Below are positions 1 to 64,000 of a DNA stretch of 64,000 nucleotides, in pieces. The position numbers and the translations under genes are program-made. Positions within the stretch are counted from its first letter, which is position 1. Every line of letters starts with the position of its first letter. Under the pieces are notes generated by a model. That model was not told the origin of the DNA and ran no database searches. It saw nothing but the letters and a program-made list of their open reading frames with translations. Source of the stretch: a virus (Duplodnaviria > Caudoviricetes). The stretch spans positions 1 through 64,000 of the IMG/VR virus record IMGVR_UViG_645058824_000001; one strand, 5' to 3'.

Positions 1-264
1 ATGGCCATTGATCCGGATGCGGAGATCGATCACGAGGGTCCGGTGACCCCGTACCGGCAGCTCGCCGAGATCCTGAAGGCGCGGATCGCGCGCGGGGACT
101 GGGCACCCGGCCGGCCGATCGCGTCGGAGACGCGGCTGGTGCAGGAGTACGGCCTGGCCCGGTCGACGGTGCGGCGGGCGCTCGCCGTGCTCGTTGAGGA
201 GCGGGTGGTGTGGACGGTGCAGGGGCGTGGCACCTACGTGGGTCAGCCGCCAGCAGAGGGCTAA
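1..264 (+). CDS. GntR-family winged-helix DNA-binding protein (stand-alone HTH)
   Basis: PYRQLAEILKARI...ASETRLVQEYGLARSTVRRALAVL...TVQGRGTYV is the GntR wHTH signature. Confidence 0.88.
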   Translation: MAIDPDAEIDHEGPVTPYRQLAEILKARIARGDWAPGRPIASETRLVQEYGLARSTVRRALAVLVEERVVWTVQGRGTYVGQPPAEG

Positions 265-265
265 C

Positions 266-475
266 TCAGGTTCCGAGCAGGCTCATCATGCGCTGGTGCA
301 GTCGCTCGCCGCTCAGGGCTGTCGTCCCGTCCGGGCCGATGACTGCGATCTCGGAGAGGTTTCCGCGCTCCCATCCGTTGCTGAGGAAGGCGACGGCTTC
401 GTCGAGGGTGTCGCACTCCTCTTCCTGCTCGCTGTAGTAGCGCCAGTAGCGGGCCTTGTACGTCTCGTCGCTCAT
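266..475 (-). CDS. hypothetical protein (69 aa)
   Basis: ATG at 475 preceded by GAAGGGAGGG RBS; MSDETYKARYWRYY... Confidence 0.65.
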   Translation of the reverse strand: MSDETYKARYWRYYSEQEEECDTLDEAVAFLSNGWERGNLSEIAVIGPDGTTALSGERLHQRMMSLLGT

Positions 476-555
476 CGCGCCCTCCCTTCGGGTACAGGAT
501 GACAGACCGCGCCTTCTCGTAGCCCGCTGTCCGACCGCCCGACTACGCTGGCGCC

Positions 556-750
556 ATGCTTCCCTCTCCTCTTCCCGCAGCCCCGGTGCGTCCGGCTGTG
601 GTGGTGAATGAGGAGATCCGCGCGCTGGTGCGGGCGTGTGGTGGCTGGCTGTATGGGGAGTCCCGCGAGCGGTACGAATCGCTGGTGGCGGAGTGGACGC
701 GGGCGGTTGCGGCGGAGCGGGCGTGCGGGCCGGTCGACGTCGCGGCGTGA
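556..750 (+). CDS. hypothetical protein, probably leaderless
   Basis: TACGCT -10 six nt before the ATG; followed by a terminator. Confidence 0.6.
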   Translation: MLPSPLPAAPVRPAVVVNEEIRALVRACGGWLYGESRERYESLVAEWTRAVAAERACGPVDVAA

Positions 751-767
751 CGGTAGGCTGACGTGCG

Positions 768-800
768 AGCGCCCCCGCCAATTCTCCTGGCGGGGGCGCT
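768..800. terminator. bidirectional GC-rich hairpin terminator
   Basis: Perfect 13-bp stem AGCGCCCCCGCCA/TGGCGGGGGCGCT between convergent genes. Confidence 0.7.
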
Positions 801-822
801 TCTGCGTGCGGGGCTCAGACCC

Positions 823-1080
823 TCACTTCTCGGTGACGCGGTCGGCGGCCAGCCGCTCGGTGGTCTTGTCCCAGACGTTCTCGTACCGGACCCACCGCTG
901 CCCATCGACGTCCCACTGGTCGACGGCGATACGGACCACGTTGCTCAGCCCTGCGGCGACGCGCTCCTTCTCGTCTTCGACGGCGCGGTAGGCGGCGGGC
1001 TTGGACCGGTGCTTGGTGTAGACCGGAACGCTGGGCGTGGTCAGCACCAGGCGCCACGGCTGGGATGGCTTCTTCGTCAC
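823..1080 (-). CDS. hypothetical phage protein
   Basis: GTG start 9 nt after the GAGG of the junction motif; ends TEK*. Confidence 0.65.
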   Translation of the reverse strand: MTKKPSQPWRLVLTTPSVPVYTKHRSKPAAYRAVEDEKERVAAGLSNVVRIAVDQWDVDGQRWVRYENVWDKTTERLAADRVTEK

Positions 1081-1091
1081 GGTCGGTGCCC

Positions 1092-1328
1092 TCACTTCTC
1101 GTCGGCGATGCGGATGTCGAGGCTGACGGCGTACACGCGGTCGCGGTCGGTGTCGTAGGAGCCGTACCGGTTGTACAGGGCCCCGTCAGCGTCCTTCTGG
1201 TTTCCGTAGACGTGGTAGTCGTCGCTGTTGTCGCGGAGGTAGTCGAGCGCGAGGCGCTGCGCGTCGTCGGCGTCGGTGGCGATGACGTAGATGGTGCCGC
1301 TGATGCGGTCAGAGCGGGTGATCGGCAT
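1092..1328 (-). CDS. hypothetical phage protein
   Basis: ATG 9 nt after the GAGG of the junction motif; ends DEK*. Confidence 0.65.
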   Translation of the reverse strand: MPITRSDRISGTIYVIATDADDAQRLALDYLRDNSDDYHVYGNQKDADGALYNRYGSYDTDRDRVYAVSLDIRIADEK

Positions 1329-1339
1329 GGCCTGTGTCC

Positions 1340-1696
1340 TCACTTCTCGGTGTCGGTCTTGCGGTTCCTCGGCTGCCCGTGTCTCTCCAGCACCCGGTAC
1401 AGCCGGGACGGAGGCATCGTGGCGGCCATGGCGATGGCCTTTCGGTCGGCGTGCGGGCTGGTCTTGTCGGCCGCCACCATCGCCAGCTCCCGGAACGCCT
1501 CCAGGTGCTGGATTACGCGGGAGACCTGGGCGATGGTCGTGGTCAGGTCGTCGAAGGTGCGGGCGTGGCGGGGGCCTTCGACGCCGACCTCGTTGCGGAT
1601 GGCGGCGGCGAACGCGTCGGCGAGGTCGGGTGTGATCTCGAAGACCACGTCCTTGTTGCCGTCGGCGTCACCGATCTCGGCGAACCTCTTCTTCAT
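1340..1696 (-). CDS. putative HTH DNA-binding protein (leaderless)
   Basis: C-terminal RKAIAMAATMPPSRLYRVLERH looks like an HTH; promoter directly upstream. Confidence 0.6.
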   Translation of the reverse strand: MKKRFAEIGDADGNKDVVFEITPDLADAFAAAIRNEVGVEGPRHARTFDDLTTTIAQVSRVIQHLEAFRELAMVAADKTSPHADRKAIAMAATMPPSRLYRVLERHGQPRNRKTDTEK

Positions 1697-1703
1697 GACG
1701 CAT

Positions 1704-1732
1704 ACGCTACACACATCGCGAACGCTACACAA
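1704..1732 (-). promoter_or_regulatory. sigma70-type promoter overlapped by a 10-bp direct-repeat operator
   Basis: TTGTGT-17-TAGCGT-7-ATG; ACGCTACACA at 1704-1713 and 1722-1731. Confidence 0.6.
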
Positions 1733-1775
1733 TGGGTTTGCGGGAACCCACCCCACCCCGGCATAGACTCCGGCC

Positions 1776-1973
1776 GTGAGTACCTTCGATTTCCCCGACG
1801 CCCTGCTAGCCGCCGAACGCGACGCCTGGACCGCCATCCAGGCAGGCACCCTCACCCCCACGCAGGCAGACGACGTACAGCGGGCCATCACCGCCTACGC
1901 CATCGACCGCGGGCACGACAGGTACAAGGTTGAGATGGCGCTCAAGAAGGCCGTCCGGCACCCGGAGGGCTGA
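1776..1973 (+). CDS. hypothetical protein, leaderless
   Basis: TAGACT-N6-GTG; helical 65-aa ORF. Confidence 0.65.
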   Translation: MSTFDFPDALLAAERDAWTAIQAGTLTPTQADDVQRAITAYAIDRGHDRYKVEMALKKAVRHPEG

Positions 1974-2027
1974 GCCGCCCCGGGGAGCGGGGGGAACGTC
2001 TCGCCGGATCTGTGCCACCGTCGCCTC

Positions 2028-2222
2028 ATGGACAACGTGCAGCGGATCTACCGCCGATCAGAGAAGCGCCACATCCCCGCCCGGCCCTGCCCCGACTGCG
2101 GCACCCCGATACGAGGCCACTGGAAAGAGCACCCCGGACTCGTGGTCGACCCCGACCCGCAAGGCAGCGTCACCTGGCGATGCCCCGGCCAACAGTGCCT
2201 CACCGGCAAGGAGAGCTTCTGA
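2028..2222 (+). CDS. small zinc-ribbon-like protein
   Basis: CPDC...CPGQQC; CACCGT-N6-ATG; hairpin downstream. Confidence 0.55.
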   Translation: MDNVQRIYRRSEKRHIPARPCPDCGTPIRGHWKEHPGLVVDPDPQGSVTWRCPGQQCLTGKESF

Positions 2223-2331
2223 CAGCAGTCCGCCCCCGACCGGTGCTGTACGGGCGGGGGCGGCTTCAGCACTGCGCCAGCAAGGGCTGATGTTCCGACC
2301 AGCCTACGGGGCGCCGCTGACAACGCCGGGA

Positions 2332-2658
2332 TCAGACGTAGCTGCCCGGCTTCCAGTCAACAGGCGCACCCGGGCACGGTCCGCCGGACCACTGCGAGTG
2401 CGGCAGGCGGCAGCGGGTGCAGCGCTGGACATGGTCGTCGCCGTACTCGAAGACATGCTCATCGTCGCGCGTCGACAGGATGTAAAGGCCGGGCTGCGAC
2501 GGCATCCGCGCGGCGAGGGCGTTCAGGGACTGGCCCGGGAAGTCGTACTCCTCGGCGACCTGGCCAGCGGGCGTGACCCACCGGCGAGCGACAACACGCT
2601 CCTTACGAGCCAGCTGCTTGAGCGCACGGTCGGCATTCGGGTACGGACGGTAGGCCAT
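2332..2658 (-). CDS. hypothetical protein with Cys/His-rich C-terminus
   Basis: GAGGAG RBS; CTRCRLPH...C. Confidence 0.6.
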   Translation of the reverse strand: MAYRPYPNADRALKQLARKERVVARRWVTPAGQVAEEYDFPGQSLNALAARMPSQPGLYILSTRDDEHVFEYGDDHVQRCTRCRLPHSQWSGGPCPGAPVDWKPGSYV

Positions 2659-2694
2659 GGCGTCTCCTCTACTCCCCGCCAGGATGGCAGAGCC

Positions 2695-2892
2695 TCACGG
2701 CGTCTCGGGCCACCTCGTCAACGTCGTGCCCGTCTCCTCGTCGACGAGGGTGACGCGCGCGTCGGGCAGGTCGCCCCACTCGCCGATCCAGTCCCGATGC
2801 TTCCCGCGGGCTGTCGCCTCCGACGCCCACCAGCCGTGCTGCACCGGACGGCCAGCCGAGGCGAGGGTGACGTGGTAGCGCTCGGGATGCAT
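2695..2892 (-). CDS. hypothetical protein, leaderless
   Basis: TAGGGT-N6-ATG; MHPERYHVTL...HGWW. Confidence 0.65.
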   Translation of the reverse strand: MHPERYHVTLASAGRPVQHGWWASEATARGKHRDWIGEWGDLPDARVTLVDEETGTTLTRWPETP

Positions 2893-2939
2893 GCCGCCAC
2901 CCTACGGCCACTGTCAGTGCCACCAGCAAGAATGCCCAC

Positions 2940-3113
2940 ATGAAGAGCTACGCCCTCACCTGGACCGACCCCGACGGCACCCCGCACGCCTCCGCCGTCG
3001 CCTACGACAAACCGTCCGCCGACCGGCGGAAGACCGCGCTCGAGACCGCCGGCTGCACCGACATCGAGCTCGTGCCCGTCAAACCCGGCGAACTCCCCGA
3101 ACCGCGGGGGTGA
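2940..3113 (+). CDS. hypothetical protein (57 aa; not in the ORF track)
   Basis: MKSYALTWTDPDGTPHASAVAYDKPSADRRKTALETAGCTDIELVPVKPGELPEPRG*, strong GC3 bias, terminator right after. Confidence 0.65.
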   Translation: MKSYALTWTDPDGTPHASAVAYDKPSADRRKTALETAGCTDIELVPVKPGELPEPRG

Positions 3114-3118
3114 ACACG

Positions 3119-3148
3119 CGAGCGCCCGGCCGTCAGACCGGGCGCTCG
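3119..3148. terminator. hairpin terminator
   Basis: CGAGCGCCCGG/CCGGGCGCTCG 11-bp stem. Confidence 0.65.
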
Positions 3149-3336
3149 GGGTTCGGCGACCACGCTGGGCTGTCGCCACTGGGCACCCAAGGGACGCGTC
3201 AGGTGAGGCACCGCCCGGGTCCCGCCGTCGGACGGCCACCGCTGCGCCCCTGGTGTGGAGGCTAGGCGGCTCTGAGGGGGCGCGTGCTGCGCAGTCACGC
3301 ACGGGACGCCTCTGCCAGCCAGGATGCCAGAGCGGT

Positions 3337-3984
3337 CTACGGTGCGGGCTCGTATTCCACGGTGTCGTCGCACCCGGCGGCCAGGCGTTCCAGGGTCGCG
3401 CGCTCGGTGTCGTCGACAGTCAGACCCCAGCGGAGTTTCGTCGACACCCAGTCCACGGTGTACGTGCAGTGCGCGTCGGTGTTCGGCGGCAGCCACTCCG
3501 CCGGGTCCTGGTCCGCCTTGCTGCGGTTGGTGCGGGCCGTCACCGCGACCAGGCTGCGTTCGGCGTCGAGGTCGTTGGCGTAGGCCTCCCGGCGCTGCGC
3601 CGTCCACGCCGAAGCACCCGAGTCCCACGCCTCCGCGAGCGGCACCACGTGGTCGATGTCCAGCCCGGACGGGACAGTCACCGTCACACCGTCGTAGTAG
3701 GACAGCCACTCCCCCGCCGTCACCCGACACCCCGGCTCCACCATCGGCGCAACCAGCGACTCGGCCAACAGCACCTCCATGCGGGTGTTGCAGCCGTCCC
3801 GGTCGGAGTCCACCCAATGCCGGAACTGGTCGCGGCTGTAGCCCTCGCGGGACTCGTCCGCAGTCGGCAGCGCGGCCACCGCGTCAGCGAGCGGCAGTGA
3901 CACCGGAGCGGCGGAAGCCGGCGTCGCCAGAGGCAGGATCAGGAGGGCGGCGGCAAGCAGGCCGCGCACAGTCGTCTTGAGCAT
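3337..3984 (-). CDS. secreted HNH-type nuclease (DUF1524-like)
   Basis: Signal peptide ending PASA-A; GCNTR, DIDHVVPLAEAWDSGA, ANDL, NRSKADQDP motifs. Confidence 0.85.
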   Translation of the reverse strand: MLKTTVRGLLAAALLILPLATPASAAPVSLPLADAVAALPTADESREGYSRDQFRHWVDSDRDGCNTRMEVLLAESLVAPMVEPGCRVTAGEWLSYYDGVTVTVPSGLDIDHVVPLAEAWDSGASAWTAQRREAYANDLDAERSLVAVTARTNRSKADQDPAEWLPPNTDAHCTYTVDWVSTKLRWGLTVDDTERATLERLAAGCDDTVEYEPAP

Positions 3985-4089
3985 GCCCCGGTGATATCGG
4001 CACCCGACCCCGCCGCAGGCCCGGACCGCGGGCACGTCACCCGAGTGCGGGCAATCCTCACACCGACACGCCAGCTCAGCCGATCACGG

Positions 4090-4440
4090 TCAGGGAATCG
4101 GGACGCTCGTGCACGTCGGGTCCTCCACGCACTCGTCGATCTTCCGACGGTTCTCCGCGCTACGTTCCAACAGCGCCTGCGAGTACATCCCCAACTGGTC
4201 GGGCAGGCCCTCGCACACGGCGGGTCGCTTCTCGAACTCGACCTCCTCGCCGGGCGACTCGACCATGATGGCCAGCCACTCATCGATGCACACCTGCCGC
4301 GCTGCGGCTTCCGACAGGCTCGGCGTCGCCGTCACCGTCTCCGTCACTGCAGGCTGCGGCTTGTCACTTTCGCTGTCGCTGCTGGAGCAGCCGGCCAGCG
4401 TAAGACAGGCGGCGGCGAGCAGAGTGATGGTGCGGCGCAT
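4090..4440 (-). CDS. lipoprotein
   Basis: MRR + hydrophobic stretch + lipobox LAG-C, Ser/Thr linker. Confidence 0.8.
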   Translation of the reverse strand: MRRTITLLAAACLTLAGCSSSDSESDKPQPAVTETVTATPSLSEAAARQVCIDEWLAIMVESPGEEVEFEKRPAVCEGLPDQLGMYSQALLERSAENRRKIDECVEDPTCTSVPIP

Positions 4441-4776
4441 GATGTCCCCCAGTAGTGCGCGGTACTGAAGAGCGGATCGTACCGACGGGACCTGCGCGAC
4501 GAGGCGGGAACAGCAGAAGCCCCGCCGAGACGGGGGAGCCCGGCGGGGCTCCAAGCAGTGTGGCACGAGGGCTGGCAGGACGGGCGGCTTCCACGTAGCG
4601 TGTCCGGGCGGCCTGCCTCGTTCGCAGCGACCCCTCCGGGGGCGTGGGGACTACCCCGCTGGCAGGCCGCGCCCGACGTACAGGGGAGGCGCCATGAGCA
4701 GCGACACCGGCTGGGGATGAACCCCCAGACAGCGCGACGCCCCCGCAGCCAGTCGGCCGCGGGGGCGTCGTCGCGC

Positions 4777-4944
4777 TCAGGCGTCGCCGTCTTCCTTCTC
4801 CTGCTTCTGGATCAGCTCGTCATAGAGGGCTTGGATGCGTGCGTTGGCTTCGGGCGATAGAGGCTTCTGCCAGGTGATCTCGCCGGTCTCGTACCAGATC
4901 TCCATCCAGTCCCGCGGGCGCTCCTCAGGCGAGTCGTCGCTCAC
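4777..4944 (-). CDS. hypothetical protein (55 aa; not in the ORF track)
   Basis: GTG overlaps the recombinase stop; MSDDSPEERPRDWMEIWYETG... Confidence 0.55.
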   Translation of the reverse strand: MSDDSPEERPRDWMEIWYETGEITWQKPLSPEANARIQALYDELIQKQEKEDGDA

Positions 4945-6104
4945 TGCGTCTCCTGCCCCTCGGTCGGCGTAGGTCGGAAGCGGTCGGTGATTCCTCCGAA
5001 GAGGGCTTCGGCGGCGTCGACGTGGGCGGCGTTGCGTTGTCCCTTGTTACGGCGGTTCCAGTAGCCGACGGTGGTGGCGGGGTTGTCGTGGTCGGCGAAC
5101 GCTTGGACCTCTGCCAGCGGTTCCCCTGCGTCGAGCATGTGGGTGATGCGGCTGGCGCGGAGGACGTGCGGGGTGAGCTTCCGGCAGACCTTGCACTTGG
5201 TGAAGGTGTGCCCTGGCTTGTCGACGGTGGGGCAGGTGAGGACGCGGGCCTTGCGGCCGAGGCGGGTGAGGAGTCGGGCGACATCATGCCGGTCCAGCCG
5301 GCGGCCGTCCTTGTCGAGGAGGAGCGGCCCTTCGGTGCGGCCCGCGGTGTGGGCGTCGAGGAGTTCGGCGACGGTGGTGGGGAGCGGGAGGATGCGTTCC
5401 TTGTGTTCCTTGCGGGTGACGTCGAGGTAGGAGCGGCGTCCGCGTTCGATCCTCTTGGTGACGTCGGCGGCGACCATCTCGGTGACGCGTCCGGCGAGGG
5501 TGTAGAGGAGGAGAACGATGAGGGCGTCGAACTCGTTCTCTGCGGCGTTGGCAACGGCCTTCACCTCGTCGACTTCCAGGACGGGGGTGCTGCGGGAGGT
5601 GTTGCCCTTGTCGACCTTGGGTCGGTCGTCCTGGGTGACAGGGTTCCGGGGCAGGTCGATCTTCTCGGCGGCGTAGGTGTGCAGCGAGGAGAGCGCGTTG
5701 AGGTAGCGGGAGATCGTGGTCGACGGTACGCCGCGGCCCTCCATCCGCAGGCGCCATGCGCGGATGTGGTCCGGGTTGAAGATGCCGAGGGCGAACCGCT
5801 CGTGACCCAGCTCCTGGGCGTATCCGCCCCAGACGCGTCGGATGTCGTCCACGTAGTTGCGTTTCGTTTGGAGGCTGCCGCGTCGGGTGGAGGACAGCCA
5901 GTCCATGACCATGACGAAGGTCTCTGGGGTGACGGCTTCGGCGAGGAGTTCGGCGCGGGGCCGGTAGATGCGCTCCTGTCCACGGCGGTCGACTTGGACG
6001 AGGCCGAGGTCGTCGACGAGCTTGCGGCGGACTTCCTCGAAGAGGTCCGAGCCGGGCAGCGCGATCGACTGCCCGGCGGACTGCTGTGGCAGGTTCAACG
6101 TCAC
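4941..6104 (-). CDS. tyrosine recombinase (XerC/Cre-like)
   Basis: Catalytic R (AGRVTE), K (TRKEHK), HxxR (PHVLRAS), H (DHDNP), Y (TTVGY); core-binding domain; GTG overlaps the HAD gene stop. Confidence 0.93.
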   Translation of the reverse strand: MTLNLPQQSAGQSIALPGSDLFEEVRRKLVDDLGLVQVDRRGQERIYRPRAELLAEAVTPETFVMVMDWLSSTRRGSLQTKRNYVDDIRRVWGGYAQELGHERFALGIFNPDHIRAWRLRMEGRGVPSTTISRYLNALSSLHTYAAEKIDLPRNPVTQDDRPKVDKGNTSRSTPVLEVDEVKAVANAAENEFDALIVLLLYTLAGRVTEMVAADVTKRIERGRRSYLDVTRKEHKERILPLPTTVAELLDAHTAGRTEGPLLLDKDGRRLDRHDVARLLTRLGRKARVLTCPTVDKPGHTFTKCKVCRKLTPHVLRASRITHMLDAGEPLAEVQAFADHDNPATTVGYWNRRNKGQRNAAHVDAAEALFGGITDRFRPTPTEGQETQ

Positions 6105-6652
6105 GCCGCCGCCTCGGACAATCCAGCCGCCCACTTGGTCAGCGCCTCGAAGTCTTCGGGTAGCAAGCCGAGCCGAGGGTCCACGTGGTGCAGCAGGGCG
6201 GGGCCGCTGTGGTGGCGCTGCACGTAGTCGCGATCCAGATCGGTGACTTCGTCGTCCACCCACGCGAAGGGGCGTCCGGCCGCGTACTCCACGATGGTCT
6301 TGGTCTTCCAGTGCACTGCGGGCGGCGCCTTCCAGTACGGACTCGACGGCGGCTTCTCGTCCGGCCATTCGATGACGGGCAGCGGAGGCAGGCCGATGTG
6401 CGGGCCGATCCACTCGTTGGCCTCGTGCATCCAGGTTGTAGCCCAGACGAGAGAGAAGGGCAGCGCGAGGAGTTCCGCGCCGTGTCCGTGGTTCAGCCAG
6501 ACCCTCAAGGGCTTCTGGTACGGCTGCTCCCAGCCGCTCGGACGCATTCGGTGCGTGCTGTACCCCTCGGGGCGTCGAGACGGTTTGGCCATCCATGGGT
6601 TCAGAGGGCCGTCCACATCGAGTAACAGCAGTGGTGGCGTGACGGTTTCCAT
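6101..6652 (-). CDS. HAD-superfamily phosphatase (Swiss-army-knife RNA-repair-like)
   Basis: LLLDVDGPLNP motif I, WATTW, WKT, AWVDDE. Confidence 0.85.
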   Translation of the reverse strand: METVTPPLLLLDVDGPLNPWMAKPSRRPEGYSTHRMRPSGWEQPYQKPLRVWLNHGHGAELLALPFSLVWATTWMHEANEWIGPHIGLPPLPVIEWPDEKPPSSPYWKAPPAVHWKTKTIVEYAAGRPFAWVDDEVTDLDRDYVQRHHSGPALLHHVDPRLGLLPEDFEALTKWAAGLSEAAA

Positions 6653-6674
6653 ACCTCACAGGGTATCAATTTTC

Positions 6675-6701
6675 TAGCGCATAAGGGAACGTTATGCGCT
6701 A
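6675..6701. other. candidate tyrosine-recombinase site (dif/lox-like)
   Basis: TAGCGCATAA-GGGAACG-TTATGCGCTA: perfect 10-bp arms with an asymmetric 7-bp spacer, in an AT-rich patch upstream of the HAD-recombinase operon. Confidence 0.6.
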
Positions 6702-6776
6702 TCTCTGCGGATGAGGCCCTGCTGACAAGGCGCCCCGTCTTCGGCAGACTCGCGGCGCTGGAACGCGAACGAAGGG

Positions 6777-6965
6777 GTGGACATGGCAGAGCTCAGCTAC
6801 GAGCAGCTACAGGCGCGGGCACTCAGCAACTTGGACAACGCTTACGGCGAGAGAGCCGGCTCTGACGATCAGGTGGCGGCCCTCACGAGGGCTCAGGTGC
6901 ATGCCCTGCTGACGGTCGGCGCGGCAATGAAGGATCTGGCGCAGGCAATCCGCGAGGGCCGCTAG
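6777..6965 (+). CDS. hypothetical protein
   Basis: 62-aa helical ORF followed by a terminator. Confidence 0.55.
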   Translation: MDMAELSYEQLQARALSNLDNAYGERAGSDDQVAALTRAQVHALLTVGAAMKDLAQAIREGR

Positions 6966-6974
6966 AACGAGCTG

Positions 6975-7021
6975 CGCCCCCGCTCCCCCGTCGTGACGGG
7001 CTGGAGCGGGGGCGTTGTCGT
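6975..7021. terminator. hairpin terminator (copy A)
   Basis: CGCCCCCGCTCC/GGAGCGGGGGCG + TTGTCGT. Confidence 0.7.
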
Positions 7022-7100
7022 GTCACGGCTCGGTGACGGACGGCTACCTGTAGGGCGTGTGTGGTCTACGGTGATCCGACGTTCAACCTTGGGGGGACTC

Positions 7101-7718
7101 ATGCGCACACGCGCTACCGCGGCTGTGGCCGCGATGCTTCTGGCGGCTCTCACCGCATGCGGCGGCGGGGACGACAGTCCGACGGCGGACACGAAGCCGT
7201 CCGCGGTCGAGACGCCGGGCGGGGAGCCGACGTCCGGGCAGGTCGAGGAGAGTATGAAGCTCGGCGAGCCGGCCCAGACAGTCGGTGACGGCGGCGAGGG
7301 CACGCTGGAGATCACGCCGGACACGATCGTCTTCGTGAAGGAAGGCGGCGGCGAGACCTCGGAGAACGGTACCTTCGTCGTCGTCACGATGAAGGACAAG
7401 GTGACGTCGGACGTCGCCGCGGATGAGCCGGCGCCGATCACGGGCGGGGGCTGGAAGTGGATGGCCCCGGACGGGGAGATGATCGGCTTCGATAGCGGCA
7501 ACTCGTCCGGGGTGGTGATGGACAAGTACAACAACGCCGACCCCGTCCAGCCGGGCGCCTACCAGTGGCGGGCCCAGGTCTTCGACCTGACGGAGGAGCA
7601 GGCGAAGGGGGGCACGCTCATCTACATCGACGGCGAGGAGAAGGCGCACCGCTGGCAGATGCCGTCCACCGACAGCGGGCCGAACGTGGCCGAGGTGAAG
7701 AAGCAGCTGGAGTTCTGA
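7101..7718 (+). CDS. lipoprotein (possibly DUF4352-like beta-sandwich)
   Basis: Lipobox LTA-C after MRTR + hydrophobic stretch; GGGGGA RBS. Confidence 0.8.
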   Translation: MRTRATAAVAAMLLAALTACGGGDDSPTADTKPSAVETPGGEPTSGQVEESMKLGEPAQTVGDGGEGTLEITPDTIVFVKEGGGETSENGTFVVVTMKDKVTSDVAADEPAPITGGGWKWMAPDGEMIGFDSGNSSGVVMDKYNNADPVQPGAYQWRAQVFDLTEEQAKGGTLIYIDGEEKAHRWQMPSTDSGPNVAEVKKQLEF

Positions 7719-7729
7719 GCACAGCGAAG

Positions 7730-7779
7730 CGCCCCGCTCCCCCACCGCTGATGCGGCGGGAGGAGCGGGGCGTTGTCGT
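7730..7779. terminator. hairpin terminator (copy B)
   Basis: CGCCCCGCTCC/GGAGCGGGGCG + TTGTCGT. Confidence 0.7.
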
Positions 7780-7956
7780 TCAGGCGGGTTCGTCGGGCCT
7801 GTATCCGTCGGGCAGGTCGGGGTAGACCGGCTCCTGGAACGGGTTCGTGGCTGGTGCGGGGATCGGCTGGGGTTCCTCGCGTCCGAGGCGGACCAGGCTG
7901 CCGACGTCGGCGGCAGTGTCGTCACGGCGCGGCTGCAGCGGAACGGCTTCCGGCAT
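7780..7956 (-). CDS. small Pro-rich protein at the end of the lysis cassette
   Basis: ATG immediately after the upstream stop. Confidence 0.55.
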   Translation of the reverse strand: MPEAVPLQPRRDDTAADVGSLVRLGREEPQPIPAPATNPFQEPVYPDLPDGYRPDEPA

Positions 7957-7957
7957 G

Positions 7958-8320
7958 TCAGACTCCAGTTCGGTTGTACTCGTCCACCAGAGGATGCGCG
8001 GGCTCTGGCTCGATCCCGGCCCGGTGCATCTGGCGGGCCCACCGGTCCGTCGTCCAGGCAAACGCGCGCACGATCTGTTCCAGGCGCGACATCTTCCCCC
8101 TCAGCTGCCCGTTCTCCTCATCCACGCGCTTCACGGTCGCTTCGAGGACCGCGAAGTTCGCGGCCTGCTGGGCAGGCGCGGCGTTCGCTCGGGCCGCTGC
8201 TTCGGTCGCTGCTGCGGTAGCCCTGGCCGCGTCTCGGGTAGCGCGGGAGATCCACCAGCTGCCTCCGCCGAGAACGCTTCCAGCGGCTCCGATGATGCCC
8301 GCCCACTCGGCCACGTTCAT
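7958..8320 (-). CDS. single-TM plus coiled-coil lysis-cassette membrane protein
   Basis: N-terminal TM, then heptad region LEATVKRVDEENGQLRGKMSRLEQIV; overlaps the upstream stop. Confidence 0.7.
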   Translation of the reverse strand: MNVAEWAGIIGAAGSVLGGGSWWISRATRDAARATAAATEAAARANAAPAQQAANFAVLEATVKRVDEENGQLRGKMSRLEQIVRAFAWTTDRWARQMHRAGIEPEPAHPLVDEYNRTGV

Positions 8321-8757
8321 GGCGCCTTGCCTCTCCGGGGCCGCGGAGCTGGGGGGACCGAGTATTCGGGCACCGTGGCCGCCCAACATATGACCCCGAT
8401 GTGCGAGGTGAGATACCAGATCGCGACGAAGCCGCCGCGGGAATACTCGCCGGTTAAGACGGCGTATGCGTAGGCGATTGCCCACACTGCGGGGGGAGTC
8501 AGGGCCGCACGGAAGCCGAGCTTGTCACGGCCGATCTGGAGGAACGCGGAGAACCCGGTGATGAGCCCGGCGGTGATCCACAGCCATGCCCAGTGGCGGA
8601 GTCCGCAGAACTGGGTGAGGAGTTCCAGGCCGTTGTCGGGGGGTGGGTCGACGAGGAACGACACGCCCCAGCAGGTTTTGCCGACGCCCAGGATCAGCAG
8701 GAAGACGCCGCGGCGGCCCAGGGCCTTGTACAGCCGCCGGGCCGCACGGCACCGCAT
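8317..8757 (-). CDS. multi-TM (about 4) lysis-cassette membrane protein; contains a TTA codon
   Basis: Hydrophobic segments; ATG overlaps the holin stop; TTA at 8455-8457. Confidence 0.72.
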   Translation of the reverse strand: MRCRAARRLYKALGRRGVFLLILGVGKTCWGVSFLVDPPPDNGLELLTQFCGLRHWAWLWITAGLITGFSAFLQIGRDKLGFRAALTPPAVWAIAYAYAVLTGEYSRGGFVAIWYLTSHIGVICWAATVPEYSVPPAPRPRRGKAP

Positions 8758-9122
8758 CAGACCGCCCGGGGCGGCTCGGCCGTGGCCGGCGCGGACGGGG
8801 CGGTCGGCGTGACCTGCACCCGGGTCAGCAGCGTGAGCAGCGCGAGGACGACGGTGTTGATGGCGCCGACGGTCTCCTGGCTGACCTCGTAGCCGAACGT
8901 GCCGACCAGGACGGCGCCAGCGGCGACGACGGTGGTGAACGCCTGCGGGGCGATCGGTCGGGTCATGGCGGCGGCGATCGCGCCGAGGATCGCGGTGGCG
9001 ATACCGACGATGGCGCCGGCCATCTCCGCGGACAGCGGCGTCACGCCGAGGGAGACGACGAGGCCGAGGACCGCGGCGAGGGTGTTCAGAACGACGACCG
9101 GTTCTCTGCCGAAGATCTTCAT
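8757..9122 (-). CDS. holin-like membrane protein
   Basis: MKIFGREPVV start typical of actinophage holins; multiple TMs; directly after the endolysin. Confidence 0.75.
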   Translation of the reverse strand: MKIFGREPVVVLNTLAAVLGLVVSLGVTPLSAEMAGAIVGIATAILGAIAAAMTRPIAPQAFTTVVAAGAVLVGTFGYEVSQETVGAINTVVLALLTLLTRVQVTPTAPSAPATAEPPRAV

Positions 9123-9125
9123 GGG

Positions 9126-10220
9126 TCAGGCTCCCTTGGTGACGGCCGCGCGGAGCTGCGCGACCTCGGTGCGCAGCGCTTCGAGCTGCTTGAGGATGGC
9201 GTCGGTGTTCTCGGCGGCGCGCCTGCTGTGGGCGTAGCCGGAGCCGAGGGCCGTGTTCACGGCGATCTTTCCGTCTTGGAGGCCCTTGTCGGCGGGCCAC
9301 TGCTTCTTCACCCAGTCGCCGATGGTGACCTGGTCGCTGAGCTTCATGTCGCTCTCCGTGGGAGTGGTGGGCGGCTTCGACGGCGCGGGCGCGCTGGCGG
9401 CCTTGGGGATGGTGAGCTTCTGGCCGGGGGTGATCCGGTACGGGCTCGTGATCCTGTTGGCCGTGGCGATGTCGGGCCAGGGCACGCCCAGCGCGTCCCC
9501 GATGCGGGACAGGGTGTCGCCGGACTTCACGGTGTAGGTGCCGCCCGCCGCGGGCTTCTCGTCGCCCTTGGCGAGTTGGATGACGCGGGCGAAGTTCATA
9601 GCCCCGGGGTCGCCGTGGTCGTTTTCGGGGACGTGCTGGTGTCCGCACCAGCCCTTGAAGGTGCGCCACTGGGCGAAGGTCATGCGGGCTGGGTTCGCGC
9701 CGTAGGAGGCGGGGGTGACGCCGGGGCGGCGGGAGTCCTTGCCGTAGGCGAGCCAGTCCTTCACGCAGGTGAGCGGGATGCCGTGGTGCTGGTTGAGCCA
9801 GCGCACCAGCCAGGCGACCTCGGCGAGCGCCCAGTCCGGGGCGGTCGGCCAGTGCAGGTAGTCAACACCCGCGCGCTTCCCGGACCACGTCTTGGCGTAC
9901 TTGTCGTCGCACGTGCCGACGAGCTCGATCTGGAAGACGTTCGCCGTGTTGGTCTCCACCTCGCCGAGCTTGTTGGCGAGGGCGCGGGCGGACTCGTCCA
10001 CGTCGAAGTGCTGGTACCAGCGGATCGTGCGGTCCTTGATGTTGGGCACGCCCGTCACGGTCGGGGCCATGGAGCCGCCGTTGTACGAGGGGAGGTTCAT
10101 GCCCTCGGTGGTGTGGACGACGCCGCAGTTGACTTCCATGTCGGAGCCGGAGTAGCGGCCGGTGCCGTAGAAGTAGGCCTGCGAGGCTCCGGGGATCTTC
10201 TGGGGCCCAGTCTTGGACAT
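9126..10220 (-). CDS. endolysin: Zn amidase + LysM domain
   Basis: VVHTTEG ... GHQHVPENDHGDPG amidase motifs; LysM YTVKSGDTLSRIG...ITPGQKLTIP. Confidence 0.92.
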   Translation of the reverse strand: MSKTGPQKIPGASQAYFYGTGRYSGSDMEVNCGVVHTTEGMNLPSYNGGSMAPTVTGVPNIKDRTIRWYQHFDVDESARALANKLGEVETNTANVFQIELVGTCDDKYAKTWSGKRAGVDYLHWPTAPDWALAEVAWLVRWLNQHHGIPLTCVKDWLAYGKDSRRPGVTPASYGANPARMTFAQWRTFKGWCGHQHVPENDHGDPGAMNFARVIQLAKGDEKPAAGGTYTVKSGDTLSRIGDALGVPWPDIATANRITSPYRITPGQKLTIPKAASAPAPSKPPTTPTESDMKLSDQVTIGDWVKKQWPADKGLQDGKIAVNTALGSGYAHSRRAAENTDAILKQLEALRTEVAQLRAAVTKGA

Positions 10221-10241
10221 GATCCCCCCTTTCTGGGCTGG

Positions 10242-10829
10242 TCAGGTGGTGCGGAGGAAGGTGATGTGGAAGCGGAGGTTGGTGCCGCCGTCGATGTCGT
10301 CGTTGGCGGTGCGGAGGGTGACGATGCCGTCGGTCCCGATCACGAATCCGCCGTGGACGATCCCGTTGTCCCAGCAGCCGGTGATGGTGCTGTGAGTCGG
10401 CCGCCACGCCGACGGCACGGTCGCCGCGACCAGGTCGGGCAAGTTGCCGTTGACCAGGGCGAGCTTGCCGCCGGTGCGGGTCAGATACAGGTCGATGCTG
10501 ACGACCTTGCCCTGCCGATGCCCGAAGAAGTCGAGGACGCTGAACCCGGCCGCTGCGGACAGGCCTGTGGTGCTGGTGACCAGCGACGGCTCCGGCGTCA
10601 CCCAGGCGCTGCCGTTGTAGATGTCGAGGCGGTTGGCGTCCTTCAGCCAGGTCGCCATGCCCTCCTCGGGAGCGGTGAGAGTCGCGCCTCGCTGCGAGGC
10701 GGACGCAAACCACATCAGGGTGTGGGGGATGATCCCGTCGGCGAGTGCCTGCGCGGCGCCGGGGATCGACGGCGGGTCCGTCATCTGCCAGACCTGGACG
10801 TTCTGGCCGTACTTGTCGGGCGCGGTCAC
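10242..10829 (-). CDS. minor tail / tail-tip protein
   Basis: Last gene of the tail module; beta-rich C-terminus. Confidence 0.65.
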   Translation of the reverse strand: MTAPDKYGQNVQVWQMTDPPSIPGAAQALADGIIPHTLMWFASASQRGATLTAPEEGMATWLKDANRLDIYNGSAWVTPEPSLVTSTTGLSAAAGFSVLDFFGHRQGKVVSIDLYLTRTGGKLALVNGNLPDLVAATVPSAWRPTHSTITGCWDNGIVHGGFVIGTDGIVTLRTANDDIDGGTNLRFHITFLRTT

Positions 10830-10840
10830 GGGCCCCCCTC

Positions 10841-11110
10841 TCAGGTCGCGAGTTTGCCGAGGACGGCCCAGTTGCCGTCGCCGAAGTCAGCGAGAACCAC
10901 GAGGTCGCCGACAGTCGGGGTGGTGTAGGAAGTGAGGCGGCGGACCTCCATGTCGCCGTCGACTTCGACCAGGCCGGCGCCGGGGGCGGCGGTGACGGTG
11001 GCGAGCATCAGGCGGGATCCGCGCACGCTGACCGTGTTCTCGCCTGTGCGTTGTGCTTGCCGCTTCAGGGCGGCGGCGAGGGTGCGGTTCACGGAGTGCC
11101 CGGATTTCAC
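10841..11110 (-). CDS. small tail-tip protein (OB-fold-like)
   Basis: LATVTA...VEVDG...LTSYTTPTVGDLVVL...WAVLG; GTG overlaps the upstream stop. Confidence 0.65.
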   Translation of the reverse strand: MKSGHSVNRTLAAALKRQAQRTGENTVSVRGSRLMLATVTAAPGAGLVEVDGDMEVRRLTSYTTPTVGDLVVLADFGDGNWAVLGKLAT

Positions 11111-12201
11111 GCGTCCTCCTTCGCCGAGATCGTCGAGATCGGGAAGTCGCCGCCCAGGTCGAGAGGTACGGAGAACGACGCGACTTGGTGGAGTTCGCGG
11201 GTGCCATCCTCGTGGACGACCCGGATCACGTCGCCCGGCTCCAGAGCGGGGTTGGGCAGGCTGGAGATGTCGCCGGACGCGTTCGGCGCCCTCGCCTCGA
11301 CGAGCTTCAGTTGGGCTGCCCGCAGGCAGGCCGCGTTCGTGATGAGCGTGGACGAGCTGTAGAACAGAGGCCGTCGCCCGTAGGGGCCGCCCCAGTAGGT
11401 GGGCGAGTTCGGGTCGTTGTCGACGACCAGCGCGGACACGGGCGGGATGCCGTCGCTGCTGTTCTCTCCGCGGGCGAGGACGCCGTTGTGGACGCCGTCG
11501 CTGCTCATGGCCCGGTTGCCGGAGATGTACACGCCGCCTTCGGTTGCCTCCACCGCCCACACGGGCGTGACGGTGGCGAGGTCGGGCAGCGTGCTGATCG
11601 CGAACTCGCCGTCCGGGGTGGCGTAGACCTCGGCGCCGGCGGCGGCGGCGATCTCCTGGCAGCCCGCCCACGGGTCGCCTTCGATATCGAACCAGCGGCT
11701 TCCGATGGGCTGGTCGGTGATGAGGCTGGTGATGGTGGCGTCGGGCAGGCTGCGGCGGATCAGGGCGCTGATGGCGGAGACGACCGTGCCGGACGCCCGG
11801 TAGCGCGTGGTGAACTTGTCATCCGCGACGACCGCGGACAGGTCTTTGCCCTGCAGGGTGACTGGGCCTTCGGAGACGTCGCCGTCGACGGAGTCGAGAC
11901 GGAAAACGCCGAGCGGCACCAGTTCGGGGTGGCTGCCGTCGCCGTAGTCGACGCCGCGGGAGATCCGCAGCCGCGCCCCGTACACGGCGAGCTGGTCCGA
12001 TGGTGTGCGCGGGATCAGGGCCGGGTCGGGGACGGTGACCGTGCAGGTGCGGCGGATCGCCTGCCCGCGGTCCACCGTCACCGATCCGCCCGTGTGCTCC
12101 AGTTCTTTGACCTCGCCCGTCGTCAGCATCAGCTGCACGCGCGTGACCGGCGTGTGTGACTCGGCGAGCCGGTCCAGGAACCGCTCGGAGACGGGGTACA
12201 C
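11107..12201 (-). CDS. minor tail hub protein (DUF5047-like)
   Basis: GGSVTVDRGQAIRRTCTVTV, LVPLGVFRL, PNPALEPGDVI. Confidence 0.8.
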   Translation of the reverse strand: MYPVSERFLDRLAESHTPVTRVQLMLTTGEVKELEHTGGSVTVDRGQAIRRTCTVTVPDPALIPRTPSDQLAVYGARLRISRGVDYGDGSHPELVPLGVFRLDSVDGDVSEGPVTLQGKDLSAVVADDKFTTRYRASGTVVSAISALIRRSLPDATITSLITDQPIGSRWFDIEGDPWAGCQEIAAAAGAEVYATPDGEFAISTLPDLATVTPVWAVEATEGGVYISGNRAMSSDGVHNGVLARGENSSDGIPPVSALVVDNDPNSPTYWGGPYGRRPLFYSSSTLITNAACLRAAQLKLVEARAPNASGDISSLPNPALEPGDVIRVVHEDGTRELHQVASFSVPLDLGGDFPISTISAKEDA

Positions 12202-12205
12202 GGCA

Positions 12206-14434
12206 TCACCCCCGGCGGTCGAGCAGGAGATCCTCGCTCGTGTCGTACACGTCCAGCAGGTCCGCACAGGTAGCGAACTCGGTGAGCACGTCCTGGCAGG
12301 TGCGGCCTGCCGCGCCGTTGACGCCGACCGTGACGGGCATGTCCTGCTCCACCAGTGGCAGCGTCCACGTCCGCCACTGCTCTTGCGCGAGCCGGCCGAG
12401 GCGGGCTTCCGGGACCTGCCCGACGGCGACGTACATGTCGTCGACGCCCATGCCGGGTGCGGCTTGCCACAGCAGCAGGTTGCCGGAGTCGAGGAGCAGG
12501 TGCAGGGCCTGGCGTTCTTCGTCGGAGCGGGTCGCGATGGCGAGGTCGCCTTCGAGACCTTGCCGCCTGCCGCTGAAGATGACCTTGTTGCGTCGTCCGC
12601 GGACCACGTGGCTGGACTGTTCGATGGGCCGCTGCCAGTCCGGGGCTTTCTCGACCACCACCCGCATGTTGCGCTGCGGGTTCGCCGGGTCCTTCAGCCA
12701 GGCTTCGTTGATGTCGTCGAGGGTGAGCGTGACCGTGCCGGAGGAGCGTGTCGACAAGCTGCCACTCGGGCTGTAGATCGCGATGTGGTAGCTGACGGGC
12801 GTGCCCATCGGCGCTTCATGGTCCTCGACGATGAGGATGTCCGAGACGATGGTCTGCCGGTCGATCAGCCCTGACGTGCCGCGCACCAGTCTCCGCGCGC
12901 CGTCCGCGCCGACCCGGTACACGCTGATCGTGTAGTCCAGCGGCAACTCCCGCAGGGTGAGCGTCGTGTAGCCACGCTCGGAGTCCGCGGTCACGGCGGT
13001 GAGCGGCAGCACCTCCCACAGGGCAACCCGGTCGACGTGCAGCACGCTGTTGGCGGCGGTTGCGGTCGGCAGGATCTCGACCGCTGCCTGCGTCGCCCCG
13101 GCGGGTGCCGTCTGGTCGGACTGCAGCGCGTACCAGGACGTGCCCGGCAGGCCGTAGGCGACACCACCCGCGACGCCCAGGCTGGCGTTCGCGGCGTCGT
13201 ACCAGCGGACCCGCACCGTGACCGTCGACCAGGTGCCAGCCGCCGGATGCACCACTATCTGCGCCCGCCAGTTCACGCCCTCCCTCACCGGGAACCGCCC
13301 GGACCGGATCGTCGACGTGGTGGCGGTGGTGGAGGTGACGGTCAGCGAGTAGGAGCCCTCGAACGCCGACAGCCCCCACGGGGTGGTGCGGGCGATCGTC
13401 GCCACCCCCGAGGCGACCGACCAGCCAGCGAGCCCCTGCTCGAAGGACGCGTCGGCGTAGGGCAGGACGCTCCCGGCCTGGATCTCGGGCGCGGCCATGA
13501 TGACTATCGTCTCCAGCCGCAGCACCTGCCCGGCCGACGCCCCGTCGAGGCCCGCGGCGAGCGAGCAGGTGGCGGCGTTCGCGGGTGCGGTGGCGGAGAC
13601 CCGCTGCCGGTACATGCCGGTCGCCGGGGTCGGCGGCGCCAGCACGCTGCGGGTGGCGGAGATCTGGTTGCCGTTGGCGTCGTAAAACCGCAGCTCGATC
13701 CACGCGACCGCTGCGACGGTCGGCGGCTGCAGGTAGGCGTAGGCGAGGTACTCGCGGCCCGGGGCGACCGTCGGCCGGTCCACGGACAAGATCGACGCGT
13801 TGCCCGCGGCCTGTGCCGTCATGGCCAGGGCGTGGCCGCCCGCGGTGTAGTTGGTGGCCGCCCACGCGACGACCGGCACCTGGCGGGACACGGTGGCGTT
13901 GACGACGGGCGTCCACCCGGACGCGTCCAGCTCGGAGGATTCCGTGTTGAAGGGGAGCAAGTTGCCGAGCGTCCTGATCGGCAGGCCGAGGTAGACGTTC
14001 TCCCAGAAATGGTTGACGCCCACCCCGGCCGCCGTCGACGACAGCAACACCTGTGCCTGCGTTGCCCCCGCCGGAGCGGCGGCGGCCACCGACACGCGAT
14101 GCCACGCCGCCGCCGCGGTCATCGTGGGCAGCGACCACGACACCGACAGCTCGGTCGAGCCGGCCATCCAGCGGATCCCGATCCGCTCCTGCGTCGACGA
14201 CGCGCCCGAAGCGTCAGCGAAGCAGTAGTAGACGGTGCCTGCGGTGACGGGGTAGGAGGAGACGGTGCGGGCCTGCACCTCCCCCGCCTCGACGCTCTTG
14301 GCGAGCAGGCAGCCGTCCCCGTTCCGGCCACCCACACCTTTGCTGAGCGTGGCGTTGAGCTTGGCCGTCCACCCGGAGGTGTTCGGATCGACCATCTCGG
14401 TTGTCGGGCTGAGGAGGTTCCCGGGGATCGGCAT
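12206..14434 (-). CDS. distal tail protein with repeated carbohydrate-binding modules
   Basis: Repeats NLL..x..W / ASFEQG.AGW and WYDA.G...TAPAGAT.A; follows the tape measure. Confidence 0.78.
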   Translation of the reverse strand: MPIPGNLLSPTTEMVDPNTSGWTAKLNATLSKGVGGRNGDGCLLAKSVEAGEVQARTVSSYPVTAGTVYYCFADASGASSTQERIGIRWMAGSTELSVSWSLPTMTAAAAWHRVSVAAAAPAGATQAQVLLSSTAAGVGVNHFWENVYLGLPIRTLGNLLPFNTESSELDASGWTPVVNATVSRQVPVVAWAATNYTAGGHALAMTAQAAGNASILSVDRPTVAPGREYLAYAYLQPPTVAAVAWIELRFYDANGNQISATRSVLAPPTPATGMYRQRVSATAPANAATCSLAAGLDGASAGQVLRLETIVIMAAPEIQAGSVLPYADASFEQGLAGWSVASGVATIARTTPWGLSAFEGSYSLTVTSTTATTSTIRSGRFPVREGVNWRAQIVVHPAAGTWSTVTVRVRWYDAANASLGVAGGVAYGLPGTSWYALQSDQTAPAGATQAAVEILPTATAANSVLHVDRVALWEVLPLTAVTADSERGYTTLTLRELPLDYTISVYRVGADGARRLVRGTSGLIDRQTIVSDILIVEDHEAPMGTPVSYHIAIYSPSGSLSTRSSGTVTLTLDDINEAWLKDPANPQRNMRVVVEKAPDWQRPIEQSSHVVRGRRNKVIFSGRRQGLEGDLAIATRSDEERQALHLLLDSGNLLLWQAAPGMGVDDMYVAVGQVPEARLGRLAQEQWRTWTLPLVEQDMPVTVGVNGAAGRTCQDVLTEFATCADLLDVYDTSEDLLLDRRG

Positions 14435-14444
14435 AGAGACCTCC

Positions 14445-17400
14445 TCAGCTCGAGTTGAGTACCTGGATCAGCTGCTGCTGCCCCTGTTGCATGACTGCTG
14501 TGGCCTCGCCTCGGACCCTCCCGAGGAACTCCCCGGAGTCGAGGAACAGATCGCCCTCGAAACGAGCCGGCCCACCGGAAACACCCCGTGCCGCCAGCGA
14601 CGTCAGCGCGTTGGCCTGCGACGTCGTGAACACCGGCTCCGGCCGACCCGTGCCGTTGTAGGCCAAGTTCAGGCCCGGCTGCAGGTAGCCGCCCGAGTCG
14701 TACTTGCCGGGCATGAACCCGTACCAGTCGGTGAACATGCGGTCGTTGTAGCCACGGGCCCGGGAACCGACGACGACACCATCACCACCGCGGGACTCAA
14801 CGTTCGTCTTGCCGAGGGTGCCCGCCGTGTGCCCGACGCCGGCATTGGTGATGCCGACGCGGAAGGCGGACTTGCCGTTCTTCACCCAGCCGGGCGGGGC
14901 GGTCTTGCCCTGGAACGCCATCGTCGCCCAGCGCCTGTGCGGCTTCTGGCCTCGGATGACGCTCTCAATGGCGCTCATGAAACCGCTACAGTCCCACGAG
15001 GGGTTGCCGTTGCCGGCCCACTGGTAGGGCTTGCCGTGCTGGGTCTTCGCCCACTTGAGTGCGGCGGCGATCCGGGGCCCGCCGATGCCTCCGGCGCCCC
15101 TCTTGTCTGCCTCCTTCGTGTAGCCGAAGAGTGCGTCGAGGATCCGGTCGGGGATCTTGCGGATCATGCGGCCGAACGAGGTGTCCATGCCGGGGAACTT
15201 GGCCAACAACGGGTCGACGACGTGCTTGACGCCCGCCCTCGCGCTCGCTTCAAGGCCGTCCTTCAGCCAGGAAGCACCCTCCTTAATCTTGTTCCAGGCT
15301 GCAGAGCCGGCACCGACCGCGTCCGACGCCTTGTCCTTGATCCAGCCGAAGATGCCGCCGTCCGCAAACGACTGGACCACGCCGCCGCTGGAGTAACGGA
15401 GGGACGTGTCCGTCGGCGTGCGCGGATTCCCCGCGAACACGGGCGCCAGGGCCGCCTTCACGCCCTGGGAGCCACGGGATCGGGCGACCTTGTTCATCGT
15501 GTTGACGAACCCGGAGCCGACCGCGCGGGTCCACTCCGGCCGCATGATGGCCTCGCCGCCGCTGAGCTCGAGCCGCCCGCCAGTCGGGGACACGAAGCGG
15601 TGCACGTCCCGGCCCGGCGTGTAGCCAGGCATGATGCCGCCGGACGCGAACTTGTACTTCTCCAACTTCGGCGCCCCAAAGGCACCCGCGACCTTGTTCC
15701 AAACTGCGACGATGCCCTTGTTGTAGACGGTGTCGACAACGAACTGGATAGGCTTCTTCGCGACGTCCTTGACCTTGTCCCAGGCGGTCTTGATGTTCTC
15801 GACCGCCGTGTCGAAGGTCCCCTTCAGGCTGCGGATGATGCGCTTCCAGCCGTCGAAGATGGGCTTGATGCCCTTCTCCCACGCCCACTTCCCTGCGGCG
15901 ACGATCCCGTCCCACGCGGGCTTGATGGCCTTCTGCCACAACCACTTGCCCCAGCCGCCGACCGTCTTCAGACCGTCGACGAAGGCACGGAAGATCGGAC
16001 GGAGAACGTTGTTCCACATCCACTTCGCACCGGCCTGAATCCCGTTCCAGGCCGGTTTGATGGCGTTGTTCCACAGCCATTTCGCCTTGTCGCCGATCCA
16101 CTGGAAGGCAGGCTTGAAGGCGTTGTTCCACAGCCACATCGCTGCTGCGGCGATCGCGTCAAACGCGGGCTTGATCGCATTGTTCCAGAGCCATTTGGCG
16201 ATCCAGCCGATCAGCTTGAAGGCGGCGTACAGCGGCAGGAAGACGATCGTGACCAGGGCAGTCAGGAGGATCTTCCCGAGGAAGACGATTCCGTTGAACG
16301 CTGGTTTGATCGCGTTGTTCCACAGCCACATCGCCCACCGGCCGACAGTCTGCAAGGCCGCCGAGATGCCGTTGAATGCGGGCTTCAGGGCGTTGTTCCA
16401 GAGCCACATGGCCCCGGCTTGGATCGCGGCCCACACTGCCTGCACGGCGTCCCGGAACCATGAGAAGCGCCTGTACAGGTAGATGACCGCCAGCACGACA
16501 CCCGCGATGGCGAGGGCGATCCAACCCCACGGGCCGGCCATCGAGATGAGATTGAACGCGGCCATCGCCCCGCTCGCGAGGAACAGAGCTATACGCCATA
16601 GACGGGTGACGACGAGCAGCCCCCACAGGCCGAGGACGACCTCGGGCAGGTAGGTGGCGATGTGACTCAGCCCTTCGGCGAACTTGCCGATCAGCTCCAG
16701 GAGCGGCTTCGAGACGGGCTTCAGGGCCTGCCCGATGTCCATCAGCGCGGTGCCGATCTTGCCGAAGGTGTCGGCGAGGACCGGCCCCATCTCCGAGCTG
16801 TACGACAGGAACCGCTCAAACTCCGGGGAGCCCTTCAGGGACGTGCCCCAGTTCGCGAAGCGGCCCGTGATGTCCTGCATCCGCTGGGAGATCGAATCCA
16901 TGTGCGGGAAGAAAGCCTGAACAACACCAGCCATGCCCTTGAAGATGTTCCCGAAGGACACGCCCAGGCCCTCGATGGCGGGCTTGATGGAGCCCTCGAG
17001 ATCCTGCTTGAACTCCTTCCACCACGGCGACTTGAAGCCCGCGCTGGCCCGGTCCTGGAGGCCCTTGATGGCGTCCGCGGCCTCCAGCACGAACGGCGTC
17101 AGCCCCGGCAGGCTGTTCTTCAACCCGTTCAGCGCCCGGGTGAAAATGGGCATGACGGCGGGCTGCAGGCTCTTGGACCAGGCGCCGAACGCGTCCCGCA
17201 GCCCCGTGTAGGCGGCCATCGTCTCCCGCGCCGCCGGGGTGAGCTTCGCGAGCTCTGCCTGGTACTTCTGCTGTGCGAGGGCAGCCTGATCCACGCCCCC
17301 GGCCGCCGAGAGCGACGCGGAGGCAATCTGACGCTGTGCCGATGCGATCGAGTCCGCGGCCGACTGCTGCGCCTGCGCAAGCTGCTCCTGCGCACGAGCA

Positions 17401-19334
17401 ACCGAACGAGCCCCGTCCTCCTGCGTCCTGGTGACGTTCCGCTGGGCTTCGGCGACGCGCTGCTGGGCTTCGGCGATGTCCCGCTGCGACTGCACCGCCT
17501 GCCGGGCCGCGTCCTCGCGGGCCTTCGCAAGCTGCTGCTGCCCCTTGGCGACGCCCTGTTCGGCTTGCCGCAGCCGCTCCTGCGCGTCCAGGACGAGGTC
17601 GGAGCCCTCGACGCCGGCCTTGTCCGCCTTCTTCTTCTCCGCCGACAGCCGCTTCGTCTCGGCACGCTGGTCGGCGAGGCGCTGCACCGCCTGGTCGTAG
17701 GCGAGCTGGGCGCGCTGCTGCTCCACATAGGAGGCGCTCTCGCCAGCCTCCCGCATACGGATCAGCCGGGTGTGGGCCTCCTGCACCGCGAGGACGGCGT
17801 CCCGCTCGGACAAGCTGGCGTTGGCGAGCCGGGACTCCAGATCCTCGAGCTGCCGGGCCGCGTCCGCGCGGGCCTGAGTGAGATCCTGCTGCGCCTGCCG
17901 GGCAGTCCTCTGCGCGTCGGCGAGGGACTCCTCCGCGCTACGCACCTGCTCCGCCGCACTACGCTGCCGGTCCGCGGCCTGCTGCACCGCATCCGCCAGC
18001 CCCCGCTTCGCCTGCTTGACCTGCTGCGCGGCCCGCTCGCTGGCCTCCGCGGCGTTCCGGACAGCGTCGGCGACGCCCTCCTCCGCCTGCCGGATCTGCC
18101 GCGCCGCATTCCGGTGCGCCGCAGCAAGAGACTGCTGCGCCCCCGCCATCTGCAGCGCCTTCTGTGCCCCCTGAGAGGCCGCCTGCCCGCCCTGCAGTGT
18201 CGCGTTCGTCGCCGCATCCTGCGCCGCCTTCTGCGCCTGCAAGACTTTCCCGATCTGCATAAACGCAGGCGCGGCGACCGCGGCGATCCCGCCGATGCCC
18301 ACGGCCGCAGCCGTCGCCGCCGCCGCGATCGCACCCAAACCAGCAGCCGCCACCGGCAGCACCGGCAGCAACGCCGGCCCGAGCGCGATCGCCGACGTGA
18401 TCAGCAGCTGCATGCCGGACACGCGGACGTTGAGGTTCGCCGTCCGCCCATCCAGCCCGCTCACCATCGCCTGCACCGCGGCCAGTTGTGCCGCCGCCGC
18501 GCCGGTGTCCACACGGACTGCGATGTCCGCGTCCGAGGCAGACAGCACCTGAAGGCGCGCCTGGATCGCTTCAATGCGGGCCGTCGCGGTCGCGGCGTCC
18601 ATGTCGACGCCGATCCGCACATCCCGCAGAGCCGTCAGCTGCGCCCGCAGCCGGGCAATCTCCACCTCGGCCGCAGACGAGTCCGCGGTCAGGTTGATGT
18701 TCGGGAGGCTCGCCTCCGCGGCCTGTACTTGGGCGCGTAGCCGCTGCCCGAAGGTTCCGTCAGTCTCCACCCGGATGCGGGCAGGGTCGCGGCTGATGTC
18801 GTCGATCTGCTGCTGCAGCAGCTGAAGCTGTGCGATCGCTGCCGCAGTGTCGGCGCGGACGGCCACGTTGGGGTGGGCGGCGCCGATCCGACGCAACCGC
18901 TCCTCGATATCCGCGGCCTGGGCGCGGGCGGTGGCCGCGTCAATGTCGATTCCGACGGTCTTCCCGGCCAGGGATTCCAGGCGGGCCCGCAGCCGGGCCA
19001 GATCGGCGTCGACGCCCGTGTCACTGAGACGAACGTCCAGCTTGGGCATCGACCGGAACGCGGCCTCCAGGCGGGCGCGCAGCGACCTGGCGAACGCACC
19101 GCCAGCCTGCTCCCCGCCCCGAGTCGCGGCAGGGCGGGCCGCACGAGCTCCGTCCTGGATGCCGTCCCGCACCGCGGGGGTGATGTTCGCGACGATCCGC
19201 TGGCCGATGATCCGGCCGACCTCGTCACCGATCGTCGACGCAGGCGGCACCAGCGCAGCCCGAAGCTGCGACTGGATACCGCGTGCGTTCGGGACGACAT
19301 CAACCTCGACGGAGCCAACGGAGATAGCAGGCAC
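14445..19334 (-). CDS. tape measure protein with C-terminal NlpC/P60-like domain
   Basis: 1629 aa Ala/Gln coiled coil, W..AIKPAF repeats, GKPYQWAG...WDCSGF. Confidence 0.95.
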   Translation of the reverse strand: MPAISVGSVEVDVVPNARGIQSQLRAALVPPASTIGDEVGRIIGQRIVANITPAVRDGIQDGARAARPAATRGGEQAGGAFARSLRARLEAAFRSMPKLDVRLSDTGVDADLARLRARLESLAGKTVGIDIDAATARAQAADIEERLRRIGAAHPNVAVRADTAAAIAQLQLLQQQIDDISRDPARIRVETDGTFGQRLRAQVQAAEASLPNINLTADSSAAEVEIARLRAQLTALRDVRIGVDMDAATATARIEAIQARLQVLSASDADIAVRVDTGAAAAQLAAVQAMVSGLDGRTANLNVRVSGMQLLITSAIALGPALLPVLPVAAAGLGAIAAAATAAAVGIGGIAAVAAPAFMQIGKVLQAQKAAQDAATNATLQGGQAASQGAQKALQMAGAQQSLAAAHRNAARQIRQAEEGVADAVRNAAEASERAAQQVKQAKRGLADAVQQAADRQRSAAEQVRSAEESLADAQRTARQAQQDLTQARADAARQLEDLESRLANASLSERDAVLAVQEAHTRLIRMREAGESASYVEQQRAQLAYDQAVQRLADQRAETKRLSAEKKKADKAGVEGSDLVLDAQERLRQAEQGVAKGQQQLAKAREDAARQAVQSQRDIAEAQQRVAEAQRNVTRTQEDGARSVARAQEQLAQAQQSAADSIASAQRQIASASLSAAGGVDQAALAQQKYQAELAKLTPAARETMAAYTGLRDAFGAWSKSLQPAVMPIFTRALNGLKNSLPGLTPFVLEAADAIKGLQDRASAGFKSPWWKEFKQDLEGSIKPAIEGLGVSFGNIFKGMAGVVQAFFPHMDSISQRMQDITGRFANWGTSLKGSPEFERFLSYSSEMGPVLADTFGKIGTALMDIGQALKPVSKPLLELIGKFAEGLSHIATYLPEVVLGLWGLLVVTRLWRIALFLASGAMAAFNLISMAGPWGWIALAIAGVVLAVIYLYRRFSWFRDAVQAVWAAIQAGAMWLWNNALKPAFNGISAALQTVGRWAMWLWNNAIKPAFNGIVFLGKILLTALVTIVFLPLYAAFKLIGWIAKWLWNNAIKPAFDAIAAAAMWLWNNAFKPAFQWIGDKAKWLWNNAIKPAWNGIQAGAKWMWNNVLRPIFRAFVDGLKTVGGWGKWLWQKAIKPAWDGIVAAGKWAWEKGIKPIFDGWKRIIRSLKGTFDTAVENIKTAWDKVKDVAKKPIQFVVDTVYNKGIVAVWNKVAGAFGAPKLEKYKFASGGIMPGYTPGRDVHRFVSPTGGRLELSGGEAIMRPEWTRAVGSGFVNTMNKVARSRGSQGVKAALAPVFAGNPRTPTDTSLRYSSGGVVQSFADGGIFGWIKDKASDAVGAGSAAWNKIKEGASWLKDGLEASARAGVKHVVDPLLAKFPGMDTSFGRMIRKIPDRILDALFGYTKEADKRGAGGIGGPRIAAALKWAKTQHGKPYQWAGNGNPSWDCSGFMSAIESVIRGQKPHRRWATMAFQGKTAPPGWVKNGKSAFRVGITNAGVGHTAGTLGKTNVESRGGDGVVVGSRARGYNDRMFTDWYGFMPGKYDSGGYLQPGLNLAYNGTGRPEPVFTTSQANALTSLAARGVSGGPARFEGDLFLDSGEFLGRVRGEATAVMQQGQQQLIQVLNSS

Positions 19335-19355
19335 TGAGAGCCTCCTCCCAGCGCC

Positions 19356-19811
19356 CTATGCGGCGCCCCCTTGCAGCAGCTCAAACAGCCGGTTTGCGGA
19401 CTTGTCGGTGAGCTGCGCCCTCGTCTTCTTCGGGCCCGCACCGGGCCGGCGCATCGGCTCCGGCGGATCCGGCCGCTGCGACTTCTTCTCGGTGTTGACG
19501 CAGATCAGCACCCACTCCAGGCGGCGCACCGCGTCGTACAGGGCGGCGGTGAGCTGCTCCTGCTGCGACCAACGGCCCTTCTCCGGCTCACCCTTGTCCG
19601 CCTGCTCCGCAAGCTGGAGCGGGGTGAGCTCGTTCCGGAGGGCGGTCATCGTGTGCGACTCGGGCGGCAGATGCTCGATGATCACGCGCAGCCACCGCCA
19701 CGACCGGCGCCCCGACAGCACATCAGCGATGTCGTAGTGCCGGTCGATCAGGTCCGCCTCTAGCGCCTCCGGGTGCTTCCGCCAGAGCGCGATCGTGCCC
19801 TGGACTTTCCC
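19356..19811 (-). CDS. tail assembly chaperone, frameshifted C-terminal (T) segment
   Basis: Open -1 frame starting at the slippery site; no obvious start/RBS of its own. Confidence 0.8.
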   Translation of the reverse strand, partial: GKVQGTIALWRKHPEALEADLIDRHYDIADVLSGRRSWRWLRVIIEHLPPESHTMTALRNELTPLQLAEQADKGEPEKGRWSQQEQLTAALYDAVRRLEWVLICVNTEKKSQRPDPPEPMRRPGAGPKKTRAQLTDKSANRLFELLQGGAA

Positions 19812-20191
19812 AGCGGCTCCCCCGACCGGTCGCCAGCCTCCGCGACGAACGCCTCGAACTCCGCGTTCGTCGGATCGACCTCGACGAAAAAGTCGTAGTC
19901 CTCCGGGTGCAGCACCTTCTCGGCGAAGGCGTACAGCTGCCCGTTGGCCAGGAGGCTCTGCCACGAGATGCGCCACATCGACGGCGGGAGAACCTGCACC
20001 TCTTCGCCGCACAGCGTGGCGGTGACGTAGCCCTCGGCCTCGATCTCCTGCGCCTCAGCGGCGGACACTTCGGTGTCCTCGGTCTCCGGCTCGACGTCCG
20101 GCTCCTCGCGGCGCGTGGGCCGGGTCGCGGCGCGCGAGGCGCTGCGGGGCTTCCTGCTCGTGCTGTTGGTCGTGCTGCGCGTACTGGCCAC
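19760..20191 (-). CDS. tail assembly chaperone (G)
   Basis: Between tail tube and TMP; GGAG RBS. Confidence 0.85.
   Translation of the reverse strand: MASTRSTTNSTSRKPRSASRAATRPTRREEPDVEPETEDTEVSAAEAQEIEAEGYVTATLCGEEVQVLPPSMWRISWQSLLANGQLYAFAEKVLHPEDYDFFVEVDPTNAEFEAFVAEAGDRSGEPLGKSRARSRSGGSTRRR
19805..19811 (-). other. programmed -1 frameshift site GGGAAAG
   Basis: CTG GGA AAG to GGG AAA GTC; same heptamer as lambda G-T. Confidence 0.85.
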
Positions 20192-20294
20192 GGCGCGGGC
20201 TCCTCACTCTCGTGGCGCGGGCAAAGGTAGAGGTGGACGGGCCGGGCCCGCGCCAACGGTGACACCAGTGGTGTCGACGGCCCGTCCACCCGTC

Positions 20295-20882
20295 TCAGGA
20301 CCCCGTGTAGTCCGAGGTCTCCGGCACCCGGTCGAAGTGGTACACGGTGTTGCCCGCCTCGTCGGGGTACGCGGTGATCGTCCACTCGTAGGCGATCGCT
20401 TCGTCCTGCTTGTTGGTCACGTCACTGCGCTCGGTGATCTCGCCCTGCGGGACGTAGAAGCCCCGCTGGAAGTTGTCGCCGTCCAGGACGACGAACCACC
20501 AAGCGCGACGGTCCGGGGCCGGGGACGCGGTCTCCGCGTAGGTCGTCAGACCGGCGGTCGGCTGCAGGTCCGCGACGTCCAGCCGGTACTGCAGCGACTG
20601 CACCGTGGTACGGGCCGTCTCCCACGCCGTCAGCGAGAACGTCCGCAGCGACGACGTGATCGTGGTGCGGATCGGCGCCGTGAACCCCCACGGGGTGAAG
20701 CTCTCGGAGTCTTCGTCGAAGCCCTGGACCAGGCCGTCGTCGCTGATCGCACCGAGCGGCGCCCACGGGGCCAGCGGCTGGATCTCCGGGTCCCCCGGCG
20801 AAGTCGTGCCCAGCGGAGCGACCCACGCCCCGCCGTTCGCTCCGATGCCCAGCAAGTCCGCTGCGCGGGTGATCTGAACCAT
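20295..20882 (-). CDS. major tail (tube) protein
   Basis: WVAPLGT...LGAISDDG...TPWG; ends in Ser (SDYTGS*). Confidence 0.88.
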   Translation of the reverse strand: MVQITRAADLLGIGANGGAWVAPLGTTSPGDPEIQPLAPWAPLGAISDDGLVQGFDEDSESFTPWGFTAPIRTTITSSLRTFSLTAWETARTTVQSLQYRLDVADLQPTAGLTTYAETASPAPDRRAWWFVVLDGDNFQRGFYVPQGEITERSDVTNKQDEAIAYEWTITAYPDEAGNTVYHFDRVPETSDYTGS

Positions 20883-20957
20883 GATGTCTCCAGACATGCG
20901 TGAAGCCCGCGCACGGGCGGGAACTGATGGGGCACGGCGCGGGCCCAAAACCGGTCG

Positions 20958-21338
20958 TCAGGAGACCGGGTGGAAATAGATCTCGTAGGTAGCGCCCATA
21001 CGGCGCAGGGAGGGATTCTCGTAAGGCCGCCAGGCGGGCGCCGAGATCGTCGCCACCCGACCGAAGACGGCCTTAGCGGTCTGGACACCGCGCAGGCGCT
21101 CGACCAATTCGTGACGTGTCCGACGAGCCAGCAGCGAAGCGCCGGCCCGGTCTGCGGCATAGCTGTCGACTGTGACGAGGGCGCGGTCCAGGCGGATGCC
21201 GTCGTCCTCGCCGCCGATCCGCTGCACTTGGTTGACCGGCAGCACCTCAAGCAACTTGGCTGGCAGGTCGGTGACGTGCCGCACGTTGAGGGCCGCGTTG
21301 AGGCGTGCGATCAGCTCGACCTCGATGTCCGGCCACAT
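20958..21338 (-). CDS. tail terminator protein
   Basis: Position and size; VQRIGG.D...ALVTVDSYA. Confidence 0.75.
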   Translation of the reverse strand: MWPDIEVELIARLNAALNVRHVTDLPAKLLEVLPVNQVQRIGGEDDGIRLDRALVTVDSYAADRAGASLLARRTRHELVERLRGVQTAKAVFGRVATISAPAWRPYENPSLRRMGATYEIYFHPVS

Positions 21339-21664
21339 CAGTTCGACCCACCCGTCTGTGCCGCCCGCAGCAGGACATGGTGGGCGGGGACGCGTTCGGT
21401 TCCGTACTCCACCCAGCGGGCGTAGTAGGCGGTGTTGCGGACGTAGGCCACGGCACGATCCCGGCGACGGCCGCCACGGGCAGTGCTGTCCGTCTCCCAG
21501 CTCGCCTTGTAGTGGCCCGGGTCAGGGCTGTTCTCGTCGACGGGTGACGTTGCTTGGGCGATCGTCTTGATGCGTTCGGCCCGGCGCAGCATCTCCGCCT
21601 GCATGCCCGGCATCCGCAGCATCTGCCCGATGCCCTTCCGCTTCACCCTGAATCTGGCAGCCAT
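21338..21664 (-). CDS. HK97 gp10-like neck protein
   Basis: SPVD...GHYKASW...YARWVEYGT. Confidence 0.8.
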   Translation of the reverse strand: MAARFRVKRKGIGQMLRMPGMQAEMLRRAERIKTIAQATSPVDENSPDPGHYKASWETDSTARGGRRRDRAVAYVRNTAYYARWVEYGTERVPAHHVLLRAAQTGGSN

Positions 21665-21676
21665 GACTCCTGCCTC

Positions 21677-22027
21677 CTATCCAGTGACGAGCTCGAGAGC
21701 GGCAACGACAGGACCGGCCGAGCCAGTGAACGGGGACCGGAACGAGCCCGGCAGCCCCTCGACCTCGTACAGCTCCCCACCTACGCGGACCCGGTCGGTT
21801 GCCCGGATGTCGGTGCCGTAGGGGGCGTACAGGATGAGGCCTGTGATGACGGTGTCGCGTGCATCGGTGAGCTCGGTGGATGCCCCTGCGCCTCCCCGGG
21901 GGGCGATGGCGCAGCCGGGCACCGGGATCTCGACGGGAGGACCCGGTTTGTCGTTGCCGTACTCGTCCTGTGTCGACGGGCCGGGACGGACGATGGTGAC
22001 GGCGTCACCGTGCGGCAGCTCGCGCAC
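21677..22027 (-). CDS. head-closure (stopper) protein
   Basis: QDEYGND...LYAPYGTDIRATDRVRVGGELYEVEG. Confidence 0.8.
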   Translation of the reverse strand: MRELPHGDAVTIVRPGPSTQDEYGNDKPGPPVEIPVPGCAIAPRGGAGASTELTDARDTVITGLILYAPYGTDIRATDRVRVGGELYEVEGLPGSFRSPFTGSAGPVVAALELVTG

Positions 22028-23024
22028 CGGCCACCTCCTCCACCGCGGTGCACCACGCGTCCAGATCCTGAGCGGGATCGAGTTCGGCGCTGCGAGCCCG
22101 TGCACGCTTGGAGGCGAGCCGGTACTCGGCCGCGTCCGTCAGGAGCCGTTGCAGAGCCGTCACCCAGGCCTCGGTGTCGTTGCGGTCGACGAAGATGCCG
22201 GCCTCACCGAGGGATTCGCACAGGCCGCGGGTTGGGTGAGCCAGCACCGGAATGCCGGACGCCATGGCCTCCACGCCGGTGCGACCCCACGATTCGTACC
22301 GTGACGGCATGAGCAGCACGCGGGTTCGGCGGTAGACCTTGGCGGCCATCTCGTCACCGGGCACATGGCCGACGATCTCCACGTTCGGCAGGTCCGGCAG
22401 GAGCTGCTCTCCGTAGGCGCCTTCCACCGCGAGGAACTGCTGATCGGGCATCCGCTGCGCCAGTTCGGCGAGTAGCCGACCGCCCTTGTCCTCGTTGCAG
22501 TTGATGAGCGTCACGGCCTGGCCCGGTTTCGTCGCGTACCGCTTCGCGTGCACCGGCGGGCGCACGACCAGGGTTCGTTGCGGCTTGACGCCAGCCGGGA
22601 ACTCGGCGAAGAACAGGTCTGCTTCGCTGCTCATCCACTGCGAGTTGTAGACGGCCAGAGCGGTCGCCCCGGACGCCACGTCCCGCAGGGTCGGACGGTG
22701 GTCGTTGTGGCAGACCACCACCATCGGCTTCCCGAACCCGCGGGCGAGCGCCGCCGTAGTGGGCACGCACTCCAGGTGAGAAACGAGGACGTCCGCCCGG
22801 CGAGCCTGGGACGGGAAGTCCAGGCGAGCCGTCGACGGCACCACCCGGATGCCGTCGTACTCGTAGACGTCGACCGCCCTGGCCCGCCGCGACAGCCACA
22901 CCTCCACGTCGTGCCCCCGCGCTGCCAGGGCCTGGAGCATGCAGGCGAGCATGTGCTCGGCACCGGCGTTGTGTTCGGGAGGCATCGCGTGGACGCGGGC
23001 CACGATCCGCAGGGGCTTGCTCAT
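22005..23024 (-). CDS. GT-B (family 4-like) glycosyltransferase B
   Basis: HAMPPEHNAGAE, LAARGHDVEV, donor motif ESWGRTGVEAMASGIPVLA. Confidence 0.92.
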   Translation of the reverse strand: MSKPLRIVARVHAMPPEHNAGAEHMLACMLQALAARGHDVEVWLSRRARAVDVYEYDGIRVVPSTARLDFPSQARRADVLVSHLECVPTTAALARGFGKPMVVVCHNDHRPTLRDVASGATALAVYNSQWMSSEADLFFAEFPAGVKPQRTLVVRPPVHAKRYATKPGQAVTLINCNEDKGGRLLAELAQRMPDQQFLAVEGAYGEQLLPDLPNVEIVGHVPGDEMAAKVYRRTRVLLMPSRYESWGRTGVEAMASGIPVLAHPTRGLCESLGEAGIFVDRNDTEAWVTALQRLLTDAAEYRLASKRARARSAELDPAQDLDAWCTAVEEVAGARAAAR

Positions 23025-23653
23025 CGCCACCTCGCCATCGTCATCCCGGCCTTGCGCCGGTAGCCGGCGAGTTCGAGCATGCGCCGGTCGTCGTCGGTCA
23101 TCGTGACCGCGGTCCCGACCCCTGACCCGTCTGTGCGGTAGCTGTAGGGGCCGATCGTCTCTCCGGTGACGCCTCCTGCCATGGTGGGCGAGGTCAGGGT
23201 GCGCAGTGCCATGCGGGCCACCACGGCGACGACGTCAGCGGGTACCTCGGCTGCGCCGTGGCTGTAGGTCACCCGGTAGGTGCCGGGGTAGGACTCGTAT
23301 TCCTCGTCGGCCCAGAGTTCCGGCAGGTTGATGGCGGGGCTCTCCGGCGCCGTGCGAATGGTGTCGATGCCGTCCCAACGCCAGCCGACCACGGGCAGGT
23401 CGGGAGCGCCGCCCGCGCCCACGGCCACAACAGCGGTGACACCCAGGACGGGCGTCTGAGGGAGACGGATCTCTCCTTGCTGGGCGCGCACGACGACGGT
23501 GTCGTCGTCGGTGCGGCTGAAGGTTCGGCCCGTGTAGGACCGGACGAGCGCCGAGGCGTCCGCGAGTAGCGCTTGGGCTCTGGTTTCTTCCTGCGCCGTC
23601 AGGGGGCGTCCGAGCCGGTCTTGGAGATCGGTGACGCTAGCGAGGGGTTCCAC
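23021..23653 (-). CDS. head-to-tail adaptor
   Basis: LASVTDLQDRLGR...LLADASALVR...VTYSHG...ETIGPYSY. Confidence 0.85.
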   Translation of the reverse strand: MEPLASVTDLQDRLGRPLTAQEETRAQALLADASALVRSYTGRTFSRTDDDTVVVRAQQGEIRLPQTPVLGVTAVVAVGAGGAPDLPVVGWRWDGIDTIRTAPESPAINLPELWADEEYESYPGTYRVTYSHGAAEVPADVVAVVARMALRTLTSPTMAGGVTGETIGPYSYRTDGSGVGTAVTMTDDDRRMLELAGYRRKAGMTMARWR

Positions 23654-24650
23654 GCTTGACCACTCCCTCCATGGCCGTGCACCAGGCGTCGAGCTCGGTT
23701 GCTGGATCGAGCGCTGTGGCGCGGCCCGTCGATGCCTTCGATGCCTGCTTGTAGACGGAAGGTGCGGACAGCCGTCGGATGGCGTCCTCCCACGCGTCCA
23801 GGTCGTCGCGGTCGCAGAAGGTTCCCGCCTCGGCGAGTGCCTCCGTGAGGCCGGGCGTCGGATGCGCGATCACGGGGATCCCAGAGCACATGGCCTCTGC
23901 CGCGACACGGCCATAGGACTCGTACACCGACGGCACGAGAAGGAGCTTGGTGCGGGCGTACACGTCTTTCGCCATGCGGTTGCCGGGCGTGTGCGGCATG
24001 ATCTCCACGTTCGGCAGGTCATCGCGGATGATCTGCTGCCCGTAGCCGCCGACCACGCCCAGGAACTTGCGGCGCGGCATCCGCTCCGCCAGAGCGTAGA
24101 AGACCTCCGCGCCCTTCTCCGCTGTGAGGTTGATCAGTGTGATCCGGTCCCCGGGAGTCGCCCGGTAGTCGTCCACGGCCACCGGAGGGTGCACCGTGAT
24201 ACCCCACGGCATCGGACGATCTCCCCGGTGAACCCGCCACCAGGCTTCCGCGTCCGCCCTCATCCACGCCGTGTTGTACACCACCAGCGTGGGTGAGCCC
24301 TTCACCAGCCACGCCTTCGACTTCTCGAAGGTGTTGTGCAGCAGGTGCACGACCGGGATGCGGTGCAGCTCTCCCAGCACGGACGCCCGGGGTGTGTTCT
24401 CCAGATGGGTCACGATCGCCTGCGCGCGGCTGGCGCCCCGCAGCCACGGCCCGGGGTCGCTCTTGCCGCGGTACGGGTGCACGCGAACACCGTCGATCTC
24501 GTAGGCGTTCTCCGCCGCCGCAGGCTGCGACAGCAGGACATCCACGTCGTGGCCGCGCGCAGCGAGTTCCCGCAGCAGGCTGTGAGCCGCCCACTCAGCT
24601 CCAGCGTTGTGCGCTGGAGGGTAGGCGTGCAGCATCGCCAAGACCCGCAC
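23637..24650 (-). CDS. GT-B (family 4-like) glycosyltransferase A
   Basis: HAYPPAHNAGAE, LAARGHDVDV, ESYGRVAAEAMCSGIPVIA; GGAG RBS before the GTG. Confidence 0.92.
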   Translation of the reverse strand: MRVLAMLHAYPPAHNAGAEWAAHSLLRELAARGHDVDVLLSQPAAAENAYEIDGVRVHPYRGKSDPGPWLRGASRAQAIVTHLENTPRASVLGELHRIPVVHLLHNTFEKSKAWLVKGSPTLVVYNTAWMRADAEAWWRVHRGDRPMPWGITVHPPVAVDDYRATPGDRITLINLTAEKGAEVFYALAERMPRRKFLGVVGGYGQQIIRDDLPNVEIMPHTPGNRMAKDVYARTKLLLVPSVYESYGRVAAEAMCSGIPVIAHPTPGLTEALAEAGTFCDRDDLDAWEDAIRRLSAPSVYKQASKASTGRATALDPATELDAWCTAMEGVVKRGTPR

Positions 24651-24706
24651 AAGGACTCCGATCTGCGCCTGGCCGACAGCCGGATGGGCTGCCGGCCAGG
24701 CCCGGG

Positions 24707-25654
24707 TCAGGACGCGGCCGTGGTCGTCTGCACCGCGGCGAACGGGGACCGGGTCGCCGCGGTGGTGTTGAGGCGGGTCGCCGGGTTGGCCGTGGCGAAC
24801 GCCACCCGCATCACCACGCGCATGGCGACGGAGTCCTGCTGCATCAGGTTGAGGACGACCTTGCCGTCGTCGTCGGAGATGACGCCCTCGGTGAACAGCT
24901 TGAAGCTGATGTCCTGGCGCACGCCGACGATCGCCTTCGACCAGTCGCCCATCAGCAGCTCGGCCTCGGACATGTCCCAGGCGCCGTTGGTGAGCTCCGA
25001 CATCGGGTAGCCGTACAGCGTGCCGCCCAGGCCGCCCTGCAGGTTCGGCTGGTAGATCGGCACACCCTGCTCGGACCGCATGGTGTTGAGCTTCCACGTC
25101 AGGCCGGGCCGGCTGATGAACCCGTTGACGGCGAAGCCGTCCGCGGCGACCTTCCCGGCGGCCTCCGCGACGTCGACGGCGAAGTCGACGCCGGTGCCGG
25201 AGATGACGGTGTTGCCCGCCGCGACCGCGGACTGGTAGACGGCGGCCGGCCACGTGGACGGCTTGTCCAGGCCGAAGAGACCCGCGGCGTCGAGCTTGGC
25301 GCCGATGGCCTCCACGAGCCGGGGGCGGACCTCGTTCCAGATGGGCATCTGGGCGTCGTCGAGGTACGCCTCGGGGATCGGGACGATCGCGGCGATCTCC
25401 TCGGCGACGAGGTCGACGTTCTTCCAGTCCTGCGCCGTCGTCTGCTTCAGGCCGGTGTCGCCGCCCACGAAGTACGCCAGCGGCAGCACGTCGAGGACGG
25501 GCTGGCGCTGCGTCTTGGACGACATCGGCACCCGGCGGGCGCGCTGCAGCAGCGCCGAAGCGCCCGGCAGCTCCTGGATGATCTCCGCGGACACCGGCTC
25601 CGGAACGAGCGGGTCGTTGCTGGCGTCCCGGCTGATGAGCGAGTTGAAAGGCAC
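24707..25654 (-). CDS. major capsid protein (HK97 fold)
   Basis: LVPEPVSAEIIQEL, IAAIVPIPEAYLDD, LLMGDWS, NLMQQDSVAMR; ends in Ser (TTTAAS*). Confidence 0.93.
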   Translation of the reverse strand: MPFNSLISRDASNDPLVPEPVSAEIIQELPGASALLQRARRVPMSSKTQRQPVLDVLPLAYFVGGDTGLKQTTAQDWKNVDLVAEEIAAIVPIPEAYLDDAQMPIWNEVRPRLVEAIGAKLDAAGLFGLDKPSTWPAAVYQSAVAAGNTVISGTGVDFAVDVAEAAGKVAADGFAVNGFISRPGLTWKLNTMRSEQGVPIYQPNLQGGLGGTLYGYPMSELTNGAWDMSEAELLMGDWSKAIVGVRQDISFKLFTEGVISDDDGKVVLNLMQQDSVAMRVVMRVAFATANPATRLNTTAATRSPFAAVQTTTAAS

Positions 25655-25723
25655 GGGGTCTCCCTTCGAGAATGCAGCGACCCCGGCCCCGTGCGGGTGA
25701 TTCCGGTGCTGCGGTGAACGTGG

Positions 25724-26311
25724 TTAGCGGCCGGCCAGGCGCCGGATCCATTCGTCCGGGCTGGCCGTGGCCGACCCGGACGCCGTTGCGGCACCCGGGG
25801 TGAGGGCCTCGACGGGCCGCTGCGAGGCGGGAGCGGCAGCCGGCGCAGATGCCTTGAGTCGCTCGGCGAGCACCTCCGCGCGGGCGTTGATCTCGTCTGC
25901 GCTGCCGGAGCCGAGCAGGTCGATCAGGTCCGGCGGGATGTTGTGCGTGGCCGCGGCCATCAGGCGGGCGTTCGTGGCCTGCAGGTCGTTGAGCTGGCGC
26001 TCCGCCGCTTCCTTGGCGTCGAGGAGCTTCTGCTGCTCGGTCTTCTGCGACTCCTGCCACTGCTGGTACTCAGTCAGCTGCGGTTCGGCCTCGCGGTACT
26101 TCGTGCGCCAGCTCGCCGACTCCCTGCGGAGCTTCTCGATCTCCTTGCGGGCCGCCTCGGGGTCCGCCCACGGGTCCGCGCCCTGGGACTGCTGGTTTGC
26201 CGAGGTGTCCTGCGTTCCACCGCCGGGCTGTACGTCCGGCTGCTGCGCGATGTCGGTGGTGCTGACGTCAGACTGTCCTGCAGCCTGCGTGGTGTCGGCC
26301 GTGTCCTGCAC
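25724..26311 (-). CDS. scaffolding protein
   Basis: Acidic N-terminus, coiled coil EIEKLRRESASWRTK; upstream of the MCP. Confidence 0.85.
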   Translation of the reverse strand: MQDTADTTQAAGQSDVSTTDIAQQPDVQPGGGTQDTSANQQSQGADPWADPEAARKEIEKLRRESASWRTKYREAEPQLTEYQQWQESQKTEQQKLLDAKEAAERQLNDLQATNARLMAAATHNIPPDLIDLLGSGSADEINARAEVLAERLKASAPAAAPASQRPVEALTPGAATASGSATASPDEWIRRLAGR

Positions 26312-26424
26312 GGTCCCTCCTCGTTCTGAGCATGAGAAAGGGCCGTGTCCAGCACGGCCCCCGGATCCCGCAGAAGCGGGCGATATTCGGTTAGCTGACG
26401 CCACCAGGACGCCAGAGCTTGAGA

Positions 26425-27201
26425 TCAGGGGCGGTCGGGCGCGGTGTAGGCGGCCCTGCCCTCGGACTCCCACCAGCGGCGGAACGCGTTGACGGCGTGC
26501 TTGCCGCCGTGGCCTCGCGTGGTCCGCAGCCAGTCGTCATAAAGCTGTTCGGCGACGCCGATGAACGGCTCGTCGTGCGTGAACGCAGGCCACGCCTGGC
26601 ACCCGCAGTGATCGTGGTACCGGTTGCCGCCCTGCCGTGGATCGCCTGCGGTCTTCGCCGACTTGTACACCGGCCCCCGCGAGGCGAGCATCGCGCACCA
26701 CGCGCACGGGTCCGCGTCCGTGACCCGCGCCCAGCCGGCCGCCTGCTCGTCAGCCTCGATCGACCGCTGCATGACCTGCCGGCCACCCTCCAGCGCAAGG
26801 TACTGGGTGCTGCCGACCATGCGAACAGCGGCAGCATCCATGGCCTGCTGAGGCGTCTTACCCGCGGCAATGGCCTTCTTGAACTCGACCGGCCCCGTCA
26901 CATCGAGGGCACGTTCCAGACGGTGGACGAACAGCGGCAACGGATCCTCTGGAGTGAAGTCGCCGTCATCGATACCCGCGTCGCGGCGGGCATCCATGTA
27001 CGCGGAGCGGGCCAGGACAGCCGACTGCTCCCGAGCCTCCTGCACCACGGGCTTGAGAGCCGCCTGCACAGCCGGCCACGACGCGTCAACCTTCGCCGGG
27101 TTCATCAACTCCCGCCAGATCTGCAGCACCTGCCGGGCCAGGCGCGCAGCAGCGAGAGCCTGCACACGCCGGTATCGCTGCGGCGCCTCCGGGCCCGCCA
27201 T
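26425..27201 (-). CDS. MuF-like minor head / maturation protein
   Basis: GWARV...PCAWCAMLASRG...YHDHCGC. Confidence 0.78.
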   Translation of the reverse strand: MAGPEAPQRYRRVQALAAARLARQVLQIWRELMNPAKVDASWPAVQAALKPVVQEAREQSAVLARSAYMDARRDAGIDDGDFTPEDPLPLFVHRLERALDVTGPVEFKKAIAAGKTPQQAMDAAAVRMVGSTQYLALEGGRQVMQRSIEADEQAAGWARVTDADPCAWCAMLASRGPVYKSAKTAGDPRQGGNRYHDHCGCQAWPAFTHDEPFIGVAEQLYDDWLRTTRGHGGKHAVNAFRRWWESEGRAAYTAPDRP

Positions 27202-28604
27202 CAGAGCACCACGTCCGCCACCGGCTCCGCAGCGGCGGCAGCAGGGGCGGGCTCCAGTTGACTCATCTGTTTCTCGATGATGCCGTTCAGGCGGCCCAGC
27301 GAATCACCCTGCTCAGCCGTCGTCTTCCAGCGTTCGACATCGGTCTGCGTGACCCCGGGGATCTTCTCCCACAGCTCCTGCGGAGGAACCCCGAGCATCG
27401 TGACGAGCTTGCCCAGCGCGTCCACGGTCTGGGCGAGCGAGCGTGCCGACGTGTCCCGCCACACGACCTGAGCCTGGGTGTCCTCCCAGGCACCCTGATC
27501 GCCTGCCGCCAGTCCCGCCAGGCGCAGGGCCTGCTCCCAGCCCTCACCGAACAGCGATTCGCGTTCGTCGATCTTCCGGTCGAGACCGTCGCGGGCGGCT
27601 GCCAGAGCCTCCGCCGACAGGTTCACCATCTGCCCGAGCAGGTGATACGGCGGCACCTGCGACAGGGTCGATATATGCCGGATCGTCGCCTCACGACTGT
27701 CGAGATAGCCCTTGAGGTCGGTCTGGCTGAACTCGCCGAACTTCGTGTCCGCGTCCTCGGCGACGAACAGGCCGTCCACGCGGGAGCGGAACGGTTCGAT
27801 CGGGTTGCCGTCGTCGTCCTGCGGCGGCGCCATGCCCGTGACCCACCGCTGCCGGAACGCCGCGTACTGCTGCGCCATCAGCAGGTTGAACGTGGTCATG
27901 TTCAACTGATCCTGGGCGTCGATCAGCGGCTCGACCTCGCCGATCACGCCGTCGCCGTCGAGGTCGTCCGTGTTGACGAAGCGGACCACCGGGCACACAC
28001 CCAGGTCGTGGCGCATCACGCCGTTCTCGCCCAACTTCAGCCCGGAGCCGTCGACGTTACCCACCAGCGTGTAGCGAGCCTGATCGTCGTACACGCGCAC
28101 AACGCGCCGCTGGCCCTTCGCCGTGTTCTCGAGGCGGTCCTCGATCGCGTAGATCGGCCACTCGTCATTGACCGGATCCGCATACAGCGCGGTCAGACGC
28201 CGCGGCGAGAACGGGGTGATCACCGGCACTGGCTTGCCCGGCATCACCACCACATAGGCGGCGCCGTAGGTAAGCGCGGCCCGGTGCACACCGTGCTGCC
28301 GCGCGTCCAACCGGTTCGCCTGCCACACCTGCCACGGCGAAGCGTTGTCGTCCGCGCCCTTCGGCCGGTAGCCGTCGACGTACATGTTCTGCGAGACGAC
28401 CGTGACGACCAGCGGCAGGATCTTCACCTTCGCCCGCTCGATCAACCACCGGTACTCCGCCCGAGCACCCGCAGGAACATAGACGCTCGCGTGCTTGCCC
28501 GCCATGTAGTCGGCGATCCGCTGCAGCCGCGGCTGCTCCACCTCGCGCAGCTTCAGCAGCCGGCGCGCCGTGGAAACCGCCTCGTCTTCGCCCATCAACG
28601 GCAT
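27201..28604 (-). CDS. portal protein (SPP1 gp6-like)
   Basis: RLQRIADYMAG, W.ANRLDARQ, GVCPVVRF, AAFRQRWVTG, NLSAEAL. Confidence 0.92.
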   Translation of the reverse strand: MPLMGEDEAVSTARRLLKLREVEQPRLQRIADYMAGKHASVYVPAGARAEYRWLIERAKVKILPLVVTVVSQNMYVDGYRPKGADDNASPWQVWQANRLDARQHGVHRAALTYGAAYVVVMPGKPVPVITPFSPRRLTALYADPVNDEWPIYAIEDRLENTAKGQRRVVRVYDDQARYTLVGNVDGSGLKLGENGVMRHDLGVCPVVRFVNTDDLDGDGVIGEVEPLIDAQDQLNMTTFNLLMAQQYAAFRQRWVTGMAPPQDDDGNPIEPFRSRVDGLFVAEDADTKFGEFSQTDLKGYLDSREATIRHISTLSQVPPYHLLGQMVNLSAEALAAARDGLDRKIDERESLFGEGWEQALRLAGLAAGDQGAWEDTQAQVVWRDTSARSLAQTVDALGKLVTMLGVPPQELWEKIPGVTQTDVERWKTTAEQGDSLGRLNGIIEKQMSQLEPAPAAAAAEPVADVVL

Positions 28605-28623
28605 GACGCGCCTCCTCCCCCGC

Positions 28624-30273
28624 TCACGCGAATCCGTGGACGCGTCCAGTGCGCCGCCGCTTCTTCTGCCGCTTCGCCCAGTCCGGCGACGCCAACAAAG
28701 CGCGGCGCGCCATGTCCGCCAGCTGCATGCCTGCGAAGCCGTCCACCTTCTTCGGGGACTCCCGCGACTCCTTGCCGAACGACACACCCCACTTGTTGGG
28801 TCGTCGCCGCGCGTTCCCCACGTGTCGTTTCAGCACCGGATCGCCCGTGTGCAGGATCTTCCGGTCGATGATTGCCTGCACTAGTGCTTCGGTAGCCTTC
28901 GTCAGTTCCTGCTGGTGGCCACGCATGTCGTACCCGATCAGCGATCGTGCCGACGCCTTCACCAACAGCTCGTCGCGGTACGTCTCGCCCCACTCGTCGA
29001 TGTACGACTCCCACAGCTTGACGTCCGCGAAGAACGCCCGGACCTGGAAGCGACCGAAGGCGTGCGCGACCAGATCGGAGACCTGCTTGCGGTCGACTTC
29101 CCAGTTCTTGCCCAGCGGTCCTTCGGGTCGCTCCCAGATCCCCAGCGGCTGAACCAGCCGGTCCGAGATCCGCATCGCGATCAGTACGGTCGCGTCGTCG
29201 GACTTGCCGCCGTCGAAGCCGAGCGTGATCTCGTCCCCGTCCTGCAGGCGCTCATCCGACAGGCACTTCGCCCACTCCCCCGGGTCAAGAAGCGCATCCT
29301 CGGCGGCCACCGGCTGGTTCAGCCAGTACCGGCGCGAGTCAGAAGGCGACGACTGCGGATCCCAGATCTCGGCGATGATGCCGTCCAGGTCCATCCAGGC
29401 CGCCGCCGGCCCGTATGCCTCCTTCAACCCGGCAAGCAGAGCATCGCGGTCGGCGAGATCAATACCGTCGGTGGCCTGCCGATGGTCGAAGAGGAGGCCT
29501 GCCGCGTCCGCATCCCGGATCCGCCCCTCGCGGATGGCCTTGTAGTAGGTATGAGTTGCCTCGGCGACCGAGTCCTGCCCAGGCTCGTACATCGTCGACG
29601 TCTCGAGGCACCACGGTTCGGCTTCCTTGCGCTTACGCAGGTTCCGCCGCACCGTGCCGTGCATACGCCGCAGCTCCGGCAGCACATACAAGTGGGTCTC
29701 GTCGAAGACCGCAAAGGTCTCCTTACCACCGTCCTTCGCCGCGGACGACGCCGTCGACGGGGTGATCTCACCCCGCTGGTGGTGCAGGATGATCCGGCTC
29801 GAGGACTGCGCCGACTTGCCGATGTCGATGCCGGGGAAGTCGTCGCCATGGTGCTCAATGAGGTACTCGAGCATCGTGGAGACGTTGTCGTAGGTGTTGC
29901 CGGACTGGCCCTCTTCCGTGGCCAGGCAGCGAATGAACGGCGACTTCACCGGCCTGCCGACCGGCTCCCCGCTGGCGTCCCAGCCGTCGAACCGCACCGG
30001 GAACAAAGCCTCCGCGCACACCAGCATCCCGGCGATCTCCGACTTCGCCCGGCCCTTGGCCCGCGACAGGAACGCCCGCCGGTACACCCGCCGACCCGTC
30101 TCCGGATCAAGCCGGTACGCCTTCACGATGAACGCATAGAACTCATCGTCCAGTTCGATCGGCTCGCCGACAACGTCGCCAGGACCGTGGCACAGGTACT
30201 CCTCGATGTGCTCGACGATCTGATGCCCAAGCGAAGGGAACTCGCCTTCGTACTGGGGGCCACGCCACGGCAT
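28624..30273 (-). CDS. terL: terminase large subunit
   Basis: Walker A-like SRAKGRAKS, Walker B AVFDETH, nuclease LGFDGGKSDDAT and KVDG. Confidence 0.95.
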   Translation of the reverse strand: MPWRGPQYEGEFPSLGHQIVEHIEEYLCHGPGDVVGEPIELDDEFYAFIVKAYRLDPETGRRVYRRAFLSRAKGRAKSEIAGMLVCAEALFPVRFDGWDASGEPVGRPVKSPFIRCLATEEGQSGNTYDNVSTMLEYLIEHHGDDFPGIDIGKSAQSSSRIILHHQRGEITPSTASSAAKDGGKETFAVFDETHLYVLPELRRMHGTVRRNLRKRKEAEPWCLETSTMYEPGQDSVAEATHTYYKAIREGRIRDADAAGLLFDHRQATDGIDLADRDALLAGLKEAYGPAAAWMDLDGIIAEIWDPQSSPSDSRRYWLNQPVAAEDALLDPGEWAKCLSDERLQDGDEITLGFDGGKSDDATVLIAMRISDRLVQPLGIWERPEGPLGKNWEVDRKQVSDLVAHAFGRFQVRAFFADVKLWESYIDEWGETYRDELLVKASARSLIGYDMRGHQQELTKATEALVQAIIDRKILHTGDPVLKRHVGNARRRPNKWGVSFGKESRESPKKVDGFAGMQLADMARRALLASPDWAKRQKKRRRTGRVHGFA

Positions 30274-30281
30274 GACACCCC

Positions 30282-30740
30282 CTACGCACTGTCCTCGCTC
30301 ACGATCCGCAGGTTCTTCCGTCGATCCGACGTCGACCGCGGCGTCTCCGCCGGAGCCGGCTTGTCCGCCGGAGTCTCGATCTTCAGCTTCAGTCGCATCC
30401 GATCCTCCGGAGTCGCCCCATACTTGGCGGCCCGCAACCGCACCTCGGACGCGAACTCCCAGCGCCCCTTGGTCCACATCACGTGGTGCAGCAGCGCCGT
30501 GTCGAGCAGGAAGTCCCAGTCGGTCTCGATGAACACCTGCGCCTGCGCCGACCTGCGCCACGTCTCCCACCACTGCCGGGTCCGCGGATGCCAATCCTCG
30601 TCGTCCGGGAGAACACCCTCAGGGAGCAGCGGACCGCGCAGCTCCCCGTCATCCTCCACCCGGTTCAGCTCCGCATCCCGGGCCTTCGAATCCCGGGCAC
30701 GCGACCGCGTCGCCTTCGGCGCCATACCGCGACCAGCCAT
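30282..30740 (-). CDS. terS: terminase small subunit
   Basis: WHPRTRQWWETW...DWDFLLDTALLH...EVRLRAAKYGATPEDRMRL. Confidence 0.85.
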   Translation of the reverse strand: MAGRGMAPKATRSRARDSKARDAELNRVEDDGELRGPLLPEGVLPDDEDWHPRTRQWWETWRRSAQAQVFIETDWDFLLDTALLHHVMWTKGRWEFASEVRLRAAKYGATPEDRMRLKLKIETPADKPAPAETPRSTSDRRKNLRIVSEDSA

Positions 30741-30753
30741 CAGGGGCACCCCC

Positions 30754-31356
30754 TCACAGCAAGTCAGCGATCACCTGAGACAGATCGGCCAGCGAAGACG
30801 GAGCACCCTCGAACGGCTCACCCGTCACAGTGATGTAGCGGCCACGGTCGTACACCTCGACAGAGGCCTCCCCGCGCCGGATCCGGCGCCCCCGCTCCAC
30901 CGTTCCGTAGCCCCAGATGTGCAGGCCTGTACCGGACGGCGACACCTCGATGTACGTGCGCGGCACCCGGTCAACGATCTCCCGCGCCCAACCCGCCAGC
31001 ACGCCACCAATGAGAGCGTGATCCAGGTCGATGCACACCAGACGGTCCACCGGGCTCAAGACGAAGCCGACACCCACGCCAGCCGTCGACCGCTTCGCCG
31101 CGCTGTACGAGCTCCAGGTCTCCGGATCAGTCGACGAAGCCGCAGACCGCTTCGGGCTGCGGGCCGACAGCGGCACCTTGCGATCGCTGTACCGAACCCA
31201 CTGAGAGCGCCGCGTCATCGCGGCCGGCACCGGATCCGACTGCCGCTGCCGAGCTCGGTGAGCAGCCATGCGGCAGCGGCCCGAGCAGAACCGCGCGTTG
31301 TGCGCATGCCGCGCACCAAGGTGCTCCCGGCAGTGCTCGCAGCGCTTCGTCTTCAT
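30754..31356 (-). CDS. zinc finger + stand-alone AEP primase-polymerase-like domain
   Basis: CEHC...FCSGRCR; STDPETW, CIDLD, EVSPSGTGLHIW, EVYDRGRYITVTG. Confidence 0.75.
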   Translation of the reverse strand: MKTKRCEHCREHLGARHAHNARFCSGRCRMAAHRARQRQSDPVPAAMTRRSQWVRYSDRKVPLSARSPKRSAASSTDPETWSSYSAAKRSTAGVGVGFVLSPVDRLVCIDLDHALIGGVLAGWAREIVDRVPRTYIEVSPSGTGLHIWGYGTVERGRRIRRGEASVEVYDRGRYITVTGEPFEGAPSSLADLSQVIADLL

Positions 31357-31393
31357 GCACCCAGTCTACGGGCATGTGTGACGGCAATCTGCA

Positions 31394-31628
31394 CTCTGAC
31401 CTGCACTGATACAGGTCCGTGACGTGCGGGGAGCCGCAGAGGCCGGCAGTGCTCGAACGGCAAACGTGCAGGTCAGAGCATGATCATCAGATCCCCAGAG
31501 TCGCGCGCACTCCGGGAAGCTAACGTGCCCGATCCTCAGATCCGGATGATCTTGGAGGTACCCCCCAGGGTGATCTTGAAGGCATGATCACCCTGAGATC
31601 GATCAAGGTCGGCTCGACTCAGTTGATC
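31394..31628. other. probable packaging (cos/pac) region
   Basis: Non-coding gap between the HNH gene and the terS operon; 13-bp IR (31394/31466), 10-bp IR (31566/31586), C7 run, 10 GATC. Confidence 0.5.
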
Positions 31629-31930
31629 AAGCCGGGGTGGGCCTCGGCCGGCCGGCGTCGGGGAGGCTTGGCATGTGCCACGGCCGATGCCTCACGACCG
31701 GTCTTCTGATCATGGTGCCACTGGCACAGCGCCCACAGGTTCGCGTCGCTATGATCGTCCACGCCCAGGGCGGCGCCCTGCTTGTGGTCCACCTGATTGG
31801 CCGGCTCGCCGCACAGGCCGCCCGCAGCGAGTGGCCACTGACAGACGTAGCCGTCCCGCTTGAGGATGCGGCGGCGGATGCGATGCCAGCCCTTCGGCAA
31901 GGGTGCTGAGCGCCGGCCTTGGCTGGGCAT
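31619..31930 (-). CDS. packaging-associated HNH endonuclease (gp74-like)
   Basis: ILKRDGYVCQW...VDHK...NLWALCQWHHDQKT. Confidence 0.88.
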   Translation of the reverse strand: MPSQGRRSAPLPKGWHRIRRRILKRDGYVCQWPLAAGGLCGEPANQVDHKQGAALGVDDHSDANLWALCQWHHDQKTGREASAVAHAKPPRRRPAEAHPGLIN

Positions 31931-32180
31931 CAGTCCTTGTCCTTGCCGCCGTGGGCGTTGGGTCCGGGGCGTTCTCCGGTGGCCCGCTTGTGCAGGTTGG
32001 AGCACAGGCCATCGAGCATCCGGCCCGGCTTCACGTACTTCCCGAGCTGGACCCGGCAGCGGTCGAAGTCCCCCGGGGAACCCCAAGCTATCTTGACCCT
32101 AAAGCGGCCCCCGGACCGTGCGCCCAGTACTCCATGAGGCGCTCGGTCGAGACGGGGGCCTTGCCAGTCTTGTCGACCAT
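31930..32180 (-). pseudogene. small phage gene interrupted by an apparent 8-bp insertion
   Basis: Removing GACCCTAA (32095-32102) gives an 80-aa ORF ...YWAHGPGAAKIAWGSPGDFDRC...GLCSNLHKRATG whose stop overlaps the HNH start. Confidence 0.65.
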
Positions 32181-32193
32181 GGGGATCACCTCC

Positions 32194-33069
32194 TCATCTC
32201 TTGATGGCGCGCAGGCGCTCGTACAGGTCTCGGTCCTTCTGCGTAGCCCTGTTGCACTTGCTGGTGTTGCAGATCAGATGGGCTAAGGCGAGGTTCGCCC
32301 ATACGTGCCCGGGATACTCCGGGTCGCTGATCGGGATGATGTGGTCCAGGCTCGCCATCATGGGGTGGTGACCGTTCAGTTCCCGGTCGACGGGCAGGCT
32401 GCATATGTGGCAGATCCATCCGTCACGCTCGAAGACGTCTCGTAGACGGACCGGCTCCGCTGGCGCTTGAGCCGCACGGTTTCGACGGAGGTGCTTCCCG
32501 ATGAGCCGTCGGCACCGCTCCGAGCAGTAGATCGCGGCGCGATGGGTGTCTCGGGGAATGCCTCGTGCGCACACTTCGCACTGCCGCTCTACATCAACGT
32601 ACTCAGGATGACGGCGGTGGTAGATGCGACAGCGCACCGAGCATGTGATCATCCGTGTATCAGCGGCGCTGAACGCCGAAGCGCATACAACGCAGATGGC
32701 TGTCCATGGCTGTCCTAGCTGTCGCGCTCGCGCGGCGAGACCGCTGCACCGAAGCGTGCAGTACTTCTCTCGCCCGGTCTTAGCGGAGAACGCCGCACCG
32801 CACTGGGGGCAGAGTGCAGGACGGGCCCGATTGGCTTGGTGCTGCTTCTCCTGGGCTTCGTAGCACTCTCGGCAGTAGCGGGCGTTGCCGTGCCGGTCGG
32901 AGATGTCTGTTCCGCAGCCGAGGCACTCTCGTGTAGTCGGCACGGCGGTGCCTGCCCTGCGGGCCTTGCGAAGCCGGGTACTGCACTTGGGGGAGCACGT
33001 AACGGCGTCTGATCGAACGCTGGTGAACGAACTGCCGCAGGCAGCGCACGCTCGCGTATGGTTGGTCAT
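32194..33069 (-). CDS. HNH endonuclease with five tandem Cys4 zinc-finger repeats
   Basis: Five CxxC...CSxxC-type units; FERDGWICHIC...SLDHIIP...NLALAHLICN; lower GC; TTA at 32284. Confidence 0.88.
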   Translation of the reverse strand: MTNHTRACAACGSSFTSVRSDAVTCSPKCSTRLRKARRAGTAVPTTRECLGCGTDISDRHGNARYCRECYEAQEKQHQANRARPALCPQCGAAFSAKTGREKYCTLRCSGLAARARQLGQPWTAICVVCASAFSAADTRMITCSVRCRIYHRRHPEYVDVERQCEVCARGIPRDTHRAAIYCSERCRRLIGKHLRRNRAAQAPAEPVRLRDVFERDGWICHICSLPVDRELNGHHPMMASLDHIIPISDPEYPGHVWANLALAHLICNTSKCNRATQKDRDLYERLRAIKR

Positions 33070-33128
33070 GTCGGTCTGCTCTCATCAGATCGGCCACGCC
33101 CCGGGAGTGTTGGTAGCACTCGCCGGGG
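33070..33128 (-). ncRNA. putative structured 5' leader (two hairpins), copy 1
   Basis: Same architecture as 39815-39870, with compensatory stem changes. Confidence 0.45.
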
Positions 33129-33130
33129 TC

Positions 33131-33355
33131 CTACTTGTTCAACGCTGGTGTGTTGTCTGCTGGTTCCTCTTCGGGCAGGGGTTCGTCGTCGCGTTGGATG
33201 CTGGCGCCTTGTCCGGAGGGGATGGCGAGGCAGTCGCCTTGGCTGTCGGTGAAGATGGCCCAGCCGGCTTCGAAGCGGAGGGTGAGGTCGTCGCCTGAGA
33301 GTCGGAGGTCGTCGCGTCGTTGTTCCCGCGGGTGGATGACGAGGTAGGCGGGCAC
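33131..33355 (-). CDS. hypothetical protein
   Basis: GAGGAG RBS before the GTG. Confidence 0.6.
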   Translation of the reverse strand: MPAYLVIHPREQRRDDLRLSGDDLTLRFEAGWAIFTDSQGDCLAIPSGQGASIQRDDEPLPEEEPADNTPALNK

Positions 33356-33357
33356 GT

Positions 33358-33561
33358 CTACTCCTCTCCGCTGCGTTCGGTGTCGCTGCCGACCGCCCAT
33401 CCGCCGAACCCGGCGCGCCGGTCGGGCGGGGTGTTGGCGACGACCCCGTAGAGTCGGACGGCTGCGTCTTCGGCGCGTGCGAGGGGGTCGTCGTCGGCGC
33501 CGTGGACTTCGACGGTGATCTCGCGGACGCCGTCGCCCAGCTTCACCGTCACGTCAGGCAT
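33358..33561 (-). CDS. hypothetical protein
   Basis: Overlaps the upstream stop; GC3 bias. Confidence 0.6.
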   Translation of the reverse strand: MPDVTVKLGDGVREITVEVHGADDDPLARAEDAAVRLYGVVANTPPDRRAGFGGWAVGSDTERSGEE

Positions 33562-34102
33562 CGGGGTTGATCGCGTCGTGCAGCTCGGCGAGCCGGGCGT
33601 CCCACCAGCGGGACAGGCTCACGCCGAGCGGCGGGGGTCCGGCCTTCACCCACTGCTCGTAGAGGTCGATGACGCGGGTGACGTCCTCCTCGGCGGACCG
33701 ATGCAGGGCGGCGAAGACGCGGGTGGTCTTCTCCTTCTCGGCCGCTTCCGGGGCGGGCCACGTCAGGTTGCCGTCGGCGTGGCGACCCGTGTGTCCGGCG
33801 GGCAGCTTGCAGCGTTCGTTGCCGAGGGCGTTCGGGGCACTGCTGCCTGCCTGGCAGGGAGTCACGGGCTCGTAGGTGGCGGCGAAGATGTCGGGCTTGA
33901 CCGGGTACAGCTCGCCTTGGACTCCCCGCACGATCCAGTCGCCGAGGTTGGCGCGCATCGTGCCTTCCAGGGTTTCGATCAGCAGGCAGCCGATGTCGAA
34001 GCGGATGCCGTCGCCGAACTCGGCACGGATCTGGTCGGCGGACGCGGCGTCGGTGAACTGCACGGCTTCGATCTCGACGGGGCGCTTACGGTAGCGGGCC
34101 AT
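33554..34102 (-). CDS. phage protein (YRKRPVEIEAVQ / GDWIVRG family) with an extra C-terminal part
   Basis: YRKRPVEIEAVQF...TLEGTMRANLGDWIVRGVQGELYPVKPDIFAATYE. Confidence 0.75.
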   Translation of the reverse strand: MARYRKRPVEIEAVQFTDAASADQIRAEFGDGIRFDIGCLLIETLEGTMRANLGDWIVRGVQGELYPVKPDIFAATYEPVTPCQAGSSAPNALGNERCKLPAGHTGRHADGNLTWPAPEAAEKEKTTRVFAALHRSAEEDVTRVIDLYEQWVKAGPPPLGVSLSRWWDARLAELHDAINPDA

Positions 34103-34284
34103 CAGCGGGTCACCGCCTTGGCGTCCTGGTGGTGGACGCTGCGGACGTTGGCGACGGGCGCGAGGGCGACGGCCTGCTTGTCGAGGTAGAAGGTGTAGTC
34201 GCGGGCGTCGGGGTCGTACTCGACGCCGTCGGCGGTGACGTGCTCCGTCGTTCCGTTGAGGTAGTTGATCGTGTACTGGGCCAT
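34102..34284 (-). CDS. hypothetical protein
   Basis: GGAGCCCGCGCC-ATG start motif. Confidence 0.65.
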   Translation of the reverse strand: MAQYTINYLNGTTEHVTADGVEYDPDARDYTFYLDKQAVALAPVANVRSVHHQDAKAVTR

Positions 34285-34301
34285 GGCGCGGGCTCCTGTG
34301 G

Positions 34302-34829
34302 TCAGGGTTTCCAGTTGGGGCCGCGGAGTGCGGCGGGGACGTCTCGGGTGTGGGTGCGTGGGGCGAGGATGTCGGCGAGTCCGAGGCGTCCGGTGGCGGG
34401 CTTGGGTTCGGGCGGTGTGGGCCGGTCGAGGCTGGCGAGGATGTCGGGCGTGATGCCGTGCGCGTGCGCGAGGTCCAGCAGCTCGGGGCAGTCGTTGAGG
34501 TTGGTCGTCAGGTCTTGATCGCAGGCTTCGCAGTAGTTGGACTGCGGCCAGGCCCGGTGTCGGGCGAGGATCCGCCGGTCCGCCTCACAACGACGCAGCA
34601 CGGTGGTCACGGACTGCACGGGCGCGGGAACCCTGTCTCGCGGTTCGACGCCGTACTGGGCGATGTCGAGCTGCAGCCCTTCGGCGGTGTGGGTGATGCC
34701 GGTGACGGTGCCGGTGATGGCGGGTCCGCCGTCGTGCGGCTCGATGATGACCTGCCGGTACTCCAGCTCGGCACGGGCGGAAGCTTCGACGCGGTCGACT
34801 TGCTGGGTGATCCAGGCGTGGAGATCCAT
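34302..34829 (-). CDS. DUF6221-like protein with an inserted domain
   Basis: MDLHAWI...VLRRCEADRRILARH...LLDLA. Confidence 0.6.
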   Translation of the reverse strand: MDLHAWITQQVDRVEASARAELEYRQVIIEPHDGGPAITGTVTGITHTAEGLQLDIAQYGVEPRDRVPAPVQSVTTVLRRCEADRRILARHRAWPQSNYCEACDQDLTTNLNDCPELLDLAHAHGITPDILASLDRPTPPEPKPATGRLGLADILAPRTHTRDVPAALRGPNWKP

Positions 34830-34850
34830 GGCGCGGGCTCCAGCGTGGGG

Positions 34851-35039
34851 TCAGTGTTCGTGGACGCGCCTGACCAGGAACCCTGACCAGGTGCGGATCT
34901 CGTAGTCGTCACCGTCGCAGTTCTTGATCAGGCAGACGGTGCGGTCCTCGCGAATGCCACGTTCCGGCTCAGGTTCCGTCTGGCCGATGCCGAGTTCACG
35001 TTCGAGCTGGGCGATCCGCTGATAGTCCGGAGAGGGCAT
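34851..35039 (-). CDS. hypothetical protein
   Basis: GGAAGGCCCGCGCC-ATG. Confidence 0.55.
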   Translation of the reverse strand: MPSPDYQRIAQLERELGIGQTEPEPERGIREDRTVCLIKNCDGDDYEIRTWSGFLVRRVHEH

Positions 35040-35063
35040 GGCGCGGGCCTTCCGTGGGGTCAG

Positions 35064-35261
35064 TCAGTGCTGCCGCTGGTGCCGTTCGGCTTCAGCGATC
35101 AGCTCGGGCAGGGATGGGCTGTAGTCCTTGGGCCACCAGCGGACGTCACCGCGTCCAGCAGTCTGGGAGCACTGGTCGCAGGTGAGGGCGACGATCGGAG
35201 CGTCGACGGACGGTTCGTCGGCGCAGACCCGGTAGCCGTCGAGCCCTTCGACTCCGCTCAC
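35064..35261 (-). CDS. hypothetical protein
   Basis: GTG overlaps the MTase stop; CDQC. Confidence 0.5.
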   Translation of the reverse strand: MSGVEGLDGYRVCADEPSVDAPIVALTCDQCSQTAGRGDVRWWPKDYSPSLPELIAEAERHQRQH

Positions 35262-35821
35262 GTCCGCGTCCACCACCAGCACCCGAGCGTTCCGCCACGG
35301 AACGTCTCGACCTTCCCGCCGAGACTCGCCATGACGGCGTCCATGTCGTCCGCATCCCACTGGTGCAGGTGCGCTTCGTGCGGGTTGCCGTCCACCTCAC
35401 CCTGCGGGCTGTCGACGATCGGCACGGACACGAGGATGTGGTTGGCGCCGGGCGCGTCGTCCGGGCCCTCGACGATCCGCTCCAGCAGGGCGACCGCATC
35501 CTCGCGGGGCAGGTGCTCGAGGACGTCGCCTGCGACGACGAGGTCGCGGTGGAAGAGGTGGGCGGGAGCCTCACGCGCGTCCATCACGTGGATCTCGTCG
35601 TACATCTTGCGAGTCTTCGTGGAGTTGAGGCGGTACTTCTTGATGTACGGCCGGTGCACCTCGATGCCGGTCCACCACACGCCGGGCTCGTCGGGCTCGT
35701 GCGGCCGGAACAGCTTGGCGTAGGTGCCTTCGCCGGGACCGATGTCGCACACGGTCTTCGGCAGGTGGCGCTTAAAGCGTTCGAGGGACCAGTCCTTGCC
35801 CTCGGCGTCACTGGTCGGCAT
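35258..35821 (-). CDS. class I SAM-dependent methyltransferase (small-molecule/glycan type)
   Basis: Motif I DIGPGEG, GIEV, DLVVAGDVLEHL; no DNA-MTase NPPY/DPPY/PC motif. Confidence 0.85.
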   Translation of the reverse strand: MPTSDAEGKDWSLERFKRHLPKTVCDIGPGEGTYAKLFRPHEPDEPGVWWTGIEVHRPYIKKYRLNSTKTRKMYDEIHVMDAREAPAHLFHRDLVVAGDVLEHLPREDAVALLERIVEGPDDAPGANHILVSVPIVDSPQGEVDGNPHEAHLHQWDADDMDAVMASLGGKVETFRGGTLGCWWWTRT

Positions 35822-35831
35822 GGCGGTCTCC

Positions 35832-37379
35832 TCAGAAACGTCTGATCAGGCGAAGGCTGGTGGCATACAGGCCGGTCCCGTCGAGGGCGGACGACCCGCC
35901 GAGATCGCCGAACGTCGGCCCGTTCGGCGTCTTCCTGCTGTTGATGAAGCGTGGGTGGCCGGCCTGGTCGACGCCGAGGTAGATCCCGTTGTGGTCCAAC
36001 TGCCCGGCCACCGGGTCGGATGTGTCGGCGTCGAAGTGCGGCACGTCCCCGATCTGCATCGCCGCCATCGACGGCACACTCCCAGTGGCCTGGGCGACGA
36101 TGATTCCCGGACCGTTCGGCCCGATGTTCTTCGTCTGCCGGGGCAGGTTGAGGCCGTCGAAGTTCGCATCACGCACCATGGGAATGCCCATGTGGAAGCC
36201 GTAGATCATGCGGACGAAGCCGCTGCAGTCCAGGCTGCGGAGCTCGCTCGCCTTCGCCGCCTGCGTCTCCCCGTTCGGAAAGACCCAGTCGACGCCGATG
36301 TAGTCGTGAAAGTCGGCGCCCTCAATCCGGGTCCCGTCCACGTCGTCCGGCCCGTACAGCGACTCCCCCGCCACCTGCCGACCAGCCAGAGCCGGACTCG
36401 TCACAGCCGGGGCACCGGTGATGTACATCATCGCGTAAGCCAGCACGTCGGGACTGGAGTCGACCGCCCACCGGCGGATCTGATCCGCCAGCGCCGGAGT
36501 CCACGTGCCGTCGAACGGCTGAGCAAGGACCCGCACCCACGTGTTGTGCGTGATGACCGGCGGGTCCGGCCACGTACCGGAGTACAGCTGAATGTCGTGC
36601 ACCCGGAAGTTGAACGGGACAGAGGTGTTGCCGGTGGCGGCGATACCGCGGACGCCGATCCGGCCGGCGCCGAGGGTGGCGTCGACCACCTCGTGCACCC
36701 ATGTGGTCGGCTCCGCGGTGCCGTCCTTCCACGCACGGGTGCGGATCGTCGTCCCCGTGCGCTGGGCGCGGATGTGCCAGACGTCGCCGACCGCGTAGCC
36801 GGTGCCAAGCTGGACGGCCGCGCCGGGCGTGGTGGTGCCGCTGTCGGTCTGGCACTCCAGGACGAGCTGCACGGCGCCGCTGGTGAGAACGGACAGACGG
36901 GCCCGGTACTGGCTTGTCGAGGACGTGTATGCGAACGACAGGGCGAGGCTGACCGCGTTGCCGGTGGGCATCTTGTCCAGCGACCACGACAGGCGCGCGT
37001 CCAGGTCGGTGATGTTGTCCTGCACTGAGGTGTGCCGGGATGCGTTCACCGCCGTCATGTTGATGATGCCCGCGCTGCCCGACACCGAATAGTTGGCGTC
37101 GACGCCGTTGGAGTTGGACCAGGTGCCGCCCGCGGGCGAGACACCCCAGCCGTTGCTCGTGATTCGGTCGAAGCCGTCGACGAACGGCCGCTTCTGCTCC
37201 GTGAACGTCCGCTGCGGCCCCCGCATCGTGACGGTGCGCGCCCCGACCGTCAGCGTCGCCAGGACGCCCTGCGTGTCGGAGACTTGCAGCCGGTTCGGCC
37301 CGGTGAGGGCCTGGGTGGTGAGCGTGGCGGGCGGCGGCTGGTACAGCATCAGCCCGTCATCGACGGTGAGGACCGCCAT
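35832..37379 (-). CDS. lectin-like domain + C-terminal NlpC/P60 peptidase
   Basis: Beta-sandwich (FVDGFDR...WHIRAQRTGTTIRTRAWKDG.EP..W); LDCSGFV...GDVPHF...DHNGIYLG. Confidence 0.8.
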   Translation of the reverse strand: MAVLTVDDGLMLYQPPPATLTTQALTGPNRLQVSDTQGVLATLTVGARTVTMRGPQRTFTEQKRPFVDGFDRITSNGWGVSPAGGTWSNSNGVDANYSVSGSAGIINMTAVNASRHTSVQDNITDLDARLSWSLDKMPTGNAVSLALSFAYTSSTSQYRARLSVLTSGAVQLVLECQTDSGTTTPGAAVQLGTGYAVGDVWHIRAQRTGTTIRTRAWKDGTAEPTTWVHEVVDATLGAGRIGVRGIAATGNTSVPFNFRVHDIQLYSGTWPDPPVITHNTWVRVLAQPFDGTWTPALADQIRRWAVDSSPDVLAYAMMYITGAPAVTSPALAGRQVAGESLYGPDDVDGTRIEGADFHDYIGVDWVFPNGETQAAKASELRSLDCSGFVRMIYGFHMGIPMVRDANFDGLNLPRQTKNIGPNGPGIIVAQATGSVPSMAAMQIGDVPHFDADTSDPVAGQLDHNGIYLGVDQAGHPRFINSRKTPNGPTFGDLGGSSALDGTGLYATSLRLIRRF

Positions 37380-38179
37380 CACGCCCCCTGGAAGTCGACC
37401 TGGATCGTGACCGCTGTCGGCGCCCCGGTGACGGAGCGGATCGCGACGGTGAGGCTGTCTCCCGCGGCGAAGCTGGCGTTCTGCACGGACGGCCCCGACA
37501 GCCACGTCGACGCGGTGGAGAGGCTCAGGTTCGTGGCGAGGAGATCGGACGCGTTCCGTTGCGCGTTGATCGTCGCCCCGGTACCGCCAACCCGATACCC
37601 GCGCACCCCGACCACCGTGCAGGCTTTCGGAGCCCGCCACACGACGTAGGAGACCGCACCCGCCGGCGCGGTGATGACCAGGCTCTTGCTCAGCGTCGTC
37701 GCTGCGGCCGGCAGGGTCAGGCTCGGAGCCGTCACCCCACCATCGGCCGCGACCGCGAATGTACCGGGCCCGTTGATCGGCCCGGTGACCGTGCCGCCTG
37801 CCTTCGGGAAGAACTTCCCGTCCGCGTAGGCACGGTCTCCGTGCGGGTCCGTGGCCTGCGCGTGAGCGGTGACCTTCGCGGTGGCGTCGGCTTCAGCGGC
37901 GGCCCGATCACCGTGCGGGTCCGACGCGACGACGTGCGCCTGCAGCGCCTCCTCGGCATGTGCCCGATCCCCGTGCGGATCCTGCGCGGCGACATGCTCG
38001 TCGACCACGGCCTGGGCTGCGGCCTGGACTCCGTCGATCGTCGCCAGGCCGGACACGTCGCCGGTCTTCCCGTTCACGGAGGACACGAGGCCGGCGGACA
38101 CGTGCACCGTCCGGGCCTGCTGCCCTGTCGTCACCTCGATCTCGTCGGTGAGCGCCTCACCCGTGACTTGGAGCCTCAC
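37379..38179 (-). CDS. fibre-like protein with three HxxxxDPHGDRA repeats
   Basis: VSSVNGKTGDV motif, DPHGDRA x3, beta-rich C-terminal domain. Confidence 0.7.
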   Translation of the reverse strand: MRLQVTGEALTDEIEVTTGQQARTVHVSAGLVSSVNGKTGDVSGLATIDGVQAAAQAVVDEHVAAQDPHGDRAHAEEALQAHVVASDPHGDRAAAEADATAKVTAHAQATDPHGDRAYADGKFFPKAGGTVTGPINGPGTFAVAADGGVTAPSLTLPAAATTLSKSLVITAPAGAVSYVVWRAPKACTVVGVRGYRVGGTGATINAQRNASDLLATNLSLSTASTWLSGPSVQNASFAAGDSLTVAIRSVTGAPTAVTIQVDFQGA

Positions 38180-39291
38180 CGGGTCACCTCCAGCGAGACG
38201 ACCGCCCGCCCCTGCAGCAGCCGCACCACCGTACCGGCCTTGACGACCTCAAGATCCCACACGCCGTTCCGGGTGAGGGTCTCGGTGACGGACGCCGGGA
38301 TGGCGAGGCGGATCGTGTCCCCGATGACCGTCAGATAGTCACCCAGGTCGAGAAGGAGATCGCCGTGCTCGGAGGCGGGCGCGGACCGGATCTGCGCCCG
38401 CACCGACCAGCCGTCCCACGTGAAACCCGACACGTCAGCGACACGATAGTTCTGCACGAACGTGGCGCCCTGCTCCAAGTGCAGATCGAGATGCCCTGCG
38501 GCCAACCCTGCCACCTCCGGAATCTCCGAGCTTGCCGCGTCCGCAGCGAGTGCTGCTTGCCCGGCGAGGGAGGCCGCGGCGTGCGCGGCCAGGGTGGGCG
38601 AGGCAACCAGGACGGTGTCCGCGGTGAGTGCGGCGGTAGCGTGCGCGGCCACCACAGCGGACACCGTCATCGCGGTCTCCGCAGTCAGGGCGGCATTCGC
38701 GTCGTGCACGGCCCCATCGGCGAGCGTGTTCACGTTGTCGTAGGCCGCGTAGTCCTCGACCCCGGCATCCCGGTACGCCCACAGGTCGAGGGCCGTGTCG
38801 TCGATGCTCGCCGCGATCCATGCCGGGGAGGCGAGCGTGCGCCGGTTCGTCCACGTGGTGCCGTCGGGGCTGGTGTCCCAGTAGACGTTGGTCCCGTCTT
38901 CCCGCAACCGCAGCCACAGGTGAGCGACCGGGTCGTAGGGGATCTCGACCGCGGCAGGGTCCCAGTAGTCGACGTTCGACATCATGCGCAGCATGCCGGT
39001 GACCGCGTTGTACTCGAAACCGAGGTTCGTGCCCGGCGTCGCACAGATGATCAGGAAATCGCAGGTGACGTTCGTACCGGTCGACGCGGCGGGGACTTTG
39101 GCCAACTTCAGGTAGACGGTGGCACCGGCGAACGTCCACGCCCGGCCCGTCTGATAGCCCGCGTACAGGCCCACCTTGCAAGGGACGCGGGCTTCGCCGC
39201 CTGCCTCGTGGGCGCCCTCGTAGCTGTTACCCCACTCGGGGCCTATCTCCGAGTCGTTGAAGTTATCGACCAGATCCGAGAGGGAGGGCAT
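38176..39291 (-). CDS. lectin-like N-domain + Ala-rich linker + BppU-like C-domain structural protein
   Basis: LVDNFND, HLWLRLREDG.NVYWDTSPDG.TW; LHLEQGATF...VWDLEV. Confidence 0.65.
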   Translation of the reverse strand: MPSLSDLVDNFNDSEIGPEWGNSYEGAHEAGGEARVPCKVGLYAGYQTGRAWTFAGATVYLKLAKVPAASTGTNVTCDFLIICATPGTNLGFEYNAVTGMLRMMSNVDYWDPAAVEIPYDPVAHLWLRLREDGTNVYWDTSPDGTTWTNRRTLASPAWIAASIDDTALDLWAYRDAGVEDYAAYDNVNTLADGAVHDANAALTAETAMTVSAVVAAHATAALTADTVLVASPTLAAHAAASLAGQAALAADAASSEIPEVAGLAAGHLDLHLEQGATFVQNYRVADVSGFTWDGWSVRAQIRSAPASEHGDLLLDLGDYLTVIGDTIRLAIPASVTETLTRNGVWDLEVVKAGTVVRLLQGRAVVSLEVTR

Positions 39292-39814
39292 TTTGCATCC
39301 CCCTCTTCGCCGCTTGGTGCGCCTTCTGCCTTGCGTTCCTGCACTTGCGACAGAACCGGCTCCCCTTGTAGACGATCGTGTTCGCCTCGTCGTATGGGTG
39401 TCCGTGAGGGCAGTGAGTCTTGCCAGCGTTTACCTTCGGCTTATCGCCGCGCCTGATGTTGACCTGGCGCGTTACGGGGTCAAGGTGCCAGGGATTGACG
39501 CAGTGCCGCACCCGACAAAGATGATCTAGGTCCAGCCCTTCAGGTATGGCACCGATAAAGAACTCGTACATCACACGGTGGGCTGGCCGACTGCGCCCAT
39601 CCCAACGGATCATCCCGTAGCCGGTTCCAGCTTTGGCGCCGATCCAGGGCCAGCACCCGCTAGCGTCTTCGCTGACGAACTTGAACAGTCGATCCTCGGG
39701 CGTGATCGGCTTGAGTGTGCCGTTCTTCCGCAGTCGCGAGTAACACGCTTCGCAGTAACCGCGGTGCTTGGCTGGCTTGTTGCAGCCGTCAAAGGCGCAT
39801 GCAACACTCGTCAT
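39263..39814 (-). CDS. HNH homing endonuclease
   Basis: CWPWIG...GYG...AHRVMYE...LDHLCRVRHCVNPWHL; KTHCPHGHPY; lower GC. Confidence 0.9.
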   Translation of the reverse strand: MTSVACAFDGCNKPAKHRGYCEACYSRLRKNGTLKPITPEDRLFKFVSEDASGCWPWIGAKAGTGYGMIRWDGRSRPAHRVMYEFFIGAIPEGLDLDHLCRVRHCVNPWHLDPVTRQVNIRRGDKPKVNAGKTHCPHGHPYDEANTIVYKGSRFCRKCRNARQKAHQAAKRGMQNALPLGSGR

Positions 39815-39870
39815 ATCGGCGCTCCCAATCAGCGTCGGTCACCCCCGGGACGGTTGCCGCCGTCGCCGGG
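39815..39870 (-). ncRNA. putative structured 5' leader (two hairpins), copy 2
   Basis: Shares conserved blocks with 33070-33128; TAGAAT -10 just upstream. Confidence 0.45.
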
Positions 39871-39938
39871 TTTACTTCACTCAATTCTACGAGTAACTGC
39901 CGCCCGATTCCGAGAAATTGTGGAGTCAGTTAAGTCAC

Positions 39939-40325
39939 CTAAGACAGTGACTGAGAGAGCGCCCCGGCGGAAAGCCTGAAATCGTCGCCGGCTGCGACGG
40001 TGCGGGATGCGGTGAGCGGTTCGTGCCAGAGCCGGACCGGAGTTGCAGCGCTATCCCAGATCTCGATGCCTACGACTGTGACGGCGGGCATCCCGGTCCA
40101 GACGAGGTCCGCCGAGTTACTGGTGGCACCCGCGACTGCTGCGGCAACTACCAAGGTCTGGCGGGCATAGGAGCCGCCGACCACTTCGGTGCCGTTGGTG
40201 GCGTCGTCGCCGTTGATCGTCATGAGAGCGACCTTGAGCGGAGGAGTGGGGCGCGCCGGTGTTCCGACTCCGTTGATCCAGTCGAGCATCAGGTTCTCGG
40301 CTGTGTTGGTCAGGGACCCGGGCAT
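39939..40325 (-). CDS. small virion fibre-associated protein
   Basis: LTNTAENLMLDW...LKVALMT...EVVGGSYARQ...GIEIWD, a pattern seen in phage fibre modules. Confidence 0.6.
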   Translation of the reverse strand: MPGSLTNTAENLMLDWINGVGTPARPTPPLKVALMTINGDDATNGTEVVGGSYARQTLVVAAAVAGATSNSADLVWTGMPAVTVVGIEIWDSAATPVRLWHEPLTASRTVAAGDDFRLSAGALSQSLS

Positions 40326-40533
40326 GCGGCCCTCCTTCATGCTGAGGCGCCGCGGGGCGCGGGTTGGGTGTCCCGCCGCCCGGGACGGGTTGGGCGGCGG
40401 GACTGGGGGCGGCGACCGGTCCGCCCCGCACGGGGGTTGTTGTCCGCCCGGCCCCCACTAGACCGGGCGGACAAGGGGGCCGAGCGCGTGGCGCTACGAG
40501 GCCCGGCCTGCGCCGACCACCAGACGCAGGAGC

Positions 40534-40779
40534 TCAGGCGGCCCGGGGGGACCGCTGGGGCATCGGCCGGTACGACTCTGCGCGCGCCTGCACCTCGGGC
40601 AGTGCGTACATCGTCTTGTACTCGTGCCCTTGACCGGAGTATTCGCCGGGCCGGCCCTTGAAGCGGCGGATCTTCCCGCGGCGGGCCCATTGCCGTATGA
40701 CAGAGCCGGGTACTCCGGTGGCGGCGACGGCTTCGTGCTCGAAGACGAGGTCTTCCGGGTACAGCTCGGTGACGTGCAC
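40534..40779 (-). CDS. MerR/excisionase-like HTH DNA-binding protein
   Basis: HEAVAATGVPGSVIRQWARRGKI...MYALPEV. Confidence 0.7.
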   Translation of the reverse strand: MHVTELYPEDLVFEHEAVAATGVPGSVIRQWARRGKIRRFKGRPGEYSGQGHEYKTMYALPEVQARAESYRPMPQRSPRAA

Positions 40780-40912
40780 CGCTCACCCCCAGGCATGCAG
40801 AAAGCCCCCGGCGGAAGCTGGGGGCTTAAGGAGTCTGCGGACACACTTGTGTTCCGGTGATGGCACTGTGACATACAACCGATCGGTAACGCAAGTGATC
40901 GTTGAGTGTTCG

Positions 40913-41563
40913 TTAGGCGGCGGCTCGGTCCGCAAGGGGCAGGTCGAGGACTTCGCTGCGTGCGTATTGGGTGGCGCAGCCGCGGCAGCGGACGCCGGGC
41001 GTGGACACGGTAATGCGGAGAACGGTCCCGCACGGGCAGGCGACGGCGATGGGCCGCTCGGGACGCTCGCCGGTGATCTGCCGCTCGCACTGCCGGGTCA
41101 CGGACGTGATCTCGTGAAGGAAGTCGGCGAACGCGGGGTGTTCGGTGGCGGCCCATTCGAGGTTGATACGGAGGGCTTTGACGGCCTGGTCGCACTGCTG
41201 CTGTAGGTCGCCTTCCCACCTCGGGTGCCGCCAGCCGAGTTGTTCGTGCCAGTCGACGAGCCAGGTTTGCAGGATGGTGACGACGCCTCCGCGGGCCATG
41301 AGGGAGAGAGGTTCGAGACGGACGGGGAGGGGCGCGGTGCGGGACATGGTGACGACAGGGGCGTCGCTTCCCCGCCCGGGGGCGAGGCGGGTGGCGAGTT
41401 GGGCGTAGAGACCGCCGGGGCCGGGGAGTTGCCGCAGGGCGTGGTCGGCGCGGTCTTGGCAGAGCCGGCAGGCGACGCGCCCGAGTTCGTCGTGGCGGAG
41501 TTGTCTGCCGCAGAGGCAGGCGGGCCACTGGTAGCCGTCGTCGGGGGCGGGGTGGTCGTGCAT
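40913..41563 (-). CDS. Cys-rich protein, candidate late-transcription regulator
   Basis: Terminal CxC...CxxC zinc motifs; last middle gene before a -35/-10 (TTGCGT-18-CACAGT, 40865-40894). Confidence 0.5.
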   Translation of the reverse strand: MHDHPAPDDGYQWPACLCGRQLRHDELGRVACRLCQDRADHALRQLPGPGGLYAQLATRLAPGRGSDAPVVTMSRTAPLPVRLEPLSLMARGGVVTILQTWLVDWHEQLGWRHPRWEGDLQQQCDQAVKALRINLEWAATEHPAFADFLHEITSVTRQCERQITGERPERPIAVACPCGTVLRITVSTPGVRCRGCATQYARSEVLDLPLADRAAA

Positions 41564-41706
41564 CGTGCGGCTCCTCGTGTGGTGCGGGAAGCGGGTGACG
41601 CTCAGGCCAATGCTGCACTAGCGGGTTGACAACGCCGGGCCAATGAACCCCCAGACACGCCTGCAGGCCCGTCACCGGATCGGCGCGGGCCCACAGGGCG
41701 GGATGG

Positions 41707-41991
41707 TCATCGGCGGTCTGCGGTCGCCCATCGCGTCCAGTCGGCGAGCCCGCGGGCGGCGGCTTTCTCTCGGGTGTCCTCGCGCCGGCTGCCGCCGGAC
41801 GGGCCGAGAGCAGCGAGCCACCACGTCCACCCGTTCCGGCCCGTGGCGCTGGTGCCGCCGTAGGACGGGGCGACCACCACCAGCACCTCCCCGCTGTCGG
41901 TGACGACGTGCCAGCGGTGTGACTCGCGCCAGTCCGGGGCCTTCACCAGCACTGCGGCGTCGATGATGGCGCGGGCGCGACGGGCCGACAT
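41707..41991 (-). CDS. hypothetical protein
   Basis: Trp-rich ORF, GC3 bias. Confidence 0.6.
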   Translation of the reverse strand: MSARRARAIIDAAVLVKAPDWRESHRWHVVTDSGEVLVVVAPSYGGTSATGRNGWTWWLAALGPSGGSRREDTREKAAARGLADWTRWATADRR

Positions 41992-42002
41992 CGGGCGGGC
42001 GG

Positions 42003-42302
42003 TCACGGTGCCAGTCCTGCGAGCCGCTGGAGCATGGCCGTCTGGTCGCCGTGGCTGGTGACGAAGGCTCCGGTGGGCCCGTAGGCGGTGGTGCGTGTCG
42101 GCATGTGCCGCTGGCTGTGCCCGTCGGACGGGATCAGGAGAGATCCCCGGAATGCGGCGTCGTCCGGCTGGCTGCCCTTGTACAGACAGAGTCGCAGAAC
42201 ACCGAGGGAGTCGACACCGAGAACGAGCACGTGCCCGACCGGTGTGGTGGAGTCCATCCCGGACCAGCGGATGTCCAGGCCGGCAAGTTTGATGGCGGTC
42301 AC
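42003..42302 (-). CDS. hypothetical protein
   Basis: AGGAG RBS. Confidence 0.6.
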   Translation of the reverse strand: MTAIKLAGLDIRWSGMDSTTPVGHVLVLGVDSLGVLRLCLYKGSQPDDAAFRGSLLIPSDGHSQRHMPTRTTAYGPTGAFVTSHGDQTAMLQRLAGLAP

Positions 42303-42393
42303 AGGGTGCTCCTAGCGGGTGTTGAGGCCGGGCAGGTCTGCCCAGCGGGGGGGTGGCCGCCCTCGACGGGAGGGCGGCCACCAGACAGCGGGG

Positions 42394-42885
42394 TCAGTCC
42401 TCCCAGCCGCGGGCGACATCCAGGGCGCGACGGATCGCGGAGGCGAGCGGCATCCGCTCCGAGTCCGGCAGCGTGATCGCCGCCCACTCGACGTCACCGT
42501 CGCCCGACGCGTCCCTCAGGACCACGACGGTGAACCCGCCACTGCCGTACTTGTCCGGGCCCATCGCGAGCCCGGACAAGCTCTCCAGCCACCACCCGAC
42601 CCGGGGCATCTCGGTCCCGTCGGGCCAGTGCGGCTGGTGCTCCCACGACCCGGTGATCGGACCGGCTTCGAGCTTCTCGATCAGGGCGGGCAGGTCGGTG
42701 GTGGTGATCGCGGTCTCGACGGAGCGCGTCTTGCCTTGGGTGATGCGGAGGTACACCTCGGCGCGTCCCTTGTCCTCGCGGAGGCCGGCGGGGATGACGG
42801 TGAGCGTCACGTCGTCGACGGTGTGCTCCCACGGCTGTGGGGTGATCTCGGCGACGAGGCGGCCGAGCGCGTCACGGAAGTCCAT
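42394..42885 (-). CDS. hypothetical protein
   Basis: AGGAG RBS; strong GC3 bias. Confidence 0.7.
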   Translation of the reverse strand: MDFRDALGRLVAEITPQPWEHTVDDVTLTVIPAGLREDKGRAEVYLRITQGKTRSVETAITTTDLPALIEKLEAGPITGSWEHQPHWPDGTEMPRVGWWLESLSGLAMGPDKYGSGGFTVVVLRDASGDGDVEWAAITLPDSERMPLASAIRRALDVARGWED

Positions 42886-42902
42886 CGGGTTCTCCTAGCG
42901 GT

Positions 42903-43316
42903 TCAGGCGAGTTCGCGGGGCACGATGAGCAGCAGACTGTCGGGCCGGTAGGTGGTGCAGCCGTCGACGGTCCACCAGCCGGAGTCGGCGCCGATCTGCC
43001 GGAGGCGCCCGTTGTGGGCGCACAGGTAGCAGTGGCGGGGGTCGAACGGGCGGGCGTCCACGGTCTGCGGCCGGCTGGCGTGGGAGAAGTACGACACCCA
43101 CTGCGCCCGGTCCAGCGGGTTGAGGAGGTGGTCGTAGTGGGGCTGGATGGTGCCGATCACCGTGTCCCCGGCCCGCACTTCGGCGACCGGGGTGACGCGG
43201 ACGTGGAGCGGGTCGAAGGCGTCGACGGGCGGGATGATCGTGCGCCAGCCAGGAGACATGTCCTCACTGGGCGCGCGGACGATCACGCGGTGGAAGTCGA
43301 CGGAGACGGCAGCCAT
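42903..43316 (-). CDS. hypothetical protein
   Basis: AGGAG RBS; CYLC. Confidence 0.65.
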   Translation of the reverse strand: MAAVSVDFHRVIVRAPSEDMSPGWRTIIPPVDAFDPLHVRVTPVAEVRAGDTVIGTIQPHYDHLLNPLDRAQWVSYFSHASRPQTVDARPFDPRHCYLCAHNGRLRQIGADSGWWTVDGCTTYRPDSLLLIVPRELA

Positions 43317-43347
43317 GTCAGGGCTCCTGGGGGGCGAGGGGGTGGGG

Positions 43348-43533
43348 TCAGCTGTTTCGGAGTCGGGTGGCGGCGATGCTGTACGCGTCGGCGAGGATGC
43401 TGCGGGCAGCCGGGCCGCCGATCTGGGCGGTGAGGCCGTCGAGGAGGCCAGCGTGTCCGCCGGTCAGGATGCGGTCGGCGAGAGCATCCAGGGACGCCGG
43501 AAGCAGGGCGGCGGGGCGGCTGGTGCGAAGCAT
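43348..43533 (-). CDS. hypothetical protein
   Basis: GGGGA RBS. Confidence 0.5.
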   Translation of the reverse strand: MLRTSRPAALLPASLDALADRILTGGHAGLLDGLTAQIGGPAARSILADAYSIAATRLRNS

Positions 43534-43606
43534 TCGGGGTCCCCCTGGGTGCGGATGTGCGGTGGATCGGCGGGCCCGGCCGCGTCTGGCCGGGCCCTTG
43601 GGTGGG

Positions 43607-43828
43607 TCAGTCGGCGAGTCGAGCGGCCAGCGCACGCAGGTCGCCCATGGTGAGGCCGGTGCGGACGCCGTCGTCGTAGATGCCGTTCGTGGCCTCGACC
43701 ATCAGGCGGTTGTCCGGCTCGTCGGCGTACACCTTCAGCACGTGGGCCAGTGCCTCCTCTGCGGTGGCGGGGGCGTCGCCGTACTGCTCCATCGCCTCGC
43801 GGCGGATGCGGTCCATGGCTCGGGACAT
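43607..43828 (-). CDS. hypothetical protein
   Basis: GAGGAGG RBS; divergent from the RHH gene. Confidence 0.7.
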   Translation of the reverse strand: MSRAMDRIRREAMEQYGDAPATAEEALAHVLKVYADEPDNRLMVEATNGIYDDGVRTGLTMGDLRALAARLAD

Positions 43829-43844
43829 TGGGGCCTCCTCGGTT

Positions 43845-43923
43845 CGTGTATATGCACCGTACCCTCTGGTGCATATACACGGCAAGCTCTACGATGGAAC
43901 TCATGCATATACATCCCTACGAT
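43845..43923. promoter_or_regulatory. divergent promoter/operator region
   Basis: 14-bp perfect IR CGTGTATATGCACC-N9-GGTGCATATACACG plus a third TGCATATACA; TACGAT-N6-ATG. Confidence 0.7.
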
Positions 43924-43929
43924 GAGCCC

Positions 43930-44178
43930 ATGGCCAAGCAGAACACTGAGCGGCACACCCCACTCCGGCCGCTACGGATCCCCGACGACGAGTGGGAAGC
44001 CCTCGGGAAAGCAGTCGGCGAACGCAACCGCACCCGCCTCCTGCGCGAGTACATCCGCTGGCACCTCCGCTGGCCCGGCAACACCCAGCCCACCCGTGCA
44101 CCCGAACAGATCGGCGGCCCCGGTATCAGCAAAAAGACGACAGAGCAGGCCAACGATCAGGAGGAGCAGGATGGATGA
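43930..44178 (+). CDS. ribbon-helix-helix regulator (leaderless)
   Basis: PLRPLRIPDDEWEALGKAVGERNRTRLLREYIRWHL. Confidence 0.72.
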   Translation: MAKQNTERHTPLRPLRIPDDEWEALGKAVGERNRTRLLREYIRWHLRWPGNTQPTRAPEQIGGPGISKKTTEQANDQEEQDG

Positions 44179-44548
44179 CCTGGTGCGATGGCTGGACGAA
44201 CAGCTCACCGAGGACGAGCGGATCGTGCGGGCGGCGACGCCTGGACCGTGGGTGGCGAACAAACACGAGTACGGCGCTGAGGTTTACACCGAGGGTGGCG
44301 AAGGTGTGGCCCTCGACCACGACGCTGGCGGAGTCGGCTGGGACGACGCGGACTTCATCGCGGAGCATGATCCGACGCGGGCGCTGCGCGAGATCGACGC
44401 CAAACGGCGGCTGCTGGAGTGGCTAGAGCAGAAGAATCAGTGGGCGCTCGATAACAACCTGTGGTCCTGGGACGACGAGGAAGCGCTGCGCTTGCTGGCT
44501 CTGCCCTACGCGGCCCGGCCCGGCTACAAGGAGTCGTGGCGCCCGTAG
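44171..44548 (+). CDS. DUF6221-family protein
   Basis: DDLVRWL...FIAEHDP.R.LREIDAKRRLL...LRLLALPYA.RPGYKESWRP. Confidence 0.8.
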   Translation: MDDLVRWLDEQLTEDERIVRAATPGPWVANKHEYGAEVYTEGGEGVALDHDAGGVGWDDADFIAEHDPTRALREIDAKRRLLEWLEQKNQWALDNNLWSWDDEEALRLLALPYAARPGYKESWRP

Positions 44549-44640
44549 CCCACCACTCGAAGCGCCCTGCTGGATGACTCTGGTGGGGCGCTTCGCCGAT
44601 TCCGCCCCTACTCCCCCACCAGCCGCGTCACACTGCCGTT

Positions 44641-44835
44641 ATGGCGATCCGGGCGAGTATCCAGGCGGACACCGAGGACGAGTGCGTCGAGGGCCTGACC
44701 CAGCTGGTCGATGCGGGCTTCGTGCCGGTGATGATGCCCCGGTACATGACGGACGGCCGCTGGATGGCCCGCGCCGTACCCACACGGAAAGCACCGACCG
44801 CGGAAAGCGGCCGGGGCGCTGTTGCTGCTGGTTGA
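44641..44835 (+). CDS. hypothetical protein, leaderless
   Basis: CACACT-N6-ATG. Confidence 0.55.
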   Translation: MAIRASIQADTEDECVEGLTQLVDAGFVPVMMPRYMTDGRWMARAVPTRKAPTAESGRGAVAAG

Positions 44836-45228
44836 TCAGGCGGCCATCCAGAGTGCGGCGACCGCGAGAGCGATGACGTGCACGGCCTGGTCGACGTGCG
44901 CCGCACCGCCGTGCTTGATGAACTCCTCCTGCCCGGTGTTCTCCATCCACCAGCGGATCGGCCACCTGCGGTCGATGAACGCGTGGGTTCCGCCGATCCA
45001 GGCGAGCGCTGTGACGCTCGGCCAGACGCCGGCGCTCTGGTCGAGGAGCACGGCTGCGAGCGCGAGGGCCACTCCGCATGCCGCGACGTGCGTTCCGGCG
45101 TGCACGAGGTTGGCCCGCCATCCGGCAGCCGAGCTGTCCGCCTTGTGCGCGGCCTGGTGGTCGGTCTGCAGCGGGTAGTCCGCGGCGAGGTGGGCGACGT
45201 ACAGCAGGGCGAACAGCTCTGCGAACAT
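44836..45228 (-). CDS. DUF3307-family membrane protein
   Basis: AHLAADYPLQT...H...THAFIDR...DQAVH. Confidence 0.82.
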   Translation of the reverse strand: MFAELFALLYVAHLAADYPLQTDHQAAHKADSSAAGWRANLVHAGTHVAACGVALALAAVLLDQSAGVWPSVTALAWIGGTHAFIDRRWPIRWWMENTGQEEFIKHGGAAHVDQAVHVIALAVAALWMAA

Positions 45229-45303
45229 GAGGGCTCCGGGTTCCGTGTCGGGGTTCGGGCGGGGGCGGCCGTGCGCCTGGCAGTGGACGGCCGCCCCGGC
45301 TGG

Positions 45304-45513
45304 TTAGCGGCTGGTCTGGTCGCCGTAGACGTTCTCGGCGTAGTCACCGGCGTGGTAGTCGCCCGCGATGTGGTCGCCGCCGACGGAGATGTTCGTGGTG
45401 GTCTGGCTGCCGTACCGGGTGCCGGTGTTGATGTTCTGGCGGGTGGCGTCGACGGCACCGTTGACGATCTCGTCGGTGACCTGCTGCGCGAGCTGCTTGG
45501 GGCTGAGTCCCAT
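45304..45513 (-). CDS. hypothetical protein
   Basis: GGAGG RBS; GDHIAGDYHAGDY mini-repeats. Confidence 0.6.
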   Translation of the reverse strand: MGLSPKQLAQQVTDEIVNGAVDATRQNINTGTRYGSQTTTNISVGGDHIAGDYHAGDYAENVYGDQTSR

Positions 45514-45622
45514 GGTTTCCTCCAGGTGGGTTCGGGTTGGTGGTTCTACTGTCTCGGGGCTGTGAGTTGGTGTCGGCTCTGAGAGTGCAGACGGGGCGTG
45601 ACGGGCGTCACTCCCGGCTAGT

Positions 45623-45871
45623 TCAGGCGGCGGTGACGGTCAGGTCATGCCCGGCATGGGCGAGCGCGTCTTCGAGTGCGGCCTGCGCGCCCGACTCCTC
45701 CCACGCCGCGGCCACATCCGACCGGGCGAACACCAGCCGCAGCACGCCGTCCCGCTCCTGGACGACGGCGTGGTCGAGGAGCATGGCGGTCACCATGCGG
45801 CGGCGACGCGTCCCCGCCAACACCTCCGGCCACCACACGGGCGCCGTCTTGCTGCAGGTCATCGACTCCAT
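45623..45871 (-). CDS. hypothetical protein
   Basis: GAGGGAG RBS. Confidence 0.55.
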   Translation of the reverse strand: MESMTCSKTAPVWWPEVLAGTRRRRMVTAMLLDHAVVQERDGVLRLVFARSDVAAAWEESGAQAALEDALAHAGHDLTVTAA

Positions 45872-45882
45872 CAGGGTCTCCC

Positions 45883-46335
45883 TCACTTCCGGTTGATGGT
45901 CTTGGCCCACACGCTGCGGTTCTCGGTGTTGCGCTGGTCCTGGTAGACGGGGCCCGCGTAGTGGTGGTGGTGCTCCTCGGGCAGTGCCGCCTTGGCCTTC
46001 CCCGCGAGCCGGGCGAGGGCGAGGACCAGGGCGGTCGGCGCGCCGAACACGATGGCGCAGACGACGGGGTTGGCGAACTGGGAGTAGTACATGACGACGG
46101 CCGCAGTACCGCCGACCATCGCGGTGCTGGCTCCCCCGGCCAGCATGAGCACGCTGGCGTCGGTCGCACCCTGGCTCATCGGCGGCCGGCCGGGCTGCGG
46201 AACGGGCGGAGCGGATCCGACAACGGGAATCGGGCTGTCGTCTCTGAAGCTGGTGGGCTGGTAGGCGGCGTGGATGAGGCGGGCGGCTTCCTTCTCGGCA
46301 ACCTCCTCGCTCATCGGCATGGCAGGCTCGGTCAT
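45883..46335 (-). CDS. two-TM Pro-rich membrane protein (spread/transfer-associated type)
   Basis: Two hydrophobic segments, HHHHYAGPV tail; downstream of traB/clt. Confidence 0.65.
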   Translation of the reverse strand: MTEPAMPMSEEVAEKEAARLIHAAYQPTSFRDDSPIPVVGSAPPVPQPGRPPMSQGATDASVLMLAGGASTAMVGGTAAVVMYYSQFANPVVCAIVFGAPTALVLALARLAGKAKAALPEEHHHHYAGPVYQDQRNTENRSVWAKTINRK

Positions 46336-46344
46336 GCGGGTCTC

Positions 46345-46962
46345 CTAGTCGATTTCGCCGGTGCCGGAGCACACGGAGCAGCGGACGGTCGTGGTGTCGT
46401 GCAGGCGGGACTCGATGACGTGGGCGCCCTCGCCGCGGCAGGCCGGGCACGGGTTGATCGGCTCGGGGGTGTAGTCGGGGTCGGGTTCGTAGCCGCCGGT
46501 TTGTGCGGTCCAGGCGGCCTCGAGCGCCCCGGCCTTCGCGGCGGCGACACCGCGGCGCGCGGCCTGCTTGACCGGCTGGGTGACGGCGCGAACGGCCCGC
46601 CGCCGCTGCCTCCGCAGCGCCGGCTTGACCAGGCGCCGCCAGTAGACGCGGACCGCGGCCTTCACGTCCTCCGGCGTCACCTCCGGGTACAGCTCCCCGG
46701 CGAGGACCGCACCACCGATGGTGATCTCGAACAAGTCGGCATCCTCCGGCCGTTGACGGCCCGTCGACGCCTCCTTGATCCGCTTCAGGTCGCCGACGGT
46801 GATGAGCGGGTCTTCCCAGCTGTGGGACTGCCAGCAGTTGCCGTGTACCGGCATGGCGTCGATGAAGCTGCCGCCGTCGAGGGTGAACGCCTCCGACAGG
46901 CACTCGGGGCAGACGTAGGGAGCGCCGTCGATCGTCATCTGCTGGATTTTCAGGGTGAGCAT
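46345..46962 (-). CDS. zinc-finger protein (CxxC; C-terminal CxxCxGxG repeats)
   Basis: CPEC; CPACRGEG; CSVCSGTG. Confidence 0.65.
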   Translation of the reverse strand: MLTLKIQQMTIDGAPYVCPECLSEAFTLDGGSFIDAMPVHGNCWQSHSWEDPLITVGDLKRIKEASTGRQRPEDADLFEITIGGAVLAGELYPEVTPEDVKAAVRVYWRRLVKPALRRQRRRAVRAVTQPVKQAARRGVAAAKAGALEAAWTAQTGGYEPDPDYTPEPINPCPACRGEGAHVIESRLHDTTTVRCSVCSGTGEID

Positions 46963-46995
46963 TCGAACCTCCTCTCTCTGATCGTTCAGGGGCAC

Positions 46996-47170
46996 GGACC
47001 CTGCCCGGACCCTGTCTTCGGCTGTCGTTTGTGCAGGTCAGACCCTGCGCGGACCCTGCCCGGCATGACGTCGGCGGTGGCGGACCCTGCCCCGCCCAGG
47101 CAGGGTCGGGGCAGGGTCGTCAGCGCCGTGACCTGCATGTCTTCCAACGGGGGCAGGGTCGGGGCAGGGT
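46996..47170. repeat. clt-like locus: GACCCTG repeats arranged as a large palindrome
   Basis: Forward copies at 46997, 47008, 47041, 47052, 47083; reverse at 47101, 47112, 47154 (+47165 partial); directly 3' of traB. Confidence 0.75.
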
Positions 47171-47182
47171 GTAAACCTGGAT

Positions 47183-49279
47183 CTATCGGGCGGCGGTGAG
47201 ATCGGCGAGCCGGAACCCGCGAGCTTCCTTACCCTCCGCCGTCGCGACCTTCACCGCCTTGATGTCGAGGCCCTCAGCCGCCATCGAAGCGGCCAGGAGC
47301 TTCCCCACCCGCGCGCTGTACTGCGCATCGGTCTCATCGACCCGGTAGCCGTACCGCTCGTCGACCGTCGCGAGGTACGCGAACACCTCGGCCCGCGTCG
47401 CCTCTCCCCTGCCGGTGGCCTCGGCGGCGTCGATCAGGTGGTCCAGCAGGGTCAGGACGGCCGGAGTCGACCCGATGCGCCCCTTGCCGCTCTCGCCGCC
47501 GGCCGCCGAGGAAACGCCGGTCTCGGCGAGCAGGTACTCCTCGATCGGGTCCTTCCACTGGCCGGGGAGCCGACCGGCGGCCTTGCGGATCTCGTAGGCC
47601 TCTTCTGCCGCCCGCCGCTTGTCGTCGGGCTTGACCAGGTAAGAGCGGACCTGGATGACGCCGGTCTCCGGGGTAGACAGCCAGGCCCGGCCCGGCTGGG
47701 TCAGCGGGATCTTCGAGGCGTCGTGGCCCTGACCGGTCATGCCGTCGCCAAGAATGGTGTTCGAGGCAGTGCCCGACTCGGTGTTCATGGCGGCGCGGGA
47801 GGTGTGGTTCTGGCGGAGCCGGCCGCGGACGACGTCGACCTCGGGCACCTGGGTGAGGCTGATCAGGGTGATGCCGAGGGCGGCGCCGACGGCGGCGATC
47901 TGCGACAGGTTCTCGGTGATCTCGTCGGCGTAGGGGCTGGTGCCCTTCGGGGTGTAGGTGGCCAGCTCGTCGACGATGAAGACCTCACGGCCGCCGAGCA
48001 GCTGCATGCACTCCTCGTAGTTCTCGTCGTCGATCTTCTCGTAGCCGTGCTCGTCGAGCAGGTCGGAGCGGCGGTCCATCTCGGCGACGATCGCACGGGT
48101 GGCAAGGGCCAGCCGCTGGGCGTTGCGCTTGGTGAACGTGCCCATGATCCGCGCATAGGCGTTGTGCTCGGCGGTGCCCTTGCCGTCGAAGATCCGCACG
48201 TTGACCCACGGGTCCTTCGCCACGCCGATCAGGATGTTCGCCAGCAGCATGCCCTTACCGCGGCGGGTGGCGCCGCCCACGATGAGGCTGCTGTCCCGGA
48301 TCCACAGGGTGATGGGCTCGCCGCGCTTACCGAACGCGACCTTGATGCCATCGCGGAAGGTGTTGATCGGCCCTTCGTGGTCGAGGAGCGGGGAGCGCCG
48401 CACGATGGCGAAGGGGTCGCTGCTGGCCACCCATACCTTCAGCCGGGACTCAATGTCGCCGACTTCCAGGTCGAGCCAGTCCTGGTGGACGGCGAGCGCG
48501 GACGCGATCTGCTGCTTCCTGGCCACCGCGACTGCGGCGGGAATCCCGGACGGCAGGTCGACTTCGTAGGCGATGCCTGGGCCTTCGGTGTGGGGGATGC
48601 CGACGCCGCGGATCTCGGCGGCCCGCTTCTCGGGGACGGCTCCGGCTTCGACGAGGACCCGGCGCATGGTGTCTTCGCCAAGGTGGCTGGTGCGGGTCGG
48701 CGCCTGGATCGGGACGACCGCGGGTTCCTCGGGCCGGCCGAACCATGCGCCGGTGAAGACGAACGCGAGGGCGAGGAGGATCTGCACCCACAGTCCGCCG
48801 ACCGCGGCGGCGATCGTGCCGCCGCCGACGATGATCAGACCGCTGATGCCGGTGCGGATCCAGTGCCGCTTCTTGTGCGCCTTGAACTCGGCGCGGCGGA
48901 CCTGGAGCACGGCACGGGCTCGCGCCTCGTCGGCCGGCTTGCCCTTGGCGGCCCGGAGCATCTGCTTGGCGGACGCGATCTCCTGCCGGTAGTCGTCGTG
49001 CCGGGCTTCCCACCAGCGGAGGCAGAGGCGGCGGTAGCCGCGCACGGACCAGCCGAGGTAGTACGGCGTGTGCGTGACCTGGTACACGGTCCAGTCGATC
49101 GCGTTGTCGCGGGCGTACACGACCCACTGCCGCAGCTGCTCGCCGGAGAGCATCCAGCCGGGGCGGGGGCGCTTCTCGAACTCGTAGACGCGGGCCGGCT
49201 CGGGGTCCTTGGTGAGCGTGGCGGTGATCTGCTCCCACTCCGGATCCGGGGTGCTGCTGGGGGTCGTCTCGATGCTCAC
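47183..49279 (-). CDS. traB: TraB-type FtsK/SpoIIIE conjugative DNA translocase
   Basis: N-terminal TMs, Walker A GGATRRGKG, Walker B IVDE, GITLISLTQ, C-terminal wHTH-like region. Confidence 0.88.
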   Translation of the reverse strand: MSIETTPSSTPDPEWEQITATLTKDPEPARVYEFEKRPRPGWMLSGEQLRQWVVYARDNAIDWTVYQVTHTPYYLGWSVRGYRRLCLRWWEARHDDYRQEIASAKQMLRAAKGKPADEARARAVLQVRRAEFKAHKKRHWIRTGISGLIIVGGGTIAAAVGGLWVQILLALAFVFTGAWFGRPEEPAVVPIQAPTRTSHLGEDTMRRVLVEAGAVPEKRAAEIRGVGIPHTEGPGIAYEVDLPSGIPAAVAVARKQQIASALAVHQDWLDLEVGDIESRLKVWVASSDPFAIVRRSPLLDHEGPINTFRDGIKVAFGKRGEPITLWIRDSSLIVGGATRRGKGMLLANILIGVAKDPWVNVRIFDGKGTAEHNAYARIMGTFTKRNAQRLALATRAIVAEMDRRSDLLDEHGYEKIDDENYEECMQLLGGREVFIVDELATYTPKGTSPYADEITENLSQIAAVGAALGITLISLTQVPEVDVVRGRLRQNHTSRAAMNTESGTASNTILGDGMTGQGHDASKIPLTQPGRAWLSTPETGVIQVRSYLVKPDDKRRAAEEAYEIRKAAGRLPGQWKDPIEEYLLAETGVSSAAGGESGKGRIGSTPAVLTLLDHLIDAAEATGRGEATRAEVFAYLATVDERYGYRVDETDAQYSARVGKLLAASMAAEGLDIKAVKVATAEGKEARGFRLADLTAAR

Positions 49280-49297
49280 TGCGAGTCCTTCGGAGGG

Positions 49298-50449
49298 TCA
49301 GTGGTGGTGGCCGTTGGCGGTCGTGATCTTGCGGGCGGTGTCGGCGGCAGCGAGGCCGGCCAGCGGGTGGTACTTCACGGTTCCGGGGCGGCGCTTCGGC
49401 GGCGTCCCGCCATTGCTGCGGCGACCGTCTTCGCCCTCCTTCCGGGCGACCTTCTGAGGGGTCTTTGCGGGCTTCCCGACGGTGGGGGGCATTTGGGAAT
49501 CCACCTGCGAAGATCCAGGCCCGGAGATGAGCACTGAGGGGGCCGGGTGGAGCATCTGGAGGAGGCGCCCGCGAGTGCTTATCGGGGACCCGTTCGCGTC
49601 GTCCATCGCGGCGGCGAGGGCCTGCCGGGAGGCGAGCTGCTGGGCGTGCATGGCCGGGGTCATGCCGGGGGTGCTGGTGCCGTAGAAGATCTCCCACGCG
49701 GCGGCGAACGCTTCCTCGAACTTGAGCGTCCCGAACGGTGCGGCGGACACCAGACGCTTCGCCAGCTTCACGACGTCCTTGTGGTCCCGGTACCGCTTCC
49801 GGTTGTGCTTCGCGCGGGCTTTCTCATCGGCTCGCTTCTTCGAGTCGCCCGTGGACGCGGACAGCGTGAGGACCCACTGCCGGACCTCGAAGAAGAGAGG
49901 GCCGAGCATCGTCACCGCGGCGAGCCCGATCCCGGCGGCGGTCGCGTTGGTCTCGCTGACCCCGTGCTCGGTCAGGCTGAGCCCGTACTTGTAGTTGATG
50001 TTGGCGGCGAACCCGGCGGCGGAAAGCGACAGGCCGCGCAGGAGCCAGCGCACCCAGGCGGGCAGCTTCTTCTCGTCGGCGTAGGCGACGCCGGCTGCCA
50101 TCACCCAGGCTGCGCCCTCGACGGCGGGGCCGACCGGGAACAGCATCCAGTGGATGGCGAAGAAGTGCAGGATCTGCGCGGGCAGGGAGGCGAGCGCGGA
50201 CAGGGCGACCAGGATCAGGGTGCCCTTGCGGTACACGTTGCCGGGGGTGAGGGTCTTCTCGCGGCGAGCGGCGCGGGCCTGGCGCCGGGCGGTCTTGTCG
50301 CGCCGCGCCTGCGCTTTGACCTCGCGGTCCTCCTCGCGGTCCTTGCGGCGTTCCTCGCGACGCAGCTCGGCGTCGAACGCCTTGTTCTTCCGGCGCTCCT
50401 CGGCCTCAGCGGCCAGGTTGCGCCGACGCTCATCGTGCCAACTGGCCAC
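49298..50449 (-). CDS. transfer-associated membrane protein (DUF2637-like)
   Basis: Charged coiled coil + about 4 TMs (PVGPAVEGAAW, FAANINY); directly upstream of traB. Confidence 0.7.
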   Translation of the reverse strand: MASWHDERRRNLAAEAEERRKNKAFDAELRREERRKDREEDREVKAQARRDKTARRQARAARREKTLTPGNVYRKGTLILVALSALASLPAQILHFFAIHWMLFPVGPAVEGAAWVMAAGVAYADEKKLPAWVRWLLRGLSLSAAGFAANINYKYGLSLTEHGVSETNATAAGIGLAAVTMLGPLFFEVRQWVLTLSASTGDSKKRADEKARAKHNRKRYRDHKDVVKLAKRLVSAAPFGTLKFEEAFAAAWEIFYGTSTPGMTPAMHAQQLASRQALAAAMDDANGSPISTRGRLLQMLHPAPSVLISGPGSSQVDSQMPPTVGKPAKTPQKVARKEGEDGRRSNGGTPPKRRPGTVKYHPLAGLAAADTARKITTANGHHH

Positions 50450-50473
50450 GGCGATCGGTTTCCTCTCTCGGTT

Positions 50474-50662
50474 TCAGCTGGCGGTGACGCGGGCGCGTCG
50501 GTACAGGTGGACGTCTTCGCCCTGGCGGGCGGACGGGTGGGGGGTGAGGCCGTTGAACCGGTGCTCGCCAGGCCCGGTGGACTGCCAGGCGCGGCCCGGT
50601 CCGGGACCTCGGCTGTCGTCGGTGCGGCCGGCGCCGCCGACCTGCTCGTTACGCCAAGCCAT
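50474..50662 (-). CDS. hypothetical protein
   Basis: ATG overlaps the upstream stop. Confidence 0.5.
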   Translation of the reverse strand: MAWRNEQVGGAGRTDDSRGPGPGRAWQSTGPGEHRFNGLTPHPSARQGEDVHLYRRARVTAS

Positions 50663-50859
50663 CAGGCGACCTTGGCGGGCGTCGGCCGGTGCTTGAGCCA
50701 GGCGACGACGGCGGCGAGGAGGAGCACGGACGGCGGGATGGTCGCGATCACGGCGCCCAGCCCGGCGAGCGTCAACGTGACGGGGGCGAGGGCGGCCGGC
50801 CACAGGCCGACGGTCAGCAGGTACAGGGCGAGCAGCGCCCAGGCGGTGTAGCGGAGCAT
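50662..50859 (-). CDS. small hydrophobic Spd-like membrane protein
   Basis: Two TM segments in 65 aa within the tra block. Confidence 0.65.
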   Translation of the reverse strand: MLRYTAWALLALYLLTVGLWPAALAPVTLTLAGLGAVIATIPPSVLLLAAVVAWLKHRPTPAKVA

Positions 50860-50971
50860 GACGACCTCTCGGGGGTCGGGACGGATGGTGGGGGTGGTGG
50901 TGCTGGGCCGGTTCTCCTCACCGCCCGCACGGGGTCGGGCGGATCGGACAGCCGGTCAGCGGGTCAGCGGG

Positions 50972-51148
50972 TCAGCGGCCGAACAGTCCGCGCTTGCGGT
51001 CGCCGTAGAGGCCGCTGTCCGGGTTGGTGGTGTGGCTCTCGTGGACGCGGGCACCGCTGCTGGTCTTCACGGCCTTGTCGTCTTCGGTGGTGGCGTGGCC
51101 GCACGCCTGGCAGGGCTTGCCGGTCTCGTTCTTGCTGAACAGGCCCAT
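50972..51148 (-). CDS. small CxxC/His protein
   Basis: AGGAG RBS; CQACGH...HESH. Confidence 0.6.
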   Translation of the reverse strand: MGLFSKNETGKPCQACGHATTEDDKAVKTSSGARVHESHTTNPDSGLYGDRKRGLFGR

Positions 51149-51188
51149 GACGGGCTCCTCTCGGTTGGGTGGTCGGTCGGGCAATCGG

Positions 51189-51371
51189 TCAGCGGCGGCC
51201 GAAGCCCCAGCTGATCCACGCGCTGACCTCGTCGGTGCGGTCGGTGACGCGGCCGGACTCCAGCGCGTCGGCGCGGGCCTCCATCTCCTTGGCCTTCGTC
51301 TCCTGGCCTCGGTTGCGCAGCGTCCTCGCCGCCTCACGGTTCTTCGCGGCCTGCCTCTTCATGCGGTCCAT
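51189..51371 (-). CDS. hypothetical protein
   Basis: GGAAGG RBS. Confidence 0.6.
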   Translation of the reverse strand: MDRMKRQAAKNREAARTLRNRGQETKAKEMEARADALESGRVTDRTDEVSAWISWGFGRR

Positions 51372-51502
51372 GGGGGTCCTTCCGGATCAGGTGGATGGCT
51401 GGCGGTGCGTGCCCCGGCCTGCCTTTGCGGCTACGCCCGTGGTGGCCGGGCCGGGGCTGGTGCCGGGCGCGGCGGGGGTTCCCGCGCCCGGCAGTCGGGA
51501 GG

Positions 51503-51688
51503 TCAGGCGGTGCGTTCGACTACGAACCCGGTCCCGTTCGGGTGGGTGTGGCCACGGACTTCCTCCACCTGGGCGCCGTCGACGCTCTGCCAGAACTCGG
51601 CGTTGGTGGCCGTGATGATCGTGTTGCCGTTCGGAGTGATGACGCGGTGCGCGATCTCCTCACCGGTCTTGCTGTCGCGACGGAACAT
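51503..51688 (-). CDS. hypothetical protein
   Basis: GAGG RBS. Confidence 0.6.
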   Translation of the reverse strand: MFRRDSKTGEEIAHRVITPNGNTIITATNAEFWQSVDGAQVEEVRGHTHPNGTGFVVERTA

Positions 51689-51714
51689 GCGGTGTCCTCT
51701 CGGGCGGACGAAGG

Positions 51715-51984
51715 TCAGGCGGCGGCCGGGACGTCGTCGCGGGTGGCGAGCTCGACCCGCAAGCGAACGGCCTCCTGCCGCAGCGCCTCGTTCTCGGCGC
51801 GCAGCGTGTCCACGGAGCCCTGGAGACGCTCGGCGTGGTTGGCCATCGTCCGCAGCATCTCCACGAGCCGGACGATCAGCCGGACAGCAGTCCGGTGCGG
51901 CAGATCCGGGTCGGTGTAGTCGGCGTCGGCCGTGTCGTCGATGATCCGTCGCGCGTCACGCACGAACATGGCGGTCAGATCCAT
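51715..51984 (-). CDS. coiled-coil protein
   Basis: LQGSVDTLRAENEALRQEAVRL. Confidence 0.6.
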   Translation of the reverse strand: MDLTAMFVRDARRIIDDTADADYTDPDLPHRTAVRLIVRLVEMLRTMANHAERLQGSVDTLRAENEALRQEAVRLRVELATRDDVPAAA

Positions 51985-52022
51985 GAGAGTCCCTTCGGTG
52001 GTTGGTTGTTTGGGCAGCGAAG

Positions 52023-52253
52023 TCAGGCGGCGGCCGGCTCGTTGAAGCCGTCGAGCTCGGCCAGCAGCTCCGGGTCGGCGGCGAGACGGATCTCCGCGAC
52101 GCGGGCCCGGTCGCCGCGGGAGACGGCGGCGGCGTACTCGGCGAACAGGTCGGTGATCGACAGCACCTGGATCGCGGAGACGAGCGTCGCGGCGCGGTCC
52201 TCTCGGACGAGAACGGTGCGGGCGTGGTCGGCAGAGAACAGGTACGGAGACAT
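52023..52253 (-). CDS. hypothetical protein
   Basis: GC3 bias; typical small AICE-type ORF. Confidence 0.6.
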   Translation of the reverse strand: MSPYLFSADHARTVLVREDRAATLVSAIQVLSITDLFAEYAAAVSRGDRARVAEIRLAADPELLAELDGFNEPAAA

Positions 52254-52448
52254 GACAGGTGAGCCCTTCCGGGTCAGAGATCAGGTGGGTGGGGGGTGAT
52301 ACGAGGTTGGTGGCCGCGGGTGGCGGGCCGGAGGGGAGCCAGGAACGTCCGCCACCCGCGGCGGATCAGGGGGTCTAGCGGGGCCGGTTCTCGGACTGCT
52401 TGTTCTTCTCGCGCAGCTTCCGAAGCATCCGCTCGTAGTCCTCGGGGC

Positions 52449-52772
52449 TCACGACGCCACCCCCGTCGGATACGGGTGCGGGCCCCTCGGGCGACGAGGC
52501 AGCTCGTCCTTCGTTTTCTCGTGGGCGGCCACGAGGTGCAGGTGCCGGGCGGCCGGCTCGGGCCGGACGGTGACGAACGTCGTCCGCAGACGGGTGTTCG
52601 TCTCCGGGTCGATCACCGCGACCATCAGCCGCGGCGACTCCCCGCCGTCCCAGTCGCCCACCTGGGCGACGATCCGATCCGCCGTCTCCCGCACCGCCGT
52701 CAGACGGGCCAGGTCCGGGGTCGGCTCCGGCCGGCGCGGGCCACGCGTCGGCATCTCGTCGGAAGTCATCAC
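52449..52772 (-). CDS. hypothetical protein
   Basis: Overlaps the upstream stop. Confidence 0.5.
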   Translation of the reverse strand: MMTSDEMPTRGPRRPEPTPDLARLTAVRETADRIVAQVGDWDGGESPRLMVAVIDPETNTRLRTTFVTVRPEPAARHLHLVAAHEKTKDELPRRPRGPHPYPTGVAS

Positions 52773-52939
52773 TGGACCTCCCCGCGCATCACAGCCATGA
52801 GGAAGTCGTCCAGGACGATCGGGGCGACGTCGGAGCGGGTCGAGTCGTGGAGCTCCAGTCGACCGCCGCTGTCGAGTGCCTCGCGGATGGCCTCGCCGTT
52901 CGGGGCGGCCATGTCGATACGGGTCGGCTCGGTCATCAC
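52769..52939 (-). CDS. hypothetical protein (56 aa; not in the ORF track)
   Basis: GTG overlaps the upstream stop; MMTEPTRIDMAAPNGEAIREALDSGG... Confidence 0.5.
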   Translation of the reverse strand: MMTEPTRIDMAAPNGEAIREALDSGGRLELHDSTRSDVAPIVLDDFLMAVMRGEVQ

Positions 52940-53235
52940 GCCTCCCCGATGAGGTCGAGGCGACCGGCGGCGGCGAGCACCTCGCGGGCGGCGGCCATGA
53001 CGTCCTCCGCCGCGGCCAGCGAGTCCGCGTCGAGGTCGGTCATCTTGTCGGCCTCGGCGAGCGCGGCGAGCTGCACGGCCTTCACTGCGGCCGTCTCGTA
53101 CTGGGCGACCGCACGGACCAGCGGGAACTCGGCCTGCAGCCGGTCCAGCAGAGCGGCAGCATCGGCGGGAAGCGGGGCGGTGTCGCCCTCGCGGTCGGTG
53201 CGCTCCAGCGCACCGATAAGATCGGTGGTAGCCAA
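52936..53235 (-). CDS. hypothetical protein, first gene of the tra operon
   Basis: AGGAG RBS before the TTG. Confidence 0.6.
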   Translation of the reverse strand: MATTDLIGALERTDREGDTAPLPADAAALLDRLQAEFPLVRAVAQYETAAVKAVQLAALAEADKMTDLDADSLAAAEDVMAAAREVLAAAGRLDLIGEA

Positions 53236-53363
53236 CTTGGTCTCCTAGTCAGAACCTGTTGGTTAGGGCCGGGGCCTCGAGGTAGGAGTCGAGGACTTCC
53301 GGCCCGTCTTCATTTGTGCGCCGTCCGCGGACTGGGTCCGGTAGGAGTGGACAGCGGGACCGG

Positions 53364-53384
53364 CTTCAAGGTTGCGCCTTGAAG
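53364..53384. promoter_or_regulatory. candidate operator in the divergent tra/regulator gap
   Basis: CTTCAAGG-N5-CCTTGAAG perfect IR. Confidence 0.45.
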
Positions 53385-53490
53385 TGCGGTTGGTACGACC
53401 GTAGAGGGCCCGCCGAAGCGAGTCAAGCGGACAACTCAACTCTTCTAGTCGAGTCTTGAGCAGGCGTCGGATGGCCCGTACCCTCACGAC

Positions 53491-53745
53491 ATGGCCGACT
53501 CCCCCGACGCTCCTTTCACCCCCTACGACGAGCAGCTGCGCGCGATCCCAGACCTCAACGAGCGCTGGGCCGCCTACCTCGGTCTCGCGGAATTCCTCGA
53601 GACCGAACTGGAGCGTTGGCGGCGCCGGCAGCGGAAGGAGATCGCGCTGGGCTTCCGGGAGCAGGGGAAGACCTGGAAAGAGATCGGCGAAGCCATGGGG
53701 GGCGTCTCTTTGCAACGCGCCCACCAGTACAGCAAGGGCGAGTGA
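53491..53745 (+). CDS. HTH regulator (leaderless)
   Basis: GKTWKEIGEAMGGVSLQRAHQY; TACCCT-N6-ATG. Confidence 0.75.
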   Translation: MADSPDAPFTPYDEQLRAIPDLNERWAAYLGLAEFLETELERWRRRQRKEIALGFREQGKTWKEIGEAMGGVSLQRAHQYSKGE

Positions 53746-53888
53746 GTCCATGGGATCGAGTCTCCGCGCGCACGCCCACGCAGACCATGAAGATCCCGTG
53801 CAGCGCCATGCAGTGATCTGAAGCGGAATCTGCAGGCCCATGCAGACCCGCTACGACAGGGCCCACAAAGGCGGCCGAGGAGCCGATA

Positions 53889-54530
53889 GTGGACGACGTT
53901 CGACAGCAGTGGACCGGGCAGAAAGCCGCCTGGCTCCAGGACGCATTCGAAATGACACAGGAGCAGTTCGCGGGACGGCTCGGGGTGTCGGTGCGCAGCG
54001 TCGCAGCTTGGCGCGCCAACCCGACGATGGTGCCCCAGCCGGAAACGCAGCGGATCCTGGACACGGCCTACGGGAGGGCAGGTGATGCGGTGCGCCGCCG
54101 GTTCATCCACTTGTCGCGGATAGCTACGCCCCAGCCGGAGGCGCAGGCGCTGCGGGTGGCAATCGCTGTGGTCCGCCGCGGCGGTGACGTGCTCCTCGTG
54201 TGCAGGCAGGACGGCGACGACATCTCCTGGCAGTTCCCGGCCGGCATCGTGAAGCCGGGTGGGAGCGCGGCGAAGGTCGCGGTGCGGGAGACCCTGGACG
54301 AGACCGGCGTGCACTGCATGGTCCGCGAGCACCTGGGTGAACGGCTGCATCCTGTGACGCGCACCGTGTGCGACTACTTCGTCTGCGACTACGTGCACGG
54401 TGAGGCAGTCAACGGGGACTCCTCGGAGAACGTCGCCGTCGCCTGGGCTCCGATAGGGGAGCTTGCCCGCTACATCCCCACCGACCGCATCTACCCGCCG
54501 ATCCTGACCGCCTTGGAGGCGATCGTATGA
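53889..54530 (+). CDS. XRE-HTH-NUDIX fusion (degenerate Nudix box)
   Basis: [20 protein letters not shown]; [27 protein letters not shown]. Confidence 0.85.
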
Positions 54531-54931
54531 CCGAGACGACCAAGCCCGACGTGTCCGCCGCGATCATCACCGACGGGGAGCACGTCCTGATGGTGCGGCG
54601 CCGCGTGAAGGAGGGCGAGCTGTCGTGGCAGTTCCCGGCCGGCGGTGTCGAGGACGGCGAGACGGCGGAGGAGGCGGCGGTGCGGGAGACGCTCGAGGAG
54701 ACCGGCCTGACCGTGAAGGCCGTGCGCTACATCGGCGACCGGGTGCACCCGAAGAGCGGCAAGTTCATGGCGTACACGGCGTGCGAGGTCGTCTCGGGTA
54801 CGGCGACGGTGGCCGACGAGGAGGAGCTCGACCAGGTGGCGTGGGTGCGGCACGAGGAGATCCCCGGCCTGGTCCCCTACGGCCTGTTCGGTCCGGTGCA
54901 GGCCTACCTCGACGACGTCCTGCCGCACTGA
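54527..54931 (+). CDS. NUDIX hydrolase
   Basis: Intact box [23 protein letters not shown]. Confidence 0.92.
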
Positions 54932-55192
54932 AATCGGCCACTTGGATCATTTCCGGCCATCTTCAGGCGAGCCTTACTCCAGTCGGCGCGAAATGACGAC
55001 GCTCCTTAACGCGTACTTTTCGAAATTCCCAGTTCACCACTGCCGCAGGTGAGCAGGCCGAGGTGTCGACCTTCCCACTCAACTGAGTACGCGCTCCGTT
55101 CCCCCATATGGGTGACGACATAAGAAAGTCGCAGGTGAAATGAGGTGCAGCGGCCCTCGGGAGCCTGCTCTAGAGTCTTCTCCAGAACGACG

Positions 55193-55251
55193 AACGGCCG
55201 AGCGGTTCGCACCCGCCCGGCCGTTTCAACCAGCGAGTTCGCACCTCGCTG
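55193..55251 (+). ncRNA. twin hairpins with an identical TTCGCAC loop (putative leader RNA)
   Basis: 13-bp stem (1 mismatch) and perfect 7-bp stem, same 7-nt loop, about 40 nt before the 55290 ATG. Confidence 0.4.
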
Positions 55252-55289
55252 ATCAATCAACCCGCTCCTAGCAGAGAGAAGGTTTCGTC

Positions 55290-55760
55290 ATGACTGTATC
55301 GCAGGGGTGCGTTACCCCTCAGCGCGAGATGCCGGCCCCACGCTCCTGGTCGTTCGTCGACCGTCGCACCGGTGAGCGCGTGCAGTACACCTGTATGGAC
55401 GGCTGCACGATCGACCACTCCCGCGAGATGGGACGCGCGATCTTCCGCGAGGACGTGTGGTGCTGGTTCTGGGACCGGCCGTTGACGCTGCCGGTCAACA
55501 CGAGTGGCGAGCCTGAGACGTTCCAGGTCCTCAATACGGTCATCAAGGTCGAGCCGTGGTCGTCGAAGTTCGCTGAGCGGCTGCCCTATGCGGTGATCGA
55601 GCTGCTGGACGACCACTTCATCGAGGGCCTGGATCCGGACGGCCTGGAGACCGTCATCAACACGCTCGCGGCCCGGGTCGAGGGGATGCGGGCCACGCAC
55701 CGCCGTCTGGTCGAGGTGCGTGAGGAGTACCGGGCGCGAAGGCGCAGCGCGACCGGCTGA
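55290..55760 (+). CDS. DUF6907-like protein
   Basis: CMDGCTIDH...EDVWC; GAAGG RBS. Confidence 0.65.
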   Translation: MTVSQGCVTPQREMPAPRSWSFVDRRTGERVQYTCMDGCTIDHSREMGRAIFREDVWCWFWDRPLTLPVNTSGEPETFQVLNTVIKVEPWSSKFAERLPYAVIELLDDHFIEGLDPDGLETVINTLAARVEGMRATHRRLVEVREEYRARRRSATG

Positions 55761-55810
55761 GCCCCGTCGGTGCCGGCGCCGCTCGAGGTGTTGCGGGCCT
55801 GACGACGGAC

Positions 55811-55847
55811 GACGCCCCCGGCCTTCGAACGAGAAGCGGGGGCGTCG
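55811..55847. terminator. hairpin terminator
   Basis: GACGCCCCCG.../GGGGGCGTC. Confidence 0.6.
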
Positions 55848-55854
55848 GCATTCT

Positions 55855-56217
55855 TCAGCGTTTCCCGAGCCACTTCCTGACGGACATCCGGTCGATGCCG
55901 GCCTGCTGGGCGAATCCGGCTTCGGTGGCGTCGCCATTGTTGATGCGGGTGACGCCGATCTGCCGCAGGGCCACGAGTGCCTTACGCTCGGCGATTCGAG
56001 CGGCGGCGCGCTGGTTGGCGAGTTCGGCGATGAGGTCTTCCGGGGCCTCGACCATGAGGCGGTAGGCGGCAGTGAGGGCGGCTTCGCGGTCGTCGCGGTC
56101 GTCCTCGCCGGGGTACTGCTCTTCGATTTCGTTGGCGGTGCGGAGGAGTTCGTCGATCTGGTCGTCGCTGAGGCCGTGGTCGTTGCCGAGCCAGGCTTCG
56201 AGTTCGTACTGCTGCAT
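55855..56217 (-). CDS. protein with C-terminal HTH
   Basis: TEAGFAQQAGIDRMSVRKWLGK. Confidence 0.75.
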   Translation of the reverse strand: MQQYELEAWLGNDHGLSDDQIDELLRTANEIEEQYPGEDDRDDREAALTAAYRLMVEAPEDLIAELANQRAAARIAERKALVALRQIGVTRINNGDATEAGFAQQAGIDRMSVRKWLGKR

Positions 56218-56220
56218 GGG

Positions 56221-56553
56221 TCAGTTCTCCAGGGTGTCGCAGGCGTGGCAGTCGCAGGGGTAGGGGGCGACGGTGGGGCCGCCGACGGCCTCGGCGAACG
56301 CGTTGCCCTCCGGGGTGCGGTGGCCCTCGGGGGCGTGGAAGATGTCCATCTGGTCGGTGGCGGCCTCGTAGAGGGCGCGGGCGTGGCCCTCGCCGCGGTG
56401 GTCCTCGTCGACCCAGATGTTCATGATCTCGTGGCGGTCGGTGGAGACGTAGAGCTCGGCGATGAGTTGGCCGTCGGCGTCGTGGGTTTCCCAGATGTGG
56501 TTGCTGCTGCCGTCGCCGTAGTAGTCGCCGGTGCGGGTGGTGATCGTCAGCAT
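56221..56553 (-). CDS. GNAT-family acetyltransferase
   Basis: Motif A IWVDEDHRGEGHARALYE; GGAGG RBS. Confidence 0.78.
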   Translation of the reverse strand: MLTITTRTGDYYGDGSSNHIWETHDADGQLIAELYVSTDRHEIMNIWVDEDHRGEGHARALYEAATDQMDIFHAPEGHRTPEGNAFAEAVGGPTVAPYPCDCHACDTLEN

Positions 56554-56582
56554 GGAAGTCCCCTCCGGAGCGCCCCTCGCTC

Positions 56583-56626
56583 CATCTGTAGACCAGACTA
56601 CAGATGCCCTGTAGTCCTGTCTACAG
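56583..56626 (-). promoter_or_regulatory. promoter covered by two CTGTAG-N6-CTACAG operators
   Basis: TAGACA-17-TAGTCT on the minus strand; palindromes at 56583-56606 and 56609-56626. Confidence 0.72.
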
Positions 56627-56649
56627 ATCGGCGCACATGAGGACACACC

Positions 56650-56685
56650 GACGCCCCCGGCCGTAGACCGCGACCGGGGGCGTCG
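56650..56685. terminator. hairpin terminator
   Basis: GACGCCCCCGG/CCGGGGGCGTC. Confidence 0.65.
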
Positions 56686-56690
56686 CGTTG

Positions 56691-57500
56691 TCAGCTGCTG
56701 GTGTCGTCGGGTGCGGCTCGGTCGTCAATGACGATGCGGACCGCGTCGGCGCCGTCGCCGCGGTGGGGCCGGGTGACGATCTCCTGCACGGTCTCGGTGA
56801 GCCGCTCATGGAGGTGCGCGGCGATGGCGCGGGTGCCGGCCTCGGGGGCGGTGCGGCTGACGCGGTGAAGACTGGTCAGGGCGGCGACGAGGCTCGGCCC
56901 GGACACCTTGGCCAGGACGACCCCTTCGGCACCCCGGACCTCGGCCGGGAGGTGGAAGTGCTGGTCGGCGCCGACGTGCTTGACCAAGAATTCCCAGGTG
57001 TCGCGGTGGGCGTGGAGGGTAGCGGCGGAGATACCGGCAGCGGCCCGGAGGGTGTCGACGTCGGGCTCATCCAGCGGGTCCGGACGTTCGGGCTCGGGTT
57101 CGGGGTCAGGTTCGGGCACCGCCTCGGGGACGGGTGTCGGCTCGGGTTCCGGGGCGGGCGGGCTGGCCGGCTCTGCCGCGGGCGCGGGCGGGCTGGCGGC
57201 CTGCTCCTGGAGTCGGCTGTCGAGCTGGCCGATGGCGCTGCGGATCGTGACGAGCTCCCCGCCGATGCTCGCGACGGGCCCGGTGACGATGTCGTTGGTG
57301 CGGCTCATGGCGTCCCGGGCGACGGCCCGGATCTCCGCGAGGCCGGTCGTGATCGCCGCGGTGGCGTCCTGGCGGATCTGATTGATGGTGTTCTGCTGGT
57401 CGTTGACCTGCTGCTTGACGGCGGCAAGGTCGGTGGCGAGTTTCCCGAGCTGCTCGATGATCTGCTGAAGCTGGGCCCGGTCTCCGCTACCAAATGGCAC
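56691..57500 (-). CDS. coiled-coil + Pro/Glu linker + C-terminal domain protein
   Basis: Heptads at the N-terminus; PEPEP repeats; GGGGGA RBS. Confidence 0.7.
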   Translation of the reverse strand: MPFGSGDRAQLQQIIEQLGKLATDLAAVKQQVNDQQNTINQIRQDATAAITTGLAEIRAVARDAMSRTNDIVTGPVASIGGELVTIRSAIGQLDSRLQEQAASPPAPAAEPASPPAPEPEPTPVPEAVPEPDPEPEPERPDPLDEPDVDTLRAAAGISAATLHAHRDTWEFLVKHVGADQHFHLPAEVRGAEGVVLAKVSGPSLVAALTSLHRVSRTAPEAGTRAIAAHLHERLTETVQEIVTRPHRGDGADAVRIVIDDRAAPDDTSS

Positions 57501-57663
57501 GCTTTCCCCCTTGCAGTCACTAGTGACCTTGAAAGGGTGGAGTGGGGATGACTTGTCGACAAGGAGGCAAACCGGCCAGCGGCACCGGAAACGCGCGCTT
57601 GACGACACGACGACACCCCCGCCCGGGATAGGCGGGGGGCATCACACTGTCAGCTAGAGAGCG

Positions 57664-58071
57664 TCAGAGCCGGTCGAGCGGTCCCCGGAACTGCTGAAGG
57701 CGTAACCCTTCCTCGGGGGTCTGCCAGCTGTTCGCGGCGTACTGGGCGGCCTTCTCGCGCCAGGGTAGGGAGCGAGGCCCCCAGTTCTTGTTGCCGTCGT
57801 GGCAGGACATCACCGAGTTACAGCGGTCGCATACGAGTCCGCGCACGTAGCAGGCGGGGCGACCACTGAAGTGGTCGATGACCAGGCGCCGGTTTGGCGT
57901 CTCCGCCTCTGGGGTGCCGCAGATCTCGCAGCAGTCGCGTGCGCGTGCGCGTAGGGCGTCGTACTCGTCGCAGGTCAGCCGGAAGCGGCTGTAGTGCCAG
58001 CAGATCGCGCCGCGCGGGTGGTGGCGGTTCTGGTCCTTGGAGGCGAACTCCACCCCGTTGATGTCGATCAC
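57664..58071 (-). CDS. endonuclease VII-family nuclease
   Basis: LTCDEYDAL...CEICG...LVIDH...VRGLVCDRCN. Confidence 0.85.
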   Translation of the reverse strand: MIDINGVEFASKDQNRHHPRGAICWHYSRFRLTCDEYDALRARARDCCEICGTPEAETPNRRLVIDHFSGRPACYVRGLVCDRCNSVMSCHDGNKNWGPRSLPWREKAAQYAANSWQTPEEGLRLQQFRGPLDRL

Positions 58072-58343
58072 TCGGAGCTCCCCTTCCTGGGGGAGCGACT
58101 GTGCCCGCGGGCGATGCCACTGACGCGTTCGGGCTTCACGCCGAGGCGAGGGGCCATGTCGGTGTAGCTCATACCGTCGCGCTCATGGAGGGTGCGGACG
58201 ACGTGCTGCCGGCGTTCCCGTAGCCACTTCTGGAGGTCCGGGATGGCGGCAAGGGCCTGGGTGAGGGCGACGGCTTGGTCAATGCTCTCGCCGCCGGCCG
58301 CGAGGTCGGCGAGCTGCTCGAACGGTGCGGGTGGCTTGGTCAT
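58068..58343 (-). CDS. HTH regulator (leaderless)
   Basis: GMSYTDMAPRLGVKPERVSGI; TACCCT-N6-ATG. Confidence 0.78.
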   Translation of the reverse strand: MTKPPAPFEQLADLAAGGESIDQAVALTQALAAIPDLQKWLRERRQHVVRTLHERDGMSYTDMAPRLGVKPERVSGIARGHSRSPRKGSSE

Positions 58344-58355
58344 GGGGCGAGGGTA

Positions 58356-58419
58356 GTGGGTACCCGCCAAACAATCCAGTGGGTACCCACTTGTCGAATT
58401 GATGGGTACCCACTAATCT
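58356..58419. promoter_or_regulatory. divergent promoters with three TGGGTACCC operators at 23-bp period
   Basis: Copies at 58357, 58380, 58403; rightward TTGTCG-17-TAATCT. Confidence 0.78.
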
Positions 58420-58451
58420 GGAGTTGTCAGGACGCCAACTAGGGAGATGCA

Positions 58452-58757
58452 GTGAGCGTGATGACCGAGAACAAGGCGCCGGCCATGAGCGAGACATTCG
58501 AGCCGGTGGACTTCAGCAACGTGCACGAGGGCGACCGCGTCTCGTTCCTCACCAACGAGAACGGCTACGGCGGACGCGGCTGGTACGAGCGCACCGGGAC
58601 AGTCGTCAAGGTCACCGAGAAGACTGTCCGGGTCGAGTGCGACGACGCATCGACACGCGTCAAGCGGGACATCGCGGTCCTGCGCCGGGCCGACTGGTAC
58701 CCGCGCTCCGTCCGCAAGTTCACCGCGAAGCCGGGCGCCGACCGCTTCACCCACTGA
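58452..58757 (+). CDS. hypothetical SH3-like beta protein
   Basis: AGGGAG RBS; GDRV...GTVVKVTEKTVRV. Confidence 0.65.
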   Translation: MSVMTENKAPAMSETFEPVDFSNVHEGDRVSFLTNENGYGGRGWYERTGTVVKVTEKTVRVECDDASTRVKRDIAVLRRADWYPRSVRKFTAKPGADRFTH

Positions 58758-58837
58758 GCTGAGGCAGCTACCCAACGCTGCCAATGTCGCGCGGGGCGAC
58801 CGCCTCGGATCCTGCCCGGAACGAACACGAAAACCGG

Positions 58838-58872
58838 CGATGCCCCGGCCGAGGGAAGCGGCCGGGGCATCG
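58838..58872. terminator. bidirectional hairpin terminator
   Basis: 14-bp stem CGATGCCCCGGCCG/CGGCCGGGGCATCG. Confidence 0.7.
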
Positions 58873-58967
58873 CCCGTACCGTACCTGAATGAAGAGATGA
58901 CGCCGAAGCCCCGCCATTGCGCGGGGCTTCGGCGACGCCTCAGCCGTCGCGTCCGCCCGGCTACCGG

Positions 58968-59420
58968 TCACGACTCCTTGGTCTGGCCGGTGCTGGCGGC
59001 GTCGCGGATGGCGGCGGCGAGGTTGTCGGGGTTGTCCTGGACGGGATGCCCGGCGGCGATCTGGGCGGCGAGAGTCTCCACCCGGGCGAGGGCGGCTTCG
59101 GCGGCATCCCGTTGCCGTCCGGCTTCGTGCATGAGCTGGATGGCACGCACTGCGGTCCAGGTGGCGGTGTCTGTGCCGGTGGGGATCGGGCCGAGGATGG
59201 TCTCCAGGACGGCGCGGGCGACGGCACGGCGGGCAGACAACGGCAGCCACGCCCCCGCGGCGCGCAACGCGGGCTGGACGGCGTTGAAGGCGTGCGCCTC
59301 GAGCTGGGACCAGGCCGCGGGGACGGCCGACCCGCCGTCGGGGGCGAGGGCGGCGGCCCGGTCTTGCTGCTGCTTCCGCGCCCACCCAATAGGACCGCGG
59401 GGCTCGGGCTGGTCGGTCAT
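58968..59420 (-). CDS. hypothetical protein
   Basis: GGAAGG RBS; MTDQP start. Confidence 0.6.
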   Translation of the reverse strand: MTDQPEPRGPIGWARKQQQDRAAALAPDGGSAVPAAWSQLEAHAFNAVQPALRAAGAWLPLSARRAVARAVLETILGPIPTGTDTATWTAVRAIQLMHEAGRQRDAAEAALARVETLAAQIAAGHPVQDNPDNLAAAIRDAASTGQTKES

Positions 59421-59761
59421 GCGGCTTCCTTCCGTTGCTGACGACGGCTGTTGCGGTAGGCGCGCTCCCCCGCCTTGCACAGGTCGCAGGGCTCTTCGCC
59501 GCGATACAGGTGAGCGGCGTAGCCGGCGTGGTCGCCGTGGCGTTCCCGGCGGAGGATCCCGGCCTGGTAGGCGAGGTGCACGGCGTGGGCTTGGCTACGG
59601 GCACCCAGCTTCTTGATCGCACTGTGGGCGTAGTTCTTGACGGTGGCGTGGGCGAGGATGAGGTCGGCGGCGATCTCGGCGTAGCTGGCGCCTTCGGCTA
59701 TCGCTTTGAGGACTTGGATCTCGCGTTCGACGAGGGGCATCCCTGGGCGGGCGGCTCTCAC
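59417..59761 (-). CDS. LuxR-type HTH regulator with C-terminal His/Cys module
   Basis: REIQVLKAIAEGASYAEIAADL...TVKNY...KKLGARS; HGDHAGYAAH...PCDLC. Confidence 0.82.
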   Translation of the reverse strand: MRAARPGMPLVEREIQVLKAIAEGASYAEIAADLILAHATVKNYAHSAIKKLGARSQAHAVHLAYQAGILRRERHGDHAGYAAHLYRGEEPCDLCKAGERAYRNSRRQQRKEAA

Positions 59762-59955
59762 GGCTTGCCACCTCGCCTCCGGGGTGCGGCGAGCCTGCCT
59801 TCGCGGATGGCTTTCTGCCTGAGGGCGTCTTCGATGACGGTGGCGGGGACGAGGCCGGGGAAGCAGTCGGCGAGCAAGCGTTCGGTGGTGGCGCTGATGT
59901 AGCGGCGGCGGCCCGGCTTCGCGGGCAGACGCTCGGCCGGCTTCGCAGGGTTCAC
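59758..59955 (-). CDS. hypothetical protein
   Basis: Coupled overlaps on both sides. Confidence 0.5.
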   Translation of the reverse strand: MNPAKPAERLPAKPGRRRYISATTERLLADCFPGLVPATVIEDALRQKAIREGRLAAPRRRGGKP

Positions 59956-60173
59956 CGGGCACCCCCGTTGATTCGGCGGGCGAGGGCGAGCACCGCATCG
60001 TCGAGGCGGGTGCTGGGGTGGCTGTCGGGGCGCTGCCGCCAGTCGTCCCCGTACTCGACGAGGAGTTGGGCGACGCCGGGGAACAGCACGTGGAGTGGGG
60101 TGCCACGCCAGTTCGCATCGTCCATGGCGTCCAAGCGCCGGGCGGCGGCGGAGAGTTCCTGATCGGGTGTCAC
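59952..60173 (-). CDS. hypothetical protein
   Basis: GAAAGG RBS. Confidence 0.55.
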   Translation of the reverse strand: MTPDQELSAAARRLDAMDDANWRGTPLHVLFPGVAQLLVEYGDDWRQRPDSHPSTRLDDAVLALARRINGGAR

Positions 60174-60237
60174 AGTGCGGGCCTTTCGGGGAGAACCGCC
60201 ACCCCCGGACCGGGGCGGCGGGTGGTTCAGGGGCGGG

Positions 60238-60648
60238 TCAGCGGGCGGGCTGGAAGGTCCACCAGCCGTCGTAGCCGTCGGGGATGGCCGGGTAGCCGGC
60301 GAGCATCGGGCGGAGAATCTCGAGGTGCTGCTCCTGGTCGGCGAGGGTGCCGGTGCCCCAGTACGAGGTGCCGTCCCAACGGCCGTGGGTGTCGCCGCCG
60401 TACCGGCCGTCGTCGTGCTGCTCCAGGAACTGGCGGGCGTCGGCGGGCTCGGGGTGCTGGAGGTCCCAGAGTTCGCCGATGCAGGCGACGGTGATGCCCT
60501 TACGGCGGCGGAACCAGACGGCGTCGATGCGGCCGTCGAAGTAGTACTCGTTCCGGCCCTGCGGGGTTTCGGTGCGGCTGCCGCGCAGGCTGCCGAGGTT
60601 GACGGCGTAGGGCTTGCGGGAGATCAGGAAACGATCCTCACGGATCAC
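60238..60648 (-). CDS. hypothetical protein
   Basis: GGAGG RBS; aromatic-rich. Confidence 0.65.
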   Translation of the reverse strand: MIREDRFLISRKPYAVNLGSLRGSRTETPQGRNEYYFDGRIDAVWFRRRKGITVACIGELWDLQHPEPADARQFLEQHDDGRYGGDTHGRWDGTSYWGTGTLADQEQHLEILRPMLAGYPAIPDGYDGWWTFQPAR

Positions 60649-60719
60649 GGTTCCTCCGGTGGGTAGTCGGTGGTGCACGGGGCCGCGCCCGAGGTTGAGC
60701 GGGAGCGGCCCCGGCAGGT

Positions 60720-60980
60720 TCAGGGGCGGGTGATGTGGAGGCGGCGTCGTCCGCCGCCGGGCTGCTGGTCGGGCACGACGTGGAAGCCCGCGGCCTGCAG
60801 CTCGAGGGCGTACCGCTCGAGGCCGTCCTTCTCGCCGGGCCCGTCGTGGAAGACGTTGACCTGACGGCGGCCCGCTTGTGCGGTACGCCAGCCGGGGTCC
60901 CAGTCGCCGTCGATGAACTCGGACTGCGGGTACGGGGCGAGGACGGCGTCGACGTCGCGGGCGCGGATCACGCGCGGCAT
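60720..60980 (-). CDS. hypothetical protein
   Basis: ATG overlaps the MazG-like gene stop. Confidence 0.6.
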   Translation of the reverse strand: MPRVIRARDVDAVLAPYPQSEFIDGDWDPGWRTAQAGRRQVNVFHDGPGEKDGLERYALELQAAGFHVVPDQQPGGGRRRLHITRP

Positions 60981-61312
60981 CAGGCGGTCACCGTCTCGGG
61001 GGTGCGCGGCCTGCTCGCGATCTTCGCGAGCTTGGCCCGCAGGTGCTCTTCCGGGTCGTCGCTGATGGACGCGAGGGCGACGGCGGCGGTGACGATGACG
61101 TCGCAGAGTTCGTCGGCGACGTCGGTCGTGGTGTGGGTGACGCCCTTGCGCGGGTTCTGGCCGCGCACGCCGATCCACGCTTGGGCGGCCTCGCCGACCT
61201 CCTCGGACAGTTTGAGGATGCGGAGGCTGATCTCGTCGGGGCTGTAGCCGTTCTCGGCGTTGAGCCAGGCGACGAGGTCGCGGATGGTGGACCACTGCTC
61301 GGGGCTGATCAT
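60980..61312 (-). CDS. MazG-like nucleotide pyrophosphohydrolase
   Basis: KLSEEVGEAAQA...GQNPRKG...VADELCDV (EExxE...ExxD). Confidence 0.85.
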   Translation of the reverse strand: MISPEQWSTIRDLVAWLNAENGYSPDEISLRILKLSEEVGEAAQAWIGVRGQNPRKGVTHTTTDVADELCDVIVTAAVALASISDDPEEHLRAKLAKIASRPRTPETVTA

Positions 61313-61488
61313 GAGTGTCCTTTCGGGTGTTCGGTGGGATTGATGGGTTCGAGAGGCCGCGTGCGCCTCCCTGGGACTCGTAGACGGGCGCGGATGTCGC
61401 GACGCACCGACTTCCGGGGTTGAGGCCGCGAGAGGGGCCGTCAAAGGCTTTCTCGGGGCCGAGTTGGCGGTGTGGGGATCTGCCGCCA

Positions 61489-61707
61489 CTACTCGACCGC
61501 CGGTTCTGTCACCGTTTGAGGGACTTCAACCCCCATCCGGAACGCGGCCAACTCCACCGCCTCCCGGATCGACAGCCCGCCATCCGACTCCGCCCACATC
61601 TGCGCCGCCCGCCGGGCAAGCTCATCCGCGATCGCCTGCGCCTCCGGCGACATCGACGGACGCCCCTTCCGGGAACGACGGCCAGGCGTGAAGTCGTGGT
61701 CGGTCAC
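61489..61707 (-). CDS. hypothetical protein
   Basis: GTG overlaps the upstream stop. Confidence 0.5.
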   Translation of the reverse strand: MTDHDFTPGRRSRKGRPSMSPEAQAIADELARRAAQMWAESDGGLSIREAVELAAFRMGVEVPQTVTEPAVE

Positions 61708-62387
61708 GACGCGGCCCCGTCCTGGGGCGCCTCGTCGGCGTCGCACTCGTCGCCGCAGAATGCGTGCTCGCCCTCGGCGTGAGCCTGCGCCCGCTGCTCG
61801 CTGAATGGCGGGCAGTCACAGTCGGGCCCGGCTGCCGCGCCACAACCCGAGCAGACGCCCCAATCGGCGGGCCGCTGGAGGGTGTCGACCATCGCCTGCA
61901 CCGACGCGCGGGCGAGCCTCATGCTGGGCGTCTCAGCGGTGGTCTCTTGGCGTGCGGCGGCGTGCAGCAGGTCCGCCACATCCTCCGCACCCAGCGCCCG
62001 CGTCTCGTGGCCCTCCGTGCGGAGACGGGCCGCGGTGGCGGTGGCAGTACGGGCGGCATCGGCGTACACGGCGGACCGGCCGGCGGGCGGGCGGGCTTCC
62101 AGGCAGCGCGCGTCAGAGCCGGGGCTGTGGATCCATCCGGGCTCGCCGGGCCCTGTCCAGCGCTCGATGGGGTCGCCGCAGACGCAGCGGAGTGCGGACC
62201 GGTCGGCGGGCGGCTCCACGACAGCGGGCACCCCCAACGCGGCCCGCAGGGCGGCCAGCCCTTCCGCCGTGAGGCCCACGTCCACAGCCCACGTCTGCGT
62301 GTCCAGGTACGTGATCTCTGGCAGGTGCAGGATGACGCCGTCACGGTCGGGGTCCGGCGTGACGGTCGGGGTCTCGGGGTTGGTCAT
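61704..62387 (-). CDS. mosaic hypothetical protein with small Cys/His modules
   Basis: CVCG..., CSGC...CDC, HAFC; GGAG RBS. Confidence 0.55.
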   Translation of the reverse strand: MTNPETPTVTPDPDRDGVILHLPEITYLDTQTWAVDVGLTAEGLAALRAALGVPAVVEPPADRSALRCVCGDPIERWTGPGEPGWIHSPGSDARCLEARPPAGRSAVYADAARTATATAARLRTEGHETRALGAEDVADLLHAAARQETTAETPSMRLARASVQAMVDTLQRPADWGVCSGCGAAAGPDCDCPPFSEQRAQAHAEGEHAFCGDECDADEAPQDGAAS

Positions 62388-62470
62388 CGGGTGTCTCCAG
62401 GGGTGAGGCCGGGTGAGAAGATGGGCGGGCCGGCTGCCCCTGATACGACCAGGGGCAGCCGTGCACGTGG

Positions 62471-62854
62471 TCAGGCAGTCAGCCACTCGCCCCACCGGCA
62501 GCCGGTGCACAGCCAGGCGTCGCCCTCCCGCAGGTCCGTGCAGTAGCCGGGCTCGAACTCGACGCGTCCGCCGCACTCCGGGCACTCCTCGGGCTTCCCG
62601 TCCGGTTCGGCGTCGTCCTCAACGTCGGCGGCCTGGGGCTCGGCGTCGTTCACCGGGTAGTCCCGCACCAGCCGGTAGCCGGCCGCCCGGTACTTGCCCA
62701 GCAGCGCGTCGACCGCCTTCCGGCCGCCCTCGCTGTCCTCGCCGTCGCCGCCGGTGACGCGGACGGTGTAGCCGTCCGTCCACAGCTCGACGGTGACCTC
62801 GTCGGCGTCGTCGCGGGCCAGGTTCCAGGTGTGCTGTACGTGCTCGTCGCTCAT
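62471..62854 (-). CDS. hypothetical protein with C-terminal zinc ribbon
   Basis: CPECGG...CTGC; GGAG RBS. Confidence 0.65.
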   Translation of the reverse strand: MSDEHVQHTWNLARDDADEVTVELWTDGYTVRVTGGDGEDSEGGRKAVDALLGKYRAAGYRLVRDYPVNDAEPQAADVEDDAEPDGKPEECPECGGRVEFEPGYCTDLREGDAWLCTGCRWGEWLTA

Positions 62855-63042
62855 GGTTTTCTCCTTCGATGGGGTGTACGGGACAGGGCCAGCCGGGTTC
62901 TTACTCGCGGGTCAGGTGCGCGCCCTCACCCACAACCGGGCCCCCGATCGCGGGCGGTCGGTCATGGGGTCCTCCGGGTGGCGCGGGTAGGATTCGGCGC
63001 AGGCTCGGGGCGCGATAACGGCGCGCCCCGAGCCGTCGGTGT

Positions 63043-63435
63043 TCACGGGGTGGGGTGGGTGCGGCGGTACACGCTCAGCGCCGTCATCCCGTTGACCATG
63101 ACCTTGGGCGCGTGCTCCTTCGCGAGCCGCAGCGCCGTGTCAAGGTCGAAGCGGTGCGCGGCCAGCCACTCGTCCTCCCGCTCGGACGGCACGGACTCCC
63201 ACGACCACACGCCCTCGGCGTTCATGCACAGCCGGTGCCGGACCACAGCCCAGCGGTTGTCGCCCCGGTACTCGACGTTGATCGTGAACAGCAGGCGATT
63301 CACGTCGCCCTCCGGCAGCAGCGACACCTCGTAGCGGGTCGCCTGCACGATCGGCTCGGGTTGGCCGGGCTGGACGTGGCCGAGGCCTTCGCGGATCTCC
63401 CGCATCGTCATCGCGCGCTTGGGCTGGTCGGTCAT
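63043..63435 (-). CDS. hypothetical phage protein
   Basis: GAGGAG RBS; MTDQP start. Confidence 0.65.
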   Translation of the reverse strand: MTDQPKRAMTMREIREGLGHVQPGQPEPIVQATRYEVSLLPEGDVNRLLFTINVEYRGDNRWAVVRHRLCMNAEGVWSWESVPSEREDEWLAAHRFDLDTALRLAKEHAPKVMVNGMTALSVYRRTHPTP

Positions 63436-63863
63436 CGGGTCTCCTCGGTGGTGGGGCGGGCGTAGCGGTTGGTCCAGCCGACGGTGGCGTCGGCGCAGTG
63501 GTCGCCGTCGTGGCCGGGCTCCAGGTCGCAGACGTCGGCGTCGTACTCGTCGCCGCAGATCTCCGGGTCCAGGTCGGTCGGGGTGAGTCGGGCGGGGCAG
63601 AAGCGGGCGCCCGCGCTGAGACCGGTCTCGCCGCCGCTCAGGTCGAGGTACACGAACTCCCCGACGGTCAGGTCCCGGTCGGTGCGGAAGAAGCAGTCGG
63701 CCATCTCCGGGTGGCCCTTCGCGGCGAGGACGGGCCGCAGGTACGGGATCGCGTACTCCGCAACCTGCCGGGCCGCGGCGTTCCGGTCGGCGAAGTCCAC
63801 AGTGATCGGCGGGACGGGCCACGCCGGGCCGAACTCGATGCGGTAGACGGTGGGCTGGGTCAT
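63432..63863 (-). CDS. hypothetical phage protein
   Basis: GGAG RBS; CDLEPGHDGDH module. Confidence 0.6.
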   Translation of the reverse strand: MTQPTVYRIEFGPAWPVPPITVDFADRNAAARQVAEYAIPYLRPVLAAKGHPEMADCFFRTDRDLTVGEFVYLDLSGGETGLSAGARFCPARLTPTDLDPEICGDEYDADVCDLEPGHDGDHCADATVGWTNRYARPTTEETR

Positions 63864-64000
63864 GGATTTCTCCTTGGGGTTGGGCTGGTCACAAGGACCA
63901 GAGGCTGGGCTGCATGGGTCGGAGTTCGAGGGCGGTTTGGTCGGGGTGCACTTCGGGTGGTGTGTCCGGGCGGGGCACGGGACGCGGCCGGCGAGCACCA

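Follow-up and report, generated by a model that had tools for sequence, protein, structure and literature searches.

Among the described systems, Cre/loxP of phage P1 works at a 13-8-13 site in which symmetric arms enclose an asymmetric spacer and accessory sequences are absent. The site of XerC/XerD has two different arms around a 6-bp central region and is served by two paralogues, and cer and psi add an accessory region of ~180 bp. The overlap region of lambda measures 7 bp. In protelomerase/telRL systems the palindrome is perfect through its centre, the enzyme is longer than 440 amino acids and the replicon is linear with hairpin ends; integrons comprise an IntI-type integrase, an attI site beside a divergent intI gene and cassettes that each end in attC. 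The locus described here lies in a 64-kb window (the whole stretch of DNA that was analyzed) of an 82,137-bp IMG/VR record and fits a simple Cre/loxP-like design in three respects: there is one recombinase, inverted arms enclose an asymmetric spacer, and conserved accessory DNA is absent. We favor, with about an even chance of being right, the reading that an Xer-type recombinase and its cognate site form an accessory unit of plasmid origin, comparable to Cre/loxP, which would serve multimer resolution and self-regulation.

The dif/lox-like core site (TAGCGCATAA-GGGAACG-TTATGCGCTA; 6675..6701, no strand assigned) is 27 bp long and composed of a left arm (TAGCGCATAA, 6675–6684) and a right arm (TTATGCGCTA, 6692–6701) that are complementary at all ten positions, around an asymmetric 7-bp spacer (GGGAACG, 6685–6691) that reads CGTTCCC on the operon strand. 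Both this palindrome and its placement, 23 bp upstream of the ATG at 6652 of the first gene of a minus-strand operon, agree with the original prediction, as does the resemblance of both arms to the E. coli dif XerC arm: the inner arm sequence is CATAA...TTATG, and GCGCATAA, the part of the dif arm that is followed by TTATG, is present on either side. None of 100 shuffled sequences matched the 27-bp palindrome. A single 10-bp inverted repeat per 64 kb is by itself not rare; the palindrome is more than chance because the identical 27-mer is conserved beside relatives of the recombinase. It is present as a single copy, with no second 27-bp site or half-site in the window or in the whole record.

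The second gene of the operon (4941..6104, minus strand, GTG start at 6104) encodes the Xer-like tyrosine recombinase, a protein of 387 amino acids with Pfam matches to PF00589 (8.2e-15, above the cut-off) and PF02899 (2e-6). By sequence, it has the R-K-H-R-H/W-Y catalytic domain of the tyrosine recombinase superfamily, alignment to XerA (4a8e) giving R206, K235, H313, R316, H339 and Y348 as candidate catalytic residues. Its best profile matches are XerC, XerA and XerD, all far under the NCBIfam equivalog cut-offs (XerC, 4.7e-25, 88.6 bits versus 335; XerA, 4.9e-22, 78.8 bits versus 220; XerD, 68.7 versus 330), with XerS scoring 29.2 versus 267. Its best solved relatives in the PDB include XerA (4a8e) and XerD (1a0p), to which it was aligned, and Cre was absent from the PDB matches at E ≤ 0.01. 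The protein also displays an N-terminal extension of ~60 residues and a Cys/His insert (residues 291–307); Pfam and NCBIfam revealed no arm-binding domain, just the SAM-like core-binding and catalytic domains.

The resemblance to Cre/loxP thus lies in the design, a single phage-borne tyrosine recombinase with a simple, symmetric-arm site near its gene and one copy of that site per genome, and in the proposed role, multimer resolution. By contrast, no sequence relation to Cre was detected, the site is 10-7-10 and overlaps a promoter, and the element is integrated and has no identifiable partition genes, whereas P1 is a plasmid prophage. XerH/difH, XerS/difSL and archaeal XerA/dif, systems of chromosomal dimer resolution at the terminus under the control of FtsK, share the architecture of a two-domain Xer protein encoded beside a near-palindromic, dif-like site, but the recombinase is not their equivalog by score, its spacer is 7 bp, it carries the N-terminal extension and the Cys/His insert, and the unit resides on a mobile element instead of a chromosome. 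With XerCD at dif, cer and psi, the locus has in common the XerC arm sequence and the same proposed role in dimer resolution; it differs in its single, element-encoded recombinase, identical arms and 7-bp spacer, and in scores well short of the chromosomal equivalogs. Since the site has no conserved flanks, an accessory region of the cer/psi type is lacking. Lambda-type integrases belong to the same enzyme superfamily and also use a 7-bp overlap, yet here the arm-binding domain and arm-type sites are absent, the flanks are unconserved, and the site is unsplit in integrated relatives, which use another integrase.

Two further classes were rejected. The central 7 bp are asymmetric and the protein is a 387-residue Xer-type enzyme, in disagreement with a protelomerase acting on telRL. 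Models of integron integrases match only the C-terminal 50 residues, far under cut-off, and the cargo gene between the site and the co-directional recombinase overlaps the recombinase start, leaving no room for an attC-like second site.

All 27 bases, including the spacer, are identical in about 25 independent related elements, Streptomyces prophages drawn from IMG/VR contigs and Streptomyces genomes, with recombinases of 74–92% protein identity (genes, 75–90% DNA identity). Both flanks of the site differ between elements, the outer one being unrelated, as is the gene between site and recombinase: at least ten unrelated genes (for example, a Thg1-like gene) take the first-gene position in relatives, which on this comparison is a variable cargo slot. 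An obligatory partnership between the recombinase and the HAD-like protein encoded there in the present element is consequently rejected. Relative to the gene, the spacer points the same way in all elements but one, in which it is inverted. Among 185,579 species genomes, the site with the GGGAACG spacer occurs in only ~10 (Streptomyces or Kitasatospora), and a tyrosine recombinase adjoins it wherever the flank sufficed; one flank (L048) is too short to tell. Other CATAA-N7-TTATG sites in these genomes have different spacers and no adjoining recombinase, and were rejected as partners. A PLSDB search with the 32-bp site returned no Streptomyces match, and GenBank isolated phages contain no close homologue of the recombinase, the best being ~30% identical Arthrobacter phage integrases. 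The unit is sporadic, being carried within 9 kb by 2 of 36 prophage loci with a related lysin gene, and is therefore dispensable.

More distant homologues keep this layout, with an equivalent site in the same place and arms that vary in mirror fashion. One prophage homologue with 58% recombinase identity has the site TCCGCATAA-CGTTCAC-TTATGCGGA, and a further variant reads AGCCTCTTAA-TTCAGA-TTAAGAGGCT. Plasmids and phage-plasmids of Streptomycetaceae encode homologues of 38–53% identity over nearly the full length (pFP3, NC_023067; pCQ4, NC_019307; CP108844; NZ_CP115453), annotated merely as 'tyrosine-type recombinase/integrase'; the sites are AGCCTCATAA-TTCACG-TTAAGAGGCT in pFP3 and ACACTTAA-CACACG-TTATGTGT in pCQ4. 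These true homologues likewise have their palindromes upstream of a leaderless-type start, at a distance of 10–20 nt, but mostly with a 6-bp spacer and other outer arm bases, on extrachromosomal replicons and, in several cases, with no cargo gene between site and recombinase. In one clade of plasmid homologues (L071, L074 and L075) the equivalent site is absent. In the recombinase tree, spacer type tracks clade. Because the layout recurs in distant homologues, the arms change in mirror fashion and the spacers are clade-specific, the palindrome looks like the core site of the adjacent recombinase, and the partnership originally proposed is supported by co-occurrence, arm covariation and spacer type alike.

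The same comparisons bear on host XerC/XerD. A site that served as their substrate in an IMEX-like manner, with the phage protein a mere helper, would be in keeping with the XerC arm sequence in both arms, and with two loci (L014 and L043) at which near-identical sites lie beside very divergent tyrosine recombinases; shared ancestral arm specificity or a host factor could also account for the conservation of the site. Yet the site has a 7-bp spacer and two identical arms, the XerD-type arm is missing, the arms covary with the element-encoded recombinase, and the elements have not integrated into a dif-like site, all of which makes a host substrate highly improbable.

Upstream of the recombinase gene, the first gene of the operon is a HAD-like ORF of 183 amino acids (6101..6652, minus strand) with a DVDG motif close to its N-terminus and a weak Pfam match to HAD_SAK_2 (E = 1e-3, under the curated cut-off). 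The GTG at 6104 overlaps its stop codon (GTGA), in an arrangement of translational coupling. A candidate −10 hexamer, TACCCT (6660..6665, minus strand), is found 7 nt upstream of the ATG at 6652, in leaderless geometry; taking 6652 as +1, the site covers about −49 to −23. Of 23 related loci, 19 have a TAnnnT hexamer that precedes the first-gene ATG by 5–7 nt and begins either with the TA that closes the site or 11 nt beyond it. As a strict scan against the generic sigma-70 consensus was empty at the site, the proposed promoter rests solely on this recurrent geometry, by which TACCCT may be the −10 element of a leaderless-type promoter overlapped by the site. The overlap with a −35 zone in the original prediction thus holds only if TACCCT is indeed the −10. 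Since the site overlaps the proposed operon promoter, autoregulation by the recombinase is plausible.

Could the palindrome be an operator only, at which a protein of the recombinase family or some other factor regulates the cargo operon without recombination? The overlap with the predicted promoter in nearly all relatives agrees with this, as does the single site per genome, so that a partner site is normally missing, and the position of the unit in an accessory, moron-like arm with variable cargo genes. A symmetric-dimer operator would nevertheless not need an invariant asymmetric spacer of fixed polarity; moreover, candidates for every catalytic residue, including the tyrosine, are present, the 10-bp arms, the spacer of 6–7 bp and the inner CATAA/TTATG have the geometry of Xer core sites, and homologous units on plasmids lie among stability genes. 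We regard regulation without recombination as unlikely, if not negligibly so.

The genomic setting is that of an integrated prophage. The record is a provirus by its IMG/VR class and is cut at gene boundaries at both ends, and its close relatives reside on contigs of chromosomal DNA that measure between 172 kb and 10 Mb. The leftmost gene of the record is a GntR-type HTH gene (1..264, plus strand; Pfam GntR, 1.2e-15), homologues of which are found 0.5–1.5 kb inside attR of the two complete related prophages (G001 and G002); as in these relatives, it appears to mark the attR-side end. The end genes of the record (GntR, and XRE at 81724–82137) match the genes that adjoin attR and attL in G002, where the prophage is integrated. 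Both complete prophages are bounded by other direct repeats, of 20 and 28 bp, which are adjoined by a different integrase, and the 27-bp site is intact 5–7 kb inside. Four further relatives (G006, G007, G008 and G010) have an end-located integrase.

That the site is a phage attP (or attL/attR) and the recombinase its integrase is, on this evidence, extremely unlikely. It is true that no other integrase was found within the record, where the Xer-like protein is the sole recombinase, and that the site adjoins the gene, as attP often does; but the site is internal and whole in prophages delimited by other repeats, the enzyme has no arm-binding domain, and no attB-like chromosomal copy distant from a recombinase was identified among the adequately flanked matches in the species genomes. 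Five lysogen genomes contain exactly one copy each with this spacer and no second or hybrid site at up to three arm mismatches. A phage integrase acting at attP was accordingly rejected, and with it the original suggestion of an unintegrated attP; the accompanying view that the site is neither attL nor attR stands. The second copy for which a search had been suggested was thus found neither in the record nor in the five lysogen genomes.

The proposal of dimer resolution for an extrachromosomal prophage fared unevenly: the simple design indeed fits a Cre/loxP-like system, but the extrachromosomal setting does not. The palindrome and the internal position of the recombinase are no evidence for a plasmid prophage. 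Homologous units on circular Streptomyces plasmids and phage-plasmids (pFP3, with terminase and ParA; pCQ4) and the lack of another integrase in the record would point towards one, yet ParA/ParB genes (AAA_31, ParB_N) had no match in the record or in four relatives, and the provirus class, the GntR and XRE end genes, the chromosomal relatives, the boundary repeats and the end-located integrases all indicate integration. A plasmid prophage of the P1, N15 or pZL12-like type is therefore not supported for this element, and resolution in such a setting is quite unlikely.

The unit is part of the variable arm that separates the lysis genes from the attR end, and in the two complete prophages it occurs in opposite orientations between the same neighbors. 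As there is one site per element, an inversion switch was rejected and the two orientations must reflect an older rearrangement. Together with the one element with an inverted spacer, they would also be in keeping with a docking or exchange site, at which the recombinase links the element with further DNA bearing this site (that of a related phage that superinfects, of an element resident in the same cell or of a secondary attB so far unseen), giving co-integrates and, over time, swaps of cargo genes or genome arms. Homology between phages ends at the edges of the site, unrelated genes replace the one between site and recombinase, and a simple site with no accessory DNA would permit intermolecular reactions. 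On the other hand, the lysogens hold no hybrid or second site, the exact site is rare among species genomes and there lies, wherever the flank sufficed, beside a tyrosine recombinase, it is absent from PLSDB plasmids, in one pair (L085 versus L086) homology breaks 1.9 kb away from it, the cargo genes overlap the recombinase start so that a second site cannot fit, and ordinary phage mosaicism accounts for the pattern. Docking is hence improbable, to a similar degree as an operator alone. A related and rather doubtful reading takes the unit as a portable slot for expression and exchange on the mobile elements of actinobacteria, in which a fixed 27-bp recombination site also acts as a leaderless promoter and is followed by a swappable cargo gene and the recombinase; site-specific crossover in the spacer and homologous exchange within the recombinase gene would jointly shuttle cargo genes, and entire genome arms, between prophages and plasmids that share a host, an integron-like function with a different architecture.

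In the favored reading of a self-contained resolution unit, comparison between elements shows the pairing of site and recombinase, the promoter geometry and the fact that the site is no att site, and we infer from these that the recombinase would bind the site and exchange strands there. The two identical 10-bp arms would be the binding sites around a 7-bp crossover region, one recombinase and one simple site sufficing, as in Cre/loxP or XerH/difH. Because the upstream portion of the proposed leaderless-type promoter falls within the site, bound recombinase is expected to control both its own expression and that of the preceding cargo gene (here HAD-like). The likely job would be recombination between two directly repeated copies of the site, by which dimers or multimers of an excised, replicating or transferred circular genome, or tandem double prophages, would be reduced to single units. 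Plasmid homologues adjoin ParA or toxin–antitoxin genes on circular plasmids and phage-plasmids (pFP3 carries both terminase and ParA), a neighborhood that counts for resolution because multimer-resolution systems usually sit there. The unit would be a plasmid-derived accessory inside an integrated Streptomyces prophage, whose relatives integrate by means of another integrase, encoded at the prophage end. The biological role of the unit is where this explanation is weakest, since an integrated, single-copy prophage has no obvious multimer problem and partition genes were not found; the elements compared showed no natural product of recombination, be it a pair of sites or a deletion between two sites.

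These elements define an uncharacterized family of Xer-type recombinases on prophages, phage-plasmids and plasmids of Streptomycetaceae, whose cognate site can be read from the DNA for each clade (10-7-10 or 10-6-10, with covarying arms). A search of one paper library found nothing relevant on this family, on the pFP3, pCQ4 or pZL12 recombinases or on multimer resolution in Streptomyces, and no experimental study of the pFP3/pCQ4-type plasmid recombinases. If active, these proteins would amount to compact Cre/lox-like tools that need no cofactor and are native to high-G+C actinomycetes, and several pairs of site and enzyme among them would be orthogonal by nature. They also raise the question of why an integrating prophage with an integrase retains a plasmid-style resolution unit. 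The same element carries a TraB-type transfer gene; a link between this gene and the unit is possible, because a free, replicating circular phase would make resolution useful.

Downstream of the recombinase, a 55-residue ORF with no Pfam match (4777..4944, minus strand) is a candidate third gene of the operon, its GTG overlapping the recombinase stop (GTGA). Directly 3′ of it lies a G+C-rich, perfect long hairpin (4735..4779, minus strand; z = −3.0 in an RNA fold of 4480–4780, minus strand), the probable end of the operon, which was not listed by the terminator scan, itself empty, because a T-run is missing. Rfam searches gave no credible match within 3500–7500 and none for two non-coding islands farther 3′ (4511–4571 and 4572–4673, no strand assigned). 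These islands, detected as blastn blocks of 76–91% identity, are kept 3′ of the recombinase in seven related loci (L022, L023, L025, L026, L032, L042 and L051).

The palindrome TAGCGCATAA-GGGAACG-TTATGCGCTA lies at positions 6675–6701 of the window (~69% G+C, with no tRNA genes) and has the perfect 10-bp arms and asymmetric 7-bp spacer described in the original prediction; the search for a second copy suggested there found none, either in the window or in the entire 82,137-bp record. Three minus-strand genes follow it. The first is a HAD-like ORF of 183 aa (ATG at 6652) with a DVDG motif and a weak Pfam match to HAD_SAK_2 (E = 1e-3, below the cut-off), the TGA of which overlaps the GTG (6104) of a 387-aa tyrosine recombinase (PF00589, 8e-15; SAM-like PF02899, 2e-6). 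The recombinase TGA is in turn overlapped by the GTG of a 55-aa ORF, and a long G+C-rich hairpin lies directly 3′ of the latter. Downstream of the recombinase, two short non-coding islands (4511–4673) are 76–91% conserved in several relatives at varying distances from the gene; strong folding is predicted for the region (z = −3), and an Rfam search gave no match.

The recombinase belongs to the tyrosine recombinase superfamily and, on its profile matches, to the wider Xer-like group. These matches span both domains, with Xer as the best group (XerC 4.7e-25 over residues 68–348; XerA 4.9e-22; XerD 5e-19), and all Xer scores are far under the equivalog cut-offs, so that assignment as an equivalog of XerC, XerD, XerA or XerS was rejected. 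Alignment to solved relatives, including archaeal XerA (4a8e) and E. coli XerD (1a0p), placed the residues R206, K235, H313, R316, H339 and Y348. The protein has an N-terminal extension of ~60 residues and lacks an arm-binding domain. A Cys/His-rich insert (C-x8-H-x5-C-x2-C; residues 291–307, window 5152–5234) directly precedes the catalytic-domain HxxR motif, and could be a zinc-binding element, unusual among Xer-type enzymes. Our literature search found no paper on this Xer-like recombinase family.

Scanning IMG/VR for the exact arms returned 17 contigs, and scanning by protein returned 18 loci with recombinases 58–92% identical to that in the window. Fifteen of the 18 carry, 290–940 bp upstream of the recombinase, a 27-mer with the same spacer and polarity (coding strand, CGTTCCC), exact in 14 and with one arm mismatch in the other (L021); a sixteenth (L035, 65% identity) has a site with an inverted spacer that directly adjoins the gene. 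Among 185,579 species genomes, the GGGAACG-spacer site is limited to ~10 of Streptomyces or Kitasatospora, with one site per genome, on large chromosomal contigs, and a tyrosine recombinase beside it wherever there was enough flank to judge. The 27 bp are 100% identical although the recombinase genes are just 75–90% identical in DNA. Outward of the site, sequences are unrelated between elements, and on the operon side only ~20 nt are common to relatives. At least ten unrelated gene families occupy the position between site and recombinase, among them the HAD-like gene in the window, a Thg1-like gene (L047) and several of unknown family; most of these genes are translationally coupled to the recombinase. 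On plasmids NZ_CP109474 (L002:1849–3542) and NZ_CP108204 (L003:101–1794), a HAD-like homologue (66% amino acid identity) lies directly upstream of, and overlaps, a tyrosine recombinase with no detectable similarity to that in the window (tblastn E > 1e-3), and no palindrome precedes the pair. A HAD-like gene is thus paired with either of two unrelated recombinases.

Sites in more distant homologues differ in a concerted manner. A prophage recombinase of 58% identity (L037) has TCCGCATAA-CGTTCAC-TTATGCGGA, and plasmid homologues (38–53% identity) have equivalent sites in the same position: AACGCATAA-TTCACG-TTATGCGCT on a Kitasatospora plasmid, AGCCTCATAA-TTCACG-TTAAGAGGCT on pFP3 (which also carries terminase and ParA), AGCCTCTTAA-TTCAGA-TTAAGAGGCT on a 21.6-kb plasmid with ParA nearby, ACACTTAA-CACACG-TTATGTGT on pCQ4, adjoining a Phd/YefM gene, and four further variants. 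The outer arm bases vary on both arms jointly, and the inner (C)WTAA/TTAWG bases are constant. A maximum-likelihood tree of 27 recombinases resolves one prophage clade, in which the spacer is 7 bp long (CGTTCNC), and two plasmid clades, in which it is 6 bp long and of CGTGAA or CGTGTG type; no site was found in one plasmid subclade (L071, L074 and L075). Joint arm changes, with spacer type following clade, are as would be predicted for a core site belonging to the enzyme itself, with the caveat that near-identical sites in L014 and L043 adjoin very divergent tyrosine recombinases. The palindrome is therefore, on comparative grounds, probably the cognate binding and crossover site of the recombinase.

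The first-gene ATG is preceded at a distance of 5–7 nt by a TAnnnT hexamer in 19 of 23 loci, as would be expected of leaderless actinobacterial mRNAs. In 13 loci (for example, TAGAAT-TTGAGG-ATG), the hexamer starts with the final TA of the site; in six, including the window (TACCCT, 6665..6660; ATG 6652), it starts 11 nt further on. The site would thus cover approximately −49 to −23 of a putative promoter in the window and, in the group of 13 loci, −38 to −12; a generic sigma-70 scan found no promoter, and we therefore infer rather than assign one. Binding by an unrelated repressor is hard to reconcile with the covariation.

The same 10-bp arms also occur inside longer palindromes in unrelated bacteria (L044, Brevundimonas; L045, Sphingobium; and L015), for example TTATGCGGTT-TAGCGCATAA-N7-TTATGCGCTA-AACCGCATAA, that in L015 being fully symmetric with 13-bp arms. 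Streptomyces genomes G001–G005 each contain exactly three CATAA-N7-TTATG sites (for example, G001:C1:1854618, G005:C13:196929 and G002:C6:172733) and none with N6 (control pattern, 0–1). Apart from the prophage site, these are recurring types such as GCYCATAA-ACCCAGC-TTATGRGC without adjoining PF00589 genes, and may be sites that share this geometry but belong to the host or to other elements.

The original prediction of an extrachromosomal prophage or an unintegrated attP was not borne out. IMG/VR classes the record as a provirus (CheckV completeness estimate, 100%); it begins exactly at an ATG, finishes exactly at a stop codon, and contains head, tail, lysis and replication genes (GC3-based gene calling), a single PF00589 match, and no serine recombinase, ParB or ParA. 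Related prophages are integrated. In the complete 10.4-Mb chromosome of G001, a syntenic 92.6-kb prophage lies between 20-bp direct repeats (candidate att cores C1:7968282–7968301 and 8060892–8060911, at the 3′ end of an HTH_22 gene), with a canonical 427-aa integrase (PF00589 and Phage_int_M) adjoining the left repeat and the intact site (8053454) and Xer-like gene 7 kb inside the right end. In G002, 28-bp direct repeats (candidate cores C3:416755–416782 and 491261–491288, within a promoter region adjoining a MerR-like gene) bound a prophage of 74.5 kb. Its attL adjoins the gene for a 430-aa protein that weakly matches Phage_int_M, and this gene is neighboured by an XRE gene; the site (486616) is again internal, the unit being oriented opposite to that in G001. 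Second, end-located integrases are present in G003–G008 and G010. A phage integrase acting on attP was rejected, given the missing arm-binding domain, the internal sites and these separate integrases; integron and protelomerase readings of the unit were also rejected. The record's end genes, GntR (1–264) and XRE (81724–82137), have counterparts adjoining attR and attL, respectively, in G002, so that the window's element probably has its integrase just outside the cut-out record.

By analogy with Cre/loxP and single-recombinase Xer systems, the unit may resolve multimers or tandem copies, a tentative role in which we place slightly less than even confidence. It draws on a design that is simple in the manner of Cre/loxP, on homologues that lie among stability genes on plasmids, and on an FtsK/TraB-like gene (698 aa, window 47183–49279; FtsK/SpoIIIE domain, E = 1.9e-7) in this virion-encoding prophage, which suggests a free circular phase. 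Taken together, cognate site and resolution role form a statement that we regard as evenly balanced. Less probable rival readings take the palindrome as attP, as a substrate of host XerCD, as an operator only, as a site for docking or exchange, or as the resolution site of a true plasmid prophage.

The unit is accessory, as judged from its distribution: among 36 prophage loci possessing a related lysin, it is present within 9 kb in only two, and homology between two phages 99.9% identical across 10.3 kb ends 1.9 kb before the site, placing the unit in a variable arm bounded by the lysis genes and attR. This arm also encodes a 232-aa protein (window 3337–4035) that combines a hydrophobic N-terminus with a nuclease domain of GmrSD_C type (E = 2e-10); related genes on S. 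rimosus plasmids are annotated ‘HNH endonuclease family protein’.

Follow-up and report, generated by a model that had tools for sequence, protein, structure and literature searches.

Why would a Streptomyces prophage carry two glycosyltransferase (GT) genes between its capsid and tail genes? The locus lies in a window of 64,000 nucleotides (positions 1 to 64,000 of the IMG/VR record IMGVR_UViG_645058824_000001) that belongs to an 82-kb provirus. An earlier note, made from the sequence alone, described two paralogous GT-B glycosyltransferases on either side of the head-tail adaptor gene, together with a capsid protein and a tail tube protein that both end in Ser, and proposed that the virion proteins are O-glycosylated. 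The observation was confirmed by the present analysis, apart from one small correction. The interpretation is likewise supported, although by comparison and not by experiment: every computational test that could be run points in the proposed direction, but no sugar has been shown on any protein, and the claim therefore remains a strong prediction.

Organization of the locus

The two GT genes flank the adaptor gene just after the major capsid gene, inside an unbroken late operon (Table 1). On the coding strand, no promoter or terminator was found between the terminase and the tape-measure gene, and the genes are connected by start/stop overlaps and good ribosome-binding sites. GT1 overlaps Ad1 by 17 nt, Ad1 overlaps GT2, and GT2 overlaps Hc1. 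Contrary to the earlier note, however, which had both GT genes overlapping their neighbors, GT1 does not overlap the capsid gene but is separated from it by a gap of 56 nt. The arrangement is not due to chance, as the same MCP-GT1-Ad1-GT2 order recurs in about 35 independent IMG/VR loci and in a Streptomyces prasinopilosus genome.

Table 1. Features of the predicted glycosylation locus (positions in the window)
Feature	Coordinates	Strand	Description	Supporting matches and remarks
Major capsid protein (MCP)	24707-25654	-	HK97 fold, 315 aa; proposed acceptor tail ..QTTTAAS (last 6-7 residues, about 24710-24730)	PF05065 (E 7e-28), phrog_10
GT1	23637-24650	-	Predicted soluble GT4/GT-B glycosyltransferase, 337 aa	GTG start with GGAG ribosome-binding site; phrog_26352 (E 9e-106)
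Head-tail adaptor Ad1	23021-23653	-	gp6/Gp19-like, between the two GTs	phrog_442/137/2377, PF09355
GT2	22005-23030	-	Predicted soluble GT4/GT-B glycosyltransferase, 341 aa (339 aa from ATG 23024)	ATG 23024 is the likelier start, forming an ATGA overlap with the Ad1 stop; phrog_26352 (E 3e-152)
Head closure protein Hc1	21677-22027	-	Start GTG 22027, preceded by GGAGGAGG	phrog_501
gp10-like protein	21338-21664	-	HK97 gp10-like neck / tail-completion protein	PF04883, phrog_5
Tail terminator	20958-21338	-		phrog_123
Tail tube protein	20295-20882	-	About 195 aa from the likely start ATG 20882 (ORF 20295-20948); proposed acceptor tail ..DYTGS (20298-20312), within ..SDYTGS	PF25681, phrog_117
Methyltransferase (tentative accessory part)	35258-35821	-	Small-molecule type, 187 aa; possible glycan O-methylase	Weak Methyltransf_25/12/23 hits, below cut-off

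The glycosyltransferases

GT1 and GT2 are 47% identical to each other and share the H.xPP.HNAGAE and LAARGHDV motifs, as the earlier note had stated. In profile searches, both matched the Glycos_transf_1/Glyco_trans_1_4 models of the C-terminal domain above the gathering score. GT1 scored 36.7, 46.2 and 51.4 bits with the N- and C-terminal models, while GT2 scored 60.9 and 69.6 bits with the C-terminal ones and remained just under the cut-off for the N-terminal Glyco_transf_4 (27.9 against 28.5 bits). Both also matched phrog_26352 ('unknown function') at E 1e-106 and 1e-152 (listed gene by gene in Table 1). The AF2 model of GT2 (pLDDT 93, pTM 0.90) shows the two Rossmann-like domains of the GT-B fold, and its best Foldseek matches are MshA (a mannosyltransferase), PimA, BshA and PglA, with a probability of 1.00 and a TM-score of up to 0.76.

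Across 33 sequences of the GT1 and GT2 clades, K182-G183, Y245 and E254 are invariant and E246 is conserved in at least 90%, whereby E246 and E254 form the EX7E motif. The N-terminal H..PP.HNAGAE loop is nearly invariant in both clades. No transmembrane segment was found. A connection to anti-phage defense was not supported: the conflict-system model PF20706 scored 35-40 bits, below the generic GT1 models for the same region, no PADLOC hit was obtained, and the genomic context is a virion operon.

Conservation of the slot behind the capsid gene

A GT lies directly after the capsid gene in 78/78 relatives of the common capsid type, and the same holds for every relative of the window's capsid type with at least 77% identity and enough downstream DNA. 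GT1 is always co-inherited with the latter capsid type, while GT2 belongs, in the tree, to the clade of the single GT found in most related prophages. In a search that did not use the GT, 15 Streptomyces prophages with this tube type were found, and in 15/15 the tube ends in Ser and a GT follows the capsid gene. It should be noted that this tube clade is essentially one lineage, so that these are not 15 independent events.

The GT family in this slot can differ. One of the 15 prophages (L104) has a third capsid type (SU10) ending in ..SAGS, and here the GT4 is replaced by a GT2+Methyltransf_24 fusion (GT2 being in this case the enzyme family and not the gene of Table 1), which is the domain pair of gp108 from the mycobacteriophage Che8. 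In another locus, L249, a Gly_transf_sug GT plus a methyltransferase is found after a capsid ending in ..ALGS. The slot is conserved across different capsid and adaptor modules.

The C-terminal serine tails

The co-occurrence of the GTs with a terminal Ser in homologs had been named as a check beforehand. The tube ends in Ser in 67/67 homologs although the preceding residues vary, and distant homologs stop aligning about 12 residues before the end. In the AF2 model of the capsid protein, the conserved strand at 305-309 is followed by a low-confidence tail at 311-315. The GT-less capsid relatives L196 and L204 end right after this strand (..GVLKTA and ..GIIAT, respectively), and the L196 tube ends in ..GYTA. 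A third relative, L198, ends in ..PNAS with no GT between its capsid, adaptor and Hc1 genes, but this contig is only 2.4 kb long. Among the distant tube homologs, three Ser-ended ones had a GT in the head-tail block and one did not (its capsid ends in ..VSPL), whereas three non-Ser ones had none.

In total, eight independent capsid or tube families in GT-bearing operons all end in Ser, against a background of about 25%. A terminal Ser is nevertheless common, as it was found in 25% of tube-family representatives and in 4 of 21 late proteins of this provirus, including the tail terminator and the tape measure. Other C-termini in the operon are conserved as well, probably for structural reasons: Hc1 ends in ..RVTG in most of 72 homologs (all 72 end in Gly) and the terminator in ..HPVS in 59 of 71. 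Furthermore, a few capsids end in ..SGSA or ..SGT, so the acceptor need not be the very last residue.

Comparison with related systems

The closest system is the virion O-glycosylation of mycobacteriophages (Che8 gp108-110, Corndog gp35-38 and Myrna), reported by Freeman et al. 2023 (Cell Host Microbe 31:1216, as cited in PMC12363180, PMC11600133 and PMC11256854). The capsid and tube proteins reported to be glycosylated by phage GTs (PMC12363180, PMC11600133) carry the same kind of terminus, namely ..KTGS and ..SDGS in Che8 and ..LVGS and ..KGDS in Corndog. In Corndog the GTs also lie inside the head gene block. A methyltransferase partner is frequent in these systems. The Streptomyces enzymes, however, belong to another fold class than those of Che8, which comprise a GT2 (fused to Methyltransf_24) and a GT25, both GT-A classes, and gp109 without a Pfam hit. 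BLASTP of GT1 and GT2 against Che8 gp108-110 gave no hit below E 0.4, so function cannot be transferred by homology. The present case further differs in the Streptomyces host, in the temperate prophage, and in the position of the genes between capsid and connector genes, flanking the adaptor.

With respect to a methyltransferase, the candidate of Table 1 lies 10.6 kb away and was recognized by sub-threshold Pfam hits only. It is 40% identical (E 9e-45) to a methyltransferase next to a GT2 in the head operon of the locus L244, whose capsid gene is followed by a GT4. Homologs occur in 6/401 Streptomyces genomes, 3 of them in GT-bearing prophages, i.e. in only 3 of the 15 sampled.

Phage-encoded GTs have already been annotated in Streptomyces phages. 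Gp20 of Streptomyces phage TurkishDelight (NC_073473, annotated only as 'glycosyltransferase') is of the same GT4 subfamily, being 35-39% identical to GT1 and GT2, and its two GT modules also lie between major capsid and major tail genes whose products end in Ser (..GSTS and ..CVAS). Here, the modules are fused into one protein of 678 aa, the capsid and tail proteins are unrelated, and the genome is 94 kb. The solved retaining GT4 enzymes MshA, PimA, BshA and PglA, which were the best matches in Foldseek and HMM comparisons, share the GT-B fold, the EX7E motif and the nucleotide-sugar binding C-terminal domain at an identity of 14-22%. They act on inositol-phosphate, lipid, malate or lipid-linked glycan acceptors and not on proteins, while a protein tail is predicted as acceptor here. 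No NCBIfam equivalog came near its cut-off. A precedent for a GT4 enzyme that O-glycosylates Ser in proteins is the O-GlcNAc transferase GtfA, with its paralogous GT-B partner GtfB, although its substrates are the long Ser-rich repeats of streptococcal adhesins instead of short C-terminal tails, and no specific similarity to it was found.

Proposed function and alternatives

Taken together, a phage-encoded system for the O-glycosylation of virion proteins is the best explanation, with a probability of roughly 0.72. What the sequence and structure analyses establish is that GT1 and GT2 are soluble, cytoplasmic GT4 (GT-B) enzymes, of a family classed as retaining, with intact nucleotide-sugar and catalytic motifs, and that they are translated from the late head-connector-tail transcript together with their proposed substrates. 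The activity itself, including its stereochemistry, sugar donor and acceptor, is inferred. The enzymes would use NDP-sugars of the host (the provirus encodes no sugar-nucleotide genes among those scanned) and would transfer the sugar to the hydroxyl of the C-terminal Ser (and perhaps of nearby Ser/Thr) in the short flexible tails of the capsid and tube proteins. Every capsid and tube subunit would then carry a surface glycan, which the distant methyltransferase may methylate. The two paralogs most likely divide the work, whereby GT1 would serve the capsid tail it is always inherited with and GT2, belonging to the clade that is the only GT in most relatives, would serve the ..GS tube tail. Alternatively, they may add successive sugars.

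Other roles are considered unlikely. The GTs could modify a non-virion target during late infection, such as cell-wall or teichoic-acid polymers or another host molecule, for example to block superinfection or the re-adsorption of progeny to lysed cells, in which case the Ser tails would be incidental. Many prophage GTs modify the host envelope, the nearest structures are lipid, small-molecule and glycan enzymes, and JGI annotates homologs as 'glycosyltransferase involved in cell wall biosynthesis'. Yet the proteins lack a transmembrane segment, their genes are translationally coupled to capsid and connector genes rather than placed near the lysogeny or lysis modules, the slot is kept across three capsid types and refilled by unrelated GT families, and GT presence co-varies with the capsid tail. 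About equally unlikely is a glycosylation of virion or assembly proteins at other sites, be it elsewhere on the capsid or tube or on the scaffold, portal, tape measure or fibers. The operon position indeed argues only for a virion-related role, and terminal Ser has a 25% background. Against this stand the tracking of the tail with the GT in capsid relatives, the invariant Ser among varying neighbors, and the similar termini of the glycosylated Che8 and Corndog proteins.

Even less likely is that only one paralog is catalytic and the other a substrate-binding chaperone, as in the GtfA/GtfB pair, where a GT4 O-glycosyltransferase has an inactive GT-B partner. Although two paralogous GT-B proteins are encoded close together here as well, both clades keep the EX7E and K-G motifs and the N-terminal loop, most relatives work with a single GT, and GtfA/GtfB do not appear among Foldseek ranks 1-50. 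The glycosylation of phage DNA, as by the T-even glucosyltransferases, is the least likely option. The T4 beta-glucosyltransferase also has a GT-B fold, but in the whole provirus no gene of the thymidylate-synthase/dCMP-hydroxymethylase family, no TGT/DpdA and no GT2-family gene were found (no PF00303 or PF01702 match, while control genomes gave matches), no other DNA-modification gene was detected among 20 further ORFs scanned, and the GTs are late structural-operon genes.

For the phage in soil, the glycan may provide surface shielding, stability or altered adsorption. More tentatively, the short C-terminal Ser tail of capsid and tube subunits could be a portable 'glyco-tag' that does not depend on one enzyme family, with the slot directly after the capsid gene as a swap site where unrelated families (GT4, GT2-methyltransferase fusions, Gly_transf_sug) replace one another. 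In two-GT phages the paralogs would have specialized, GT1 for the capsid tail and GT2 for the tube tail. In this view, virion glycosylation would be a common trait of Streptomyces temperate phages, with about 4% of the genomes sampled carrying this one lineage.

Organization of the late operon

The window covers the first 64 kb of an 82-kb IMG/VR provirus (CheckV 100% complete, about 69% GC), the close relatives of which are Streptomyces prophages. A megablast search with the whole region returned no match to known phages. Codon-position GC, Pfam and PHROG searches revealed an unbroken late operon on the minus strand. It runs from the small and large terminase, portal, MuF/VG15-like protein and scaffold to the major capsid protein (MCP), GT1, the head-tail adaptor Ad1, GT2, the head closure protein Hc1, the gp10-like neck protein, the tail terminator, the tail tube, chaperones and the tape measure. 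No sigma-70-like promoter or intrinsic terminator was found on the coding strand inside this block. The junctions are tight: GT1 starts 56 nt after the capsid stop, behind a GGAG, Ad1 overlaps the end of GT1 by 17 nt, GT2 most likely starts at ATG 23024 in an ATGA overlap with the Ad1 stop, and Hc1 starts at GTG 22027, inside the end of GT2. The earlier note, which had described two paralogous GTs on either side of the adaptor gene directly after the capsid gene and overlapping their neighbors, is therefore correct in its observation, except that GT1 does not overlap the capsid gene.

Coordinates of the features discussed in the window and in related loci
Locus	Feature	Position	Strand
Window	Major capsid protein	24707-25654	-
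Window	GT1	23637-24650	-
Window	Head-tail adaptor Ad1	23021-23653	-
Window	GT2	22005-23030	-
Window	Head closure protein Hc1	21677-22027	-
Window	Tail terminator	20958-21338	-
Window	Tail tube	20295-20948	-
Window	Orphan methyltransferase	35258-35821	-
L244	Homologue of the orphan methyltransferase	2781-3317	
L104 (G080:C1)	GT2+Methyltransf_24 fusion	4241-6286	-
L104 (G080:C1)	SU10-type capsid	6350-7333	-
L202	Collagen-repeat protein	6926-9631	
L202	Distant Glycos_transf_1 enzyme	9628-10791	
L001 (Streptomyces phage TurkishDelight)	gp20, fusion of two GT4 modules	7945-9981	
L246	HNH/NUMOD4 homing endonuclease	3151-3735	

Predicted glycosyltransferases

Both proteins carry the GT4 N-terminal and the GT1-type C-terminal Pfam domains, and both match phrog_26352, a family of 'unknown function'. 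They are paralogues with 47% identity. In an alignment of 33 members of both clades, K182-G183, Y245, E254 and G259/P261 are invariant, while E246 (which together with E254 forms the EX7E motif) and the N-terminal H..PP.HNAGAE loop are conserved in at least 90%. Both enzymes therefore look catalytically competent. The AlphaFold model of GT2 is confident (pLDDT 93), and its best solved matches are GT4 enzymes known as retaining transferases, namely MshA (a mycobacterial mannosyltransferase), BshA, PimA and PglA, at 14-22% identity. No TM segment and no NCBIfam equivalog were found. The predicted fold points to a soluble NDP-sugar transferase, but it says nothing about the acceptor.

The gene slot downstream of the capsid gene

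The evidence for the acceptor is comparative. Of 80 IMG/VR loci found with GT2, three share the two-GT layout of the window. The others have one GT2-type gene placed directly after a different capsid type (25% identical to that of the window), followed by another adaptor and then the same Hc1-to-tube genes. When this common capsid type was used as query instead, 78 relatives were found, and 78 have the GT directly downstream. This search was also meant to uncover GT-less relatives, but it returned only relatives of 78% identity or more, all GT-positive. The window's own capsid retrieved about 35 loci of at least 77% identity with the order MCP-GT1-Ad1-GT2, as well as deeper relatives with GT1 only (loci L194, L199 and L201).

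A search of 401 Streptomyces genomes with the tube protein, which does not depend on the GT, found 15 close homologues. Fourteen have the GT4 after the capsid gene. The fifteenth (L104, a Streptomyces prophage with the same tail tube type) contains a third capsid type (SU10_MCP), followed immediately by a 681-aa GT2+Methyltransf_24 fusion, the domain pair that is also present in gp108 of mycobacteriophage Che8. A different GT family thus fills the same slot, in what is a non-orthologous displacement. A tube query of the genome contigs yielded only 14 loci, all GT-positive, and so gave no control.

Other relatives show further variation. L249 has a Gly_transf_sug GT plus a methyltransferase after its capsid gene, while L244 has a GT4 after the capsid gene, plus a GT2 and a methyltransferase after the portal. 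Streptomyces phage TurkishDelight, the only INPHARED hit of at least 80% query coverage, has two fused GT4 modules of this subfamily (gp20, annotated only as 'glycosyltransferase') between its capsid and major tail genes. In L202, a capsid relative (66% identical, ending in ..DLGS) is followed by a 901-aa collagen-repeat protein and then by a distant Glycos_transf_1 enzyme; the collagen-repeat protein may be a glycosylated collagen-like head fibre. In L246, a related metagenomic phage, a homing endonuclease gene is inserted between the adaptor-like gene and the GT4 gene.

C-terminal tails of the capsid and tube proteins

The tube protein ends in Ser in 67/67 homologues, although the residues before it vary (YTGS, YSGS, DPAS, DPLS, NSGS, TTGS and others). 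The common capsid type ends in ..TGTPSGS, ..AAGGSS, ..PSGT and rarely ..SGSA, whereas the window type ends in ..TTAAS or ..THQS and the SU10 type of L104 in ..ADSAGS. The capsids of L249 and L244 end in ..ALGS and ..ADLS, and the capsid (gp17) and tail (gp21) proteins of TurkishDelight in ..GSTS and ..CVAS. The acceptor may be any Ser/Thr in the last few residues.

Capsid relatives without a GT lack the tail. L196 (68% identical) ends in ..PFGVLKTA and L204 in ..PFGIIAT, right after the conserved R..PF strand, and the L196 tube ends in ..GYTA. More distant GT-less relatives carry long charged Lys/Arg/Glu extensions instead. In the AF2 model of the capsid, the conserved strand (305-309) is confident and the last five residues are not, which fits a free tail, although the model as a whole is only moderate (pLDDT 72) and does not establish that the tail is exposed on the assembled capsid.

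The association was also examined in distant tube homologues from the 50%-clustered library. Of 12 look-ups of the encoding contigs, five were uninformative because the contig was too short. Of the four Ser-ended homologues with usable contigs, three have a GT in the head-tail block. The fourth (L329) has none, and its capsid ends in ..VSPL. Three non-Ser homologues have no GT, and where the capsid is identifiable (L247) it ends in ..LWTA. The sample is too small for significance on its own, but it goes the predicted way.

Terminal Ser is not rare, as it is found in 38 of 150 tube-family representatives and in 4 of 21 late proteins of the window. Other C-termini in the operon are conserved as well, probably for structural reasons: the tail terminator ends in ..HPVS in 59 of 71 homologues (64 of 71 end in Ser) and Hc1 in ..RVTG in 63 of 72 (all 72 end in Gly), which cautions against over-reading terminal residues. 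Moreover, the GT-linked tube clade is one lineage, so families were counted rather than sequences. Eight independent capsid or tube families in GT-bearing operons all end in Ser, with a binomial p of about 1e-5 to 2e-4 for a background of 25-35%.

The intended host-matched control was weak. The 10 Ser-ended distant tube hits in Streptomyces mostly do not lie in phage head operons, as host P450, ABC-transporter and glycosidase genes lie upstream, and no weight is placed on the corresponding Fisher test. Eighteen non-Ser loci showed no GT family among the 25 families listed out of 41, which is a count only and not a gene-by-gene comparison. A family of distant tail-tube-like genes (22-26% identical, C-terminus ..PLATFLMKDPAYS.., in the Streptomyces loci L138, L139, L142, L147, L149, L151 and similar) lies mostly next to such ordinary host genes rather than phage head genes, and these could be domesticated tail-like elements or remnants.

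The same kind of terminus is observed in the known cases. The capsid and tube of Che8 end in ..NKTGS and ..YSDGS, and those of Corndog in ..PLVGS and ..IKGDS. These are the proteins reported to be glycosylated by phage GTs (PMC12363180, PMC11600133). The methyltransferase and three GTs of Corndog also lie inside the head gene block, between the portal and the protease. No homology of GT1 or GT2 to the Che8 GTs was found.

Two paralogous glycosyltransferases

In a maximum-likelihood tree, the GT2 clade (support 97/98) contains both the second GT of two-GT phages and the sole GT of the common single-GT prophages. Compared with the GT2 genes of loci L163-L193, the window's GT2 nests among the latter (70-79% identical) and not with the GT2 subclade of most other two-GT phages (54-60% identical). 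This suggests mosaic exchange and points to recombination between phage lineages within the head-connector block. GT1 forms the other group and is always next to the window-type capsid. In single-GT phages both proposed substrates end in ..GS, while in the window the capsid tail (..AAS) differs from the tube tail (..TGS). A division of labor, in which GT1 would serve the capsid and GT2 the tube, is therefore favored over sequential sugar addition, but this is inference only.

METHYLTRANSFERASE

The orphan 187-aa methyltransferase is 40% identical (E 9e-45) to a methyltransferase that sits between the portal and a GT2 gene in the head operon of L244, a related phage whose capsid gene is followed by a GT4. 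It may methylate the putative virion glycan. Homologues occur in 6/401 Streptomyces genomes, 3 of them in GT-bearing prophages, so that the gene is enriched in genomes with such prophages (3 of 6 against 15 of 401). It is, however, present in only a minority of them and is an optional accessory at best.

Interpretation and alternatives

The proposal of the earlier note, that the two GTs form a virion glycosylation pathway co-expressed with assembly, is supported by these comparisons, with a probability of about 0.7. The analysis itself shows the gene arrangement, the GT4 domains and motifs, the conserved slot and its association with Ser-ended tails. The sugar transfer, its acceptor on the capsid and tube tails, the roles of the two paralogues and the methylation of a glycan are inferred from sequence and synteny.

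The alternatives fare less well. DNA glycosylation is unlikely, since the whole provirus lacks thymidylate-synthase-family and TGT genes and 20 further ORFs showed no DNA-modification function. Modification of the host envelope would not explain the conservation of the slot, its refilling by unrelated GT families, the co-variation with the tails or the soluble nature of the proteins. A GtfA/B-like pair with an inactive GtfB-like partner is contradicted by the motif conservation in both paralogues, and a role in a defence system found no support, as there was no PADLOC hit.

Relation to known systems and implications

Virion glycosylation of phages has been shown only for a few mycobacteriophages, where it changes antibody recognition. 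The principle is known from mycobacteriophages, and virion glycosylation has already been inferred from GT genes in other actinophages (for example PMC13313380 for Rhodococcus phages). Putative GTs in some Streptomyces phages are reportedly mentioned in the abstract of Freeman 2023, while literature searches for virion glycosylation of Streptomyces phages found nothing specific. New here are the enzyme family (GT4/GT-B, with PHROG 26352 unannotated), its fixed position after the capsid gene in a very large family of Streptomyces prophages (1,571 proteins with E <= 0.001), its displacement by other GT families in the same slot and the two-paralogue variant.

If the prediction holds, it raises the ecological question of what a sugar coat does for a soil phage that never meets antibodies. 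In that case the system would be compact (one or two soluble GTs plus a 5-7 residue tag) and could be tested as a tool for site-specific C-terminal protein glycosylation or for the engineering of phage surfaces. Non-homologous GTs would converge on the same kind of substrate tag, a Ser-terminated tail, giving a simple sequence rule for the prediction of glycosylated virions. The trait would then extend to Streptomyces temperate phages and to a second, unrelated enzyme class (GT4/GT-B), and a function could be given to PHROG 26352 and to more than 1,500 database proteins now called 'cell wall biosynthesis' or 'hypothetical'.

Follow-up and report, generated by a model that had tools for sequence, protein, structure and literature searches.

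A probable plasmid-type DNA translocation cassette in the genome of a tailed Streptomyces prophage

A virion-encoding phage and a transfer module of plasmid/AICE type reside here on one molecule, as the preliminary description of this DNA had proposed, and the module lies between the replication and the packaging genes. We give somewhat better than even odds (a probability of about 0.55) to the reading that this block belongs to the phage and works as a dsDNA translocation cassette of plasmid type. Since the phage carries the DNA pump, the docking repeats and the membrane helper of Streptomyces plasmids, whose plasmid counterparts move naked double-stranded DNA between hyphae, it may be able to spread without virus particles. 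Indeed, if the cassette is a working transfer system, the phage would act as an AICE that is also able to make virions. A phage with a conjugation module has a precedent in the known plasmid-phage pZL12, so that the idea itself is not new.

Genomic context and conservation of the cassette

The window, i.e. the whole stretch of 64,000 nucleotides that was analysed, is part of an 82-kb record which is classed as a provirus by IMG/VR and has a completeness of 100% according to CheckV. The gene set of a tailed temperate phage is present, comprising terminase, portal, capsid, tape measure, tail, lysin, replication genes and a repressor-like HTH; the PHROG matches (Table 1) and the completeness score agree with the head, tail and lysis genes that had been described on this molecule, and the element is a complete tailed Streptomyces prophage. 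Whole-record family searches returned a single recombinase in the 82 kb, of the tyrosine type, and the integrase expected from synteny was not found within the record.

The transfer genes, encoding an SpdB2-like protein, TraB and two conserved small proteins, occupy 45.9–50.4 kb of the window on the minus strand, and the whole block including the plus strand regulators extends over about 45.9–55.8 kb. Phage genes enclose the cassette on both sides, those for replication (DnaB, loader, initiator, RecE-like and clamp) lying upstream and those for terminase, portal, capsid, tail and lysin downstream; it is therefore internal to the phage. An independent AICE nested in the phage was considered and rejected, as the tra block is devoid of int, rep and att of its own: family searches between 43 and 56 kb evidenced neither an integrase or excisionase nor a replication initiator (RepSA, RepAM, Prim-Pol), and no direct repeats or att ends were found flanking the tra block.

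The same cassette occurs in 11 related IMG/VR phage records and in three Streptomyces chromosomes, and its position between replication and packaging genes is held in the 11 phage records, which have at least two different structural modules. One of these, the 85,278-bp contig G001, whose ends overlap by 127 bp, contains terL, portal, capsid, tape measure, integrase and traB/clt; a search for terL and traB on single contigs had been suggested as a check. The limits of this 'provirus' record were set by computation and both of its ends interrupt open reading frames, as could be the case if the phage and the transfer block were separate neighbouring elements, or had been joined by mis-assembly. 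However, the block separates the phage replication genes from the virion genes, int, rep and att are missing in and beside the block, and identical synteny is found in independent assemblies, including the contig with overlapping ends. Mis-assembly is thus unlikely, given that relatives show the same cassette, and an artefact of either kind is barely credible. The cassette is a conserved part of the phage's own genome.

Table 1. Positions of the phage and cassette features in the window.
Feature	Position	Strand	Evidence or description
Tyrosine-type recombinase	4941..6134	-	phrog_1 5.3e-29; Pfam Phage_integrase 8.9e-15
Endolysin	9126-10220		PHROG
Tail	11107-14434		PHROG
Tape measure	14445-19250		PHROG
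Major capsid	24707-25654		PHROG
Portal	27201-28604		PHROG
Large terminase	28624..30273	-	PHROG matches, terminase through endolysin, 3e-73 to 1e-154
150-aa protein, one hydrophobic helix	45883..46335	-	phrog_19266 1.1e-44
Conserved ~205-aa protein, starts MLTLKIQQM; first gene after clt	46345..46962	-	RBS and ATG at 46962
clt-like array	46997..47171	.	9 copies of GACCCTGC, four dyads, 11-bp spacing
traB, predicted 698-aa membrane-anchored FtsK-like dsDNA translocase	47183..49279	-	Pfam, PHROG, pSG5 homology, AlphaFold model
SpdB2-like protein, 383 aa	49298..50449	-	Homology to pSG5 protein at SpdB2 position
65-aa strongly hydrophobic protein, candidate Spd-like small membrane protein	50662..50859	-	Hydropathy scan
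Eight small ORFs (49-107 aa), head of cassette operon	50972..53235	-	GC3 gene calls
Divergent intergenic region	53236..53490	.	Gene map and sequence
Small HTH protein	53491..53745	+	Pfam HTH_23, weak, 5.7e-3
XRE-type HTH fused to NUDIX hydrolase domain	53889..54530	+	Pfam NUDIX 1.6e-15; HTH_31/HTH_3 weak
NUDIX hydrolase	54527..54931	+	Pfam NUDIX 8e-26
DUF6907 protein, final gene of plus strand group	55290..55760	+	Pfam DUF6907 9.6e-17

TraB: motor, membrane anchor and C-terminal domain

The assignment of TraB results from several lines of evidence: matches to Pfam FtsK_SpoIIIE (E 1.9e-7, above cut-off) and phrog_1358 (3.6e-41), a BLASTP identity of 30% over 452 aa to TraB of pSG5 (E 6e-33), a plasmid of established conjugative ability, and an AlphaFold model (pLDDT 87) which Foldseek matches to the FtsK motor 6t8b (E 8.6e-16). 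Hydrophobic helices at residues 145–181 align with the corresponding segment of pSG5 TraB, the N-terminal membrane anchor, and by these the protein would be held in the membrane. TraB had been described as having intact Walker motifs, which holds for Walker B (VDE) but not for Walker A: this reads GATRRGKG, with a glycine replacing the serine or threonine after the invariant lysine. The GKG variant is kept clade-wide, in some 25 diverse representatives, whereas GKS or GKT is found in pSG5 and in more remote relatives. ATPase activity is therefore not assured, as the usual Ser/Thr after the lysine is missing. The dN/dS values of 0.08–0.24 for the motor indicate that it is under purifying selection, and the C-terminus, compared within one class of the 8-mer repeat described below, gives 0.08–0.14.

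The C-terminal domain (residues ~610–698; domain model pLDDT 90) has the element order helix-strand-helix-helix-strand-strand and its best structural matches are all winged-helix DNA-binding domains, with weak to middling scores (Z 5.6, Foldseek E of at least 0.047), so that we describe the modelled domain as winged-helix-like. This TraB is absent from the known isolated Streptomyces phages in INPHARED, which thus offer no cultured model.

The repeat array and its co-variation with TraB

The clt-like repeat locus that had been noticed proved to be a compact array within the 190-bp gap directly 3' of traB, where seven exact copies of GACCCTGC and two with one mismatch lie inside 175 bp. Two of the dyads point one way and two are inverted, and an inverted pair, GCAGGTCA / TGACCTGC, is invariant. 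Exact copies number 12 in the window, the chance expectation for its whole length being 5.1; one of those outside the array lies inside traB at 47446. Known clt regions contain 8-bp repeats that are recognised by the cognate TraB (PMC4447253).

We have compared the window with 14 other loci and observed that the repeat layout is constant over all 15, the 8-mer itself falling into six mutually exclusive classes. The class tracks the C-terminal ~95 aa of TraB, i.e. the winged-helix-like domain, and not the motor: of the seven pairs whose motors are at least 85% identical, five differ in the 8-mer, and these five have a C-terminal identity of only 21–69%. The cis site and the putative DNA-binding domain have thus been exchanged jointly, several times, which makes sense only if their binding is under selection.

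These results bear on the possibility that the block is a passenger or relic, a plasmid or AICE fragment that was acquired by recombination and is without function for the phage. The nearest relatives outside the phage clade are indeed found on Streptomyces plasmids (30–43% identity), plasmid CP075612 has the same spdB2-traB-repeats-150aa-222aa set, and the non-canonical Walker A would be in agreement with a relic. Such a passenger would, however, not be expected to keep its place in 11 phage records and three chromosomes across different virion modules, with all cassette genes intact, under strong purifying selection and with repeated joint exchange of site and domain; moreover, neither common loss-of-function alleles among the relatives nor a dN/dS near 1 was seen. 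We consider this origin without function improbable.

The C-terminal domain of FtsK, which is of winged-helix type, reads the 8-bp KOPS word, the E. coli consensus of which is GGGNAGGG. The reverse complement of the present repeat, GGGCAGGG, fits this consensus, and the record has a tyrosine recombinase; the pump could thus serve segregation or dimer resolution and not transfer, either by working with the Xer-like recombinase of the phage and a dif/lox-like site, or by clearing or partitioning phage DNA at closing septa and into spores. Such a role is nevertheless highly improbable: traB and the recombinase are not conserved together (the latter with one weak match among 11 relatives), the 8-mer of the relatives is unrelated to KOPS, the repeats form a single array and are not spread and polarised along the genome, and searches of the 82-kb record for ParB_N and ParA-type AAA_31 gave no match.

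The SpdB2-like protein and the possible direction of transfer

Directly upstream of traB lies the gene of a protein with a charged coiled-coil N-terminus, a hydrophobic core and a C-terminal domain, which is homologous (31% identity over 161 aa, E 5e-17) to the product of pSG5 ORF 4087-5301, located just upstream of pSG5 traB. Small Streptomyces plasmids encode proteins that are 59–62% identical to it, and it was detected in 9 of the 11 relatives. The proposed DUF2637-like gene upstream of traB is thus confirmed as a homologue of the protein at the SpdB2 position, but not as DUF2637 by Pfam, whose model gives no match to the 383-aa protein even at E≤1; only in tblastn do residues 178–310 match plasmid genes annotated as DUF2637 proteins.

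The gene following the array is kept in 10 of the 11 relatives, and its product, with 31% identity to CP075612 ORF 2540-3208, has a CxxC pair close to the N-terminus and a DnaJ-type CxxCxGxG zinc motif at the C-terminus (weak Pfam DnaJ_CXXCXGXG match, 1.3e-4). The 150-aa protein, likewise present in 10 of 11, shares 45% identity with CP075612 ORF 2084-2536 and 55% (E 5e-48) with pZL12.70c, the gene immediately downstream of the pZL12 tra gene. Several small membrane genes had been counted in this region; the strongly hydrophobic 65-aa protein, for which no family match was found, is one, but the other small ORFs at 50.6–53.2 kb are not clearly hydrophobic. The run of eight has no significant family matches and is weakly kept among the relatives.

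Taken as a working cassette, the block would operate as follows. The winged-helix-like domain of TraB would recognise phage DNA by binding the 8-bp clt repeats just downstream of traB, and the FtsK-type hexameric motor would drive the excised, replicating dsDNA genome of the phage through the hyphal envelope and into an adjacent hypha, the SpdB2-like and small membrane proteins aiding its passage through septal cross-walls. The same anatomy fits equally well a cassette that spreads phage DNA across the cross-walls within one infected or lysogenic mycelium, with no mating between strains, whereby one infection or induction event would reach many hyphal compartments; sequence does not separate the two uses. 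The SpdB2 homologue directly upstream of traB is in agreement with such internal spread, in support of which Thoma et al. may be cited. Yet the plasmid TraB/clt pair carries DNA from donor to recipient and pZL12 transfers conjugally, and we regard spread confined to one mycelium as possible, though rather doubtful.

Putative regulation

The cassette had been described as in line with the phage middle genes, which is not simply so: it begins at a divergent intergenic region of its own, which is likely the promoter/operator region of the cassette and its regulators. The divergent HTH and NUDIX regulators themselves were recovered, as plus strand genes for HTH, HTH-NUDIX, NUDIX and DUF6907 proteins. 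Homologues of the XRE-HTH-NUDIX protein adjoin traB in three relatives (G003, G007 and G008), and NUDIX/HTH regulators are found beside traB in only 3–4 of 11. The separate NUDIX hydrolase, with 25% identity to pZL12.76c (E 1e-10), may be called Pif-like by analogy. These divergent genes would regulate transfer in the manner of kil/kor and Pif.

Comparison with known systems

A close parallel is the tra-spd locus of pSG5/pSVH1. Compared with pSG5, the homology of TraB extends from the membrane helices to the end of the motor, the protein at the SpdB2 position is homologous, and the order spdB2, traB and repeat array right after the traB stop is shared; pSG5 likewise has forward-then-inverted dyads (CCCGGAC-type) and the ACCTGC element. 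On the other hand, the plasmid locus belongs to a 12-kb molecule and the present one to a phage of 82 kb that has the full virion module, Walker A is GKS in pSG5 and GKG here, XRE-type HTH and NUDIX genes take the place of a GntR-type TraR, and two additional conserved genes follow clt.

In respect to phages, pZL12 (GQ919031; Zhong et al. 2010, J Bacteriol 192:3747) is a plasmid-phage for whose conjugal transfer, as cited in PMC3583192 and PMC4487206, an FtsK-like tra gene is required along with genes adjacent to it. Like the present element, phage ZL12 is tailed and has transfer and virion genes on one strand, the former upstream, with the 150-aa gene product matched by pZL12.70c and a NUDIX gene nearby. 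It differs in being an extrachromosomal plasmid with ParAB, whereas this record has no ParA/ParB and is classed as a provirus; no dyad array was found after the pZL12 tra gene. Pairwise comparison detected no similarity between pZL12 Tra and this TraB, and the precedent is therefore one by analogy.

FtsK/KOPS and SpoIIIE/SRS share with TraB the motor fold, and their winged-helix-type C-terminal domain, which reads an 8-bp word, would have its counterpart in the winged-helix-like domain predicted for TraB. Here, however, the words are clustered in one array beside the gene and not polarised along a chromosome, and TraB is encoded by a mobile element, its word changing with the element.

The AICEs (pSAM2, SLP1, pMEA300) integrate, excise, replicate and transfer dsDNA by one FtsK-like protein, as is proposed here, and typically have an XRE- or GntR-type regulator and a NUDIX hydrolase, most of them encoding a NUDIX protein (PMC2440964). 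AICEs are 9–24 kb in size and have no virion genes, whereas the element described here encodes a complete siphovirus particle and replicates by a phage-type DnaB, loader and initiator.

Phage context and gene content

The record, of which the window is the first 64 kb, is 82,137 bp long, is classed as a provirus in IMG/VR with a CheckV completeness of 100%, and its proteins have their nearest relatives in Streptomyces. The DNA has a G+C content of around 70%, and in gene calling based on GC3 almost every gene falls on the minus strand. PHROG and Pfam scans recover a full siphovirus gene set within the window, and the stretch beyond it holds phage replication genes, namely those for a DNA methyltransferase, a DnaB-type helicase, a DnaC-like loader, a replication initiator, a RecE-like exonuclease and a sliding clamp, the right end of the record being a truncated XRE-type HTH gene. 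The cassette under study is flanked by the replication genes on one side and the virion genes on the other, and shares their strand.

Positions of features in the window
Feature	Position	Description
GmrSD_C protein	3337-4035 (-)	232 aa; near left end
Tyrosine recombinase	4941-6134	PHROG/Pfam scan
Endolysin	9126-10220	PHROG/Pfam scan
Tail proteins	11107-14434	PHROG/Pfam scan
Tape measure	14445-19250	PHROG/Pfam scan
Major capsid	24707-25654	PHROG/Pfam scan
Portal	27201-28604	PHROG/Pfam scan
Large terminase	28624-30273	PHROG/Pfam scan
Three large genes	35832-39291 (-)	upstream of terminase
Stretch of about 1 kb	43829-44835	no confident gene call
14-bp inverted repeat	43845-43858 / 43868-43881	perfect; AT-rich core
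150-aa protein		one hydrophobic helix
Zinc-motif protein	after repeat array; start 46962	conserved, about 205 aa; ATG with GGAGG site in front
CGCAGGTC / ACCTGCA pair	47037-47044 and 47130-47137	inverted pair inside array
traB	47183-49279	698-aa FtsK/SpoIIIE-domain protein
TraB Walker A	48254-48277	TraB residues 335-342
SpdB2-like gene	49298-50449	383 aa; highly charged N-terminus, hydrophobic helices, C-terminal domain
GGTCAGCG repeat	50946-50987; related copy 51177-51195	tandem, 8 bp, about 4 copies; related copy 225 bp off
65-aa hydrophobic ORF and run of small ORFs	upstream end of cassette, up to divergent region	
Divergent intergenic region	53236-53490	
Small HTH gene, XRE-HTH-NUDIX fusion, NUDIX hydrolase, DUF6907 gene	from divergent region	+ strand

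The gene map and the repeat array bear out the anatomy given in the preliminary description: TraB, clt-like repeats, an upstream gene, small genes and divergent HTH/NUDIX regulators are all real. Some of its details had to be revised. The DUF2637 domain ascribed to the upstream 383-aa protein is not called by Pfam; of the several small membrane genes, only one ORF clearly encodes a membrane-spanning protein; and the cassette, described as lying in line with the phage middle genes, has a divergent control region of its own and is not simply a continuation of the phage genes upstream of it. The small ORFs at 50.9–53.2 kb gave no family matches, and a promoter and terminator scan was uninformative in the GC-rich DNA of the window. 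The tandem GGTCAGCG repeat lies in between small ORFs, with the 65-aa membrane gene and spdB2 downstream of it, and could be an operator for the regulator of the cassette.

Elsewhere in the window, the GmrSD_C restriction-endonuclease domain near the left end (Pfam 2.3e-10) probably marks a prophage-borne defence gene. One of the three large genes upstream of the terminase encodes 602 residues with a weak match to NlpC/P60 peptidoglycan hydrolases; a wall hydrolase could have a role in the virion or in DNA transfer.

Relatives and boundaries of the element

An IMG/VR scan retrieved eleven further phage records encoding TraB at 38–88% identity, and a pattern scan of species genomes found the cassette on three Streptomyces chromosomes (3 loci). 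In a 300-genome sample of the genus, in which three candidates were scored per genome, there were at least one close and at least nine distant TraB hits. There are also Streptomyces strains with a TraB of 87–92% identity. The traB cassette stands between replication and virion genes in all of these eleven records and three chromosomes. The virion module of our phage is present in only 3 of the 11 records, and the relative G001 differs from it in terminase, portal, capsid and tape measure.

G001 is an 85,278-bp contig whose ends overlap by 127 bp, and thus represents one closed molecule bearing virion genes, an integrase and traB/clt. The co-occurrence of virion genes and traB/clt on a single molecule, as put forward in the preliminary description, is thereby confirmed, and that the union of phage and cassette is an artefact is unlikely. 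As to a nested, independent AICE, a possibility which that description had itself raised, the cassette block lacks genes for an integrase, an excisionase or plasmid-type replication, the whole record encodes a single recombinase, and no direct repeats were found flanking the cassette; these results argue against it.

The outer limits of the prophage are another matter. Both ends of the record cut ORFs (1-264 in the window and 81715-82137 in the record, the latter being 19578-20000 of locus L002, which holds the stretch beyond the window), a comparison of the left 9 kb with the remainder of the record for candidate att sites revealed no shared direct repeats longer than 17 bp, and no tRNA genes were found. 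In G001 the integrase is located between homologues of the genes at the two ends of our record; by synteny it would be expected here as well and is absent from the record. The true prophage ends and the integrase probably lie outside the record.

Properties of TraB

The TraB protein aligns with that of the classical Streptomyces conjugative plasmid pSG5 along 452 residues, a stretch that covers the membrane helices and all of the motor (30% identity, E 6e-33), and its closest relatives outside the phage clade are found in Streptomyces plasmids (30–43% identity). The 383-aa protein likewise aligns with the product of the gene that occupies the SpdB2 position in pSG5 (E 5e-17). Neither TraB nor the SpdB2-like protein is found in any isolated actinophage of INPHARED, and the portal gene is not shared by the plasmids that carry TraB relatives. 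The AlphaFold model of TraB (pLDDT 87) matches FtsK motor structures with E 8.6e-16.

The Walker A motif, given as intact in the preliminary description, reads GATRRGKG, with glycine at the usual P-loop Ser/Thr position. All 12 phage copies keep this GKG form, as do about 25 diverse representatives, and GKS or GKT occurs in pSG5 TraB and more distant relatives. A Walker A ending in GKG is seen in a large clade of TraB-like proteins, from phages and plasmids. Values of dN/dS are 0.08–0.24 for the motor and 0.08–0.14 for the C-terminus within a class of repeat word (see below), and it is unlikely that the cassette is a relic.

The last 99 residues, modelled alone (pLDDT 90), adopt a helix-strand-helix-helix-strand-strand arrangement. 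The best structural neighbours of this model are all winged-helix DNA-binding domains, with middling scores (Z 5.6, Foldseek E 0.047); the winged-helix matches are thus weak and no Foldseek hit is significant.

The repeat array and its coupling to the TraB C-terminus

The 190-bp gap 3' of the traB stop contains nine copies of GACCCTGC. They make up four dyads of 11-bp spacing, of which two point one way and the other two are inverted. Seven of the 12 exact copies in the 64-kb window fall within this gap and an eighth just inside traB, at 47446, the number expected for the whole window from shuffled sequence being 5.1. The same layout recurs at every locus, the dyads lying roughly +1/12, +45/56, +100/111 and +144/155 downstream of the stop codon. 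The word itself varies, and the 8-mers of the arrays fall into six mutually exclusive classes: GACCCTGC, GTYGGACA, GGTCTGMC, CCCTGACA, ATCACGSS and GGGTGGAC. According to Thoma et al. 2015 (PMC4447253), clt regions contain 8-bp repeats that the cognate TraB recognises; a literature text search for the recognition word of pSVH1 returned nothing relevant.

The class of the word tracks the C-terminal ~95 residues of TraB and not the motor. Three pairs of phage loci that differ in class illustrate this, with identities from the multiple alignment of 95% in the motor (aa 200–590) and 18% in the C-terminus (aa 605–698) for G000, our record, and G011; 93% and 37% for G009 and G004; and 94% and 68% for G003 and G010. 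When the pairs were recounted singly, with slightly different residue ranges, the values were 93/21, 93/35 and 94/67, respectively. Among 15 loci, seven pairs have a motor identity of 85% or more, and five of these pairs differ in class. The cis site and the DNA-reading domain have thus repeatedly been swapped as a unit while the motor stayed conserved, the pattern to be expected of a working protein-site pair.

Whatever the class, the arrays also contain, at fixed positions, the invariant inverted pair CGCAGGTC / ACCTGCA, which is present at the relatives' loci (L003-L011 and L055-L059), the plasmid CP075612 among them, and half of which is found in pSG5. This pair may be a second, class-independent binding site.

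Proposed function

The best-supported reading of these comparisons is a TraB/clt transfer in four parts. TraB would bind the phage genome, once excised and replicating, at its clt array and would pump the double-stranded DNA across hyphal envelopes; the SpdB2-like protein and the small membrane proteins would assist at cross-walls, and the HTH and NUDIX genes would form a control and immunity unit. The transferred DNA may reach foreign mycelia (mating), or may only move through the infected mycelium (spreading). The hybrid-element interpretation of the preliminary description is upheld in part, in that the module is present and looks functional.

A role of the cassette in segregation or resolution is unlikely, and the whole record has no serine recombinase, ParA or ParB. 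FtsK-Xer coupling was discarded on the ground that traB and the recombinase are not conserved together.

A more far-reaching reading is that a whole lineage of integrating Streptomyces siphophages may be in effect AICEs with capsids. Their genomes would travel as virions and also capsid-free, as double-stranded DNA that the phage's TraB pumps through hyphal walls and cross-walls. Repeated paired exchange of TraB domain and 8-bp word would then set up private transfer-specificity classes, by which plasmids and phages living in the same host would be prevented from commandeering one another's pumps. We give this a little less than an even chance (about 0.45). If the cassette works, such phages would reach hyphae that have no usable receptor or lie behind cross-walls, and the boundary between phage and conjugative element would be blurred in a multicellular bacterium. 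This bears on the spread of prophages, and of chromosomal DNA possibly mobilised with them, in soil Streptomyces, on the travel of phage infection through a mycelium and on the classification of mobile elements. Moreover, six natural pairs of domain and 8-bp word on near-identical motors offer a ready-made system for studying how FtsK-type translocases read DNA.

Comparison with known systems

The gene order spdB2-traB-repeats is that of pSG5, in which traB is followed by the same kind of forward-then-inverted dyads, with a CCCGGAC-type word. The same kind of dyads follows traB in CP075612.1, a 23-kb Streptomyces plasmid record that has the set spdB2-traB-repeats-150aa-222aa and also encodes ParA, Prim-Pol and a recombinase; plasmids and phages hence have the cassette in common. 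AICEs typically carry NUDIX and XRE/GntR genes (PMC2440964). A spreading role has already been suggested for SpdB2 homologues on some actinophages (Thoma et al., PMC4447253), and a 2025 review of plasmid mobility, which covers both Streptomyces double-stranded DNA conjugation and phage-plasmids, mentions no conjugative phages.

The experimental precedent is pZL12 (phage ZL12, GQ919031), for which, as cited in later papers, particles and conjugal transfer depending on a major tra gene and adjacent genes were described (Zhong 2010, cited in PMC3583192 and PMC4487206). In its record an FtsK-like gene, 71c, and its neighbours lie just upstream of the virion genes. Its Tra (71c) and membrane protein (73c) have no significant pairwise similarity to the phage TraB or SpdB2-like protein, and no dyad array follows its tra gene. 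Shared with our cassette are a NUDIX gene and pZL12.70c, which is 55% identical to the 150-aa cassette gene. Whereas pZL12 is a plasmid-phage, the elements described here form an integrating prophage lineage with a spdB2-traB-clt cassette of the pSG5/pSVH1 type.
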